From Candidatus Omnitrophota bacterium (GTDB taxonomy: Bacteria > Omnitrophota > Gorgyraeia > Gygaellales > JAQTUX01): DNA of 64,000 nt. The notes under the pieces are model-generated. The model saw nothing but the letters and a program-made list of their open reading frames with translations. It was not told where the DNA came from and searched no databases. Shown here one piece after another: positions 1 to 64,000 of the stretch. The translations under genes were made by a program, and so were the position numbers. The stretch covers positions 336,355-400,354 of the forward strand of contig JAQTUX010000002.1 in NCBI GenBank assembly GCA_028707125.1. The letters are read 5' to 3'. The first letter of the stretch is position 1; each line of letters starts with the position of its first letter.

Positions 1-1985
1 GCCGGCTTATCGGCGAGCTCCTTAACGGCGCTCCATAGAGAACCAAAACCGTAACTGCCCCTGTAGGCGTTGGCGGAAAATATATCTATATCCGCGGCAT
101 ATTTGGCGAACGCGTCAAGGAATAAGGTATCGCCGTTGCAGAGCGCTACGGGATGATCCGCGTCCATGGATTTTATCATTAACGCCGCCTCATTGGCGAA
201 CTGAAAGAATGCCTTAGGGTTTTTGTCCGCGTTGCAGGCAACGCCGTAAACATTTTCGTTGCCCAGAAGCCACATCAACACATACGGCTCGTCCTTGAAT
301 TCCTCTACCATACGGCGCACGGACGCGAGCATATTCTTTTTATGCTCGGGGTTTGCGTAATCCGTGCCCTTCGCCCATTCGGCGTTGGAGCCGATAGCGT
401 ACTTGCCCAGAAAATCGCCTATTATGACCCGTATGCCGTACCTGTTATACATATCGCGCAGCAGCTCTTTGCTTATCTTTAAAGGATGGTGATAGAGCCG
501 TATCGTATTCACCCCCATTTCTTTCATCAGCTGAAAATCCCCCACAGCCGGCTCTCCCGCGTCCTGCTTGTTATTACCGTTTTCGTCCACAAACGAATCA
601 TACGGCCCGTCTATCCTGCCGTTTTTGTCGGAATCCTCCGTCATCCAGTTGCCCAATGTGCCTTCATCAGGCGACTGGCCGACCCTGGTCGGGGCATAAG
701 TTATGCCTTTGATCATATAAGGGCTGCCATCCACAAGAAGCTGCCAATGGCTGTTCTGGTATTGGACCAGGCGCACCTTGCCCTTGCCCAGAGCCCTGCT
801 TACGCCGATGTCTTTGGCGGATTTCCTGGAAAATATCTTATCGGTGAGATTGACCTTTATAAACCTGCCGGGGTCTGTAATGACGATATCGTTGCTTATG
901 TCGTTATCAAAACCGTTCAATATTTTTATATACGCCCCTTCTAAACGCAGGTTCAGATCGGGGTTGCCGCGCAGAATGGATTCTATTTTGGCAAGGGCGG
1001 TCTGGCCCACGTACCATGGCGTATGCCAATATGTCCAGCCGTAACTGCCGGGAAAATGCACCGCTATCGCGTGGTAGGCCTTTAACGCGTGTTTGATCAA
1101 ACCTGATTTTTCCAGCAATTCCCCGATATAAAACAATTTAACCCCTGCCGGCTCAGCGGCGATTATCCAGTTGAAAAACGCGGTCTGCAGATCCGGGCTG
1201 TTCATATATTGCCAGTGCAGGCCCTGCTTGACCTTGCCCTCTTTTACGGCTGTTATGAATCTCTGGTCAAAACGGTGGGAAGACGTATTCGGGTGTATGC
1301 CTTCCCCGGCGGCCATGCTCAGGCCTTCCTGATCCTTTACAATGTACTTATAATCCCTTGTGCCCGCCCCCTTGAACTCTCCGTATTTCTCGTAATCAAC
1401 AACATCCGCTCCGGGGTCATGAAGCGCTATAGGGATCAGATTCTCCCGCGATGCCTCCTCGCCCTCCTCCCCTGTGTCGCCCCTTATTATCTTGTTGATC
1501 TTGGTTATGCTGTCCCGCGCCTTCTCAGTCACGCTCCAGAACCATCCGCGGGGGTCCCATCCCCAGGCATACTTGTATTTATCCAGAACGATGTTAAGCG
1601 CGGCCTTGGCCTTTTCCCACTCCTGATCGCGCATATGGACCTCGCCCTGTATAAAATAAGCCACTGCCACATCGTTGAGCTCCTGCAGGCCTGGCGTGCC
1701 TTCCTTCGGCATGGCATTGAGCGATGACTGCTGCTCCTGCGCCTGCTTCGCGTAAAGCTCTATGCATTGACCGGTGTATTCCAATGTCTTCTCCGCGTCG
1801 CGCTTTCCGTGCGCCTCCCAGGATTTTTCTATAAGATCTTTGGAGGTCAAGACTGCATCCTGGGCAAAACATGTTAGCGAAAAATGCAAAACGAAAAACG
1901 TAAAACCAAAGTTTAAAACTAAAAACTTTAAATTTTGCGCTTTAACTTTTCGCTTTTCGCTTTTCGCTTTTCGCTTATCTCTCAT
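1..1985 (-). CDS. Secreted glycoside hydrolase, clan GH-A TIM-barrel (GH2/GH5-like); 3' end lies beyond the window start
   Basis: Reverse-complement translation from the ATG at 1985..1983 gives MRDKRKAKSEKRKVKAQNLKFLVLNFGFTFFVLHFSLTCFA|QDAV..., a classic signal peptide with positive n-region, hydrophobic core and an AxA-like cleavage site. Further downstream the frame reads ...VIIGDFLGKYAIG...EFKDEPYVLMWLLGNENVYGVACNADKNP..., where LGNE resembles the acid/base Glu motif of GH-A hydrolases. The frame stays open to position 1. The start codon overlaps the upstream permease stop (ATGA at 1982-1985), indicating translational coupling. This gene is absent from the supplied ORF track because its stop is off-window. 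Confidence 0.6.
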   Translation of the reverse strand, partial: MRDKRKAKSEKRKVKAQNLKFLVLNFGFTFFVLHFSLTCFAQDAVLTSKDLIEKSWEAHGKRDAEKTLEYTGQCIELYAKQAQEQQSSLNAMPKEGTPGLQELNDVAVAYFIQGEVHMRDQEWEKAKAALNIVLDKYKYAWGWDPRGWFWSVTEKARDSITKINKIIRGDTGEEGEEASRENLIPIALHDPGADVVDYEKYGEFKGAGTRDYKYIVKDQEGLSMAAGEGIHPNTSSHRFDQRFITAVKEGKVKQGLHWQYMNSPDLQTAFFNWIIAAEPAGVKLFYIGELLEKSGLIKHALKAYHAIAVHFPGSYGWTYWHTPWYVGQTALAKIESILRGNPDLNLRLEGAYIKILNGFDNDISNDIVITDPGRFIKVNLTDKIFSRKSAKDIGVSRALGKGKVRLVQYQNSHWQLLVDGSPYMIKGITYAPTRVGQSPDEGTLGNWMTEDSDKNGRIDGPYDSFVDENGNNKQDAGEPAVGDFQLMKEMGVNTIRLYHHPLKISKELLRDMYNRYGIRVIIGDFLGKYAIGSNAEWAKGTDYANPEHKKNMLASVRRMVEEFKDEPYVLMWLLGNENVYGVACNADKNPKAFFQFANEAALMIKSMDADHPVALCNGDTLFLDAFAKYAADIDIFSANAYRGSYGFGSLWSAVKELADKP
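1947..1974. repeat. Perfect tandem heptanucleotide repeat (TTTTCGC)x4, flanked by imperfect copies, inside codons 4-13 of the glycoside hydrolase CDS
   Basis: Read directly: 1938 cgctttaac ttttcgc ttttcgc ttttcgc ttttcgc ttatct. The unit length of 7 is not a multiple of 3. It encodes the KRKAKSEKRK n-region of the signal peptide. Confidence 0.85.
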
Positions 1986-2830
1986 CCTGCCACCGCTCCC
2001 TGAGTAGCTCCCTTAACGATATATTTCTGCATAAAGATATACACCAGTATTATAGGTAAGGCGGTTATGGTCAAGCCCGCCATCAAAAGCGGATAGCGCG
2101 TAAGAAACTCTCCCTGAAAAGTAGTCAGGGCTACCTGCAAAGGCATAAACGCCTTGCTGTCAAAAATGATCAAGGCGAGGATATATTCATTCCAGACGTT
2201 AAGGGCGTTGAATACCACCACCACCGCGAGTATCGGCCTTGCCAAAGGCAGCGCCACATGCCACCATATGCCGAATTTAGAACACCCGTCCATGCGCGCG
2301 GCATCCTCCAGCTCAGGCGGCATCCTGTCAAAGAATGTCTTGAGCAGAAATATGCTGGTTGAAAGCCCCACGTTTATCATGCACAGGACATAACCCAGCG
2401 GGGTATTCCTCAGGTGCAGCTTATTTAACAATACGTAAAGCGGGACAAATCCTCCCGGAACAGGGATCATCATCGCCGCCATGAACATCATGAACAGCAA
2501 CGCCCTGCCGCGAAAACGCAGGCGCGAAAAGGCGTATGCCGCCATTGAAGCGACCAGTATTATGCCGATGACAACGGAAGCGGTATAGAATATGCTGTTT
2601 AAGAAATACCTGCCGAAGCCCCCCTCTTTCCAGGCAAGATAATAATTCTCAAAATGGGGCTCTTTGGGTATCAGCGAGGTGTCGGTGAATATTGTCTCCT
2701 GCGTCTTAAGGCTTGATGATACCATCCAGGCAAGGGGGAATACGCAGCTGACCGCGACCGTGATCAGCAGGATATGGATAAGCGTATTTATCGTTACATT
2801 CTTTGCCCTGTAATATGACCTGGCCTTCAT
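1982..2830 (-). CDS. Carbohydrate ABC transporter permease (MalG/UgpE-like inner-membrane component)
   Basis: 282-aa ORF with about six hydrophobic helices and the EAA-type motif ...DAARMDGCSKFGIWWHVALPLARPIL... typical of sugar ABC permeases. It is 4 nt downstream of the preceding permease. Confidence 0.9.
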   Translation of the reverse strand: MKARSYYRAKNVTINTLIHILLITVAVSCVFPLAWMVSSSLKTQETIFTDTSLIPKEPHFENYYLAWKEGGFGRYFLNSIFYTASVVIGIILVASMAAYAFSRLRFRGRALLFMMFMAAMMIPVPGGFVPLYVLLNKLHLRNTPLGYVLCMINVGLSTSIFLLKTFFDRMPPELEDAARMDGCSKFGIWWHVALPLARPILAVVVVFNALNVWNEYILALIIFDSKAFMPLQVALTTFQGEFLTRYPLLMAGLTITALPIILVYIFMQKYIVKGATQGAVAG

Positions 2831-2834
2831 TGGG

Positions 2835-3713
2835 TCAAACCTTCCTCGCTTTGGAGAAACGGTACTGCACGAATGAAACAGCGACTAAGATCGCGCCGAA
2901 CGTGATGCCCTGCGCGCAGGCATAGCCGAAACGGGATGAGGCGCGCATTGAATTCAGTATCCTCAAGACCGGGACCGAGGTGTAACCGGCGAACTCCCCT
3001 CCCACTAAACCTATGATCAAGGCAAAGGCCTGCATCGTGCCTAAAATAGTAAGGATGGAGACCAATACGGCCACCGGTATCATAAGCGGCAGTGTGATGC
3101 TCTTAAACGACTCCCAGGCGCCTGCCCCGTCCACGCGCGCGGCCTCATAAAGCCGGCGCGGTATGGTCTGAAGTCCCGCTAAGAATATCAGAAAACCCCA
3201 GCCAAATCCCTTCCAGCAATGCACAATGGCAACGGTAGTCAGGGCGGTCTTCGGGTCTGAAAGCCAGTTGTTCACAAGCTGCGTCAGCCCCGCGCCTGTC
3301 AGGGCGCGGTTAACAAGGTTTGCCCCGCCTACATCATTAATGATGAAGCGCCAGACCATGCCTACGACGATCTCGGAGAGGACGGGCGGGATAAAGAATA
3401 TCAACCTGTAAAAATTCTTCATCCTGATCTCGCGGTCACAGGCCCATGCCAGTAAAAATGCCAGCGCGTTTTGAAAGGTAAGCGCGATCAGGGTGATATA
3501 GCCGGCGTTACGCATTGACTGCCACCAGGCCTTATCCGCCATGATCTCCTTGAAATTGCCCAGGCCGACGAAAACCTTGGCAGGCAGTATCCCGTCCCAC
3601 TCATACATCCCTAAATGAAAAACCCATAAAAACGGAACGACATAGAAGACCGCGAAGATAGCCGCCGCCGGTAATACGAACGCGTAATTTTCCAGTATAT
3701 CTTTGGCCTTCAC
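2835..3713 (-). CDS. Carbohydrate ABC transporter permease (MalF/UgpA-like)
   Basis: 292-aa ORF with multiple TM segments and the EAA loop motif YEAARVDGAGAWESFKSITLPLMIPV. Confidence 0.9.
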   Translation of the reverse strand: MKAKDILENYAFVLPAAAIFAVFYVVPFLWVFHLGMYEWDGILPAKVFVGLGNFKEIMADKAWWQSMRNAGYITLIALTFQNALAFLLAWACDREIRMKNFYRLIFFIPPVLSEIVVGMVWRFIINDVGGANLVNRALTGAGLTQLVNNWLSDPKTALTTVAIVHCWKGFGWGFLIFLAGLQTIPRRLYEAARVDGAGAWESFKSITLPLMIPVAVLVSILTILGTMQAFALIIGLVGGEFAGYTSVPVLRILNSMRASSRFGYACAQGITFGAILVAVSFVQYRFSKARKV

Positions 3714-3714
3714 T

Positions 3715-5223
3715 TTATTCTTTCCTTCTCTCCCCTTTTCGCCTTTCCTCTGCCAGCCTCAGCGCTTCCTGCGCCTCTTCTTTTCGCCTTTCCTCCCTGC
3801 GCCTCTCCAGATGCCGGCGATTCTCATACGCGTGATGCTCGGAGAGGGGGAATGTCGCGAGTATGAAAATGGCGATCAGCGTGGTCACGATGGGAATACC
3901 GATATCAAAAAGCCTCATATACAATAACGCCCGGGCTGTCTGGTTGGCCCCTAACGCGATATTGAAACCGCTGGCATTTATCAGGAACCCGGAAATAAGC
4001 GATGAAACCGCCAGCCCCAGTTTCACCATCCACCAGTACACCGCGCTGTACATCCCCTCTCTACGGGTATTGGTATTGCACTCATCAAGGTCGCACACAT
4101 CGGCGACCATTGAGCTCACCAGAGTAAACAGCGAGCCCAGGCCGAATGCTATGAACGGAGCGGCGATGAGCAGCAAATACGGATGCTGGGGGTTATATCC
4201 TATCCATTTCAAGGCGTAGCCGATGATCGAAAGGGAAAGAGTGATCAGAATGGCTTTTTTCTTTCCGATCATGGTAGAGAGCTTCGTCGCTATGAGGATA
4301 ACACAGAAGGTGCAGATGGAACTGAACGATCCGAACCAGCCCAAAAGCGTGCCGCCCTTGGAATAATCGCCGCCATACACATAGAAGAAAATAACATAGG
4401 CCGAAAATGCGGAGGCGAGCATGAATCCGTTAAAGATCAGGAATGTAGCCGCGCAAAGTTTTACAAATGGGCCGCATTTAAAGGTGTCCGAGAAACCGCT
4501 GAAGAAATGCTTGGTAACATTCCAGGGGCCCTTCCCTCTTTTGGGTTTCGGCAAATTCGCGAAACGCTCTTTGTTGAAAATAGCCGGGAGCATGCCGCCA
4601 ATGGCGATAAAGATACCGATCACTATCGCCAGGACGCGCGCGCCATGGGTTAAATCCTGGAACATATTCTTGTTTTGCATGATCTTGAACAACCAGGGGG
4701 CGACCACCCAGGCAAATTGGGCGACGAAATTGCTGGCTCCCTGCAGGCGCGTGCGTTCATGATAATCGGGCGTCATTTCATAACCCAGCGCGATCCAGGG
4801 AATGGAAAAACAGGTAAATCCGAGGAAAAAGAGGATCTGAAACAATAAGAAATACCAGAAATAGTACATTTCGCTGTGCCCCTGATGAAGCTGGAACATC
4901 AACGCGTAGAAAAGCCCGCCGGAAATAGCCCCAAGGAATATAATGGGCTTGCGGCGGCCCCAGGGTGTGCGGATGTTATCCGAAATGTAGCCGGTAATAG
5001 GATCTGTTATGGCGTCAAAAATACGCGGGATAAAACCCACAAGGCCGACTAAAGCCGGATTTACCCCTAATCCGAGATTCAAAACAATGACCATCGCCCC
5101 AAGAGCGGCGGCCTGAAAACTGTTGACGAACCCTCCTATGCTGTATATGGCTTTTTGAAAAAGAGGAACGCGGTCTTCGCGCGCCGTTACGCGGTGTTTC
5201 GGTTGGCTGGCTGCTTCTTCCAT
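3715..5223 (-). CDS. MFS transporter, glycoside-pentoside-hexuronide (GPH):cation symporter-like, with a charged Glu/Arg/Lys-rich C-terminal tail
   Basis: 502-aa ORF with about 12 hydrophobic helices in two 6-helix halves; an N-terminal GPH-like region reads ...DAITDPITGYISDNIRTPWGRRKPIIFLGA... (DxxxD...RxGRR-type motif). The C-terminus ...ERRREERRKEEAQEALRLAEERRKGERRKE is a low-complexity charged tail. Confidence 0.8.
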   Translation of the reverse strand: MEEAASQPKHRVTAREDRVPLFQKAIYSIGGFVNSFQAAALGAMVIVLNLGLGVNPALVGLVGFIPRIFDAITDPITGYISDNIRTPWGRRKPIIFLGAISGGLFYALMFQLHQGHSEMYYFWYFLLFQILFFLGFTCFSIPWIALGYEMTPDYHERTRLQGASNFVAQFAWVVAPWLFKIMQNKNMFQDLTHGARVLAIVIGIFIAIGGMLPAIFNKERFANLPKPKRGKGPWNVTKHFFSGFSDTFKCGPFVKLCAATFLIFNGFMLASAFSAYVIFFYVYGGDYSKGGTLLGWFGSFSSICTFCVILIATKLSTMIGKKKAILITLSLSIIGYALKWIGYNPQHPYLLLIAAPFIAFGLGSLFTLVSSMVADVCDLDECNTNTRREGMYSAVYWWMVKLGLAVSSLISGFLINASGFNIALGANQTARALLYMRLFDIGIPIVTTLIAIFILATFPLSEHHAYENRRHLERRREERRKEEAQEALRLAEERRKGERRKE

Positions 5224-5247
5224 TAACTGCTCCTTTCTTATTGGCGC

Positions 5248-6570
5248 CTATTTCCGCTCGCGTGCCATTTCCCGCTCTTTAACCGCCTGGGTTTCGGCCG
5301 CTGCCTGTTCAGGGGTTTTCCTGCCTAAGATGATCGCCTGGATCCCTTTGCTCCGGGCCTCGATCACCATTGAAAACTCCGATACGTCCCAGGCGGCGGG
5401 ATGAGCCGCCTGATCCATGCCCCGGGCAAACATCGCGTTGATCTCGGGCATTTTTGAGGCGCTCTGCCTGTTCGCCGGCAGGTTGTTAGTAGCGCCGGAT
5501 AAATAGGCCTGCTGCTGATCATCGGTAAGCCACCGCAGGAACTTTACCGCTTCTTCTTTATTCCTGGAACGGGCGTTGACCATAAACGAAGACCCTGCCC
5601 CGCCCCAGACAGCCATAGGGTGCTGATCACTGACAACAGGCGGCAGCATTGCCGCGTAATCAAGGACGGGATTCATACTTTTATAAACGTTCACGCACCA
5701 TGAGCCGTTAAAGGCGGATACCGCCTTCTCGGTGGCAAAAAGCTGCTCAGCGGTCTTATTCACCATAGTCACGATCCCTGTAGCCAAAATACCGGAATCC
5801 CGCATCTCCTTGAAAAGCGCGAACACCTTGAGCCAATCAGGGTCGGTATAAGGGACTTCCCCGCGTATCGTTGCCAGCACCTTATCCTTGCCCATAATAT
5901 TAAGGGCATAATTATTGGCAAAACAGTCGATCATCCACACCTCAACCCAGCCGGAGACAAAACCTTGCACGCCTTTATCTTTAAACCCGGATGAAGACAG
6001 TTTAGCGCCTATATTCAGAAACTCCTGAAACGTATCGGGAGGTTTAACCCCTAATTCCTTAAGCAGCTTCCTGTTATACACCATCTGGATAGTCATAATG
6101 TCTATGGGCACCCCGTAGATGCCCGCGGCCACTCCATAGGCATTGCCGTATCTGAATTCGTTGACCTCCAGCGCCTTCTCATAGAAACCGTTTCTCCAGG
6201 AGGCGTTATTCTCGTCCATGTAAGGCGTAAGCTCAAGAATGTGGCCCGCCTTAATAAAAGAGGCGAAATCTCTCTTTTCGCCTAATATCCCGAATATATC
6301 GGGAAGGTTTACCCCTTGCGCCGCGGCGCGCACCTTCTGGGAATACGCGTCTGAGGGGGCGTATAATTCAAATGCCACTTTGATGCCCGTCTGCGCCTCA
6401 TATCTCTTTGCCAGCTCCTCAAACACCGGCTTCCTGTCGGTCATCCAGTGCCAGACCGTCAGGGATCTGCCTTCCTGCTTCTTAACAGAGCAGCCCCAGG
6501 AACAAAAAACGGCCGCCAACGCTAAAATAGACAAAAAAATCCCTGTTTTACATCTTCGCATCCAAATCAT
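5248..6570 (-). CDS. Extracellular solute-binding protein (family 1, sugar ABC transporter) lipoprotein
   Basis: 440-aa ORF. The N-terminus MIWMRRCKTGIFLSILALAAVFCSWGCS carries a lipobox-like SWGC. The length and composition fit periplasmic sugar-binding proteins. The SD-like GAGGA sits about 8 nt upstream of the second in-frame ATG (6561), so the true start may be MRRCKT. Confidence 0.85.
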   Translation of the reverse strand: MIWMRRCKTGIFLSILALAAVFCSWGCSVKKQEGRSLTVWHWMTDRKPVFEELAKRYEAQTGIKVAFELYAPSDAYSQKVRAAAQGVNLPDIFGILGEKRDFASFIKAGHILELTPYMDENNASWRNGFYEKALEVNEFRYGNAYGVAAGIYGVPIDIMTIQMVYNRKLLKELGVKPPDTFQEFLNIGAKLSSSGFKDKGVQGFVSGWVEVWMIDCFANNYALNIMGKDKVLATIRGEVPYTDPDWLKVFALFKEMRDSGILATGIVTMVNKTAEQLFATEKAVSAFNGSWCVNVYKSMNPVLDYAAMLPPVVSDQHPMAVWGGAGSSFMVNARSRNKEEAVKFLRWLTDDQQQAYLSGATNNLPANRQSASKMPEINAMFARGMDQAAHPAAWDVSEFSMVIEARSKGIQAIILGRKTPEQAAAETQAVKEREMARERK

Positions 6571-6611
6571 CCTCTTCTGACCCTTGATTTACGGCTGGAA
6601 ATCAGACCTCA

Positions 6612-6640
6612 ATTTTATTATCTATTGGCAGCTGTGTCAA
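6612..6640 (-). promoter_or_regulatory. Sigma70-like promoter for the solute-binding-protein/transporter operon: -35 TTGACA (6640..6635), 17-nt spacer, -10 TAAAAT (6617..6612)
   Basis: The reverse complement of 6605-6645 reads cTTGACAcagctgccaatagataaTAAAATtgagg, consensus -35 and near-consensus -10 with 17-nt spacing, about 40 nt upstream of the SBP start. Confidence 0.5.
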
Positions 6641-6651
6641 GTTAAAATACC

Positions 6652-7014
6652 TTAATTAATCCCCGCCCACCAGTTCCTGGCCAGCTCATCCCTGTGGTTT
6701 TCCCGCACATAGAGGAATATCTTCTCCCTGTCAAGGTCGCCTAACTTGGTAAACCTCAGGCCCCGCTGCTTGTTGAAGACCTCATCCCTGCCCCAGACGA
6801 CCTTTGCCTCGGCCACAATGGGTTCAAGATAAGGGAATGCAACGATCATTTCAACATCGCTGCCCACAGGCAGATCATCCCGGCAGGCGATACGGCAGCC
6901 GCCGAAACTCAAGTCCTCGAGGCGGCATTGCCTGCGCTCATCTGACCCGGGCAGGCAAAATTGCGCTTCCTTCGCCTCGAGCTCCCACCTCGCGCTCCTT
7001 CTTCTTTCCCGCAT
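6652..7014 (-). CDS. PilZ-domain protein (c-di-GMP receptor-like)
   Basis: 120-aa ORF. The N-terminal RRxxxR motif (MRERRRSARW) and the downstream DLSFGGC (D/NxSxxG) match the two c-di-GMP-binding motifs of PilZ domains at the expected spacing. Confidence 0.65.
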   Translation of the reverse strand: MRERRRSARWELEAKEAQFCLPGSDERRQCRLEDLSFGGCRIACRDDLPVGSDVEMIVAFPYLEPIVAEAKVVWGRDEVFNKQRGLRFTKLGDLDREKIFLYVRENHRDELARNWWAGIN

Positions 7015-7069
7015 ACGGCATCATCTCCTTTTGGCCCTGCCTGAATACAGGCAGTGAATATTCTTGTTA

Positions 7070-7098
7070 ATTATATATCTTTAGTAACCGCCTCTCAA
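7070..7098 (-). promoter_or_regulatory. Sigma70-like promoter for the PilZ gene: -35 TTGAGA (7098..7093), 17-nt spacer, -10 TATAAT (7075..7070)
   Basis: Reverse complement: cgcTTGAGAggcggttactaaagataTATAATtaacaag. It lies immediately downstream of the giant-gene stop codon (7117) and upstream of a hairpin (7034-7056) and an AGGAG SD. Confidence 0.45.
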
Positions 7099-7116
7099 GC
7101 GAAACTTATTATCCGT

Positions 7117-10100
7117 TCAGTGCCGTCGTTCCTCTTCACTGTCCGCCCTGTTAACTGAAATCCGCAATATCCTTGCTACGGTATGCGCGCAATCCCTGCT
7201 TAACCCGAAATCAAAGAAGCAATCTGCAAGGCCGCGGTAGCCGAACATATCTCCTGGAATATAGCCAAACCCTGCGTTTAAGGCCTGCAGCACCTTCATC
7301 ATGCGCTGCATATTATCCAACTCAGCATACGGCTTTTTCTCTTCCCCGCTTAACGCGACACCGGATTCATTCAGGATCTCCAGGGCAATGGTAATGGCGC
7401 CCCTGTTGATCTCGGGAGCGTATCCGTTTTTGTATCTGCCTGCGATGCCGGCTAACCAATGTATTTTATTCTGCAGGTTTTCGGAGAGGGCGCTGATATC
7501 CGGCAGGCCCATACGCCCGCCGCGACGGGCATTGATAACCCCGTTGATCAACTTAAGGATATTTCTCTCTCTTTCTTCATCCCGGGCCTCCGCCTCTTTC
7601 TCTACAGCCTCACAGCCGCCGTCTCTAAGGATATCATCAAACCTGAAAAACGGCTCATAAAACATTTCATCCTGTTTCTTGCCGGCCGCGACAACCAACA
7701 GCACAACCGGAGTTAATACCGCCGACAAAATGAAAAATCCGGCTATGGTCCATTTTAACATATCCCACCAGCCCCACCCTCTTCCGAAGGCACCTGCTGC
7801 CTGCTCTGCCCCCAGGCAAATATCCGGAAACCCTAAGGCAAGAACGATCAACGCGAGCGCGCATGCAGCATATTCTAAGGATATTCTATTTTTTGCAGAT
7901 ATCTCATTCAAGCTCTCATAAAAATATCTAATTGAGGCGCCCCGGGGATCGGCTATAACTGCCGCCATTCCCATGTCCGCCCCGTCTGCCGTTAAATCTG
8001 CATAATCCCCTATGCCAATGGAAGCGAATTTCTCTGCCACCGCCGCCTTAAATCTATCGGCCGCGCCCTTCAATCCCTGTTGATCACCTCCGGATTTGTA
8101 ACCCGCGGCTAAGAAGTATAACTTGTAGTTACCCGGGGACAATTGGATCCTGTCCGCTATCTGCCTGAAATGCTCATGGAATTTAACATTTAAAGAATTG
8201 AAATGCCCTACTCCGCATTCGTTATTTTCTGTATCCATTAAAATGAATACTACGCAGTCAAAGGCGCCGAATGTCATCAGCGATTCATCCGACCATTTAA
8301 AATCATCCATGCCTACAGAATACCGCCCATCTCTGTATGTACCGCAAAACTCAAGCCATTGCGCCTCAGTCAATTCATTATCTATTATAATCTCTGCCTG
8401 CCGCTCATCCCCGCCCACCTCCCGGGTCGTGTCAAGGGGGCTGCTGGAGGCCTGCAACTTTTCAGCTAAGCGAGAAAAGCGGTCTATTCTGCAGCTTCTC
8501 GAATCGGCATTGCTGAACATGCTATCGATAAATCCATGCCAGTAAGAATCTATGCTTTTCTGGTCTTCTAAAGAATCTAAGAAGAGCGACTGGTTAGAAT
8601 CGGGAAATCTTATCGGCTGGGGCAGAGAAGATACTGGCTTTAATATGTTTATTAAATCCTCATTGCCATCCGACAACCCTTCTTTCGCGTGTACAATACG
8701 CTCCCAATCAATAACTACAAGCGGCACTCCCTGAAGGGCTGCCTTCAGAGCCGCGTCTACCGTCCCGCTCTCCCGCTTGCACTCAATAACTACGACAATA
8801 TCGCATAACGCGGTAGTGACGGCGTTTCTTGCAAGGGCAAGATCTATATCGGGAAGACAACGTCTCTGTTCCACCCAAACTATCGCACCGTTATTGATTA
8901 TTTGCTGTCTCGATGCTGGTTTCTTAAACACGCCTATCCCGCTTCCACTCCAGGGTTTGACGGCTATTGTGGTGCCTCCATTATCAATAGCTGCCTCATG
9001 GGCCGCTTCATCTATTCCGTAGGCACCGCCGGATACTACTGCAGCAGTAATACCCTTATTGGCCGCGTAACTGAAAGTAGAGCGCACCAATATGTCGGAC
9101 AAAAGACGACCGTCTGGGCTAGACTTAGTTGCGCTACCGATAATCCCTATGGTTAAATCCTGATTCAATACCGCCTTTACATCCCTGGATGAACTAACCA
9201 TTAAATGTGCCGGTGGAAAAACCTCGTCTATTTCGTAGGGGGTAGCGGGGATTCTTTTTAGTTTTCTGGCACGTATAACTTCAGGCCATGGATTCCGCAT
9301 AGCCGTTAAACATTCTGCTACTTCCATTAATCTCTCGACATCCATAAAACTAATTTCCCCAACCGGGCTGCTGGAGGCCGGTCCCGACATGGCTTTCATG
9401 GCTTCCCCCAAATATCGTATAGTCCTACGCGGATCAAACCTATCGCTGCCGTCAGGATCAACTCTTAAGCCGCTTTCGGCATCTATATTAAAAGGCAGTA
9501 CGGCATTTAAACCTGCCCTTATTTCCCGGATTTTTCTATCTACATTTGTATCATCTAACCCCCCTGCGACGCCTATGCTTAAACGCGGATACGCCTCTCT
9601 GATGGAATTGATCAATCCCGACGCGATCCCGCTATCTAATTCCTTGCCTGTGCCTAAACTTATGTCCAATAAGATCGCGTCTATATGCCCCTGATAAGCC
9701 TTCAGGTAACTAACTGCTTCTACTTTTACATTCGCGAATCGGTCTAATTGGACCTGAAGTATAACCTTGACTCCGATCTTTCTTATTGCATCCATCTGCG
9801 CGGCATCAATATCATCGCCAAATAAATTTATTTGAACCGCATCAGGCAATTGGTTTGATTCGTTTAATTGCCTGATAATATCGGTTAACATATTATCGCT
9901 TTTGGAGTGCTTGGAATAATGAACACAGCTCAGCAGGCCGGATCGCCTTAGTTTTTTCAAAATATTCTTCATTTCTTCAATATCAGTTATATAACGATTA
10001 GGATGCTTGCCAGACATGCTTTTTCCATCATCTACTATAAGAAGCCCTGCCATGGCTGAAACACCTTCAGTAGTTGCCTTGTGCAGTCCCTTCACTTTCG

Positions 10101-13100
10101 CGACTAAACTACAAACATCTGCTATTGAAGCTATGCCCGCGACACCAATATAGCATTTGAATGATCCCTCAAAGATGGCGAATTTATTTATATCCCCACC
10201 CCCCTCCTGCTTCGTGGCAAGCGGGCTGCTGGAAGCGACCGAACAAAGAGCATCTATTATTGCCTCAATGTTTTGGATGGGGGTGCGCGCAGGAGTATCG
10301 CAGGCAATGCTAAACACCATTTGACCTGCCTCTATATATTGCGCGTACCGCGCTGAATTCCCTGCTATCAATTCCCGTATTTGCGCGCAAGTCAAATCGG
10401 GTAAACGCGCCGCGGGGATTGAACCCATCACAACTGCCTTTTCCGCCAAATACCTTAGATGCTCCGCGAAACCTATTACCTCATCCACATGAAAAGCGTC
10501 CACTTCCAGTGCTGCCAGCGCCTGCATAAATTTATTTTGATACAAACTGGAATTACCGCAGTTGTGGTAAACCGCTCTCTTCTTTAACTCCTTTATCCTG
10601 GCGGCCGATCTTCCTGCTAAGGCAAAAATAAATTTCCTGCCCCTCGGCGGGCCAAGAAGCTCAAAAACCGGCCCGGAATAAGGATCAAGAATGATCATCA
10701 CATCGGCACCGGCGGCAATTGCCTGCTCGGCATATCGGATGCTTACCGCAGTGCAATAGTCAAATAACACCCCCACCGTCTCTGTTTGATATACTACCTC
10801 CGTGGCCATATCGTTTAACTTCTGCAGTACGCAAGCAAGGGTAGCCGGACCCATTACATAGGCAATGCGCGGAACATCCGGCAGCATCTGCCTAAAATGC
10901 CTTAGCGCATCAAGATACACCTTAGCGCGCCCATCTTTCTCAAAATCAGGAACTAGCAGCTTGGACACGTTTTCTGCAGTGAAGGTAAATGAATCATCAA
11001 GAAGATAATTATCTGCACCTTGTTTGATAGTACCTTCCCGCTCATCATAAACTGCCTTGATCTCTGGCGCCCCAAGGTGCCTGTTGACAAGCGAAACAGT
11101 CTCGGGAAATAAAACTAGATCCATTGCCGTAAGCACGTACGGCAGACGGAAACGCCTGTGCAAATATTCCATTAACTGAATCTGCGCATCTGCCTGATTC
11201 GTAGCCTGCCGGACAGTATAGCTGGCCGCCCCCTCCCGCGCCATATATCTCAATCCCGCCAAGCCCAGGGTCAGAAACGGCTGCCGTGTTTGCGCCCAGA
11301 CACGCAAGATATCATCCTCCGCCCCGCCCCCCGCCTGCGACGGGGCAAGGGGACTGCTGGAGGACTGCTGCAAACCGGTCAAGTTACTATATGATAATTT
11401 CCCACCATTTGGCCGAGACTCGTTCACCGATGAGGAATCAGAGGCAGGAGGGTTATTCCCGGCCGCTTCAAACCGCGCCTTTAACTCATTTGTTTCATCC
11501 CGGCTCAAAGGAAGATAGATGATCCGGGAACCTATCTGGATTCCCGGGGTTCCGGGGACGGTTCTCTCGCCTGTATCCCTTTCCGGCGCAGAGGATTGCG
11601 AGGATTCTGTTATATCCGCGCTACTGGAGGCCCGTCCCTCTCCGGCCATAGCCGCGGGACAGGATTGATTAAGAAATTCCTCTGCCTCCCCTATCCTCTT
11701 TCTTCCAATTAAGATTGCTAAAATGTTTTGGAGCTCAAAATTTGTCAGCTCTCTCTTCCTGGCCACGGAATGTACCCGCTGACCACGGATCCATTCTTCA
11801 TAATGAAATCCATCAAGAGTCCCCCCAAATCTGGGAACAAGACCAGCTCCATGGAGCCGCCGGATAGCATCCACCTGTTTTGATCCGGACATCCCGATCT
11901 GTTTGACAGCCATGGATTCGCGGCCGCTTCTCCCTGCACCGTGCCTCTTCAGAATTAACTCTAATCGGAAAACGGCTTTTTCGGTTGCCGTTATGAACCT
12001 AGCTTTTGCTGCGCCTATGTCTCTATGACGCGCGGCAAGCCCTGCCCTTTCTGCAATCTCATCATTGGCCCAGGTAAACTCTGCCTTTACCGCCCCGATC
12101 CGCTTTTCTACGCAGGGATAGTCTTTTTCGCTTTCTTCTGCCGCGGAAGAGGAACTTGGCACTTCCGGCTCCAGAAGGTATTGCGGCCCCTCTGCTGCCT
12201 GCCAAAATCTGTCCCATGAGACCTCATCCTGCGCGGCAGCAAGCGATCTGAATGCCTCACAAAGAACTTGTAAATCTTTGATTTTTTCGGTGGAAATTCC
12301 CAACTCCTCCCCCAAGAAAGCTTCCAAATTACCTGGGCTGACGGCTTTGCATGCGGCATCCCTTCTTAGCCGATTCATCCGGTAGATCAGACGCTGCTTT
12401 CTTCCCGAGATTGAAAAGTTACGGCAAATATAATCTTCGATGAATCTTCTTATCGCATTTTTGGCTCCGTTGACAAATACGGCACCGTTAATGCCGCCGC
12501 ATCTTGAATCCCACTTCCGAACAATATCTATAAGCCAAACCAATACTTCATTATACAGATCATCATATTCCACACCTAAACTGTACATATGACGGGAATA
12601 GTTATAAATCACGGTTTCGACCTGCCTTATTTTCATTGCCTCCCGAGCCAATTGGATCATCGGCTCGGTGGCTTCTTGAGGAATAATCCGCGCCATTTCG
12701 CCGGCATTTGCCTTTTCCCATTTGTATTCCCTGCCTTCGGCATTGATATAGACGTAGAAAACTTTCGGCCTGCCTTTATCTAACTCTATCTTTATCGGCG
12801 CTGCCTCGCTGTTGGGATAAAAATAATTGCTTTCACCCAGCCTTAAGCCGCCCCATCCATTCATGGTGATGCCGCCCTCGATAATGCCGGTGAATACATT
12901 CCGGGTTACCCATTTGTCTATATTGCTCAACTGCCATCCGCGCGTTTCAACCGGAGGAAAAATATTGACGATCTTGCCTTTATTATCCCTTGCCAGAACA
13001 TAAGGATATTCGTGAGGGCTCTTTTTGGCGGGGTCGTTTACTGTAACCCCGATACAGATATCGCCTTCATATTTCGGGATGACAGTTACGCCGCCTTCCA

Positions 13101-16100
13101 GGCAAAGCTCCAGACACCTGCCGTGTTCACCGCCGGAAGCCAAAATCCGCTCTATTTTTATGCCCGAATATTCATAAGGGATGAATCTCACGGGTTTTCT
13201 TTTCCTGCCTTTATTCGTGTGGCTGAAGAATGCGAAATAGGCGGATCTTAAACCGGTAATCACTATTCTATCTTCGGGTTTGGATCTTTTCAGCTGGCTA
13301 ACGAGATTCTGCTTTCTCGTTGAAAAAATTAATTCGCCGTTAAGCCAAAACAGGACAAACGGTTCCCAATCGCCCCACTTGCCGTTACCGCGCTTTTCTC
13401 TGATGGCGGTAATTATGCCGTTATCGGAATATCTATACCTGAACGCAAGTCTGGGGCGCCCGCGGCTTTCAGGGAAGAGGCCCCTTATAATACGATTGCC
13501 GCATACTAATAACGCGATCCTCCTCTGGGCCTCACTAAAACGATGCCTCTGCTTATTAAATATTACGAAACCGTTGTATCCTGTTTTAGAAATAATGATC
13601 AATTTTCTTCCTGTATCAACGCTGAACTCAGCCGGAGGTATGCCTCCCAGGTAAGAACGAACCGGCGTAAGCGTCTCGGGGTCGCATATAATACGATAAC
13701 TATACGTGCGGGGATTTCTGCCTTCTTTGTATATTGTCGCGGAAGTAATAATTCCCAGGGCCTTCTTACTGCTGCGCTTGAAAACTATACACTCTTGTTC
13801 AGAAAATATGAGCCGTATGCATAAGCCGTCTCTTATCTCTGCCAAAGCCATGCGTTTTTTAAATTCTATGGGGACAGATAACCGAGCATCCTCCAAAAGC
13901 CGGGCTGCGCTGCTCAAGTTTACATAGCATGGCATATAGACAGGCCCTTTGCCGCTCTCTGTTCTTAACTGTCTCTTGAAGTTAAAAGACAACGCTTGGA
14001 AAGTAAGAAGTATTTCGCCCTTCTCATTAAAGGCGCAGCGCTGGCTACGAGGGCCCCACTCTCGCATAATCTTTAAATATTCCGCTATTTTCGCCGCCCC
14101 GCCCCCCGCCTGCGACGGGGCAGGCGCGCTGCTGGAAGCGCCGCCCTGTGGCTGGCCTTCGGTGTAACAATCGCCGTCGGGGCTGCCGAAAACCATTATC
14201 TTACCTTTTTCTTCGCCTAACCTTGCGATAATCCCTCCTTCTTCCAATAGCCGATGGATCTGCTCTCTTTTGCCGTTTTCAATCCCCGAAATCACTTCCG
14301 CCGGATTATCCGCGCTGCGATAATACTCAATAGTATAATTTTTGTTTAAAACCAGAGATACGCCCTGGGCATCTTCGCCGTTTCCCGGGACGAGGATATT
14401 CTTATAGTCGCTGCTGTTTCTAAAGAATGCCTCGGGCAACCAACTGCCGTACAATTCAGCCAGCATCTTCTCAACGTACTCAATATGGTAGATGCCGATG
14501 TTGCGGATGACCTTTGCTGTCTGCGCATCCCTTATTTTCCGCTCATAAAACACCCTGGACACAAAATACAGCAGAAGGTGATTGAGTGCGTGGGAATCTT
14601 TTGCCAGTTCATCAATTAAATCAGGGGCATAGTTAAAGTCATCGCACATATGCAGGTATCTGAGGATATAATAGTGCAAACTATAATTCTGGCTGTAATG
14701 CCTGAAGAAACAGGGCAGCAGGCCATCCCTGATAAAATTCCGTAAGGTAAGCTCTTTTCCGTTTAAATACTGCAACAGCGCGGATAAAGCCAGTTCTGAA
14801 GACTCGCCCTTCTGAAGATCAAATATTTTCAGCAGGCGTTCATATTTTCCTTTTTGCTCCAAGGAGCTAATTAGTTGCCTTACTTCGCTCGATGCATCTT
14901 CAGAAGCATAAAGGAGGTTGCATAAATTGATAAGTTCGGCGTCAAAAACTAACGCCGATTCTCTCTCCGCTTCGCTTAAACTATCATATTTTCCCTGCAT
15001 AGATAATCCCAATAATAAATCTATGATTTTCTGCTTGTTATGCGCGCGCGCTGCGTCCAAAAGCGCACAACCGTCTTTCTTAAACATATGGACGATTCGC
15101 TCTTTCAAGACAAGTATATCTTCCGTTCCTGATGCCGCATTTTGCATAAGTCCAAACAGTCGCTCTTCCTGCGACACGAGCGACTCCTGCGCTCCCGCGT
15201 CCTGCGGGGCAGCCGCGCTGCTGGAGACGACTGAAGACGGCATACCGCCATCCCGGCACATTCCACCTACTAGGGAAGACGACTCTCCCGGACTGCCGGG
15301 GGTGACTTGTGATCTCGCCGGTGAAGTAGATCTAACTGCGGTAGTACCGGCAGCAAATCTCAACCAATCCTCCACGCTGCTTTCCATCATGGGGCCAACC
15401 CGAGGGTTAACAGCCAAAACCTCATCTTTAAACCGAAAACACAACTTGTACAACCCTCCGCTTAAAAGCGCGTTGGCGAGCCCCTTGTGCTCAATGCCTT
15501 TAAGACGATACAGCCGCAGAAACCCGTTTACCATGTTCATAAAAAGCGAATTATTGCCGTATCTGAATATATAATCTCCGTTATCCCTGTATTCTTCACT
15601 ATAGAATTCGGCAATATGCGAAAGTAACCGGCAAACTATCAGTTCTGATAAAGGAAACAATAAACAACAGGCCAATTTTATCCCTGCCCCCTCTAGGGCC
15701 TGCGGATGGCAATGCTCTTGCCCTGCCATCTGTTGTGCCAGCGTTACGCGTATATCTTCCGGAAACATATCTATATTCATATGGGGCGGATAATATATAC
15801 GCTTCGTATCAGATTCATCCGCACTTAAAATTAAGATGCGGTGCAGCTGCCGCATTTCATCTGCGATTTTATGAGAAGCAACGAACCCCCTACGGCAATT
15901 ATCTATGATCTGTTTCACTAACAAGAGGAATCTCTGCCGGACCGCCTCAGAATTGCGCTTTAAATTTAGCTGATTACGGCTTTTGGGCTCGGGCTCTGCT
16001 TGTGCGTCATACACAAGTTCATCCCACGGCACTTCTGCCGCATATTCAAAATCAACCAACCCTGTATACGCTATCTGACACGAGCTTCCTCCTGTCTCTG

Positions 16101-19100
16101 TTATGGGGAAGCCAATTTCCGGATTACCGATGGACAACGACCCCCCCATGGGGCTGATAGGTTTAGATAGCCACCATTTTTCGGAATCGGGAAACCCTCC
16201 TCTTCCAGAGGATTCAAAAGCCGTACCGGCGTCAACATATCTATTCCGACACACTTCCCCTAACGGCTTACCGCGGTAGTATCTGGATGGACCGCTACGC
16301 CTTTCCCCACCCACGCTGCTGGAGGCCTTAGGGCGCCTTCTTACAACCGCGCCTCCGTTCAACTCCGGTATGCCCGCGGCGACCTTACCAAGAACAGTAA
16401 AGAACTGTTCAACCTGCTCCTTAAAATAAGACAAATAAACCAAAACGGATTCGGGTTCTCTTATTTCCATAGAAACACACTTTGAGACAATCCTTTTCCT
16501 GAAAACGCTGATGAGCTCTAACTGGCTATCTTTCAAAGACAATATACCGGACAATATCTCAATAGGGCTGATCTCGCCCGATTTCTCAAGCAATAAATCT
16601 CCTTCCATCTGGCCTTCCGTATAAAATCTGTAGAGAAAATCATCCAATAGCGGCCTTATCTCTGAAGTGTCTATATGTAACAAACCTATTTTAAAATAAA
16701 ACGCTGTCAATAGATCCTTCAGCCAGTCATTATAAAAGCGGGTTATGTCACCGATCAATGATCTAAGGGATATCTCTCTATCCTGCCCTTCAGCCGGGCG
16801 AAAACTCTTTATATTATTTAACCATATGCATCCATTGCCACCCTGCCCTTTTATCGCGCCCGGGCTGCTGGCAGAGGCAATATCATTGATCCGCGCCAAA
16901 AGCTCCTTCCATCTATAATTTAATTCTTCCCTTGTTATCTTTATAATCGTTATCCCCAATATATCGGCTCGGGTCCCGGAACTTAAAATGTCGTTTATGA
17001 AGCCGCCGAAACAATCATCAAGCATAATTATGATTCTTATCGCTGCCTGATCCTGATCCGATAATACGATTTCCCTATTCCCAAGCAACCTTGATGATAG
17101 TAAATTGGAATCGCCTGTCCTCTTGCCCATAAGTGGGGAGCCCTTGCCGGGCCCCTCCTCTATCCTTAATAAAGACGCTGCGCAGCTGACAACCTGCCAG
17201 CGCGCGTCGCTTTCAACTAACTTTATTGCCAGGCGGCTCTTGCCGCTGCCGAAATCCCCCAGAAGCTTTACCCCAATACCGCCATTAAACAACAAAAGTT
17301 CTCCATTAACCCAATGCCATCCAACATTAGCCGCCCCGCCCCCCGCCTGCGGCGAGGCAGGCGCGCTGCTGGAGGCGCCTTGGAAAATAATTGACCCTGG
17401 CCTGCTCCATCCATCTTGCGCCCAAGCAGGGACGCATATACAAAAATCGCTAAATTCCCCCTGACAGGTAATTACGGCGCCTCCTTTAATACCTGACAAC
17501 ATCATATCGGCATCGCCCAATAAAAAGGCATCCCCCACATATTCCTGTAAAGCCATCCTGACCTGATAGAGCTGATTTACATCTATGGCGGTAAACGTCT
17601 TATTCATAAAGACTGCCGCCGACCCTCTTAAAGACGCCAATATACCATCGTCGCTCGCGTCACCCTGCCTGACAGAGAAACTACTCTGCGTCAATTGCCG
17701 ATGTTTATTCAAAGTATCAATGATACCGGCCGCTCTTTTCTCATACCCGGCCGCCTTTTCTTTAAAACCTTCGGTCAATAGATGGTCTCCTAGCGCGAAT
17801 GGCGATTGGCCGGAAAGCCGCTTTTGCGCTTCACTGACAAACGCTGGCGTCATCTCGATGCCATCTAACACGATATGCCACCGCTCCACATCTCCCCATC
17901 CCTTATTATTCTCAAATGCCTGGATTATTGCCGCGAGAATAGTGGCCATTTCTTCTCCAGTCGCGGGGCCGATGATTGACAAACGTATATAACTTTGGGC
18001 CATGCCCTGTGCCACTATTAACGGCAGAACCCGGCACTGAAAATATTCGATTTGCCGCCGATGCCTGCCAAGATACGAGAAACGGGCATCCGCGTGTACG
18101 GCGCCAAACCATTCCACATTCCAAGGATGCGAATTCCCCCATAAAGGTCGTTGGAACACGGGTGCATCCTTACCTGGTTCCCCGCCCCCCTCCTGGGTCG
18201 GGGCAGGCCCCGCCTTCGGCGGGACAAGCGGGCTGCTGGAGGCATGCTGCGAGCCGACCGGGTTGCTAGATGAGAATTCTTCACTATATGACTGCAACTC
18301 GTTTACCGGCGAGGAGCCAGAGGCAGAAGGACCGTACCCGGCTACTTCAAGCCGCGCCCTATCAAGGATTTCTATTATGCCTAATTTTTGCAATTCGCTT
18401 CCTGTCTCTTCTGGATCCTTAGCGTGTTGAAGGATAGCGGAAATCTGCCTATTTACAGCCGGGATCATAACTGTCTCAATCGGGATTAAACCGCTTCTAT
18501 AATCCTGTATGGACTGATGGATTACGCTATAGATCTTATCCGTTAATCTTAAGCCATATTGATACTTGAGCCTTAATATCCTTGTCAGCGTACTGAGGGT
18601 AAGGTTCCTTCCATTCCCCGCCATACTAACCTCGCCTTTTAAAAGAGCGGTCAAGCCCTCTGTGTGCCCATAAATATTACCCTCTGCGTCCAAGGCCATC
18701 ATCAGCAAGGTTGGGCCTGATTCCGCGAAGAGTTCTCTGGTCCGCGGGTCTACTACAATCCTGCGAAGTAAAACCTCTGTTCCGCTGTTCGTGATTCCCT
18801 GCATCGGACCTGCGTATTGAATTTCAACTCCGTTAAATTCGGCCTTTCTAGTCGCTCTGGCAGGACATAATAAATCATCCGCGCTGACCCCGAGGGCTTG
18901 TGAAATCCTGTCCAACACCCCCATGGCGTATCTGTGAATTCTATAATTATCTTGAGCCTCGTCACGGCTAAGCGCATTCCTCTCACTCTCATTGAAATCC
19001 ATCATGATGCTGACATCTATATCACCCAGTATCTCACCGAAGAAAATATCCCTCACCCCTCCCCCAACAACAACAATGTCCCTATCTAAGCCTTGGTCCT

Positions 19101-22100
19101 TCAAGAAAGAAAAAAACGCCCTTAATCTATCATCTTTTATGTCTCCTATGTTTACCTTGCCGTTATTTATGGCTTGGCGCACAAGCCGCTCATCAAGGCC
19201 GTTCACATCAGCAACCTTAATTATTTGTTGAACATCCAAAACTGCTTTTGCCTTCTCTAAAGAATTAAGGCATCTTCGCAGCTCCCCCACCCTGCCGTTT
19301 AATTCTCCTACTTCCGGATTTTCTACTTCACCGCTTACCTCTACGAGCGTTCCATTATGCTCTGTGCCCACCCATTCCGTCCAAGTACCCATTATTTCTC
19401 TCGGGACCTCTTGAAGCCTGCGTTCAGCCCACAATAAATGCTTCCTAATGGACGGTATAGCCGAAGGATCATTCATAAGTACGAGGCTCCATGCCAGATA
19501 AAGCCCCCCATCAACGTCGAACATCTCTATTAATGGTTTCACAGCCCTATGGTCCTTCAGTTCTCTGAGAACCCATATGGCGTTGAAACGAATGCGGGCA
19601 TTCTTATGGCTCAGGGCTTCTATCAATATGGAGACGACATCTATATCCTTGCCTACCTCTCCTATTCCATCTATCGCTTTATAGGGCCATTCCTCTAAAA
19701 GATAGGCATATACTTTTGCCCTTGGGGTCCCTATTCCTGATAATGCTTCTCCGATTGCTCCATTGATAATCGTTTTATACAACCACGCGTCTTCCGTAGA
19801 AAAAATGCTCCGCCCAGTATCGCGAATGGCCGCAATCAGTAAATCTACTACGCGGGGATCGCGGATTTGCCGGATCTTTTCGAGGGATTCATGATCAACC
19901 TCTGCATCACGCCGGCAGAGTAGGTCTCCTATGGATTCCTCAGCCGGGCTGCCGGAGGCGCCAGAAGACTCCAAAGCCATCACAAGATCGGAATCACCGA
20001 TAAGCGCCCTTAACAAGTATGGCCATTCGATTCTCATCCACCTGATTGCCTTAATATCGCCGTTTAATGCCTGCCGGACCATGGATTGTTTCTGCGCGTC
20101 CCCGGGAAAGGTCAACTCTATCATCTCGTCGGCGATACCAACAATGGACTCCGGCCTGAATCCATATACCAGCCATAAATGCATAGCCATTAATCTGTCA
20201 CGGTCCTCCTGCTCGGCCATAGAGATGCGCGATCTGTATTCTCTATCTTGCCGCTCATCCCATTCGCTCTGATGCGCCCCTGTCTCTTTTTGATACATAT
20301 CGGCAATAACCTGTTCATCATAATCATACCTCAAGGCGCGGTTACTAACGCGTATATTCTCGACTCTTCCGCCTGCCGGTTGCAACAAAACAACAACGGT
20401 GAATATCCTGGAAATCATCTGTTGCAACGCCCTTGCTATTCCAAGCCGATATTCAGCAAATATGTACATTCCGAAATAAACATCGTACAGACCCTCCTTA
20501 ATAGACCGAACATAGTCAAGGGCACCGTAGCCAATAATATTTTCATCCTTCGTAATCGCGTATATGTAAGTATGCGGAGTGACTATTGTAAAAGGACAAG
20601 GCAGTATGATAGCTCTTATGTTCTCCGTAAGTATGGCGATATTACCCTGATCCTTAAGTTGTTCAAATGTAAACATCGCCTCCATAAACCTGCGATGACC
20701 TGTTAATGCCTCCTTTAACCTCCGGTAATACGCATTTGTTTCTTCTGCTGAAATATAACATAGTTGCCCCTCACCCGGGCTGCTGGAGCCGCCCTGCTCT
20801 TGTTCCGTTCCCGTAACACCGGAGCGGAAGATTCCAAAATCAATGATCGCGTCATAACGCGGCAGATTCGCCGCCCTCCTATCTTGCGCCCTCAGGGCTA
20901 TAGATGCCGGCGTATCTAGACGAATCTCTCGGTTCTTGCCGCTCTTAACCGCATCCCGAGGCTTCTTTCTGCTGCTTTTTTTAATCCTATATCCGTCTCT
21001 GATCAATATTGCTTCAAGTTCATCTAACGAATCATTACAGGACTCCAAGGCCTCTATATCAAGGGACAATCTGCTGTAATCCTGCAACAGGCCTGCCATA
21101 AAATCCATAATAACCCGGAGATATTTCTCATCGTATCTGCCCCTGACCATGACTGTAGCGATGTCCTCACAATACAACTCCAAACCTAACAAGGTTAGCG
21201 TGGATTCATAAAGGCAGTCAAAATACCCTATATCCCGCGTTTTGTTCCTTATTAGAACCTGAATGCTCAGCCCGTCCTTTTCTCTTACCAGGGCTATACA
21301 CTTGCTTAAGGTTATGGACGGGGTTGAATGGATACCCCTGGGGTCGGCGGGATTACTGTATATCTTAACATCCCGCTCGATACATGTCTCAGCGATCTCC
21401 CCGCCCTCCGCCTGCGGCGAGGCAGGCGCGCTGCTGGATGCGCCCGGCGACATCCAACCTCGGTCCTGCAACAGAAGCCAATTGCCTTCAAGCGGCAGAC
21501 ACTCCACCCACTCTTTTATTACTTTATCAGCCGCGGCCTTATCCTCTCCGTTGGCATTATGCCGCGGCGCTGTTTCAGACCTCTCTTCCTCATCACACAA
21601 CTCTCTCCATAGGTCAACTTCGCTTGGTGGCATCATCCTCATAACCCTCTGTATCATGACCAAGACCGCATGAGGGTTGGCCCGCCGCAGCTCCCCGGCC
21701 TGCTGAAGTAGAGACCTCGCCGCCTGTGTGGCTATATCCTTCAGAAGAGGCAGCCTCATTGCCGTACCATAATAAATACCCTGCCCGTCAAAAATAGGCC
21801 TGCCCTGTTCGGAAAGAAGTAATTTTTCCTTAAAGGCCTTTGCTAATTCCTCCAAGCCCATCTTCCGGGGCTCCAGGACATTGAATACCCGCGGAACCAC
21901 ACAGCTGAAGTAATGGCGTATTTCATAACTATCTTTCTTTTCTTTGGCGCGCTCAATAATGAACTTCACTATCTCCATAAGGCCAAAGACAGCCGGAAAT
22001 TCCGCGGCCTCCAGGTAACCCGGGTCATCTGCCGTGCCTATCTTAAGGACCTCCTCCGCGGCAGCCTGTTTTATCAATTCAACTACACGATGATGGACAA

Positions 22101-25100
22101 AAACCTTAAAATAGCGAAGCAGCTTCCCGCTGCCATTCCCCGTGCTCCATCTTGAATGGCCTGCGACAATGGTGGCTGTATCCAAGATTACCTCGTTTAG
22201 CTTGGTCAGGCCTAATATTTTTTTAGTCCTTGCCCGGCATACCTTCTTCAGGTTTATGACTTCAAGCTCAAAGAGGCGATAGCGGCGGCGTATAGCATTA
22301 TTTGTCTGCCAATCCATCCTGTTTATTACCATGGAAAGGTTACCGACACTCAGTCCTAATAATACGGCTAATTCACCATTAGTTGATAATCCGCCCAGCT
22401 CCTGTAATCTTTTCAATATCGCGTCTTCAACCATCTTCGTCCTGGCAAAAATCGGCCGGACAAACGGCATCCCCGCGTTGAGATCACTTTGCTTAAAATC
22501 AATGCCCTGGAGCACGCGCTGTATTGCGGAATACTTAAGGTAACCCTGCAATAAATAGACGAGCTCCTCCAGCGACAGCCTGCCTCTTGCCAGCATAAAG
22601 GCCAGAAATATCCAATGGGTTTTATTATCCTGCGCCTCCTCGCGTATCCTCCGGGGAAGCTCAATGTCCGGCAAAAGACGATCGAGGGCATGACGGATAT
22701 CACCTCTTAGCCTGCCATTGCCGCCTAACCGCTTTAGGCTGTCAATGACATACTCTCTACCTCTTCCTGTTTTTTCCGTTAAGACATCAAGCGTGAGCCC
22801 TCCGTCTATTTGTTTGATGACGGCGATCAATTCCTGCTGGCTATGGACTAAACCCGCCTCTCTTTGCTCTTCATACTCCTTCAATAGCCTCCTGAGTTTC
22901 TTCCTGGCCGCTTGCGGCACTGCCTTATTCTTACTGAGACTGATCAGCGTATCTCTTATTTGCCCATTATCTTTTCCGGCCAGTTTTGCTAATTCCCCGA
23001 ATGTAAGCTGCCCGTTTCCGCTCCTGACTATATCCAATATTCCCTGCTGGGTCCTTGGTATCCCCCTAGCCGGCTCTGCCTTCAGTATATTCTTTATGGT
23101 CTTCCTTTGCTCTCCTGTAATATGCGGATTGTCCCGCAATCGCTCCAGCCTGTTCCTTACCGTACTTCTGGTGCCTGTCAGCGCTTCCGATAGGCTATCC
23201 AGAGATGGTGATCGCGCCTCCCGGATCATCCTCAATAGTTCCTGCTGTGTCCGCGAGATCCCTGCCGGAGGGCTTGTCCGCGCGATCGTTTTCATCGTCT
23301 TTCTCACCGCAGGCGCAACGTTACGGTTTCTCTGCAGAATTATGAGCCTATCGCGCAGGTAATCCGGCCGCTTATGTAAACGTGAAGCCATTATATCTAC
23401 AGTGGCACCCTCCCCCAACTCCATAACTAAATCCACGATTTCCTGCTGTTGCGCGCTCAAAGGATGCCTGCTGAGGGCCCTGGCAGGCTTAGATGAAACG
23501 GGGAGCTCTTTCTCTCCGTCTCCCTCCTGCGGCGGGGCAGGCGCGCTACTGGAGGCGCTCGGCTCTATTCCCATCGGCGATGCGGATTTATCAAGCGCTG
23601 AGGCGCCGGGTATTAAATCTTCCTGATAGCGCAAATTTTGCATTTTAACCTTAAGCGGCTTATAACCTCCCTGAGCCGCCTCCTCCGGAGTAACACCGGC
23701 TATTTTGACGCCAAATTCACCTAGACTGTCTTTCATGATATCAGGCCACTTACCTGCCGCAGCCGATGATGCAGGACTAAATCCATCTGGACCAGCGCTG
23801 CCGGAGGCACCATCGAGAAATACCTTAAAAAAGATACCCTGACTAAGCTCATCTTCGGTAAATACCGCATTCCTGTTTTTGAGCCACCAACGATAGAACT
23901 TGACTGCTTCATGCGTCGACTCCCACTCCAAGATCTGAGCCCCTTGCTGAAACTGCTGCTCAAAGACAACACCCAGTATCGCCGAGCCACGCCCACGCTT
24001 GCCATCCGGACGCGGCTCGGTCAACAACACGTACATGTCAGAATAACCACCGGATAAACCCATAATACCGGGGACATACCGGCCATAGACAAAGCCGGCC
24101 AGCTGCTGTTCCTTATCAAACAAACCGTATGCAAAATAGCCTGTAGCCCTGTTCAGGGTAGAATCCAGAAACCGCACAAATGACCCTGCGTCTCTGGCGA
24201 TGTAGAGATTACACCCCCTTGCCCGCCTGATGACAAACAACTGGCCAATAAGCGCCTGTTTCTCTATATCCTCCATATCCGCCCAGAGCCGGGTAAGGTC
24301 CATGACTGACTCTTTATCTCCCCAGCTTCGCAGAATATATTGCCCGGCGCTGTTTATCTTCTTGATCAAACTCGCGGGCAACAGCCCTTTCTTGATATTT
24401 TTTCCGTTCTGATATAAGCCCGTAACGCTCCATATGATATCAATAACCTTCCCCAAACTGCCGGCCCCAGGCCCTGATAACCCTCTTACCGCCCCGCCAC
24501 CCGCCTGGGTCGGGTCAACCGAACTGCTGGAGACGCCGGAAGGCACCGGTCTACCGTTTCCGTCAAGGTCAATGGGTTGCTGCAACGCCGTCAACGCACC
24601 GCAGGGACTGCTGGACATTTTCTTTAAGAGAACATAACCCTGGAATCCAAGCTCTTCTAAAGACGGATCGGCGAATATATGGCATCCGCTCTCTCTCGTC
24701 AGGGTATCTTCCACCTTGCGGGATATGGCATTGATGAGTATGGCCCTGCCACAGTCGGAAAGATACAAAGGTATATTTTCCGCAACAGATCTTAACATTC
24801 TATTGCCATAATCCAATACGTTCCTGAGGGCCGGCGTCATACACTCAGGGGATATTTCCTCTCCTTCTTCATCGTCAGATTGAGGCATACAGTAAATAAT
24901 GATATCGTATTGACCGTGCGCTCTTTCAAACAGGTCGGACACAAAGGTATTGACCATTGAAGATACTCCCAGGCGCTTAGCAAGCAACCTGGTATTCCAA
25001 ACCGCCATATCCTTCTCATCCAAAGAATCAACTCTGGCCCCTCTCAGCGCGGCGGATACCGTATCAAGGCCCATGCCGCAGCCCATCACCAGCGCATTCA

Positions 25101-28100
25101 TCCCCGGCTCAATATATCTTCGCGCAGCATTCGCGCTGATGACGCTTGAGGGGTGAACGCCGTAATGGACCATCGGCAATACGGGGATCTTCATCATAGA
25201 GGATACATCGGCATCGTCTATAAAGTAATGCAGGTTGTCCCCCGCTACAATACGGCTAAACTCGCCTTCTTTATTAAGAAACGCGTATGTATACCCGCAG
25301 CTTATATCAGACGCGATCTCCATGCCGGCAAGAAATAGCTCTTTCGCGTGGGCGCCTTTTATCATCCATCCATTACGGGCATAATAGCCCGCGATAGAGA
25401 TAACCGATGCCCTGTTATCATTTCTGAGGAAGCATAATAATATCGGTATATCCCCGTGATCGATCACCCTGATAAAATCACCCGGCCCTAATATTTCCGC
25501 ATCAGAAAGATTAAACGCTCCAAGCACGCAATGTTTATTTAATCTATCCAGAGGCACATCCGCAAACCTGAATTCATCATCACTATTTTGCCAAATTAAG
25601 CACTCATCCTGTATGCCCAGGGCGGCAAAGATATGCCTTGCGATATCCGCCTCTTGCTCGCTGACAGAGACAGCATCTTCGCTCATATTGTCCAGCAGGC
25701 CCGCGTTTATATGTTTCGATACCGCGCTGCTTGATGCCTGTGGCGGCAACAACCTGATTTTCCATTCATCGCCGCATGTTGAGAAGTTATCTCTGCCGAT
25801 TGTCTTGCGGAAAAACCTCTGGGCATCTAAACTCATGGAAGGCGTTGATATCCAATCGCCGATGGAGAAACCGTGGCTTTGGAAGAATTCAACCGCGCTA
25901 CCCCACAATGCCCTGCCTATACCGTTTAATCTCCTTTCTTTAAAACAGTAAATATACTGGAGTTTACCTTTGCCTCTCATTATTTCGATTTTGATATACC
26001 CCGTTGGCCTTACATCGTCTAAAGCAACCAGCAATTGCATTATTAATCCGGGAGAAAAACATATGCTTGCGGATATATCATTTCGCGCAGATTTTATGCT
26101 GCCGCAGTATCTTTCTCTGGCCAGAAGCTCAATAAATGCTTCGCGCTGCTGTGGGGTAAGCCGCAATAACGTTTCCACCTGTATTTTATCGCCTGCAGTG
26201 CAGGCGTCGCTCCCACTCCCCTCCTGCGGCGGGGCAGGCGCGCTGCTGGAGGCGCCATCGCCGTTCCTGTTTATCTCTGCTACACGCCGACGCATAGCGC
26301 TATACACTTCTTCATCAATCGTGGGCGCTTTTATTGTGGGTAACAGGTGCCTGTCCGCATCAAAGATTCTGTTGTAACGCTTATAAATGCTGGACAAACG
26401 CGCATGGATAAAAGCTATAAGAACAAATAACCCCCTGTCCACGGGGCGAAGGGCAAATGCCAGATATAAGTCAATAAGCGCGTCTTCATACATTAAGGCG
26501 TCACCGATGGACTGCTTTCTGAGGTCGCTGTCAAATGCCCTATTTTTCTTGTCCAGGCCGGACTTATAAAGCAATCGGTACATCTCGTCATGGCGGCTCA
26601 CGATCAACATCACAGGATATATTTCGTAAAATGAGGCATGCGTGTTAGAACGCGGGAAATCCCGCGGCACCCTTATGCGATGGACAGACATTAAATCCAG
26701 CCGGCCCGAACTTCTGAGGTAATCATTAACGGTCCTCTCTGCCGAATCAATATATCCCCATCCATAGGTTTCAATATCGGATGTAGCGAATGTAATGACC
26801 ATCAGGCCGTCTTCCCTCAAAATATCAAGGCCTATATTAATAAATGTAAAGCTGGCAGGGCAATTAATAGAGACCAGGTCTTTTGATGCTTCGATCAACC
26901 CGGCATTCGGCAAGCTTTCTTTATCGGCGAGATCGATATGCCGGACCCTGCCTGCGGCCAATGCCTGTCGGTCGCAATTCCTGTCAACGTTGACGCTGCC
27001 TTCGCCCGCCCGTATTCCAACCCGATTGAGCAATGCTGTCAGATTATCTCCAAACTCGCCTTTCGGGCCGGATGCGATGTCGGCAAAATCCACAATGCCG
27101 CGAGAGGCAAAATGCTCTCTTAACAGTTCCGCGAAGGAATCTGCCTGGCTGTCGTTCTGCCCCTCACCCGCGCTGCTGGAGGCGGCCTTGTCAGTTTTCC
27201 TCCTGCGCCCCTTACCGGCGATATCCATCTGCTTTCTTTTCTGGCGGTATATCTTTATCAATTTTATAATATCCGCGGCAACATTCTCTCCCTTTGCCAT
27301 CCTTACCGCCAGCCCCTCTAATATATCCTCCGTAGGCCTGGGTACCTTTGGCCCGCCATATTTCCTGTATAACTCCATGATCTTGGATTTAAACTCCGCC
27401 AAAGCATCTCCATCTATCCTCTTGAGAGCCACGCGTTTCCTCTCTATGGAAGCGATCAGGGCGGCGCGCGATTTGTCGCCGTTGCTTAAGGCATATTCCA
27501 TATCCTTATTGCTCTTGCGCTTCCTGGCTTCTTTGGTCCAGCAGGTCCTGATATCATACCCCATCAATATGTTAGGCAGGACATCCTCATATCTGACCTT
27601 AAGCTTCCTTGCCGTCTTGACCGCTTCCTGCTTTGACTCCTCGATCAAGCCCGCTGCCGAGTTAAAATCCATGCCTGACCTTATAAGCGCGACCATGGCA
27701 TCGCCCAAGGTCACCTTATTCCGGTGCGCGAACGCCTTCGCCCTGGCCTTGCTTTCAATAAGATCATCCAATACGCCGCTGCCATACTCGCCGATGATAA
27801 TCAGCAGCGCGACATTGAAAGGAACCCCTTTATGCCCTTTCTGGATCGCCTCTATCTCCGACTTAAGGGCCGGCGTAATTATCGGTTTGCATATGCCATA
27901 GCCGCTGTCTGAGGTCATCGCAACCAGCTCTCTCTGCAATAATCCGGAGCGCACACTGCCGCTCATATCGCGGAGCCTTCTGTTCTCACGCAATTTCATC
28001 AGATAGATCACGATGACCGCGGCGGAAAGCGATAAAATTATCTGTACTACCGGGCTGCTGGAGGTTTGCTGCTCATCCTGGGAGTTATACAGCCACCGGA

Positions 28101-31100
28101 CGGCCTCTACGCTGCCGTCCGGTCCGCACACAACCCTGTTCTTCCCCTGTTTTGAAACTACCTCAATGATAACAGCTCTATTTTCGCTGCCAAACATATT
28201 GAATCTCGTGACGTCAACATAATACACCGGGGGCCGGCGATCATCGTTACTGCTGATAAAAATACTGTGCCTGCCGCTGCCGGGGAAGATCTGCGCACAA
28301 AACTGCACCTTGGTTCCTCCAAGCAAACCCCACTCCCTGCAAACAACATGAGACCTGCTGGAAAAATAATCTATGTATATGTCATCTCGCGCGAGCCCCA
28401 TAAGGCCGGTTGCCGTACCCACTAAGTTATCTCCCGGGGCGTATACGCGCACACCTGTATTTATACCTTCATAGAATACCTCTTCGCGTATGCCTCTTTG
28501 AAATTCCATAAGGTAAGAGGCGCCGGCGCTTAAAGGCATGCCGCCAAGCATTTCTTCGGGAACAAGGACTATGCCTAAGCCGCCGCTGTCCTCCAAGAAG
28601 CAGTCCCTGTAACCCTGCTCAATGGTCAGGTCGATGAATACCCTCCTGCCGTTAAGTTCAGCATAATTATACGCATGGTTATAGGTATCGCCTTTGACCC
28701 CACCCGCGGTTAAGAACATTCCGCCGCTCAATCCGCGGCCGGCAAACCGGCCAAGGGCCATAAGCCCCGCCCTGAAGCAGTCGCCTGTGCGCGGCAGGGA
28801 AATCCCTTCTTTCCGCTTATACGCTTCAAAATCGCTCAATACCCCCGCAAAGCAGGCGATCTCTGCGGAATCAAGCCATCGCAATACTTCATCCAGCGGA
28901 TATCTTTCCAGGAACAGGTAGCTCATCAAAGGGACAAGATTATAGGCGTTAAACCGCACCATAAAACCCGCGTCACCGGAAAAACCCCTTAGAAGCCCGA
29001 CCGGCAGGACATTCCATTCTCCTCCCCGCGCTGCCTGGAAGAAACGATATAGCAGCGCCCCATTACGGTCATAAGCAAAGCTTTCACTGCGGCCGTCGGG
29101 ATAATTAAACCTGTCCGGCTTCCCGGAAATATTAAACAATGCGCGGCCGGCTTCTTCGCCGCGGCTGTCTCGCGCTGTGATGACCGCCAGCCGCCTGCCA
29201 TCTTCAGGGTTAAGCTTAAACTCATAAGTATATTCGCCAACGCTGATCGATCCTCCCGGGCTGCTGGAGGTGCCGCCCTGCGGCAACTGGACCATGAAAT
29301 CGATCTCTACCCCGTCGCCTTCTCCTGCCTGATGCTCATACCAGTATGTCGGCTTAGAATAATCATCGGCAGAGGCGTCCCAGACACGCTTCCTTCCTTT
29401 AAGCGTCCCCTCAGCCGGCGCAACCGAAGCCACGCTGAACTGCGCCATTAATCCTTCTTGCTTACATCGCTCAAGAATACCCGTTGCCAAAAGGCGGATG
29501 TTACGCAATGACGACGGTTCAACAGCCTTAGACACTTCAACAGGAGCACCCGTTATGGCAGCGGCAGGGAAAGACCCCCTCATAAAACGCAGTCCGAGTA
29601 TTGGGCGCGGCCCCAGATCCGGCCCTTGTACCTTAACGACCTCATCATGGCCGGATTGCCAATCTGCGTTAATACCTTCTACATCATTATCAAAATCGCG
29701 GCAGGCGATCTTCAGAAAACTGCCTTGGGGATAAGAATTCCGGATCACGGCAAAAACCATATATCTGCCTTTACGCTGGGGAACGCGGCAGAGCCGCTGC
29801 GCCAAAGCAGTAATGAGGCCTTTAAGTTCATTTAACTGCGCCCGCTCCACATTAATCATGCGGCTAACCTCATTCAACAAATTATTTACGGCAACACTCT
29901 TACCGCCAATCTTAAACCTTACCCCTGGCTTCGCGCCCACAACTACTTCTACCGGCACGCCGCCGGAGAACAATCTCCCAAACCGTTTGTTCAACATATT
30001 CAGTTCCGCTTCTTTACCTGCGGCCAGATAATAGAGAAGCTCGTTCCATATGTCGCTCATGCGGAACAGCGGCTGGATCCCGGTTTTCCCAACCGCCTCT
30101 CTGGCGCCTATGTTGACTCCTTCCTGAGCCCGCGCGCCAACAACAGACAGCTCATAAGAAATCCTCTCCCCTAAAACCTCCATGCTCAACAATGGTATCG
30201 CTTCAAGTTCTTCATCCACTACAACCGGAGGCACAACGCGTAAACCCAGCTTCCAGGCAAGCTCAACGGCGCAGCCTAAAATCCTCAGGAAATAATAGGT
30301 ATATTCTTTGGGATTGGTCACGGCAAAGGGGTTGCGCTGAAAATGCCAGGCGTAACAACTCACCTCCGCGTCAAAGACCAGCATCCATACCGCATCGGTG
30401 GCGCTGTTTGAGCCCGCAGCTCTGAAATACGGCAGGCCTGCCTTCTCAAGGGCGTTGATCACATGATCCAGGACGCTGTAAAGCACATACTGCTCGCAGT
30501 AGCCGCCTATCCAGGCCGAGGCATCGGCGTTGTCGTGCCAGGTGCCGAAAGGAATATGGCTTAGCCGCGGCAGGCATCCCACCCCGCCTGCCTCCATCCG
30601 GCTTATGAAATCGATCATATCTCCCGCGGTCATAAAGCTGGCTGCCGCGCTTCTGCTGACCGCGGCCAGCTTTTCGCTCCAGATCATCGCCCCTTCCAGA
30701 TAATTGGGCACCAGATTTTCTGAATCGGTAAATTCCGAAGTAAATACGAAGACCCTGTCGGGGGACGCGGCCCTGGCCCAGCCGGCGACATGGGCTGCCA
30801 TCTTAGAGGCCTCTTTGCTGTCGCTTGGCTGCCGAGGTAAATCCCTGTAATCAGTCCAATCATTTACTCGGCGTAAGGCCCCGCCTTCAAAATCCACGAA
30901 CCTGTCAAAAGAGTATGGACAAAGGATGAGGCCGCCATGGGCGGTTTCATAAACAAGGGGCGTTGCCCGGTCAGCACACATGCCGTTGGCGGCTATTATC
31001 TTATAGAAATGGTCCTTGCCCACATAAACCAGACGTATACCCTGCTCAACAAGGAGCTCGGCTGATCGCGTATCCATATTGCCTTCGGCGTTCCATATCC

Positions 31101-34100
31101 ATATCATCTCCTGGCCGTAGACCTGCCGGCAATGCTCGCGGGCGAGAATGATCTGGCTGCGCACGTCCTGCGGCCGCTTTAAATCATAGGTATAAAAAGG
31201 ATTCAGCCCTGCCTCCCTTGATGCCCTGGCCTGGTCGGCAATGGCAGCGAATATGATGTGCGGGGTTACGCTGAAATCGATCTGGCCTCTTTCACAAAGC
31301 AGCGCCACCGTATTAGGAAAGATGCTCATCGCCTTTGTCATTTCATATACCATCCGGCATAAGGCCATATCGTCTGAGGCGAGCGCTATCAGGTCGGTTG
31401 TATCCAGGAACTCGCGGAAATCAACCCTGCGTTCAAAATATCCGGCCCGCGAGAACAAGGATCTCTTATCTCCGGAGAAATATGCCTGCTTTCTGCCCTT
31501 TACCGGAATACCTGCCAGGACCGTGGGCCCCGCTCCTGCAAATGTCGGGCGGTTGAAATGCGCCAGGTTCTGCCCCAAAAGCAATGCCTTCGCTATCTGC
31601 GCCCATATAAGGATATTTCTTTTTGCGGCTTTAGAGAGATCCTGCCTGAAAAATCCGCCTTCCTGCCACTGTTCTTTCCACAGCTCAGCGAATACTGCCC
31701 AGGTCTTCTGATATTGCGCCGGCAGCTCTCTCGCCCTGGCCTGGGCGTATTTGATGTCTTCGCTGTCCCAAAGCGTATATGGCTTGAGAAACAGTCCTAT
31801 GTCTCTGTCTAAAGCGTCTTCCTTAACCAGGGCAGCGACCTTATCCTTGATCATGAAATAGAAGAACCTCCAGACCAGCCGCGAAAGCCCCAGCCATCCT
31901 GCCAACACGTAGAGCAGATAGAGCCACCTGAACCATCTTCTGCCCATAACGCCGCTAAGCGACTGCGCGTATTTAACCAGCTCTTTTGAAAGCGTGTAAG
32001 AAATGCTGTAGTTATAGCGCGTCCCTGCCATTTCCGGAGAAAGCATCATGAGCAATATGGCCAGGTAGGTGGCAAAATAATGCAGGCGCGACCAACGCAT
32101 ACCCGGCTGATGGCTGTTCAGGGTGAGCTGGTAGAACGAAAGCAGCGCGCGGGAAAAGTCATCCTGGAAGCCGAGGCCGAGGCGGCGGCAGGATTGGACG
32201 TAGACGAACAGCTCCTCCGTGTGCGCGGCAAAATAGGCATGGCTGTCGCTGCGCGCCTTGGCGCAGGCAGCGTCATGATCTAATGTATTGAGGTATTTTA
32301 GCTGAGTGGTGAGGCGACGGTTGAAGTCGGCAAGATAGGCGGTATCCGATGTATCAGAAAGGCGCTCGATCAGCAGTTGATGAATACTGATAAGCAATGT
32401 GTCTCCGTCTTCATTCACATTTAACGTAAATGCCTCCTGCCCTGCCTCGGGCACAAGATAAGCATTTACATATTTGTATCGGGGCGGGGCGTGCATAAGT
32501 ATGCCGTCCAGAAGCGCGTGCAAACGCTGCGCCATTGCCGTCTGTTCTTCCCCGGAAAACGATGCCGCATCAGCCGCGCAAGGGGCGAACTTCCCCGGGG
32601 ACAACTCCCTCTCAAACATAACACGCTTGCCTGTACTTGCGCGCGCTACCGTGCCGCAGCAGGACACCGAGCTGCTGGAGGCGCCCATGCCCCAGCCCTT
32701 ATCGCTCCTGGTGTCGGCAGGGATGGTTTCCGGTACCCTTGCTTCCATATCTACTATGAAGGAGCCGTTAAAACATTCAGCCGCGTATTGCAGGGCCTTA
32801 ATCCTGTCTTCGGGGCTCTTGCTGTTGTAACCCGGCACCACGGCAGCGCCATACGCGAAAAGCGTGTCCAGAAGCCATAACCCGGCATCCATACCCGCTT
32901 CATTTGCCAGCTGCCTTACGCGCCTTTCACATCCCACTGAATCATATATATGTTCGTCCAGCAGCCCAAGCTTATTAAGGGTGGCCGGCGCGCCCTTGCG
33001 CGCTATTACCCGCCTGGTACGCGGCCACGCGTAATACATCAACTCATAACGTAAAGCGGTAAAATCCACCACGGCCGCGCCGGTCTGCCAGCCGCGCATG
33101 CCTATCTCTATCCAAAACCGGATTTCACGCTCTATCAGCCCCTTGCCGTAACCCTTATCCCTTAATTCGCTCCCGAGCGAGCGGGCATTCCGGTAAACCC
33201 TGCCGCCATTGTTAATGAATCCTCGTTTCACGCAGAATCTACAGTCAATTTCCAATACCTCGCTATCCAGATAAAGCGCCTTTTCAATGCGCTCGCGCTG
33301 CTGGATAATGTTAGTAAGCATATCCGCGACAATAAGGACGTCTGTTTCTTCATGGAGAACATGCACGACCTTCAGAAAAACAATATCAAACAGGCCGGCC
33401 TTCCTCGCCTTAAGCAAATCTTCGGAAAGCGAGATTATAAGGCGTTTGACGTCGTCAAATCTTCTGCGGGCGATCATAACTTCCTGTATCTGACGGCCTC
33501 CGTTATAAGTATTTCTCAAATATGCATATAATTCCGGCGGCAGCCACTCTCCAGTGCCCCGCTCGATCACTTTCAATACGGCAGGGTGCAGGCCATCCAT
33601 AGCGCGCCCCCCCTGTTCCGCGCCAAGCGGCGAAGAAGATGATACAATGCCCATCATCTTTAATGCGCCAATAAACAACCGGTATTCGGTATCAGTCAAA
33701 TCGTTAAACGGATATCTGCGTGACAATACTAATTCCGGAAAATCAGCCTCCGATTTCAGGCCTCCTACATCACTAAGATAGAGCGCGCTGACAATCTTCT
33801 CAATACCTATCAATTCATATTGGTTTTCGGTAATAATGATTATATTCTTTACTGCGGCAAGCACGCCTGTCCTGCGGTTATCTATAAAATCTTGCGCCGT
33901 GGCAATAAGGTCGTGGGCATAAGGAATTATATATCCTTTCTCTCTTAAATTGGCGCAGACGCTATCAATAACCGCGTCCATTTGTCTGCAGGCCAGCAAA
34001 CTGCCGTTCTCGTATAAAATGGCTATATCAAGATCGTCTTTTACTTTTTGGCGCCCTTCCGCGAAGCTTCCGTAGAGAATAATTGAAATTCCGCGATCTA

Positions 34101-37100
34101 AGCCCAAACTGTCCCTTACCCGCCTCTGCGCTTCCTGAATGTCACCTATTACCTTATCAGTTGATAGCGGCAGGCCGCTCCTGTGCGACGAACTGCTGGA
34201 TGATCGCGGATGATCCATTTTGTCCGGCCTGCCGGCCCTGCCATAAAATATCTCCCGTAAATAACTCCGGATCTTTTCCCTGGCTATATCGCAAACAATA
34301 TGGTCGATTTCGTGCCTTCGTTCTTTATGCCTGCCGAAATTTCTGCCGAATTCCTCCGCCGTAAACCGCTCAAAATAATTAGTGAGGTACGGTTCGATCA
34401 GCCCTAAATCCCGTATAACCCTTCTGTTATAATTACCGGCGATCCACTGATAATCATGCTCTGGAGTGATCGCCCCTTCATCAAAGATCTGGTCAACATC
34501 AAACCCCTTTACCCTCCTCAGGGGGTCAATGCCCTCCGCGCCTCCCGTCACCGGCACGCCGTAATTCATGATCATAACCCGCTCATCGCCGTCCCAGACC
34601 CCCAGTTCCCACATATTTATCTGAAGCCCTCTAAAATCGCGTATCGCTTCATATGCCCTCTGATACGACGGAAGGCTGTCCCGTTCTTCATTTGATAATT
34701 TATCCGCGCGCCTGCCGTATATCTGAATGGCCTCCGCCGCCCCTTCCGCCATAAGGATCGTAAGATAAGGCCCCAGATAAAGTATTTTTTCCTGAAGTAT
34801 TATTTTGGGCAATACCATGATTTCCCCGTCAGGCAGCGTGAATTTGAAATCTTCTACGGTCAGGGTTGAAGCGAAGAGGCTGTCCAGGCTGCTTTCCTCT
34901 ATCCTTAATCCGGGCTCGACCAGCCCGTTAAAATTATTCTCGTAATCCCGCAGGTATGCCTCTTTGTCAAATTGAGGATCATCAAACGGCACGACGGGTA
35001 GGAGCATCTTTATTACGAAATACAGCCCTTTGTCGGAATAGGCGATCATCAATCTTCCGGTATCACCCCATTGCTGCAATCTTACATTTTTGATCCGCTC
35101 GTATACCGCCTCCACGATCTCCTTTTTAAATCTCCAGCTTAACTGATCAGGGTCCAGCCCATACCCGGCAACATGCCTTCTGAATACACCGGATTCATGC
35201 CTGGTCTCATATAGCCGTATTACACCCTCAATGATATCTTCAATAACGGCCTCTTTATCTCTCTTTATATATTTCTTTATAAGGCGATTTATGCGATAAA
35301 CGCCTTCTAAGAAAACAAAGAATATATTCTTCGCTAAGAAATACGCGGTGTAGGGCGCCATATAGAGGTACGACGGCAGCTCATTAAACAGGCGCGATGC
35401 CCCCTGCATCCGGCTTATGTGTATCGCTTCCGCGGCCAGGATGATCGGCAGCGCTAACCTCTGTATCCAGGATATGAGGAAATTGGACTCAACCACCAGG
35501 CGCTTATTAAGGAACAGGACTCTCCTGTCAGGGTCAACCCTGGCAATCCTAAACCTGCCCCTCCCAAATGAATCCTCATATACTATGTATCTGAATCTTC
35601 TTCCCGCATTAATACTGTGTATTATTGTCAACAAGTCGGAATCCTTTGCCATGCCGATCTCCTGTTCAATAAATGAGCATAGCTTGTAATCTCTCCTGTT
35701 TTTTACGTCTGTGAAGAAAAGTATGATAAATGACCCTGCTGCCAACGCAAAATAAACAACCGCTCCAAAGGATCCCGCCAACGAAACAAACACGCCTATC
35801 GGTTCAAATACCGCCGGAAGGCCTGTAATGATAAATATCCCTGAAAATGACAGCCCTATGGATATGATTCCCCAGAAAATCAATCCAGGAAAAGATGTAT
35901 TCTGGGCCGCGCTATATAAGGGCATGGGTGCTTCCTGCGCCGGGCCAGAGGCGCTGCCGGCGGAACTGCCCTTACTTCCTGTATCATCAGCCCTCGTAAT
36001 ACAGATGCCATCCTTTGACACTACAATTCGTATCGCCTTATCATGTTTGACTATCTCTAATTTGCCAAGCAGGACAGAGCGCACTGTCTTTGTTGCCTTC
36101 CCGTCAATTATCACAGGTATTAAGTTCTGATTTTGAAACAATCTGCCTCTATTAACGCGCTCCAGGAATTCCGTTATGGTTAAACTCTCTCCGCCCTTGC
36201 CGCTGCCGGCCGGCCCTTGCTTGGCAGCAGATAAAGCAGACAACTGATCCTGCACCGCAGAAATGACCTTGGCTAATCGCCTAACCAGGTCCTGCCTGTT
36301 GTCATCCCAGTGCTTAAGATTCCTGGCTACGGAGGTATAGCTTGAATCTTCGGGGTGCGTGCCTGTATGGGTGAAAAACGCCATCCCGTCTAACTTCTCC
36401 GGATTAGACAAGGTATCCAAAATTATCCAAAGCAACGCCCTGTCCTTCTCATTCTTAAGCCTGCATAAAGAGCATATCTCCTCAAAACTAAAACGCGTCC
36501 TGCCTCCTTCGATCTTATTGCATATCAACGTCAATATCGCCGCCGCCATAAACTCCTGGTCTGACGGCTCGCCGCCCGGCGGCTGGTTGAGCGGGCTGCT
36601 GCTTTCAGAGGCGCCCTTTCGCCTCTTAATGGTTACCTGCCTGCCTATCACCTGCCTGCCTTGCAAGGTCTGGCGCGCGATAACTTTAGAGGAATACCTC
36701 CATAATGTCCCGATTTTTTCTCTATCTATCGCGGAGATCTCGATTTCCGGCTCCACTTTAAGGTCATATTTGGTAATACTATCAACTATCTTTTCGTAAA
36801 GCAGGTCAAATACGCGGATTTCCGCTATCTTACCATCGCTGCCGCGCCTGATATATAAATATACCGGCGCTCCGGACTCTAATTTATTCCCATAAATAAA
36901 TGCCCTCCTGAGAAGCGTCTTGAGCTCAAAAAATACATCCTGCCCAATGTCGCCTTCTAACCTGGCGGAAAGCTCTCTTGCAAGACGCAGGATAAATTCA
37001 AAGCTGCCCGAAGGATTTCGCCGCCCGAGTAAGATCTTAATCGCGCTGCCGTCAATAATGCCCTGATACAGAATAGATGGATTATCTCCCGTCTTTATTA

Positions 37101-40100
37101 AGTCATCCCCTGATACCTTCTTGACTGCCGCCTCTAATAACTTGACTCGCTGAGTAATATCGGTCAAGGCGGGCGCCTTTCTCCTGAAAACCAGTATGAT
37201 CCCGCCTGCCAGGATAAGCACCGATACGACGTAACGCGCATATCTGTTCCAATCAATCTCTTCTGCCACGGGAGCAATGCTCTTAATAAATCTGTTCTTT
37301 ACCTCAATATTTTCCGCCGCGGACGGAAGGGCTTTTCTGATCTCCTCTCTCAGTCCTTCAATTACCCGGCCCTCGTCCTGGCCGTGCCGCGCCTTTAGCC
37401 CTGCGATCATGCCCCTGATATCCAACTCCCTGAAGGCCAGCCCTGCCTCGGCTATGACAGCGGGATCCTGATAGTCGCCTAACCAGACCAACAGACCGAT
37501 ATCCCAGTGTGGACTACGTTTGTCTATGTCCGCGATCATAAGCCCTGCGCCCCGAGATAAGGGGTAGCCCCCAATACCCAAAGCATCTTCCTTTTCCCAG
37601 TCAATTTTATCTCCGTATTGAATAAGGGTGTATTTACCTGCTTCTTCATTAAGCGGTTTGGCGGCGCATACCAGGACCAGCGGATTCGAAGGCGCCCCCC
37701 TGTCAATCACCCTGCGGTAGCGGGCTCCGCCGCCGACTTTAGGAGATGTCTCCATATACTCCTCTCCCCTGTGTTCACGGGGATTCGCATCCACAAGCTC
37801 AAACTTGTAATAGTCGTAATCTGTCCGGGCATCTTTGAAAGCGGCGACTGTCTGCGCCCAATTGATATGCCCCTGATAAGACCTCATGGCAAAGGTCGCC
37901 ACGACAAGGATTATCGCGACGGCCACCAGTAGTTCGATCAAACTAAAGCCGGCATCCTTACTGCTGTATGATGGAAATTTGGCTTTGAAATGCTGACTGA
38001 TCAAATAAAAGAACAGGCCTGCTGCGGCTAAAACATATGGTTCCCCACCAGCCACGGAGAGGTAAACCAGTGCCGCAGCAAGCCCTGTAATTATAAATCC
38101 TGTAAGTGCTTTCGTTTTTACCGCAAATAAAAACCCTGCGGAGCGGGATGCCTTTTTGCCGGCAGCGCCTGAGGAAGCTGCGCCGTAGCCGCGTCCATCT
38201 GTTTGACCACCGGCGGCCCTGAGACGCGTGAAAATACGGCTCAGAATATCCGCCTGCTTTGCCTCATGAAGCTCGAAGAAATAAGGATGGAGATAGACGA
38301 AGCACAGGCCGGTCTCATCAATGGTGAATGCGGCAACCGGGTTGTCGCCATCCGCAACAGCTGTCGCGGGAAAGCTCGCCGTTACTACAAAAAACAGCGA
38401 GTCCATGAGGTCGGTTACAAGGCTTATCTTATTGATCTCGTAAACCCGCGACTGCAGGGTATCATATCTGCCTTTATCAAAGCCGTCCGGGATGCTGTCC
38501 GGAGTCAGAATGCATCCTCCCGGCATTATCTCCGACCATTCAGGCCCATAGTCACACTTTGCCCGCGCCGCCGCCTCCTCGGGTACACGGGAAACAACGC
38601 CGTTTCCGATCCCGAACAACCCGGCTGACCCGGACAAGATGCCGTTGATACTATGCTCATCTATACATTTGCCCCGCTCCCTGAGTTGATCGGCAATCTG
38701 CCTGATCGTGATTCTGTCGTTAAGGCGCTTAATCGCCCAGGCCAATTCCCAGTCAATATCCGGTTTAACCCTATTCCAGAAATCCCGCCCATGTACAGCG
38801 CTGATCCTCTGCTCGTAAAACCAGTTCATGGCGTTGCCCGCCGCCAATACCGGGAACCTGTCTGCGGATATGCGCATATTTCCGTATTGGTGTGAATAGA
38901 ATCCCCTCTGACGGCTGCCCGATGCCTGCCAGGAATCGCATGGCGTAAGGCCAATACTGCCGAATAATTCCCTGAACTGCCTGTCGATCTCCTTTTCTTT
39001 CTCAACCGGCATATATTCCTGTTCCTCGCTACTCAACGTATAGTACGCGCGCAATTCCCTTATCGGAGGTAATCCGGCCAACGCGGCGATCTGCATAGCC
39101 CTGAGATATATCCTGACCGCCAGCTCCTTTCCGATCCTCATCCCCTTGGCATGGACACGGAAGAAACAGCCGTGTATGTGAACCGCGCCTCCTGCAATAT
39201 CGATAGTTCCGGCATGGCCCAAATACACCCCGTTCCAGAACAACTCCACAAAAACCGATATCCTATCCACCTCGTAACTCTTTATCTTCCAGAGTTCAAC
39301 TATGTTATGGCTGTAAGGAGCCGTTATTGCCGGGAAATCCTCACTATTCCTGCAACGAAATCCCTGGGTCTCCAAAACGGTTGTATATTGGTCAAACCGC
39401 TCTTTCCGCCAGGCAGGGTGTGTTGGTTTAGCGCCATTGCCGTTACCTGCGGGAGAACTGGCCGAATCCAAAGAGGCCTCCTCCTCTGCCGCCTTCGCCC
39501 TCCTGAAGCCGAGGAAAAGGGCGGGGGCATAGATGGCAAAACCCAGCCATGTCGCCGCTGCGGTGGGATACCAGGGAAGATAGAGTATGTTATGGGCGAA
39601 GGCGGCAATAAAACACGGCCCGGCCCAGGGGCGCATCCTGGACACCCCGGGGCAATGCCTGTTTTTTTCCATGACGAAGAACATCAGTATGGAGAACGGC
39701 GGCTGGGTAAGGCCTACCAGGATAATACGCAGGGATTCAAATTCTGGCCCGGGGAAATACCAGAACAACCATCCCAGGAAAGGCGCGAATATCAGGAAAG
39801 AGATGATAGCTACGGCGCGCATAGTGGCAAGGTCGTCGCGGCGTAGAAGCCGCCTTTCCATAGAGGCATAGTAGAAGAACGTGATAAACAAAGAGATCGC
39901 GGCCGTTGACATCTGGTCGGCAATGCCGCGGATCTTTTCATCAAGAGGGCTCCATAGTGTATAGCTCCACGGCCAAAGCCAGCTGAAAACACAGGCGGCC
40001 AGGGCAAGCATCGCCAGGATCTTGCGGAGGTTATACGGCTCTGATAAATCCCCTGCCCTCCTGCGCTCAAGATACTGCCCCAGGAAGGCCCCAACAGGTA

Positions 40101-43100
40101 TGAACATGCTCAAGCTCAGGAAGCCGCGCAATGTGGTGCTGCTGGGTATCGCGGTTATAAACCACAGGTTCAGGCAGGGATTGGGCAGGCATTGAATAAC
40201 GGAGAACGTGAGAACGATAAAGGCGGAAACTACTGCTATGAAACTATATGTCAGGACTGGCCGCGGCTGGCGAAGGAATCTCTCTCCTGCAATAACTAGG
40301 GCAGCTCCTGCAGTAAACCAAGGTATGGAAAGTAATACGGCATGGAAGACGAATGTCCCGCAAAGGAGCGAAACCGCCGTTTTTACGATCAGGTAGAAAC
40401 CGATAATAATAGGTAAAGAGGCGATGAGCAATATTGTTTTGGCAGGGCCGGACGAAGAATGGATACTAACAGACGAAGATGCGGCTGGCGGCCCGGTCGC
40501 GGGAAAGGAAGCAAAATAACCCCCCATAAGCGGTAATGCCGAATGCCTGGAACCAGTCAAGCCCATAAATAAAGGGCCTGCTGCGGCTAAAACATATGGT
40601 TCCCCACCAGCCACGGAGAGGTAAACCAGCGCCGCAGCAAGCCCTGTAATTATAAATCCTGTAAGCGCTTTCGTTTTTACCGCAAATAAAAACCCTGCGG
40701 AGGAAGATGCGCCTTTACCGGCCGGCGCAATTTGTGTGAACACATGGCGCAGTGCCCCTATCTGTTTCTCCGCGGGAAGTTCAAAGAAAGAAGGGTTCAG
40801 ATAGATAAAAGATGCCTCACCGGCTGGATCAATGGTATAGGCGACCTCGGGGCTACCCGCCTGTTTAATGGCTATTTCCGGAAACTCTGCCGCAACTACA
40901 AAAAATACCGATTCCAGAACCGCCCTTAACTTCCTGCCTTCCTCTCTGTTGATATTGTTAATGGCTAAAACCAACTCCTGTAAAGTATCGTAATGCCTTG
41001 GATTGAAGCCGTCAGGGACAATAGCTGTCAATAGTGCGCCTCCAGGCAGGGCCGGACTGGAGGAGAACCCTTCCATATTTATCTTTCTTGCCACGATAAG
41101 GTACGGCCGGCTCCCCTCATGCGCCTCATACCGCCTCCTCCATTCTGTAGCAGGATAATCCAGAGGGAACGCATCCTTCCAATATATCCTGTAAGGATAC
41201 CCTTTATACTCAAGCCAGTCCGTGAAGAACTGCGCGGGAATGCCTCCAGGGAACGACCAGGAGTCGTTATGAGAAAAGAGAAAGTACCCACCCGGCTTAA
41301 CCAGTTCGTCATAATCATTGAGGTGTTTTCTCCTGTCATTGAACAGCTCTCCCCCTTCACCTGCCGCAATATCGCAGAATGACTCGCTTAATATATCTAC
41401 GGTTCCGCTCTTGGGGTATGTTTCGTCATCACGCCGGGTTATTACTTCTAATCCGGCCCAGGAAACGGGGTTGGTGCCCCAAGTAGGACTAGGCAATTCA
41501 AAACCGAGGCGGCGCGCCGCGGGAAATGTGTTTTTGAGCCCGCGTAATAAATCTCCGTTGCCTGTGCCTACGTCAAATATAAGCCCGCCAAAAACAGCAT
41601 CGCCCATTGTCTGCTGAAGCGTGATCTTGAACATGGCGGAATGATCATCAAGTTCGTATCTGCCCTTCGGCATAATATACCAGTTGACCGCCAGGTGAGG
41701 CAGGAATGCCGCCAACGAGAACAATACCACGAACAACATCCCGGAAGGGTTAAAGTAATTTAAGGCGGCCAATAATATCGCGCTGGATATACTGATCGCT
41801 ATCTTGTCATCCGTAAATGCCTTGTTCCAATTGCCTTGCATAAGATCAATACGGCTCAAATGATTGAGATGCCACATCGGCAGGACAAACAGCAGCAGCC
41901 AACCCCACACCATAGGGCCGAAACACAAAGAACAACCCATCCAATGGTATATAGGATAACTCACCCCCAAAGTGCAACCCGCGACCCAGCCGACTGATTC
42001 TACAAACGCGGGGGCAAAGACAAACCCCCAGAAGCGGCCGAAATAGCGCTTTGCCCAGTAGTAAACCGGCAGCATCACCGGCCACATGCCGCCCTTCAAC
42101 CTAAAGCTGGCCTTCTTTTGCTCCGGAGAGGAACTTTTGGCGGATGAAATATTTCTCTCTTCTTTAGAAATAATATAAGCTTTGGAAGAATGTTCTTTCC
42201 CAAAGAAATCTACAGAACTGACATCGCAACCGGTTTTTGTCCTGAATAACATTTCAATCTCTTCCGAGCCTGCCGCTATATTAATAATTACGGCTTTCCC
42301 GCCCGGGGCAATATGAGGCGCTATTTCATCCGCGACCCTATTTAATAATCTGCCGCCATAATCAAACACGCTCCTCTCTGAATGAGCCACCGCCTCTGGC
42401 TCGGTTTCATGTGACAACTGCGGCGCATTAAAGATAATCAGACCATACTCACCTAAGCCGTTAAATAAGTCATTGACAAAAGCCTCAACCTGAAGGCCAT
42501 TACCCCTCAAGGAACAGGTCAGTAACGTATTTTGTACCGCCATTTCTAATAAATCTACAGCCGTAACCAGAGCGCCTTTAGTGGCGGCTATAAGCGCCTC
42601 TAAACCTTTCCCTGTCCCGACAATTAAAACTCTCATTCCCGGCTTTGCGTATTTATCAGCGGCTTTTGCGCTCATAACACTTGAGCAATGCATACCATGA
42701 AAAACTCCGGGCAATATTGGAATGGCGGATAATTCTGTTATTCTGATTTCTCTAAAATCGGAAAAATAACCCACAACGTCTGTGCTATGCGCTAAAATAT
42801 CTGCAAATTCTCCGTTGCTAAAAAGAGCGTAGACATGGCGGGTATTATTCAGAAAATAAAACTCTTCTTCCGGGGCCAAAAGAAATCCTATCGCTTCTCT
42901 TAAAGCTTCAGCCATAGCCATATCCAGCGAACTGCAATATGCCAAGAAATGAATGGTTGCTATGTCTTTATTACCCCGATGTAAACATAGCAATATGGGC
43001 ATATTTTTATAGCGTATCACCCTCATTGTGCCTGTAAGCGCGGTCTTCTCCGTAAGTTCAAAGGCAGTCAATATTGCGTGTTGATCTAATCCGGACAGGG

Positions 43101-46100
43101 GCAGATCCGCGGACTCAAATATTCCGCCACGCGCTGGCTGCCACTCTAATTCTTCCTCACGAATACCCAGCGTCACAAAAACGCTCCTGGCAATCGCCAT
43201 CTCCTCTTCGCTTACAGGAAAACCCGCGTCCAATAAAGCTTTTGATTCAGGCGTCAATAGTGCCGAAGAAAAAGCCGCCGCCGGACTTGAGCCATTTTCC
43301 CTGTGTATCGCCTTTGTTTTAACCAGGATGTCAAAAATCTTCTGCCCTAGTTTTTCGGGAAACTCCCCTTTTGTCTTATAGGGCTGATTATTTCTTATCG
43401 CCGCGTCGCGCCATACACTATAAATCTCGCTGAGCGGTTTGCTTTCACCTCTAAACCTTACCGTGCGGCAAGACCTTATCAGGAAACCATCAAGGTCTCT
43501 CCGGAATTCCTCTTCGGTTTCAGCCAGCTGCCCTATGCCTTTATCTTTAAGCATCTTATAAACCGCGGAATAAACCATGCCGTCCATATCGGCTCTTTCC
43601 GCGTCAAATACCATGGTTGAGATGCCCGCCTGGATCTTAACCGCACAGGCGGGGACTGCTTTAGCAAGGTATTTTACCTCATCCTCTCCTATGGCATAAC
43701 GCCCCTGTCTTTTCCTGAAAGCTGCCTTGACGATTTTCGTGCGGCTGATCCCATGCTGGATATTCTTTAAGGTCACGGGAAACTTACCGCATATAAGCTG
43801 GGCTATCGACTTGAGCGCCTCATTTCTGTCCGTATATACGAAGGCATGGCCTTTATAATAATCTTCTACTATCTGCCGGACAACCTGCGGGGCTATTTCG
43901 CCGGCAAAACTGCGCAGCTCTTTCAAGTACTGCGCGTAACAGTGGGCGATTATTAAAAGTATGGAACCACCTATGACAATAAATATTAATAGGCCGGTTA
44001 ATATAAGCACCACCCTGGTTACGGGATCATCCATCCCTGCGGCCCTCGCGTACCCGCCCGATACTCTGTCCGCTGCCATGACAAGGCCCGCGGGAAGCCG
44101 CGACAATAACTCATCAACCGGGCTGGAGCTTCCCGTTCTCTCTCTTGCGTCAGACATGATGTCTTTAATGACGGCATAAAGGTTATCGGGCCTGAAAGGC
44201 GCCTCTACCAGATCATCTATATCATATTCGCATACCTCATCCGGCAGCGTTGGGCCGTCTGCGCTTCGCTTCCTGTTAAGGAACAGCCTGATCGCATCAG
44301 CCCCATCCAGTGAAACGCTGGTAGTTTTCTCTTCGCCGTTGTCTATAATAGACATATTGACAACATATTGGATCCCGGGCCTATGCGACTTGGCCAGCCT
44401 TGCAATAATGATCTCATAAAGCCTGTTGGGGGTTTGGAATGTTCCAAGCGCCTGCCTCTTTAACCCTCTCTCAGCGCCATCATCAATAAGCAGCTCCGCT
44501 CTTATCATCGGCGGAGCATCCTGTTGAGCGGCTTGCGCATGCCGGCTGGAGATAAAATACATCCTCTTTCTCATTCTGGCGGACTCTATCCTTGAGGATA
44601 ACGCCCTCACGATATAACTCAGCGCGAAAGACCCTATTGCCAAACCTCCGATCACGATCAGCCCCTCCGCCAGGAAGTCCCCGGGCATACCGGACAAGAC
44701 GATATCTACCGCGTCCCCTGCCGCGCTGCTTGAGGAGGCGCCGGCCTGACGCGCCAGCCGCTCTGCCTCGATGCGCTCGATCTGGCTTCCCATGATCCGT
44801 ATGAGCCCCTTTGCCTGCTCTTCAATATTGCCCTGGGTCATGCCCATGCGGGTCGGGGCGCCGTTCTGCTGAGAATTGGTTATGCTCGTCGGGCCGGCCT
44901 CCTTGCCTTTCTTGGACAGGCCGCTTGAGGAAGAACCCTTAGGATACGGCTGTTTGTCAACAAGGTTAATGTACCCGGCGTTGTCCAACAATGGAAATAT
45001 ATTTTCTTTAAGGATCTTAGCGGCCAAGGCGCTGCTAAAACTATAATCTTCCAAAGAGGCGCCGCTGTTCTGATTAACCCAAAAACAGAAGGAGCCTACG
45101 GCCTTATCTCCGAGGTAGAACGTAAAAGACGCCGTCCTGTCTTTTTCATTATCGCCGGTCCCGGTCTTGCCGCCCACAATCTGTATGTTATCCCGGATAA
45201 ACTGCGCGTTTCTGCCCGTGCCTCTGTCAACCGCCGAACGCAGGCAGTTTTCCAGCAAGAGGCATATTTCTTCATTCAACACCCTGCGCTTTGTGCCCCT
45301 TCCGTCCTTCTGGAGCGCAACTTCAAAAGGCGTGCCTTCCGCAAATCTCAGGCCATCTATCCTTATTGTATCGCATAGCCATCCCTTACTTTTAATCACC
45401 GACATCAGCTTGGCTAACGAGGCGTTGTTATCTCCGGATGTCCCCAGCGTAGTACTTAAATGGGGGTTTAATTCAAAACTTCCGGCGTAACCTAATTCGC
45501 GCCACCGGCGGTTAATGACCTCAAATGCCGCCTTCTCTAATCCGTAGAACTTCCTTGCTTCATTTTCGCCGATTATCCTGGCTATCTCAACGTCACGGAT
45601 ATCTTCTAGTACGCGCACAAAAACAAGATTTATAGACTGGACAAACGCCTCTTCAATGCTCATCTGTGCAGGTAAGCCGGGGTGATTATTCTTAGGGGCG
45701 TATTCGCTTCTGCCGGTATAGAATGAAGTTTCTATTGTAGGGTATTCTCTCCTTAAAGACTCTCTTAAGACTTCAGCCAGAGAAGCCGTTGGGTTTTCTT
45801 CCATAAAGGCGCCAATCCAGTTTAAGAGAGACGTTCCGGTGTCCCTCTGGTTTTTGTTGCCGTAGATATTATTTGCGGCATATAATCCTTCCAGGTTACC
45901 TATGTATTCTTTAATTTTAGCGTCATCGCTTTGCCATAAATTATACAGCCCCTCCACCAGCCTCAAGTAATCCGTAATCACCCGTAGCTTGGAAGTAGAG
46001 CCCATAATCATTCTTCCCATATAATTATCCCGCAGGCTGCTTGTATTAACATCAACTATAACCTGGTCAAAATTATCCTCCCTCTCAAGAATAAATAGGC

Positions 46101-49100
46101 CGCATTCCACATTAGAGGCATGGGCAGTGGTGGAAAAATAATTCCCATAATTATTCTGCTGTATACCTCTGAACAACGCCCTTATTTTGGCCTCCAAGGC
46201 TACATCATAAGTTACCTGCACAGAAACATTCATAGAATTTATCTCTTCAGGCGTTGCGCTAAGGCCTGCCCATGATGCCAAGGCATCCCGCGTTTCAATC
46301 TCTCTCTGCGTCAAGTGGTAAAAATAGCTGTTGTCGCCATTGAAACTGATTAAGCCCGACAGGCCTATCCTTGAAGCGGCATCCGCCAGCTCCCCGCTAA
46401 TCAGTCCGTCTTCTTCCATACGCATAATAACGCTGTTGGCTTTATTATTCAGCGGTTCTTCAAATATTGATGCCTTCCCCGCTGCTTTTGCCCGGGCTAA
46501 ACTCCTTAGCTTGGACGGGTTGTTTATTGAAGCGCTTATAATCGCGGCTGCCTTCAGCGCCCTTGCTTTCATGGTTAGATCCTGATGTTTACCCTCCGGA
46601 AGTGTTAAATCGCGCTTCAAGGCAACCTTGTTCATGGCACAATATGTATAGAGCGCGTTTATCAGACCCCTGTTTCTTTCATCGCCAAAATATAGCGAAT
46701 TGGCGTAATGCAGGAATAAATCGCGGCGTGCGTCAATGGTATCCAGGCCGTTTTTATAAATAAACAGCCATGACCCCGCGTATTGCCTTAATTTATCAAA
46801 GGGGCCAAATGTCTTTTCTCCGCTTGAAAACTGAATTTTGTAATACTGCACCGGAATGGTGCTTGCCCCGAAACTCCCCTGCCCGGAAAGATACCAGATA
46901 GCCGCCTTAACAATACGCGGGTCTATTACTCCTGAATAATATGCGGTCTCCTGAAGCCAATACCTGTGATTTTCGGCATAGCTTACCGTATCCACAAGAA
47001 GCGGCGGTATCTCGTCAAAGGAGTTATAAATCAGATAGTCCGGCTGTAGGACTTTTCTGTTGCTCTCCCTGCCGGTCCGCTCATAAATGGTCAAGCCGCG
47101 CATAGAGAATTCCCCCTCTACAATGTATGCGCTATTTTTCCGGGGCATATCTATCTTGCGGTCAAAGGGAGGCGTTATCCCGCACTCAATAAGCGCCCTT
47201 GTAAGGGCGCCTTGATTAACCTGCTGCGATATCTTAAAATCATCGGCTTCCAGAGCTCGCATAAATATCGGTATATAGGGATAGCCCCTCTTTTTTAACT
47301 GCGATGAGCCTTCCGAGGCATCGGTCATGGTCTTGTAGAGAGCGGTCCGTCCATCCTTTAGCTCCCAGTTAATATGCCTGTTAGCCGTGCCGAAAATAAA
47401 TGCCTGAACAGGGCTATAGTAAAACTCCGAAGCGGACAGGCCTGTGAATAGAATTAAAATTATGCCTGACCGACGCAGTAAATACCAGCCGGGAAATGAA
47501 ACGGGTTTACCGGAATACCTAAGTATGAAGTAATAAAGCAGGGCCAGGCAGGCATTAACGACCAATATGCATAAAACGGTACTCGCGGAGACCGCGGTTA
47601 TCATAATAGCGATATCTTTATAACTAAGGTACGCTATATTGTCCTTCAAAAGTAGATACAAACCGTAGAATACAAATAAACTCGCTGCCGTTTCCAAAAT
47701 CAAGACGAATTTACTTCTCTTGGCTATCGTGGGGACGGTTTTTCTATCCGGGCTGCGCGCCAGCAATTCCTTCCATTTGGCAAAATCCTCTTCTGCGGCC
47801 TTGGGGTCTCCTGCTAATTCGTGGATCTTCCCGAGGTTCAGATAAACATCAGGGTCATCTGGGGCAAGCTTTGCTATGGCCTGGTTATAGGCGTTAATCG
47901 CCTCCTGGAATTCTTCCATATAGTAATAGGCATTACCCAGGGATTTATACACCGAGGCGAAAGGAGCATTCAGTGAGATTGCCTTCAGGTAATGCTCTAC
48001 TGCTTTTTGATATTCTCCCGAGCCAAAATATATTAAACCGGCATTATTGTGGTAATCGGGGTTATCCGGCAGTATATTTAATGCCTTTTCAATATCCTCT
48101 GCGGCTTTCCTGAAATTGCCTAATAGGCTGTAAATATAGGCCCTGTTGTTATAGGCGTCAGCATAATCGGGATTGGCCTTTATTGCCATAGCATAGTATC
48201 TTTTTGCCTTGCGGTACCTCCCCTTCTCCAGGCAGGTATCGGCATATTCTTTATATTGCTCCTGTAATTCGCTGTCGGCTGTAAAATGCCATTTCCACCA
48301 GTATGAGACCATTTTTTTCAAAGCGAAAAACAAAGCTGAGAATTTAGTCGCCGCGAAATGATAAATACCAATAAGGATATGCCCTGTAATTAGCGCTGCT
48401 GCCTGTAGGAGGCCGGGAAGGGAAGATATAAACGCCCCACCCTTTGCGACTCTGTCTTTTGTTCGTTTGAACCATTTGTAACCAGACCTTAGAAGTTTTA
48501 TCAGGTAAGGTAATACCATTAATGCTGCTATTATGCCTATTGCATAGTGTAGGGGCTTTGATGTAGTGATGAAGGTGTAGGTACTCCTGAAGAAGCTGTC
48601 TGCGCCCTCTTTTAACCTGTCCACCTTTTCCTGGATGATCTCTGCCAAGGGCACAGGGGTCTGCGTAGCAGTGGGGGCAGTGGTAGGCGTCAGGGTCGGG
48701 GTGGCTGTAGGTTCGGGGGTTGAGGTAGGCTTAGGGGTATTAGTTGCCGTTGGCTCTGGGGTGTAGGTTGAAGTAGATGTTGGCTTTGGTGTAGATGTGG
48801 CGGTCGACTGTGGAGTTGTAGTCGGCTCTGGAGTTGAAGTATCAGAGGGTTGGAGGGTAGATGTTGATGTTGGCTTTAGCGTAGAGGTAGGCACTGCTGT
48901 AGGAGTATGCGTTGCCTGTGGTGTAGACGTTGATGTAGGATGCGATGTAGGCGTATGAGTTGGGGTCGCGGCAGGAGTAACAGTGGTAACTTCTCTATTT
49001 CTAATCTTACCTAAGGCATATGCTGCTGCATTGCGGACATCCCAGTCTCCATCTTTTAATGCCTCTATGAGGACAGGGATAGCAGAAGGGTCGCCGATGT

Positions 49101-52100
49101 CACCTAAGGCATATGCTGCTGCATTGCGGACATCCCAGTCTCCATCTTTTAATGCCTCTATGAGGGCAGGGACGGCAGAGGGGTCGGCGATATTACATAA
49201 GGCATATGCTGCTGCAAAGCGGACACCCGGGCCCTCATCTTTTAATGCCTCTATGAGGGCAGGGACGGCAGAGGGGTCGCCGATTACACCTAAGGCCTCT
49301 GCTGCTTTATGGCGGACAGCCCAGTCTTCATCTTTTAATGCCTCTATTTTTAATGCCTCTATGAGGGCAGGGATAGCAGAGGGGTCGCCGATGTCACCTA
49401 AGGCCTCTGCTACTTTATGGCGGACAGCCCAGTCTTCATCTTTTAATGCCTCTGTAAGGGCAGGGATAGCAGAGGGGTCGCCGATGTCACCTAAGGCATA
49501 TGCTGCTTCGTAGCGGATATGCCGGTCTTCATCTTTTAATGCCTCTGTAAGGGCAGGGATAGCAGAGGGGTCGCCGATTACACCTAAGGCCTCTGCTACT
49601 TTATGGCGGACAGCCCAGTCTTCATCTTTTAATGCCTCTATGAGGGCAGGGACGGCAGGTTTGCCTATCTTAACCAATTGTGCTATGACTTCATCCGAGT
49701 CAGAAGAATTCCCTAAATTCCTCATCAATCTCCTTATCTTCTCCTCACTCACAGCAGTAGTCTCAGCCGTTACAGCTGTAATTGTAGTTAAGGAATGGGT
49801 ATTGATGGGTTGGGCAGATGTGATTGTAGATGTGGAAATTAGCAGGGTTACAGTAATTAGCAGGATAATCAGCGCCTTTTTGGCCAATTTCATCAGAGGC
49901 GGCCCATGTGTCTTAACTGCCCTCCAGGCAAGGTAGGCAAAGAGTACGCCTGCCGCCAAGATAAGTGTTTCCGCAGGATGGCTGACTATGAGCCCAAGTA
50001 TGGCTGCTGTGCTCACCGGCTCAAAGCTGCGCAGCTTGAAGTCGCCCTTGGGGAAGTGGGGCTTATGCTTCTTAGCGAACAGCTTTGCGACTCTGTCTTT
50101 TGTTCGTTTGAACCATTTGTAACCAGACCTTAGAAGTTTTATCAGGTAAGGTAATACCATTAATGCTGCTATTATGCCTATTGCATAGTGTAGGGGCTTT
50201 GATGTAGTGATGAAGGTGTAGGTACTCCTGAAGAAGCTGTCTGCGCCCTCTTTTAACCTGTCCACCTTTTCCTGGATGATCTCTGATAGAGGCACAGGCG
50301 TTGCTGTCGGTGTTGGTGTATTGACGGCTGTCGGGATAGCGACAGGGGTATTTGTCGGAGCCGGCTCAGGAGTGGAGGTTGCTGTCGGCTCAAGGGTGGG
50401 GGTATCGGTCGGCTCAGCGGTCGGGCTTGGTTTGAGGGTATTAGTTGGGGTTGGCTCAAGCGTTGCTGTCGGCTCAGGTACGAGCGTCAAAGTAGGCGCA
50501 TGAGTGGGGGTATCGGTCGGCTCAGCGGTCGGGCTTGGTTTGAAGGTATTAGTTGAGGTCGGTGTCGCTGTGAATGTCGGCTCAGGGACAGGGGTAAAAG
50601 TAGGCGTATGAGTGGGGGTGGGGATACTAGTTGGCGTCGCCGTAGAGGTCGGCGTGTGAGTGGGCGTAAAAGTAGGCGTATGAGTAGGCGTGGGCTGCGG
50701 CGTTGGGGTTATAATTTGAGTTTGAACAGAAGGCTCGTTTTGAATCTTCTTTATAGCTTCAGCGGCTGCGTCTCTAACGGACTCATCTTCATCATTCAGA
50801 AGTTCGTTAAGCACATTAAGCGCCCCTGAATCTCCGATCCTACCTAATGCATTGGCTGCGGAGCGACGGACACCCTCCTCTTTATCATTTCGTGCTGCTC
50901 CAATAAGGGCAGAAATGGCTCGTTTATCACCTACTACACCTAGAATATCTGCTGCATCTGCGCGGACAAAGGCGTCTTCCATTTCTCTAATAAAGTCGGC
51001 AAACAGACTTTTATGCTGTCTCAATATCCTGATAAGAGAGGGGACAGATCGCCTGTCCTTTATTTCCATCAATGCTTCAGACGCAGCTGAACGAAGCGTC
51101 CAGCCGCCTTCTTTTAATGCATTAATAAGTGGCTCTACTGCCTGCGCATCTTTAATTCTACCTAAGATCTTTGCTGCGTGTGAACGAATACTAAAAGACT
51201 GTTTTTTATCTCGTAATACTTTAATAAGATAGGGAACGGCCGGCTTACCAATGCTGACCAACTGTTCTCCGACCACTCCATACACACTATACTCAAGTCT
51301 CAATCTGCTTATTAGATTCTCTATTTCTTCCTCGCTGACATTGGCCGGCTGAAATGCTGTAAGTGGATCGGCTGCTTTCATTGCATCGGCGATTGCTTCG
51401 GGATATTTGCGGAGATTCTCGTAGGCAATGCCTCGGTTTCTATAGAAATCGGGTACTTTTGGGTTAATCTCTATGGCCTTAGTGTAATCAGCGATTGCTT
51501 CGGGGTATTTACGGAGTTTTATGTATATATATCCTCTATGGCTGTAGTAATCCGCGTCATTGGGCTCCAGCTTAATGGCTTCATTACAGGCCTCCAATGC
51601 CTTCTGGTAATCCTCTTGCTCACGGTATTGCGCGGCCTCACGGAAGTAGTCATTGGCTGACTTCTGCTGTTGGGAGATGATCGTTTGTTGCGATATAAAC
51701 GCGGGCATATTGCCGTATTGGGCGGGTGTGGATGCGGGTGTGGATGCCAGCAGGGTCATGATGATCAACAGGTTGATCAGCGCCTTCCTGGCGTATTGTA
51801 CTATCGGCGGGCCCCATGCCTTTATCGCCCTCCAGGCGAGGTAGGCAAAGAGTACGCCTGCCACAAAGATAAGTGTTTCTACAGGATGGCTGACTATGAG
51901 CCCAAGTATGGCTGCTGTGCTCACCGACTCAAAGCTGCGCAGCTTGAAGTCGCCCTTGGTGAAGCGGGACTTAGGAATGAGGCCTGCCGGGGATGCGGCC
52001 GCTTGTTCTGATGTCTTTTCTCCGCAGTATCTGCCCATCAGGCGCAGCAGGCCCTTTGCCTGCTCTTCAATATTGCCCTGGGTCATGCCCATGCGAAGAG

Positions 52101-55100
52101 CGTTATAAGCGGCCAGGCCGTAATTATCCGGGTGGCTCCTGCCGTAATAGTCATCGCAGGCGTCTTTGACCGCGCGCATAAACGACTCCCAGTTCGGCCA
52201 TATCTCGTTATCGCCCCAAGGCGTATTCTCATAATCAACCACGTATCCGGTGCCTCTTAATATCCTCTTTAACCCATCCCGCGCCATAGCCCTCAGGCGC
52301 TCAAACAGCACCCCGTCCAAGACCGCGATGGTCGGGGCGCCGTTCTGCTGAGAATTGGTTATGCTCGTCGGGCCGGCCTCTTTGCCTTTCTTTGAGATCA
52401 TCATGCCGAAATTGGCCCCCTGCTGAATGATCCAGGACGTCACCACATTGTGATCGTCAATGAAGAAAAGGTGGTAGCGCATGCGCGGGTCTATCGCGAG
52501 CAGCTGCTCGAACTTACGCTGCAGATTATAGCCCCACTCGTCGAACCTCCTGCCGCCGATAAGAAATACCGCCCCCCATTCTACTATAAGGTCCCTGTTG
52601 GCCGCGTCAAACATCCGGTCAAGGAACCAATCAAGGCATTTATACGGGACCATCCTGCGTACAGCCGCGATAAATGCCATATCGTAAATCCTGACGCCAA
52701 GGGCCCTGAGTTCCTCCTTTGTTATAAAGACCTTTCCGAACGCGCCGTCAAACAACTGGTCGATCAGGTATTCCTTCTGCTCCTGCTTTATCCGCAGTAA
52801 CTCCTTGATAAATTTATCCTTGTCTTCGGGCTTATGGTCCAGCGCCTCCAACAAAGCATCGGGTATGGCTACCTTAAGCCGTTTCATGTTGTTCTTAACC
52901 AGCTCCTGTATGCCTTCGCCCTGCCAGCGAGTTATGTCCGAGCCCTCGCTGTTGCCGAAGAGGTCGTCCTCAACCACCTTGCCGCTGAATTCAGCGAATA
53001 TCTCGTTGCGCAGGATCTCCGTATGGAGGGAAGAACACCCTGTGATAAAATCGCTCACCCTGCCGGTGATCCTCACCAAGTCTATGTATCCTGTTTTGTC
53101 GTGCCCTTTGGCCTTGACCATGGTATCCCTGAATTCTTCGGCTATCTTTAACACATCGAACATGTAGTCATTATAATTACGCATGCCGTCAAGGACGATG
53201 GTGTGATTGTAGTGATGCACGACTATATTGCTGAAGAACGGGTCTGTGTTATAGCCGTCGTTGACAACGCGGGGTATGGCCAGCGTAGTATTGGTTTCGC
53301 TGGTTGAGAAAATAATCCTCTTGCCTACAGGCGTTACCTTAGCGGTATCTATTTCAACCAGCGGACCGAAAGCGGTAAATCCAAGCGGCCTCCAGGACAC
53401 ATAATCTTTATCGCTCTCCGGCTCCCCTTTCCTTCCTGATTGTTCCTTGATGAAACGGAGCAGGACCCTGCGATATAACAATGTCTGCAGGGCGCGCATA
53501 TCATCGTCATCGGGATAGGCCTCTTCAAACACCTCCGGGCAATACATCCAGTATTCGTTCAGCTCGGATTCCGGATTGCAATACACCTCAACATCCACGC
53601 TGTTTTTACCGTTATAAGGCCTGGGCAATTCGATGCCGCCATATCTGGTTATCAACCTGAGACCGCCCCTTACGACCTCAATAAGCTGCGGGTCCACGAT
53701 ATCCTCTTTGAACCCCTTGATCTTTTTGGAGTAGAATATGCCCATAACGTTCAACTGTTTGCGCGCCGCGAACGGCCCGCCGTTATAACGCGAGAGCACC
53801 CTGTACCAGCCCCTTACCAGGTCGGGCTTGAAGCTGCCCAGCCCTCCGGACATAATAAGCTTGGCGATTATGCCCGCGCAACGCAGCGCCTTGCGCATAA
53901 ATCCCCTGGTGTGCTTTAATGTTATAATTAACGCCCGCAGAAACTTTATTGAAAACTCATATTCCATCTGCAGCACCCAGATATCGCTGTCTCCGATATT
54001 CTTTATCGCGTTCTGTAACTCATAATCCTTGAATGCCCTTGACCAGGCCGTATCAACAGCGTACCCCTTCATTTCATCCTGCCTGGCCTGGCCGCGGATA
54101 AGCAGGGAAACCCGGTGCTTTAATTCGGGATCATCCTCAAGTATCCTGATGAGTTTCCGGGCCCCTCGCAGGTTCGACTTGGCCTTGCCATAAACTTCAT
54201 TTAATCTCTCCAGCGTAAGCGCGAATCTACCCGCGCCCTCTTGCGGCAAGGTAAATATCTTTCCGGGTTGGCGCCCGGATGCCTCCGCGGAAGATGAAAC
54301 ATGATCCTCATCAAACAAAAGGCCTGTTGCGGCTGAAATAAATGGTTCCCCACCAGCCACGGAGAGGTTAACCACTGCCGCAACAGGCCATGAAGTTACA
54401 TATAGCCCGGCTGATCCAAACGATGATACCGGGCTGAAACCAAACCGCTGACCGGTTATTGACTCTATCGCGCTCTTAAACATCCGGAAGCTGCTCATCC
54501 CCGTGCCATCAATCCTGTCATTGATGACGAAGCGGTCAATCTTATCTGGATTATTCAGATATGCGTCCATGGCCGCGATGTTTTCTACCATCCGTATGGC
54601 AGCATTATCCTTGCCGGAGGTCATTTTACGAAGTATGCCGATATGCCGCACTCTTTCTTCCCGCCAATGTTTTAACGAGAACGGCAACATCAGTATGCTG
54701 GCTATATCCGCTATCTCTCTCTCCAGCATATTGAGCGTTTCAAGTGTCGTAGTATCAAATAACAACCGCTTTCCGCTGTTCTGCTGCCCAGCGAAGGCCT
54801 CTTTCTCCGCGGCATACTGCCTGCCGTGCCTTTCCCTGACCAGCATCAGTGCCCCGGATTGTTTTAAGGCATCAAATTCTTCCGCGCTGACCAGATGTTT
54901 ATGAGTGTCTCCGGACTTCTCATCTTGATGCGCCTGGCGGGTAGATATCTGGATGACCATGGCGAAATTATCGGGATGCGCTGCTATCAACCTGCGGCAG
55001 AAGGCCGTCTTTCCTACTCCCGAAGGCCCGATCACGGCTATTACCTTAGATGCGGCGGCGGATGAAGAGGCGCTGTTGTTCATCTCTACTTCTTCGCCTA

Positions 55101-58100
55101 TATAGTGAAGGCCGTATTTAATCTCTTCTTCGCTTAATTGGCTAAGGGGCCTGCTCAGCCCATATCTGCTATCGCCTTCTTTGCCGGAGCAAACTATATG
55201 CAGATCACAATAAAGCTTTTGTTGCTGGACGGAATATTCCAAGAACTGCATCCGGACATAAACACCATCTTTGCTATATCCCTTCCTTTCCATCACCCCT
55301 AACGCCTGTCCAAGATCAAGGCCGGTCTTACCTCTGATAACCCGTATCAGCACTCCTTTAAAATCGCCTGCCAATCCTTCAAGGGTCAAATCCTCTTTCC
55401 TGCCCTGGCCGGCCTGGAAAATGGCCTTAAGCAGAGGATGCGCGATCAAGGCGGCGTGGTTAAGATTCTCTAAAAACTCTGTCAAATCTACAAATATGCC
55501 TTTATTTCTATCAAATACGAATATTTTATTTATCCATTCCCGGGGCACATCCTGCCTGGTCTCAAATACGAGATTATCCATGCCGTTCCATTCGGGGTTA
55601 TTATTAATATTAACCTGCGCCACAACGGACAAGAAATCATCCTTGGGGTACTTGTGGAACTCACACGGCCAGAAAGCATAGTTGATCGCTTCAGCCGGCG
55701 AGACGTCAAACTCCATCAGCCATCTGGTGGCCTTCCAGATCTCAAGTCCATTAGCCGCGATCTCTTTCAGGTCACCAAGATGAAGACGCAGCCCCCTATA
55801 GGTAAATCTTTCCGGGTTATATTCCATACCGGATTTCTCAGCGATCTCACCACCGCGGTAATCACGCGGCACGCCCTTTTCATCAGCAAAGAAATAAGGC
55901 GCAAACAGCGTGTCCGGCTCGGAAGACACCCTCTCTTCAACCGATGGCGCACGGATCGCCTGAACGCTTCCTGCGGCACGGTAGGCGTTGTTTCTTTCCT
56001 TAGTATTCCACCTTCGGAATTGGACGATATAAATACCATTTTTTACCGCGAACTCTAAATTAATGGGGTATTTCAAACGGCTATACATAGCAGCCGCGAT
56101 ATGTATCAAACCGCGGACATCCTTTTCCGCGAGAGAAACGTCTGATCCGTTGATCCCAGTTCTGTCGGCTTCAAAAAAGTCCAATATATTATTAAAGAAA
56201 GAGTATTCCCAGCAATCCGCGTCCCTGTCTTCCTGCGTGCCGCCGGCCAGCCCCCTGGCGGCATTAATAAATACATTGCGGGAATCAACCAGTATAACGC
56301 CGGACGCTTCCGGGTCTATCTGGGCTTGCAAGGCGATCGCCATAGGATACTTATTCGTAGCGTCCACCGCGAAGTTGCTTGCGATGACTCCCAGCACCGC
56401 CTGAACCAGCCCATCAAAGTTTGATATGTTTGGAATGCTCCTGTAGGTTCCCGGCTGAGTGCCTGATATGTCTTCAACTTGATTTGAAGAACGCGCGATT
56501 GTAACATTACTGAAAAACTCCGCGTACTCTAACCACAAAGGCCTTAGGCGCTCCGCGACTAATTTTACTATCCTGTCTTGATACAGTAATCGTTCAATTG
56601 CCCTATACCTTTCTTCGTTACTTTCATTCTCTATGATTATTGACCCGATCTCATCGCCAAGGACCGCCATAATATCTTCATAAAGCCGGGTGGTAACAGC
56701 TATGGTGGGGACTAAGAAGAAATCCCAGAATATCCTGCGATGAAAATCATCTAATGCCGCCAGGGTGCTGGTCTTGCCTCCGATCAACTCCGGAAGCCAT
56801 ATCCCGCCTGCGAAGAAATCGATCCAGTATTGATGAGAGTTTTCTTCTTTTACGTTTTTCTGTTGCCTGTCAGATTCAGCTGCCAGATCCTTAAAGATGC
56901 CTCTTAGCTCCCGGTCATCCCTGCAAAGATGGAGCTTGATACAGTAGTCCATCTCCATCAACAAACCCCTCGCGGCAAGAAAATCATACGCGCCCCAGGT
57001 CTTCTTCGCCAATTTCATCCTGGCATCCTTAAGGACATCGTTTAATACCCTGTCCAACGCGCTGTTTCTCCCGTCGTTATATATATTGAATTTATCGATT
57101 ATTTCCCTGTCCGGATCCTGCCCCATTAACCCCGCTAAAGCGCCATATAACGAAAACTGCCTCTTAACCTCGCCATTGTGATGGAGCAGCTCCGGAAAAT
57201 TATTGATCCTGCTAAGAGCGTCTATATTCCTGTCCAGTAAATCGGTTAAATCCCTCGCCAGATCATAGAACACCGGCGCCAACAAAAATTCCAGGTCTTT
57301 TACCTTCTTGCCTTTAAGGCCGGCAAAAATAGCAAAAACCTCGGTATCATCGCCTTCTCGCAGGGCTTTATATAGCGAAAGGAATTTATCCCCTTGATTT
57401 GAAACCAGATATACCTCGCCCTTGTCTCCGTCTATCATGACCTTGTCTCGGCTATCCAACACAAAGGACCTCTTCTGAGGACATGCCTTTAACAGATAAG
57501 GGCGCCAGTTCACGGGCACATAAGAATATGTTAAGCTGTCAATCCTTGCGATCCGGCCGCTCGCGTCGGCAATAAATGGATTCGGGGACTCCTTACTGTT
57601 CAACACTTCTACGCGCGGTATCCCCAATACCCCCAGGGAAAGATTGATATGGCTGGCGATATTACCCCGGGTTTCTATTTGAATAATGCCCTTTACTCGA
57701 TCGCGATGTCTGGTTATCCAGGACAGCATCTTCTCATCAACATCATGGACCAATAAGACCACATCGCCCTTTTTGCCGAATTCCTTTACTGCGGGCCTGT
57801 CGTTCCCCGGGAGGATCTGCACCAATCTGCCGCTGGCAAAGCCGTCTGTAAGGCCCCAGCCCTGCAGTATGCGATGTATAGACACGGGTAACTCCGCCGG
57901 CCTTGTCTTTCGCGCTTCCCTAATGTCAATATCGCTCTGGGATGCCTTGTCCGGCCAGATATCTTTAACATGATGCCCTGCCTCGATTATCCTTTGTTTC
58001 AGATCAGAGGCGCTTACTGCCGAACTGCTTAAAGAAACCCCCAGTTCATATCTGTCCCTCAAGCGATTATAGAACCCTATTATCCTATACGGCTCGTCAA

Positions 58101-61100
58101 ACAGGTCTATTTCTATTATATAAAGCTCCCATCTGCCATACTTTCCGATATGGGAAAGGTTAGAATACGACCGCTTGTCTATGGCGTTAAGCAGATCACC
58201 CATTTCTCGCGCGGAATCCATATCAGAGTCAAGACACTGGTCAATGTAGTCAAAAATATCAAAACCCGGGTTATTCGCCAATTTCCCTTCTTTCGTAACA
58301 ACCTGGCGCGCCGCGATGGCTTGTAATACAGGATTTACAAAATAACGATTGAAAACCGCCTGATTCACCATAACCGGCATATATTCGGGATTTTCGTTGC
58401 CTTCTCCTAATGGCAGGTTGGGTATTGTGCCCAGGCCCGGCCCTAATCCGGTCAAAATGGCGTTCAACCATTCAATTGTAAAATATCTTATCGGCTCAAA
58501 GACCCCGCTTTGCCACATCTTCTGCCGCATATTGACCTGGCCCAATACGGCCCTATATATCATGTCGTTCGGGCTTATCCCCAGCTTCAACGCGGTTGAT
58601 AGGTCGCTGTGCTTAGGAATATCATACCAGCCCCCTGAGGCGTACTTGCCCCATTCAGTATCCAGCTCAACCAAGTCTTGTCCGTAGCATAAACCGGAAA
58701 CAAGATGCGTAAACCATAAAGATACCGACGAAGGATACATCCTGGCCCTTTGTTTCATCCGCGCGCCTAATTCTCCCAGAATGCATGTGCGCGGAATATT
58801 GCCCAGGTCTTCTCCGCCATCTGTTACCCCGCCGCCGCCGATAATCATACCTTCATAATTACCCCCGCTATAGTGCGGGCTGATGTTAAACTCTATATAA
58901 ACAGTGTGGGCGGCGCCTCGGTCCTTATAGTCCACACTCACGATATTCCTGTGCACGTATATATTCACAAAATCGCTCAGCCGGACAGAAACGGTATCCT
59001 TGCCTATCCCTAACGGCAGGTTCCTCAGGAGCGCCCTTAATACGGGAGAAATCTTGAACTGTTCAGGGTCAAACCCCAGATCGCAGACAGCGCAGGTCTC
59101 TTCATCCCTGATCTCCAGATTAAGGGTATCCAATAGCAGCCGCCTCACCTTTATCTCCACCTTGTTGCTTTTAGCCTTTAAATAGGCGCTATGCAGGAAA
59201 TTAAGCATCTGATTAAAATTGGACACCTCTCCAAGTTCCGGCTCGTTATTCCGCCAGCAAACCGGCCCCTGCAATAAGGCCTCCTTTCCGGATTTATCGG
59301 CCTGGAGAAACGCGCGCTCAAGCTGCCGCAGCTTTTCCTTAAACTGCCCAGCCGTATATTGAGAATTATCCGCAAGGCGCTCTAAAGAATCGGCGAGAAG
59401 CGCAAAATCAGAAAACAAGGCCTCTGGATCCGCCTCTGCTAAGGCGCCGCCTATTACTGCCTTCAACTTTTTATGCGTATCCTCAAAGCTTTCAATGCAG
59501 GGCCTCATGTCCTCTTCTATCTTAACGAAACTCAAATAATCCATCCTGAAATAAGGCCCCTCTAAAACCATTTTTAGAGAATAGCGGTATCCCTTCTCTT
59601 CAAAAGTCCGTTCTTGAGATAAACCGTCAAAAAGGCCCCCGAGCTCAACCGGGACCTCCAGGACAAAGTAATCGCGGACATCCTCCGGGAAACTTCGCGG
59701 GCGCGGAGGCGGCAGGTCTATTAAAGAGGCGCTGACCTTTAACATATATATTTTCCTTACATCGATTATTCTTCTTCTTAGTTCTTTCGGGCCGACAGCC
59801 CTTCCGGCTTTATTATAAATAGTGTGTAATTCGCAAAATTGGGTGGCGAAATCAAATTGAATCGCTGAAGAAGAACCGGCCTGTTCCTTATCTTCCCACC
59901 ACACTCCCATCTCTCTTAATTCCGCGTCTGTGTAGGTTGAAGTCACCTCAACGCCTCTTGCCGCCTCATCGGCAGGCATAAGGCGGGGCTCTGTGATAAG
60001 CGGGTCTTCATCCTTAAGGATAGCGGCTACCAGGCCGGTTATAGTGAGCTCCTGGCCTGAAGCGATCTGCTCCCGCGCCTTAAGGATGGCCCCTGATAAC
60101 ACCTTACCTATATTAAGGCCGTAGGTCCTGTCCTGGATATTGGGCGTGAGGCCGCGGATGATGTAGCCGGGGATATTCGGGCGTACGCCTGAGATAATGG
60201 CGTGTTTGACGTCTTCGCTTACCTTCTCTTCGCCAAATGCATCTTTGTCTCTAAATCCATTGGCTTTGAGTCCTTCTCTGAAGGCTGCCAGGGCCTGGTT
60301 TAGTTCAGGGTCAAATCGCGCCAACTCCGGAAGGTATTTGAGGGCGGCAACCACGTAGTTGGAGAAACCGGTAAGCTTGGGGTTGCCGTGGATATCGTAT
60401 TCCCTGACGGCATAGAAGGATGCCCTGGATACAGGGTCAAGCTCCAACAACTTGTAGAACAAGCTGTCCTTTGACTCTTGATGGCCCTTGCCTGTATCCT
60501 TAAAGTTGTAGCCCTCGCTCACATTTACATTAACGTAGAGACGCATCAGGCGCGTACCCACGGGCCGCAGGCAGGCATCATAGACGATCTCCTCTTCGGC
60601 CATGCGCCTGAGCGCTTCAATAAAGAAATATTTCAGATAAGAGGTCCTTTCGGGAATAAGGTTGATGATGCTGCCGCCTATCTGCTTAAGCATCAATTCT
60701 CTTCCGGGGATAGCCCTGTCGCGCTCGCTTATACGGGGGTCGCCGGTACCGATAACCACCCAGCCCCTGTTCCTGCCCATTTCCTCAAAGACAGACGGCT
60801 TGGTATGCCCATAGGCGCTGACACAGGTAGCTAAGAAGTCTCCTCTTTGATGCTCTATGGCGCTATCCGCGCCCAGCGGCTTGGCAAAGGTATCATTGTC
60901 AACGGTCTTAAGCGCCGCGAATACCGGAACAGGGATATTCCTCTCCTTAAGGAGATTGGCAAACTTTGCTGCCTGCCGGGCGTGGTCATCGCCGCCTATA
61001 AGCACCACTGCCGCGAAATCCCTGACGTTGGCAACGGCGTTCTCCTGGTTCTTATCGTCTAATTTCGCGCGGGAAGAACGGCTGATAATGGAAGGAAGAT

Positions 61101-64000: not shown

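Follow-up and report, generated by a model that had tools for sequence, protein, structure and literature searches.

Two tandem HEAT-repeat membrane cassettes with a mosaic of sequence identity inside a giant Omnitrophota gene

The region at positions 48430-51990 of the window (the whole 64,000-nucleotide stretch of Candidatus Omnitrophota DNA that was analysed) contains two long units that resemble each other very unevenly along their length. The locus raises the question of how this uneven similarity arose, and whether the repeats could still lengthen or shorten the protein that they encode. The region is entirely coding and lies inside one minus-strand open reading frame (ORF) of 56.9 kb without an internal stop codon. 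The frame remains open through the approximately 12-13 nt between the first ATG and the edge of the window, and the true 5' end of the gene may lie beyond it. The giant ORF and the two phosphorylase-like fragments that it contains on either side of the repeats are as follows.

7117..63987, minus strand: giant ORF of at least 18,956 codons, frame uninterrupted, enclosing the whole repeat region
52030..52395, minus strand: phosphorylase-like C-terminal end (glycogen-phosphorylase-like module), aa 3865-3986
44785..44916, minus strand: second phosphorylase C-terminal fragment, internally deleted, aa 6358-6401 (97% and 88% nucleotide identity)

The giant protein was covered by four overlapping Pfam scans (aa 1-18,800 of 18,956, E <= 0.01). 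Matches above the gathering threshold comprise HEAT_2, HEAT_PBS, TPR_1, TPR_2, TPR_11, PFK, PPDK_N, Guanylate_kin, Phosphorylase, Transgly (GT51), GNAT, URO-D and DprA, and N_methyl is also among the domains of the ORF. A Kyte-Doolittle scan gives 52 peak windows of at least 1.6, many of them overlapping, which concentrate at aa 4030-5490 and 6438-9425. The flanking ORFs resemble transporter and PilZ genes, as judged from their sequences alone. The ABC permease adjoining the giant gene has 295 relatives, the best 80 of which are nearly all from Candidatus Omnitrophota metagenome-assembled genomes (MAGs), with identities of at most 81%. The phosphorylase-like module likewise has its nearest proteins in Omnitrophota MAGs, and sits within giant ORFs at four metagenome loci. 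The window contains no rRNA or marker gene, so this evidence for an Omnitrophota genome is indirect. The ORF is an Omnitrophota-type giant multi-domain membrane protein. Its gene carries unusually young internal nucleotide repeats, with 17 blastn HSPs in 57 kb compared with 2 across four fragments of other giant ORFs that total 74 kb. Two pieces of the phosphorylase-like end (52330-52395 and 52031-52095) recur fused at 44785-44916, and the two fragment copies flank a membrane segment of 7.2-7.5 kb that contains both of the units described below.

The repeat region encodes two tandem in-frame cassettes of 547-636 codons. Each runs from an N-module (a hydrophobic hairpin plus a transmembrane (TM) helix) through a short Ser/Thr tether, a HEAT solenoid and a Pro/Thr linker to a C-module. 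A preliminary description of this DNA had read the region as a tandem segmental duplication with a HEAT array and Pro/Thr linkers, and this structural reading was right. The features are listed in the order in which they are translated.

51706..51975, minus strand: N-module of cassette 1, aa 4005-4094
51370..51675, minus strand: three TPR repeats, in cassette 1 only, aa 4105-4206 (TPR_1 64 bits, TPR_11, TPR_2)
50725..51345, minus strand: divergent HEAT_PBS-type domain of cassette 1, aa 4215-4421 (HEAT_2 109.6 bits)
50302..50718, minus strand: Pro/Thr linker 1, aa 4424-4562 (P+T+S = 65%)
50083..50301, minus strand: C-module of cassette 1, aa 4563-4635
50068..50082, minus strand: five-codon spacer LFAKK, the duplication junction between cassettes 1 and 2
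49798..50067, minus strand: N-module of cassette 2, aa 4641-4730
49663..49797, minus strand: Ser/Thr-rich tether and N-cap helix ahead of the HEAT array, aa 4731-4775
48997..49662, minus strand: HEAT array R1-R7 of cassette 2, aa 4776-4997, seven 31-residue repeats of alphaRep/PBS-lyase type
49333..49362, minus strand: 15-nt tandem duplication in helix A of R4, translating to IEALKIEALK
48661..48996, minus strand: Pro/Thr/Ser linker 2, aa 4998-5109 (P+T+S = 71%)
48442..48660, minus strand: C-module of cassette 2, aa 5110-5182

The N-module of cassette 1 consists of a basic lead-in (KGDFKLRSFE), a 30-residue hydrophobic stretch interrupted by SHPxE, a basic loop and a second TM helix. The TPRs that follow share 31-37% identity with those at aa 5244-5390. 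Linker 1 contains tandem repeats of its own, with periods of 108, 24 and 12 nt, and C-module 1 is formed from an amphipathic helix, a TM helix (YAIGIIAALMVLPYLIKLL) and a basic stop-transfer tail (RSGYKWFKRTKDRVAK). The 16-residue loops of the N-modules carry 4-5 K/R and no acidic residues, the sequence after the second N-module helix is neutral and S/T-rich, and 13 K/R occur within the 37 residues following C-module 1. Hydropathy and charge counts, read by the positive-inside rule, suggest that each cassette crosses the membrane an even number of times (two net). The basic lead-in would be cytoplasmic, the HEAT solenoid and Pro/Thr linker would form a tethered loop on the outer side of the cytoplasmic membrane, and each cassette would end with an amphipathic helix, one TM helix and a strongly basic stop-transfer tail. 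Because the predicted number of crossings per cassette is even, gain or loss of a cassette would be topologically tolerable and leave the other ~18,000 residues unaffected. Alternatively, the first hydrophobic stretch, at 30 residues, could make a single crossing, and the HEAT domain would then be cytoplasmic.

The C-modules form a direct repeat (48442-48660 and 50083-50301; blastn E 2.5e-103) with 97.7% identity over 219 nt, in agreement with the near identity claimed earlier for 48455-48650 and 50090-50285. A tract of 203 nt is perfect (48442-48644 = 50083-50285) and all 5 mismatches fall within 48645-48658, giving a dS of 0.08 and a dN of 0.006. The same claim for 49915-50080 and 51833-51990 held only in part: the N-modules are a repeat pair (49810-50065 and 51718-51973, spacing 1908 nt) but share only 81.6% identity. 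This is ~93% over the 146 nt closest to the junction (49920-50065) and ~65% further in, the longest exact tract being 45 nt, and dS rises from 0 (codons 1-30) through 0.41 (codons 31-60) to 0.66 (codons 61-90). At the N-module pS of 0.264 the probability of ~47 consecutive unchanged synonymous sites is ~6e-7, so the identity of the C-modules is beyond that expected from protein-level constraint alone. The interiors had been described as diverged; they share no nucleotide similarity and are homologous at the protein level only, with 37-40% identity in the HEAT regions and 62% over the Pro/Thr linker and C-module. All length changes had also been expected to be in frame, and the periods of 93, 15, 108, 1641 and 1908 nt are each a multiple of three.

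The HEAT array of cassette 2 was confirmed to contain seven 93-nt copies (about seven had been counted), although the terms 'near-perfect' and 'almost identical' overstated their likeness: pairwise nucleotide identity is 75-95% with a mean of 84%, TRF matches are 77%, and no two copies differ by fewer than 5 substitutions. Exact matches between copies run to 64 nt at most. Two sequence types are present, A (R1, R3 and R4) and B (R5-R7), with R2 a hybrid. A 15-nt internal duplication placed at about 49335 proved exact (ATAGAGGCATTAAAA, twice on the coding strand), and in an AlphaFold2 model it forms a bulged 8-residue loop. The solenoid is otherwise modelled with paired helices and a pLDDT above 90. 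Pfam scores for the array are 217.9 bits for HEAT_2 (cut-off 27.7) and 156.9 bits for HEAT_PBS (cut-off 20.9), phmmer gives a match with E = 1e-100 and 55% identity to alphaRep-7, and Foldseek aligns the model with alphaRep crystal structures (4zv6_A, 4xl5_C and 3ltj) at TM 0.81-0.86 and rmsd 1.6-2.5 Å. Pooled over the seven short, non-independent repeats, pS is 0.14 and pN/pS 1.17; codon choice at conserved residues is near-fixed. In alphaRep proteins the variable residues, which line the concave binding face, are those at positions 18, 19, 22, 23, 26 and 30 (Guellouz et al. 2013, PMC3754942). These six hypervariable positions carry 48% of the pairwise amino-acid differences between the repeats (Mann-Whitney p = 7e-5). 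Since the differences fall on the ligand-binding face, the array fits a protein-binding scaffold whose surface may be diversifying or weakly constrained. It does not resemble a diversity-generating retroelement target, as the Pfam scans of the giant protein gave no reverse transcriptase domain and the inter-repeat substitutions involve all four bases.

The mosaic of identities between the cassettes (100%, 93%, ~65% and unalignable) speaks against a single recent duplication and for gene conversion acting upon an older one. We therefore consider it probable that an old cassette duplication, an ordinary type of event within an unusual gene, was followed by recent homogenization of the ends, with a young HEAT array and exposed membrane-loop cassettes, the gene conversion being read from one sequence. 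After the initial duplication the interiors would have diverged. Intragenic gene conversion or unequal exchange would later have re-homogenized the C-modules along the perfect 203 nt, and the 5' part of the N-modules earlier or partially. Unequal recombination among 93-nt units would have generated the young array in cassette 2, and slippage would have added the 15-nt duplication in R4 after the array had formed.

It is unlikely that the duplication was instead recent and that one HEAT/Pro-Thr interior was then swapped by recombination with a different such segment, present at another site in the genome or in the population. Such a swap would account for the abrupt loss of alignment at 48441/48442, directly beside 100% identity, and for the gradient at the other end. 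Both the several further high-identity repeats within the gene, suggestive of active shuffling, and the presence of giant-protein modules in differing contexts in other giants are in keeping with it. The divergence of the N-modules is graded, however, and not all-or-none, and the interiors remain collinear homologues (HEAT 38%, Pro/Thr linker plus C-module 62%). A donor is also absent from the window, the other HEAT segment there (aa 14679-14845) being just 30% identical. There is little likelihood that cassette number, HEAT copy number or the perfection of the 203-nt tract were produced by the assembler or by a consensus of multi-mapped reads. Repeats of 200 nt, like arrays of 93-nt units, are well known to cause trouble, polishing can make repeats appear identical, and the sole other trace found of this genome is a 1.3-kb Logan contig. 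Nevertheless, the ORF is open over 56.9 kb with every junction in frame, and no path other than the linear order passes once through each unique interior. An earlier concern that assemblers can collapse or expand the region is weaker than it was worded, as the distinct cassette interiors exclude a false duplication and the HEAT copies can all be told apart by 5 or more differences.

The same repeats could be viewed functionally. A dedicated contingency locus, making length or specificity variants of a surface protein in the manner of phase-variable or antigenically variable repeat proteins, would suit the inferred extracytoplasmic location, the gathering of amino-acid differences at binding positions (pN/pS ~1.2), the in-frame periods and the view of Omnitrophota as episymbionts or predators that need to bind other cells. 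It is nonetheless very unlikely: the repeats are 75-95% identical whereas contingency repeats are typically near 100%, no reverse transcriptase, recombinase or template repeat was found in the window, and four other giant ORF fragments have no such arrays. Perfect conservation that extends to synonymous sites might further suggest that the C-modules are maintained by a DNA or RNA function, such as a structured RNA, an internal promoter or a mini-element inserted twice in frame. This is extremely improbable, as neither copy has inverted repeats in or near it, the RNA fold energy equals that of shuffled sequences (z = 0.00), Rfam gives zero matches in the window, and the C-module encodes a coherent in-frame amphipathic helix, TM helix and basic tail.

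With an old duplication and later homogenization as the preferred history, the repeats could plausibly still expand or contract in frame. The perfect 203-nt tract and exact tracts of 45-64 nt elsewhere exceed any plausible minimum for homologous recombination, so recombination offers a plausible mechanism by which the gene could gain or lose a whole cassette of 547 or 636 codons, or a single HEAT repeat of 31. No homologue of the cassette ends was found among 1.84 billion representative proteins, and no orthologue or second copy of the giant gene in 5.8 billion proteins, the 1.84 billion representatives, GTDB genomes or JGI metagenomes. A bolder proposal, which we regard as quite unlikely, is that the cassette serves as a 'plug-in' loop, self-contained and neutral for the topology, whose conserved TM end-modules act as recombination handles for adding, dropping or exchanging displayed alphaRep-like binders. 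If it were true, an episymbiotic Omnitrophota cell could change how many repeats the binders of a giant envelope protein carry and which binding face they present, and the locus would be both a natural library of binders driven by recombination and a living example of giant-gene growth.

The giant proteins of Omnitrophota termed 'Archaeovorins' have HEAT, predicted to be extracellular, as their commonest domain; SecA_DEAD or SecA preprotein-binding domains together with C39 or S8 peptidase domains are described as common to all subtypes (West-Roberts et al. 2023, bioRxiv 10.1101/2023.11.21.568195). In the class of multi-enzyme, membrane-anchored giants, strict tandem repeats are reported to be uncommon and most of the repeat architecture to be of ancient origin (Nielsen & Lui 2026, bioRxiv 10.64898/2026.06.07.730766). 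The present protein resembles both in its single ORF of more than 10,000 codons, its many hydrophobic or TM segments, its repertoire of HEAT_2, TPR, PPDK_N, GNAT and sugar-metabolism domains, the placing of HEAT repeats in predicted extracellular loops and its Omnitrophota genomic context. In contrast to the Archaeovorins, it gives no Pfam match (E <= 0.01, aa 1-18,800) to SecA_DEAD, SecA preprotein-binding, C39 or S8 peptidase domains, and it differs from other Omnitrophota giants in its unusually young internal nucleotide repeats and its orphan TM end-modules. A further trait of these giants is a type II secretion-like locus upstream of the gene, where this window extends just 13 nt beyond the first ATG. 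The HEAT array itself is built like PBS-lyase HEAT-like repeats (PF03130/PF13646) and the consensus-designed alphaRep proteins (PDB 3LTJ, 4ZV6 and 4XL5), from 31-residue two-helix units in a right-handed solenoid. Unlike alphaRep, it is a natural array flanked by TM helices and a Pro/Thr linker in a giant protein, and one repeat has a 5-residue insertion in helix A.

Surface proteins with in-frame tandem repeats, such as the alpha C protein of group B Streptococcus and staphylococcal Bap, vary in copy number by recombination between essentially identical repeats. The direct repeats described here similarly have periods that are multiples of three and are probably surface-exposed, and recombination between them would preserve the frame; variation is documented for alpha C protein and Bap, whereas these repeats are 75-95% identical and known from a single assembled sequence. 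The mycolactone polyketide synthase of Mycobacterium ulcerans has near-identical domains that undergo recombination-mediated deletion, and its modules evolve in concert. Its genes share with this one a very long ORF in which near-100% paralogous stretches lie beside diverged sequence, a pattern that implies both gene conversion within the gene and a liability to deletion, although the protein family and function are different and the homogenized tracts here are short (~200 nt). Finally, Pro/Thr-rich linkers ('PT boxes') occur in secreted bacterial glycoside hydrolases. The cassette linkers are likewise of low complexity, with 110-140 residues, 65-71% P+T+S and a composition of short tandem repeats, but where PT boxes join a catalytic to a binding domain, the cassette linker would lead the chain back to the membrane.

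The interval 48430-51990 lies wholly within a minus-strand open reading frame (ORF; 7117-63987) of 18,956 codons without a stop, and in gene orientation it spans amino acids ~4000-5186 of the giant multi-domain protein. The frame is open from the first ATG to the window edge (R-S-A-W, four codons, window 63988-64000), so that 18,956 residues is a minimum although the ORF is listed as complete; the protein may truly start, and carry any signal peptide, beyond the window. The ORFs read on the plus strand of the repeats (e.g. 48983-49513, 176 aa) were discounted as genes, being the antisense read-through that a stop-poor repeat gives within a 57-kb coding frame. The composition gave no GC anomaly that would hint at a foreign origin. 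Its sole feature is the G-rich skew of the Pro/Thr (PT) linkers, which is caused by ACN/CCN codons on the coding strand.

The interval consists of two tandem in-frame units, cassettes 1 and 2, built from an N-module (hydrophobic hairpin and TM helix), a HEAT solenoid, a PT linker and a C-module (amphipathic helix, TM helix and basic stop-transfer tail):

Cassette 1, aa 4005-4635, minus strand: N-module, three TPRs, divergent HEAT_PBS domain, Pro/Thr linker, C-module
Cassette 2, aa 4641-5182, minus strand: same order without the TPRs, with a regular seven-unit HEAT array

The Pfam scores behind these domain calls are 217.9 bits for HEAT_2, 156.9 bits for HEAT_PBS, and 64 and 87 bits for TPR_1. 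The N-module of cassette 1 carries KGDFKLRSFE and then 30 hydrophobic residues interrupted at SHPxE, after which come a basic loop and another hydrophobic helix. The linker of this cassette (139 residues, 65% P+T+S) contains internal 108/24/12-nt tandem repeats, and its C-module comprises PVPLxEIIQEKVDRLKEGADSFF…, YAIGIIAALMVLPYLIKLL as TM helix and RSGYKWFKRTKDRVAK as tail. A spacer of five residues (LFAKK) joins the cassettes, the junction reading …DRVAKLFAKKHKPHFPK…. The PT/S linker of cassette 2 has 112 residues and is 71% P+T+S.

The repeats are real and far beyond chance, although the measured coordinates and identities make two adjectives of the preliminary description too strong. It had described the unit ends as nearly identical, which holds for the C-module pair (48442-48660 and 50083-50301: 219 nt, 97.7% identity, E 2.5e-103 by blastn). 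This pair contains a perfect 203-nt tract, all five mismatches falling within 48645-48658. The N-module pair (49810-50065 and 51718-51973) is only 81.6% identical overall with a longest exact run of 45 nt; identity is ~93% over the 146 nt adjoining the unit junction and ~65% further in. The other overstated adjective is 'near-perfect', applied to the array of about seven 93-nt HEAT repeats in cassette 2: seven copies are present at 48997-49662, with a pairwise nucleotide identity of 75-95% (mean 84%; TRF 77% matches). The remaining points were borne out. The unit interiors have diverged to the extent that no nucleotide similarity is left; at the protein level the cassettes are collinear homologues, with 38% identity over the N-module and HEAT region and 62% over the PT linker and C-module. 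The spacings of 1641 and 1908 nt and the periods of 93, 108 and 15 nt are all divisible by three, as expected of in-frame repeats, and the 15-nt duplication in one HEAT copy is exact (49333-49362, reading IEALK-IEALK).

Divergence between the cassettes is uneven. By the Nei-Gojobori method the C-modules give a dS of 0.08 and a dN of 0.006, and the dS of the N-modules is 0 over codons 1-30, 0.41 over codons 31-60 and 0.66 over codons 61-90. Were the two kinds of module of equal age, at the pS of 0.264 seen in the N-modules, the chance that the C-modules would keep ~47 synonymous sites in a row unchanged is ~6e-7. This value and the dS mosaic, together with the interiors lacking nucleotide similarity, rule out a single duplication with clock-like divergence. 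The simplest account that we infer is that an old duplication of the cassette would have come first, and that its ends would have undergone gene conversion or unequal exchange recently. The main alternative is a recent duplication in which one interior was replaced afterwards. It is also possible that the 203-nt tract may have been homogenized by polishing. The preliminary description had further warned that assemblers may collapse or expand the region, a risk that is smaller than suggested since both interiors are unique and each HEAT unit can be distinguished.

Other identities for these repeats were considered and rejected. The 203-nt tract is not a structured RNA, as its fold energy equals that of shuffles (z = 0.00) and Rfam has no match in the window, nor is it a mobile mini-element, as there are no inverted repeats in or near either copy. 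A DGR or CRISPR-like array is likewise rejected, Pfam scans of the giant protein having shown no RT and no Cas-like domain.

The HEAT array of cassette 2 (R1-R7, 31 aa each) closely resembles the consensus-designed alphaRep proteins (E = 1e-100), with ~55% identity to alphaRep-7 (4zv6_A). A single-sequence AlphaFold2 model of aa 4637-5003 has a mean pLDDT of 80, and >90 throughout the solenoid, and superimposes on alphaRep crystal structures with a TM of 0.81-0.86 and an rmsd of 1.6-3.0 Å. In the model the IEALK duplication, which lies in R4, forms a bulge of eight residues, where confidence falls locally, and leaves the stack unbroken. The natural hypervariable, target-binding positions of alphaRep are 18, 19, 22, 23, 26 and 30 (PMC3754942), and these six positions hold 48% of the pairwise amino-acid differences among R1-R7 (Mann-Whitney p = 7e-5). 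At conserved residues the codon choice is nearly fixed across the copies, with a pooled pS of 0.14 and a pN/pS of 1.17, which argues that the copies are young; their differences are mostly amino-acid changes on the predicted binding face. By sequence type R1, R3 and R4 belong to type A and R5-R7 to type B, and R2 is a hybrid; R3 resembles R2 in its 5' part and R4 in its 3' part. Such a mosaic would be the expected product of unequal exchange within the array. A higher-order period of 186/294 nt reported by TRF was dismissed, repeats at offset 3 being 85.8% identical versus 86.4% at offset 1 once the 15-nt insertion is removed.

Homologous recombination needs a few tens of base pairs, and the perfect 203-nt tract is well above this minimum. 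Recombination at the C-modules would delete or duplicate 547 codons and at the N-modules would change 636, and recombination between HEAT units would shift the length by 31 codons (36 across R4), in every case in frame. The predicted copy-number variation at the repeats is thus mechanistically sound. A 167-aa query across the cassette junction found no homologue among 5.8 billion proteins, and exhaustive phmmer of the junction against 1.84 billion representatives gave no true homologue, the lone match (E = 4.8e-5) being a spurious one to a WD40-like repeat protein. Protein-pattern scans of GTDB genomes and JGI metagenomes found no orthologue of aa 3600-4100. This lack of relatives is in keeping with the ~80% share of sequence singletons reported among Omnitrophota long proteins (Nielsen & Lui, 10.64898/2026.06.07.730766).

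The distribution of charge bears on how the cassettes are placed in the membrane. The segment after the C-module TM helix is very basic (13 K/R in 37 residues at the cassette junction; 7 in 20 after cassette 2). The 16-residue loop joining the two hydrophobic segments of the N-module has 4-5 K/R and no acidic residue, and past the second N-module helix comes neutral sequence rich in S/T. N-terminal to cassette 1 lie ~4000 residues with ATP-using domains (PFK, PPDK_N, guanylate kinase) and one hydrophobic segment only. By the established positive-inside rule, the first hydrophobic stretch of the N-module is best read as a predicted non-crossing hairpin. The second N-module helix would then cross from inside to outside, the HEAT and PT regions would lie outside, and the C-module helix would cross back in. 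The predicted outside location is consistent with the extracellular one earlier predicted for the HEAT repeats of Omnitrophota giant proteins (West-Roberts et al., 2023, bioRxiv 10.1101/2023.11.21.568195). Hydropathy and charge counts thus predict two net crossings per cassette, so that the remaining protein would keep its orientation if a whole cassette were gained or lost. The retained orientation would explain how such a duplication can become fixed, and suggests a simple rule: a cassette that crosses the membrane an even number of times can be duplicated with everything else in the protein undisturbed.

As a whole the giant protein contains PFK, PPDK_N, guanylate kinase, a glycogen-phosphorylase-like module, TPR, HEAT, GT51 transglycosylase, a prepilin N-methylation motif, nucleotidyltransferase, GNAT, URO-D, PRAI-like and DprA/SLOG domains, and its hydrophobic segments are concentrated at aa 4030-5490 and 6438-9425. 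Further features are as follows:

52030-52395, minus strand: C-terminal end of the phosphorylase-like module (aa 3865-3986), two pieces of which recur downstream
44785-44916, minus strand: fused second copy of these pieces (aa 6358-6401; 97% and 88% nucleotide identity)
46480-47028, minus strand: GT51 peptidoglycan glycosyltransferase-like domain (aa 5654-5836; Pfam Transgly 33.8 bits)
37882-37974, minus strand: internal type IV pilin/pseudopilin N-methylation motif (aa 8672-8702; KDAG|FSLIELLVAVAIILVVATFAM; Pfam N_methyl 26.4 bits, cut-off 21.2)
38008-38163, 40567-40722 and 54310-54398, minus strand: hydrophobic-motif repeats (by position aa 8609-8660, 7756-7807 and about 3197-3226, respectively)
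about 42220-43312 and 24676-25806, minus strand: paralogous segment of about 370 aa (aa 6892-7256 and 12728-13104)

The GT51-like domain follows closely on the cassettes and another TPR block. To act on lipid II it would have to be outside the membrane, a requirement that limits the possible topology of the helices before it. The N-methylation motif, deep inside the protein, could be a candidate prepilin-peptidase cleavage site, which is of interest given that T2SS-like loci have been reported beside Omnitrophota giant genes.

The two phosphorylase pieces are offset by 7479 and 7245 nt (7.2-7.5 kb), both in frame; their coordinates are from blastn, a MAFFT alignment having misplaced the second piece. 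The second copy retains its native continuation (…QIERIEAE…SSS linker), as in the Omnitrophota giants L082 and P0002, which suggests that the membrane segment (both cassettes, TPRs, TM helices and GT51) may have been inserted into, or duplicated out of, the end of the phosphorylase-like module. The hydrophobic-motif repeats (92% identity over 156 nt; third, partial copy 84%) encode …ALTGFIITGLAAALVYLSVAGGEPYVLAAAG…, a motif that ends a duplicated segment of about 170 aa with 52% identity. This family indicates that intragenic homogenization is not limited to the cassettes. An older internal duplication is represented by the paralogous pair of about 370 aa, whose members have 35-38% protein identity and are separated by about 5,800 residues.

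Runs of SSS or longer number 43 in the giant protein, against about 5.8 expected from its Ser content, mostly in the context [G/A]-x-SSS-[A/P/S]-x(3-8)-[Q/E]-[A/E]-GGG (e.g. GASSSAPAPPQEGSG). Examples are:

26245-26250 (aa 12580)
23548 region (aa 13479)
14090-14142
17327-17379
21399-21444

Each Pfam domain is confined to one SSS-delimited segment and often begins a few residues past the motif (SSS at 888, PFK at 899; 2974, guanylate kinase at 2981; 18265, DprA at 18272). The motif looks like a recurrent inter-module linker or possible processing site. It has no mention in the published papers on Omnitrophota giant genes (West-Roberts et al.; Nielsen & Lui), and four other giant ORFs show it weakly or not at all. 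The cassettes sit in the largest SSS-free stretch (aa 3231-6352).

The genes 3' of the giant gene are:

1982-7014, minus strand: by sequence look like PilZ, a solute-binding protein (sugar-type), an MFS transporter and two ABC permeases

Among these neighbours only the permease has Pfam support (BPD_transp_1). An exact match to a gene beside the giant gene was found only in a Logan contig of 1.3 kb (SRR22315508). GTDB genomes contain 295 relatives of one ABC permease (1982-2830); the best 80 come nearly all from Candidatus Omnitrophota MAGs, with identities of up to 81%, and many such MAGs conserve the gene at 60-81% identity. None of these 80 loci (L002-L081; best 80 of 295) has a homologous or syntenic giant gene within 10 kb, and the position of the giant gene is therefore lineage-specific. 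The phosphorylase-like module is likewise closest to Omnitrophota MAG proteins (identity ≤45-49%). This context places the gene in the published class of Omnitrophota giant membrane proteins, yet Pfam scans covering aa 1-18,800 detected no SecA_DEAD, C39 or S8 domain in it.

The intragenic duplication at this locus is thus real and well defined, its cassettes show evidence of gene conversion in recent times and of array turnover, and the gene around it belongs to a class that is remarkable and already published. The locus bears on how bacterial giant genes grow to tens of thousands of codons, and is one of the rare loci whose nucleotides still record intragenic duplication and gene conversion, as the perfect 203-nt tract, the young HEAT array and the nested flanking duplications. 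Long reads are warranted here before the length of the giant gene is trusted, and general understanding would be altered only if real population variation were shown.

Thirteen metagenome loci carry the phosphorylase-like module, four of them as giant ORFs of 4,900-7,500 codons that run off both ends of their loci. The TM-HEAT-PT-TM cassette occurs in none of these four, where unrelated sequence follows the module. For a rough comparison, these four fragments total 74 kb and have 2 internal direct repeats at E < 1e-10, neither of which reaches ≥90% identity across ≥100 nt; the 57-kb giant gene has 17 HSPs. Strict nucleotide tandems are reported in only 17% of long genes, and most repeat architecture in such giant genes is concluded to be ancient (Nielsen & Lui, 10.64898/2026.06.07.730766). 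The giant gene described here is an unusually 'fresh' example of a process of known kind.
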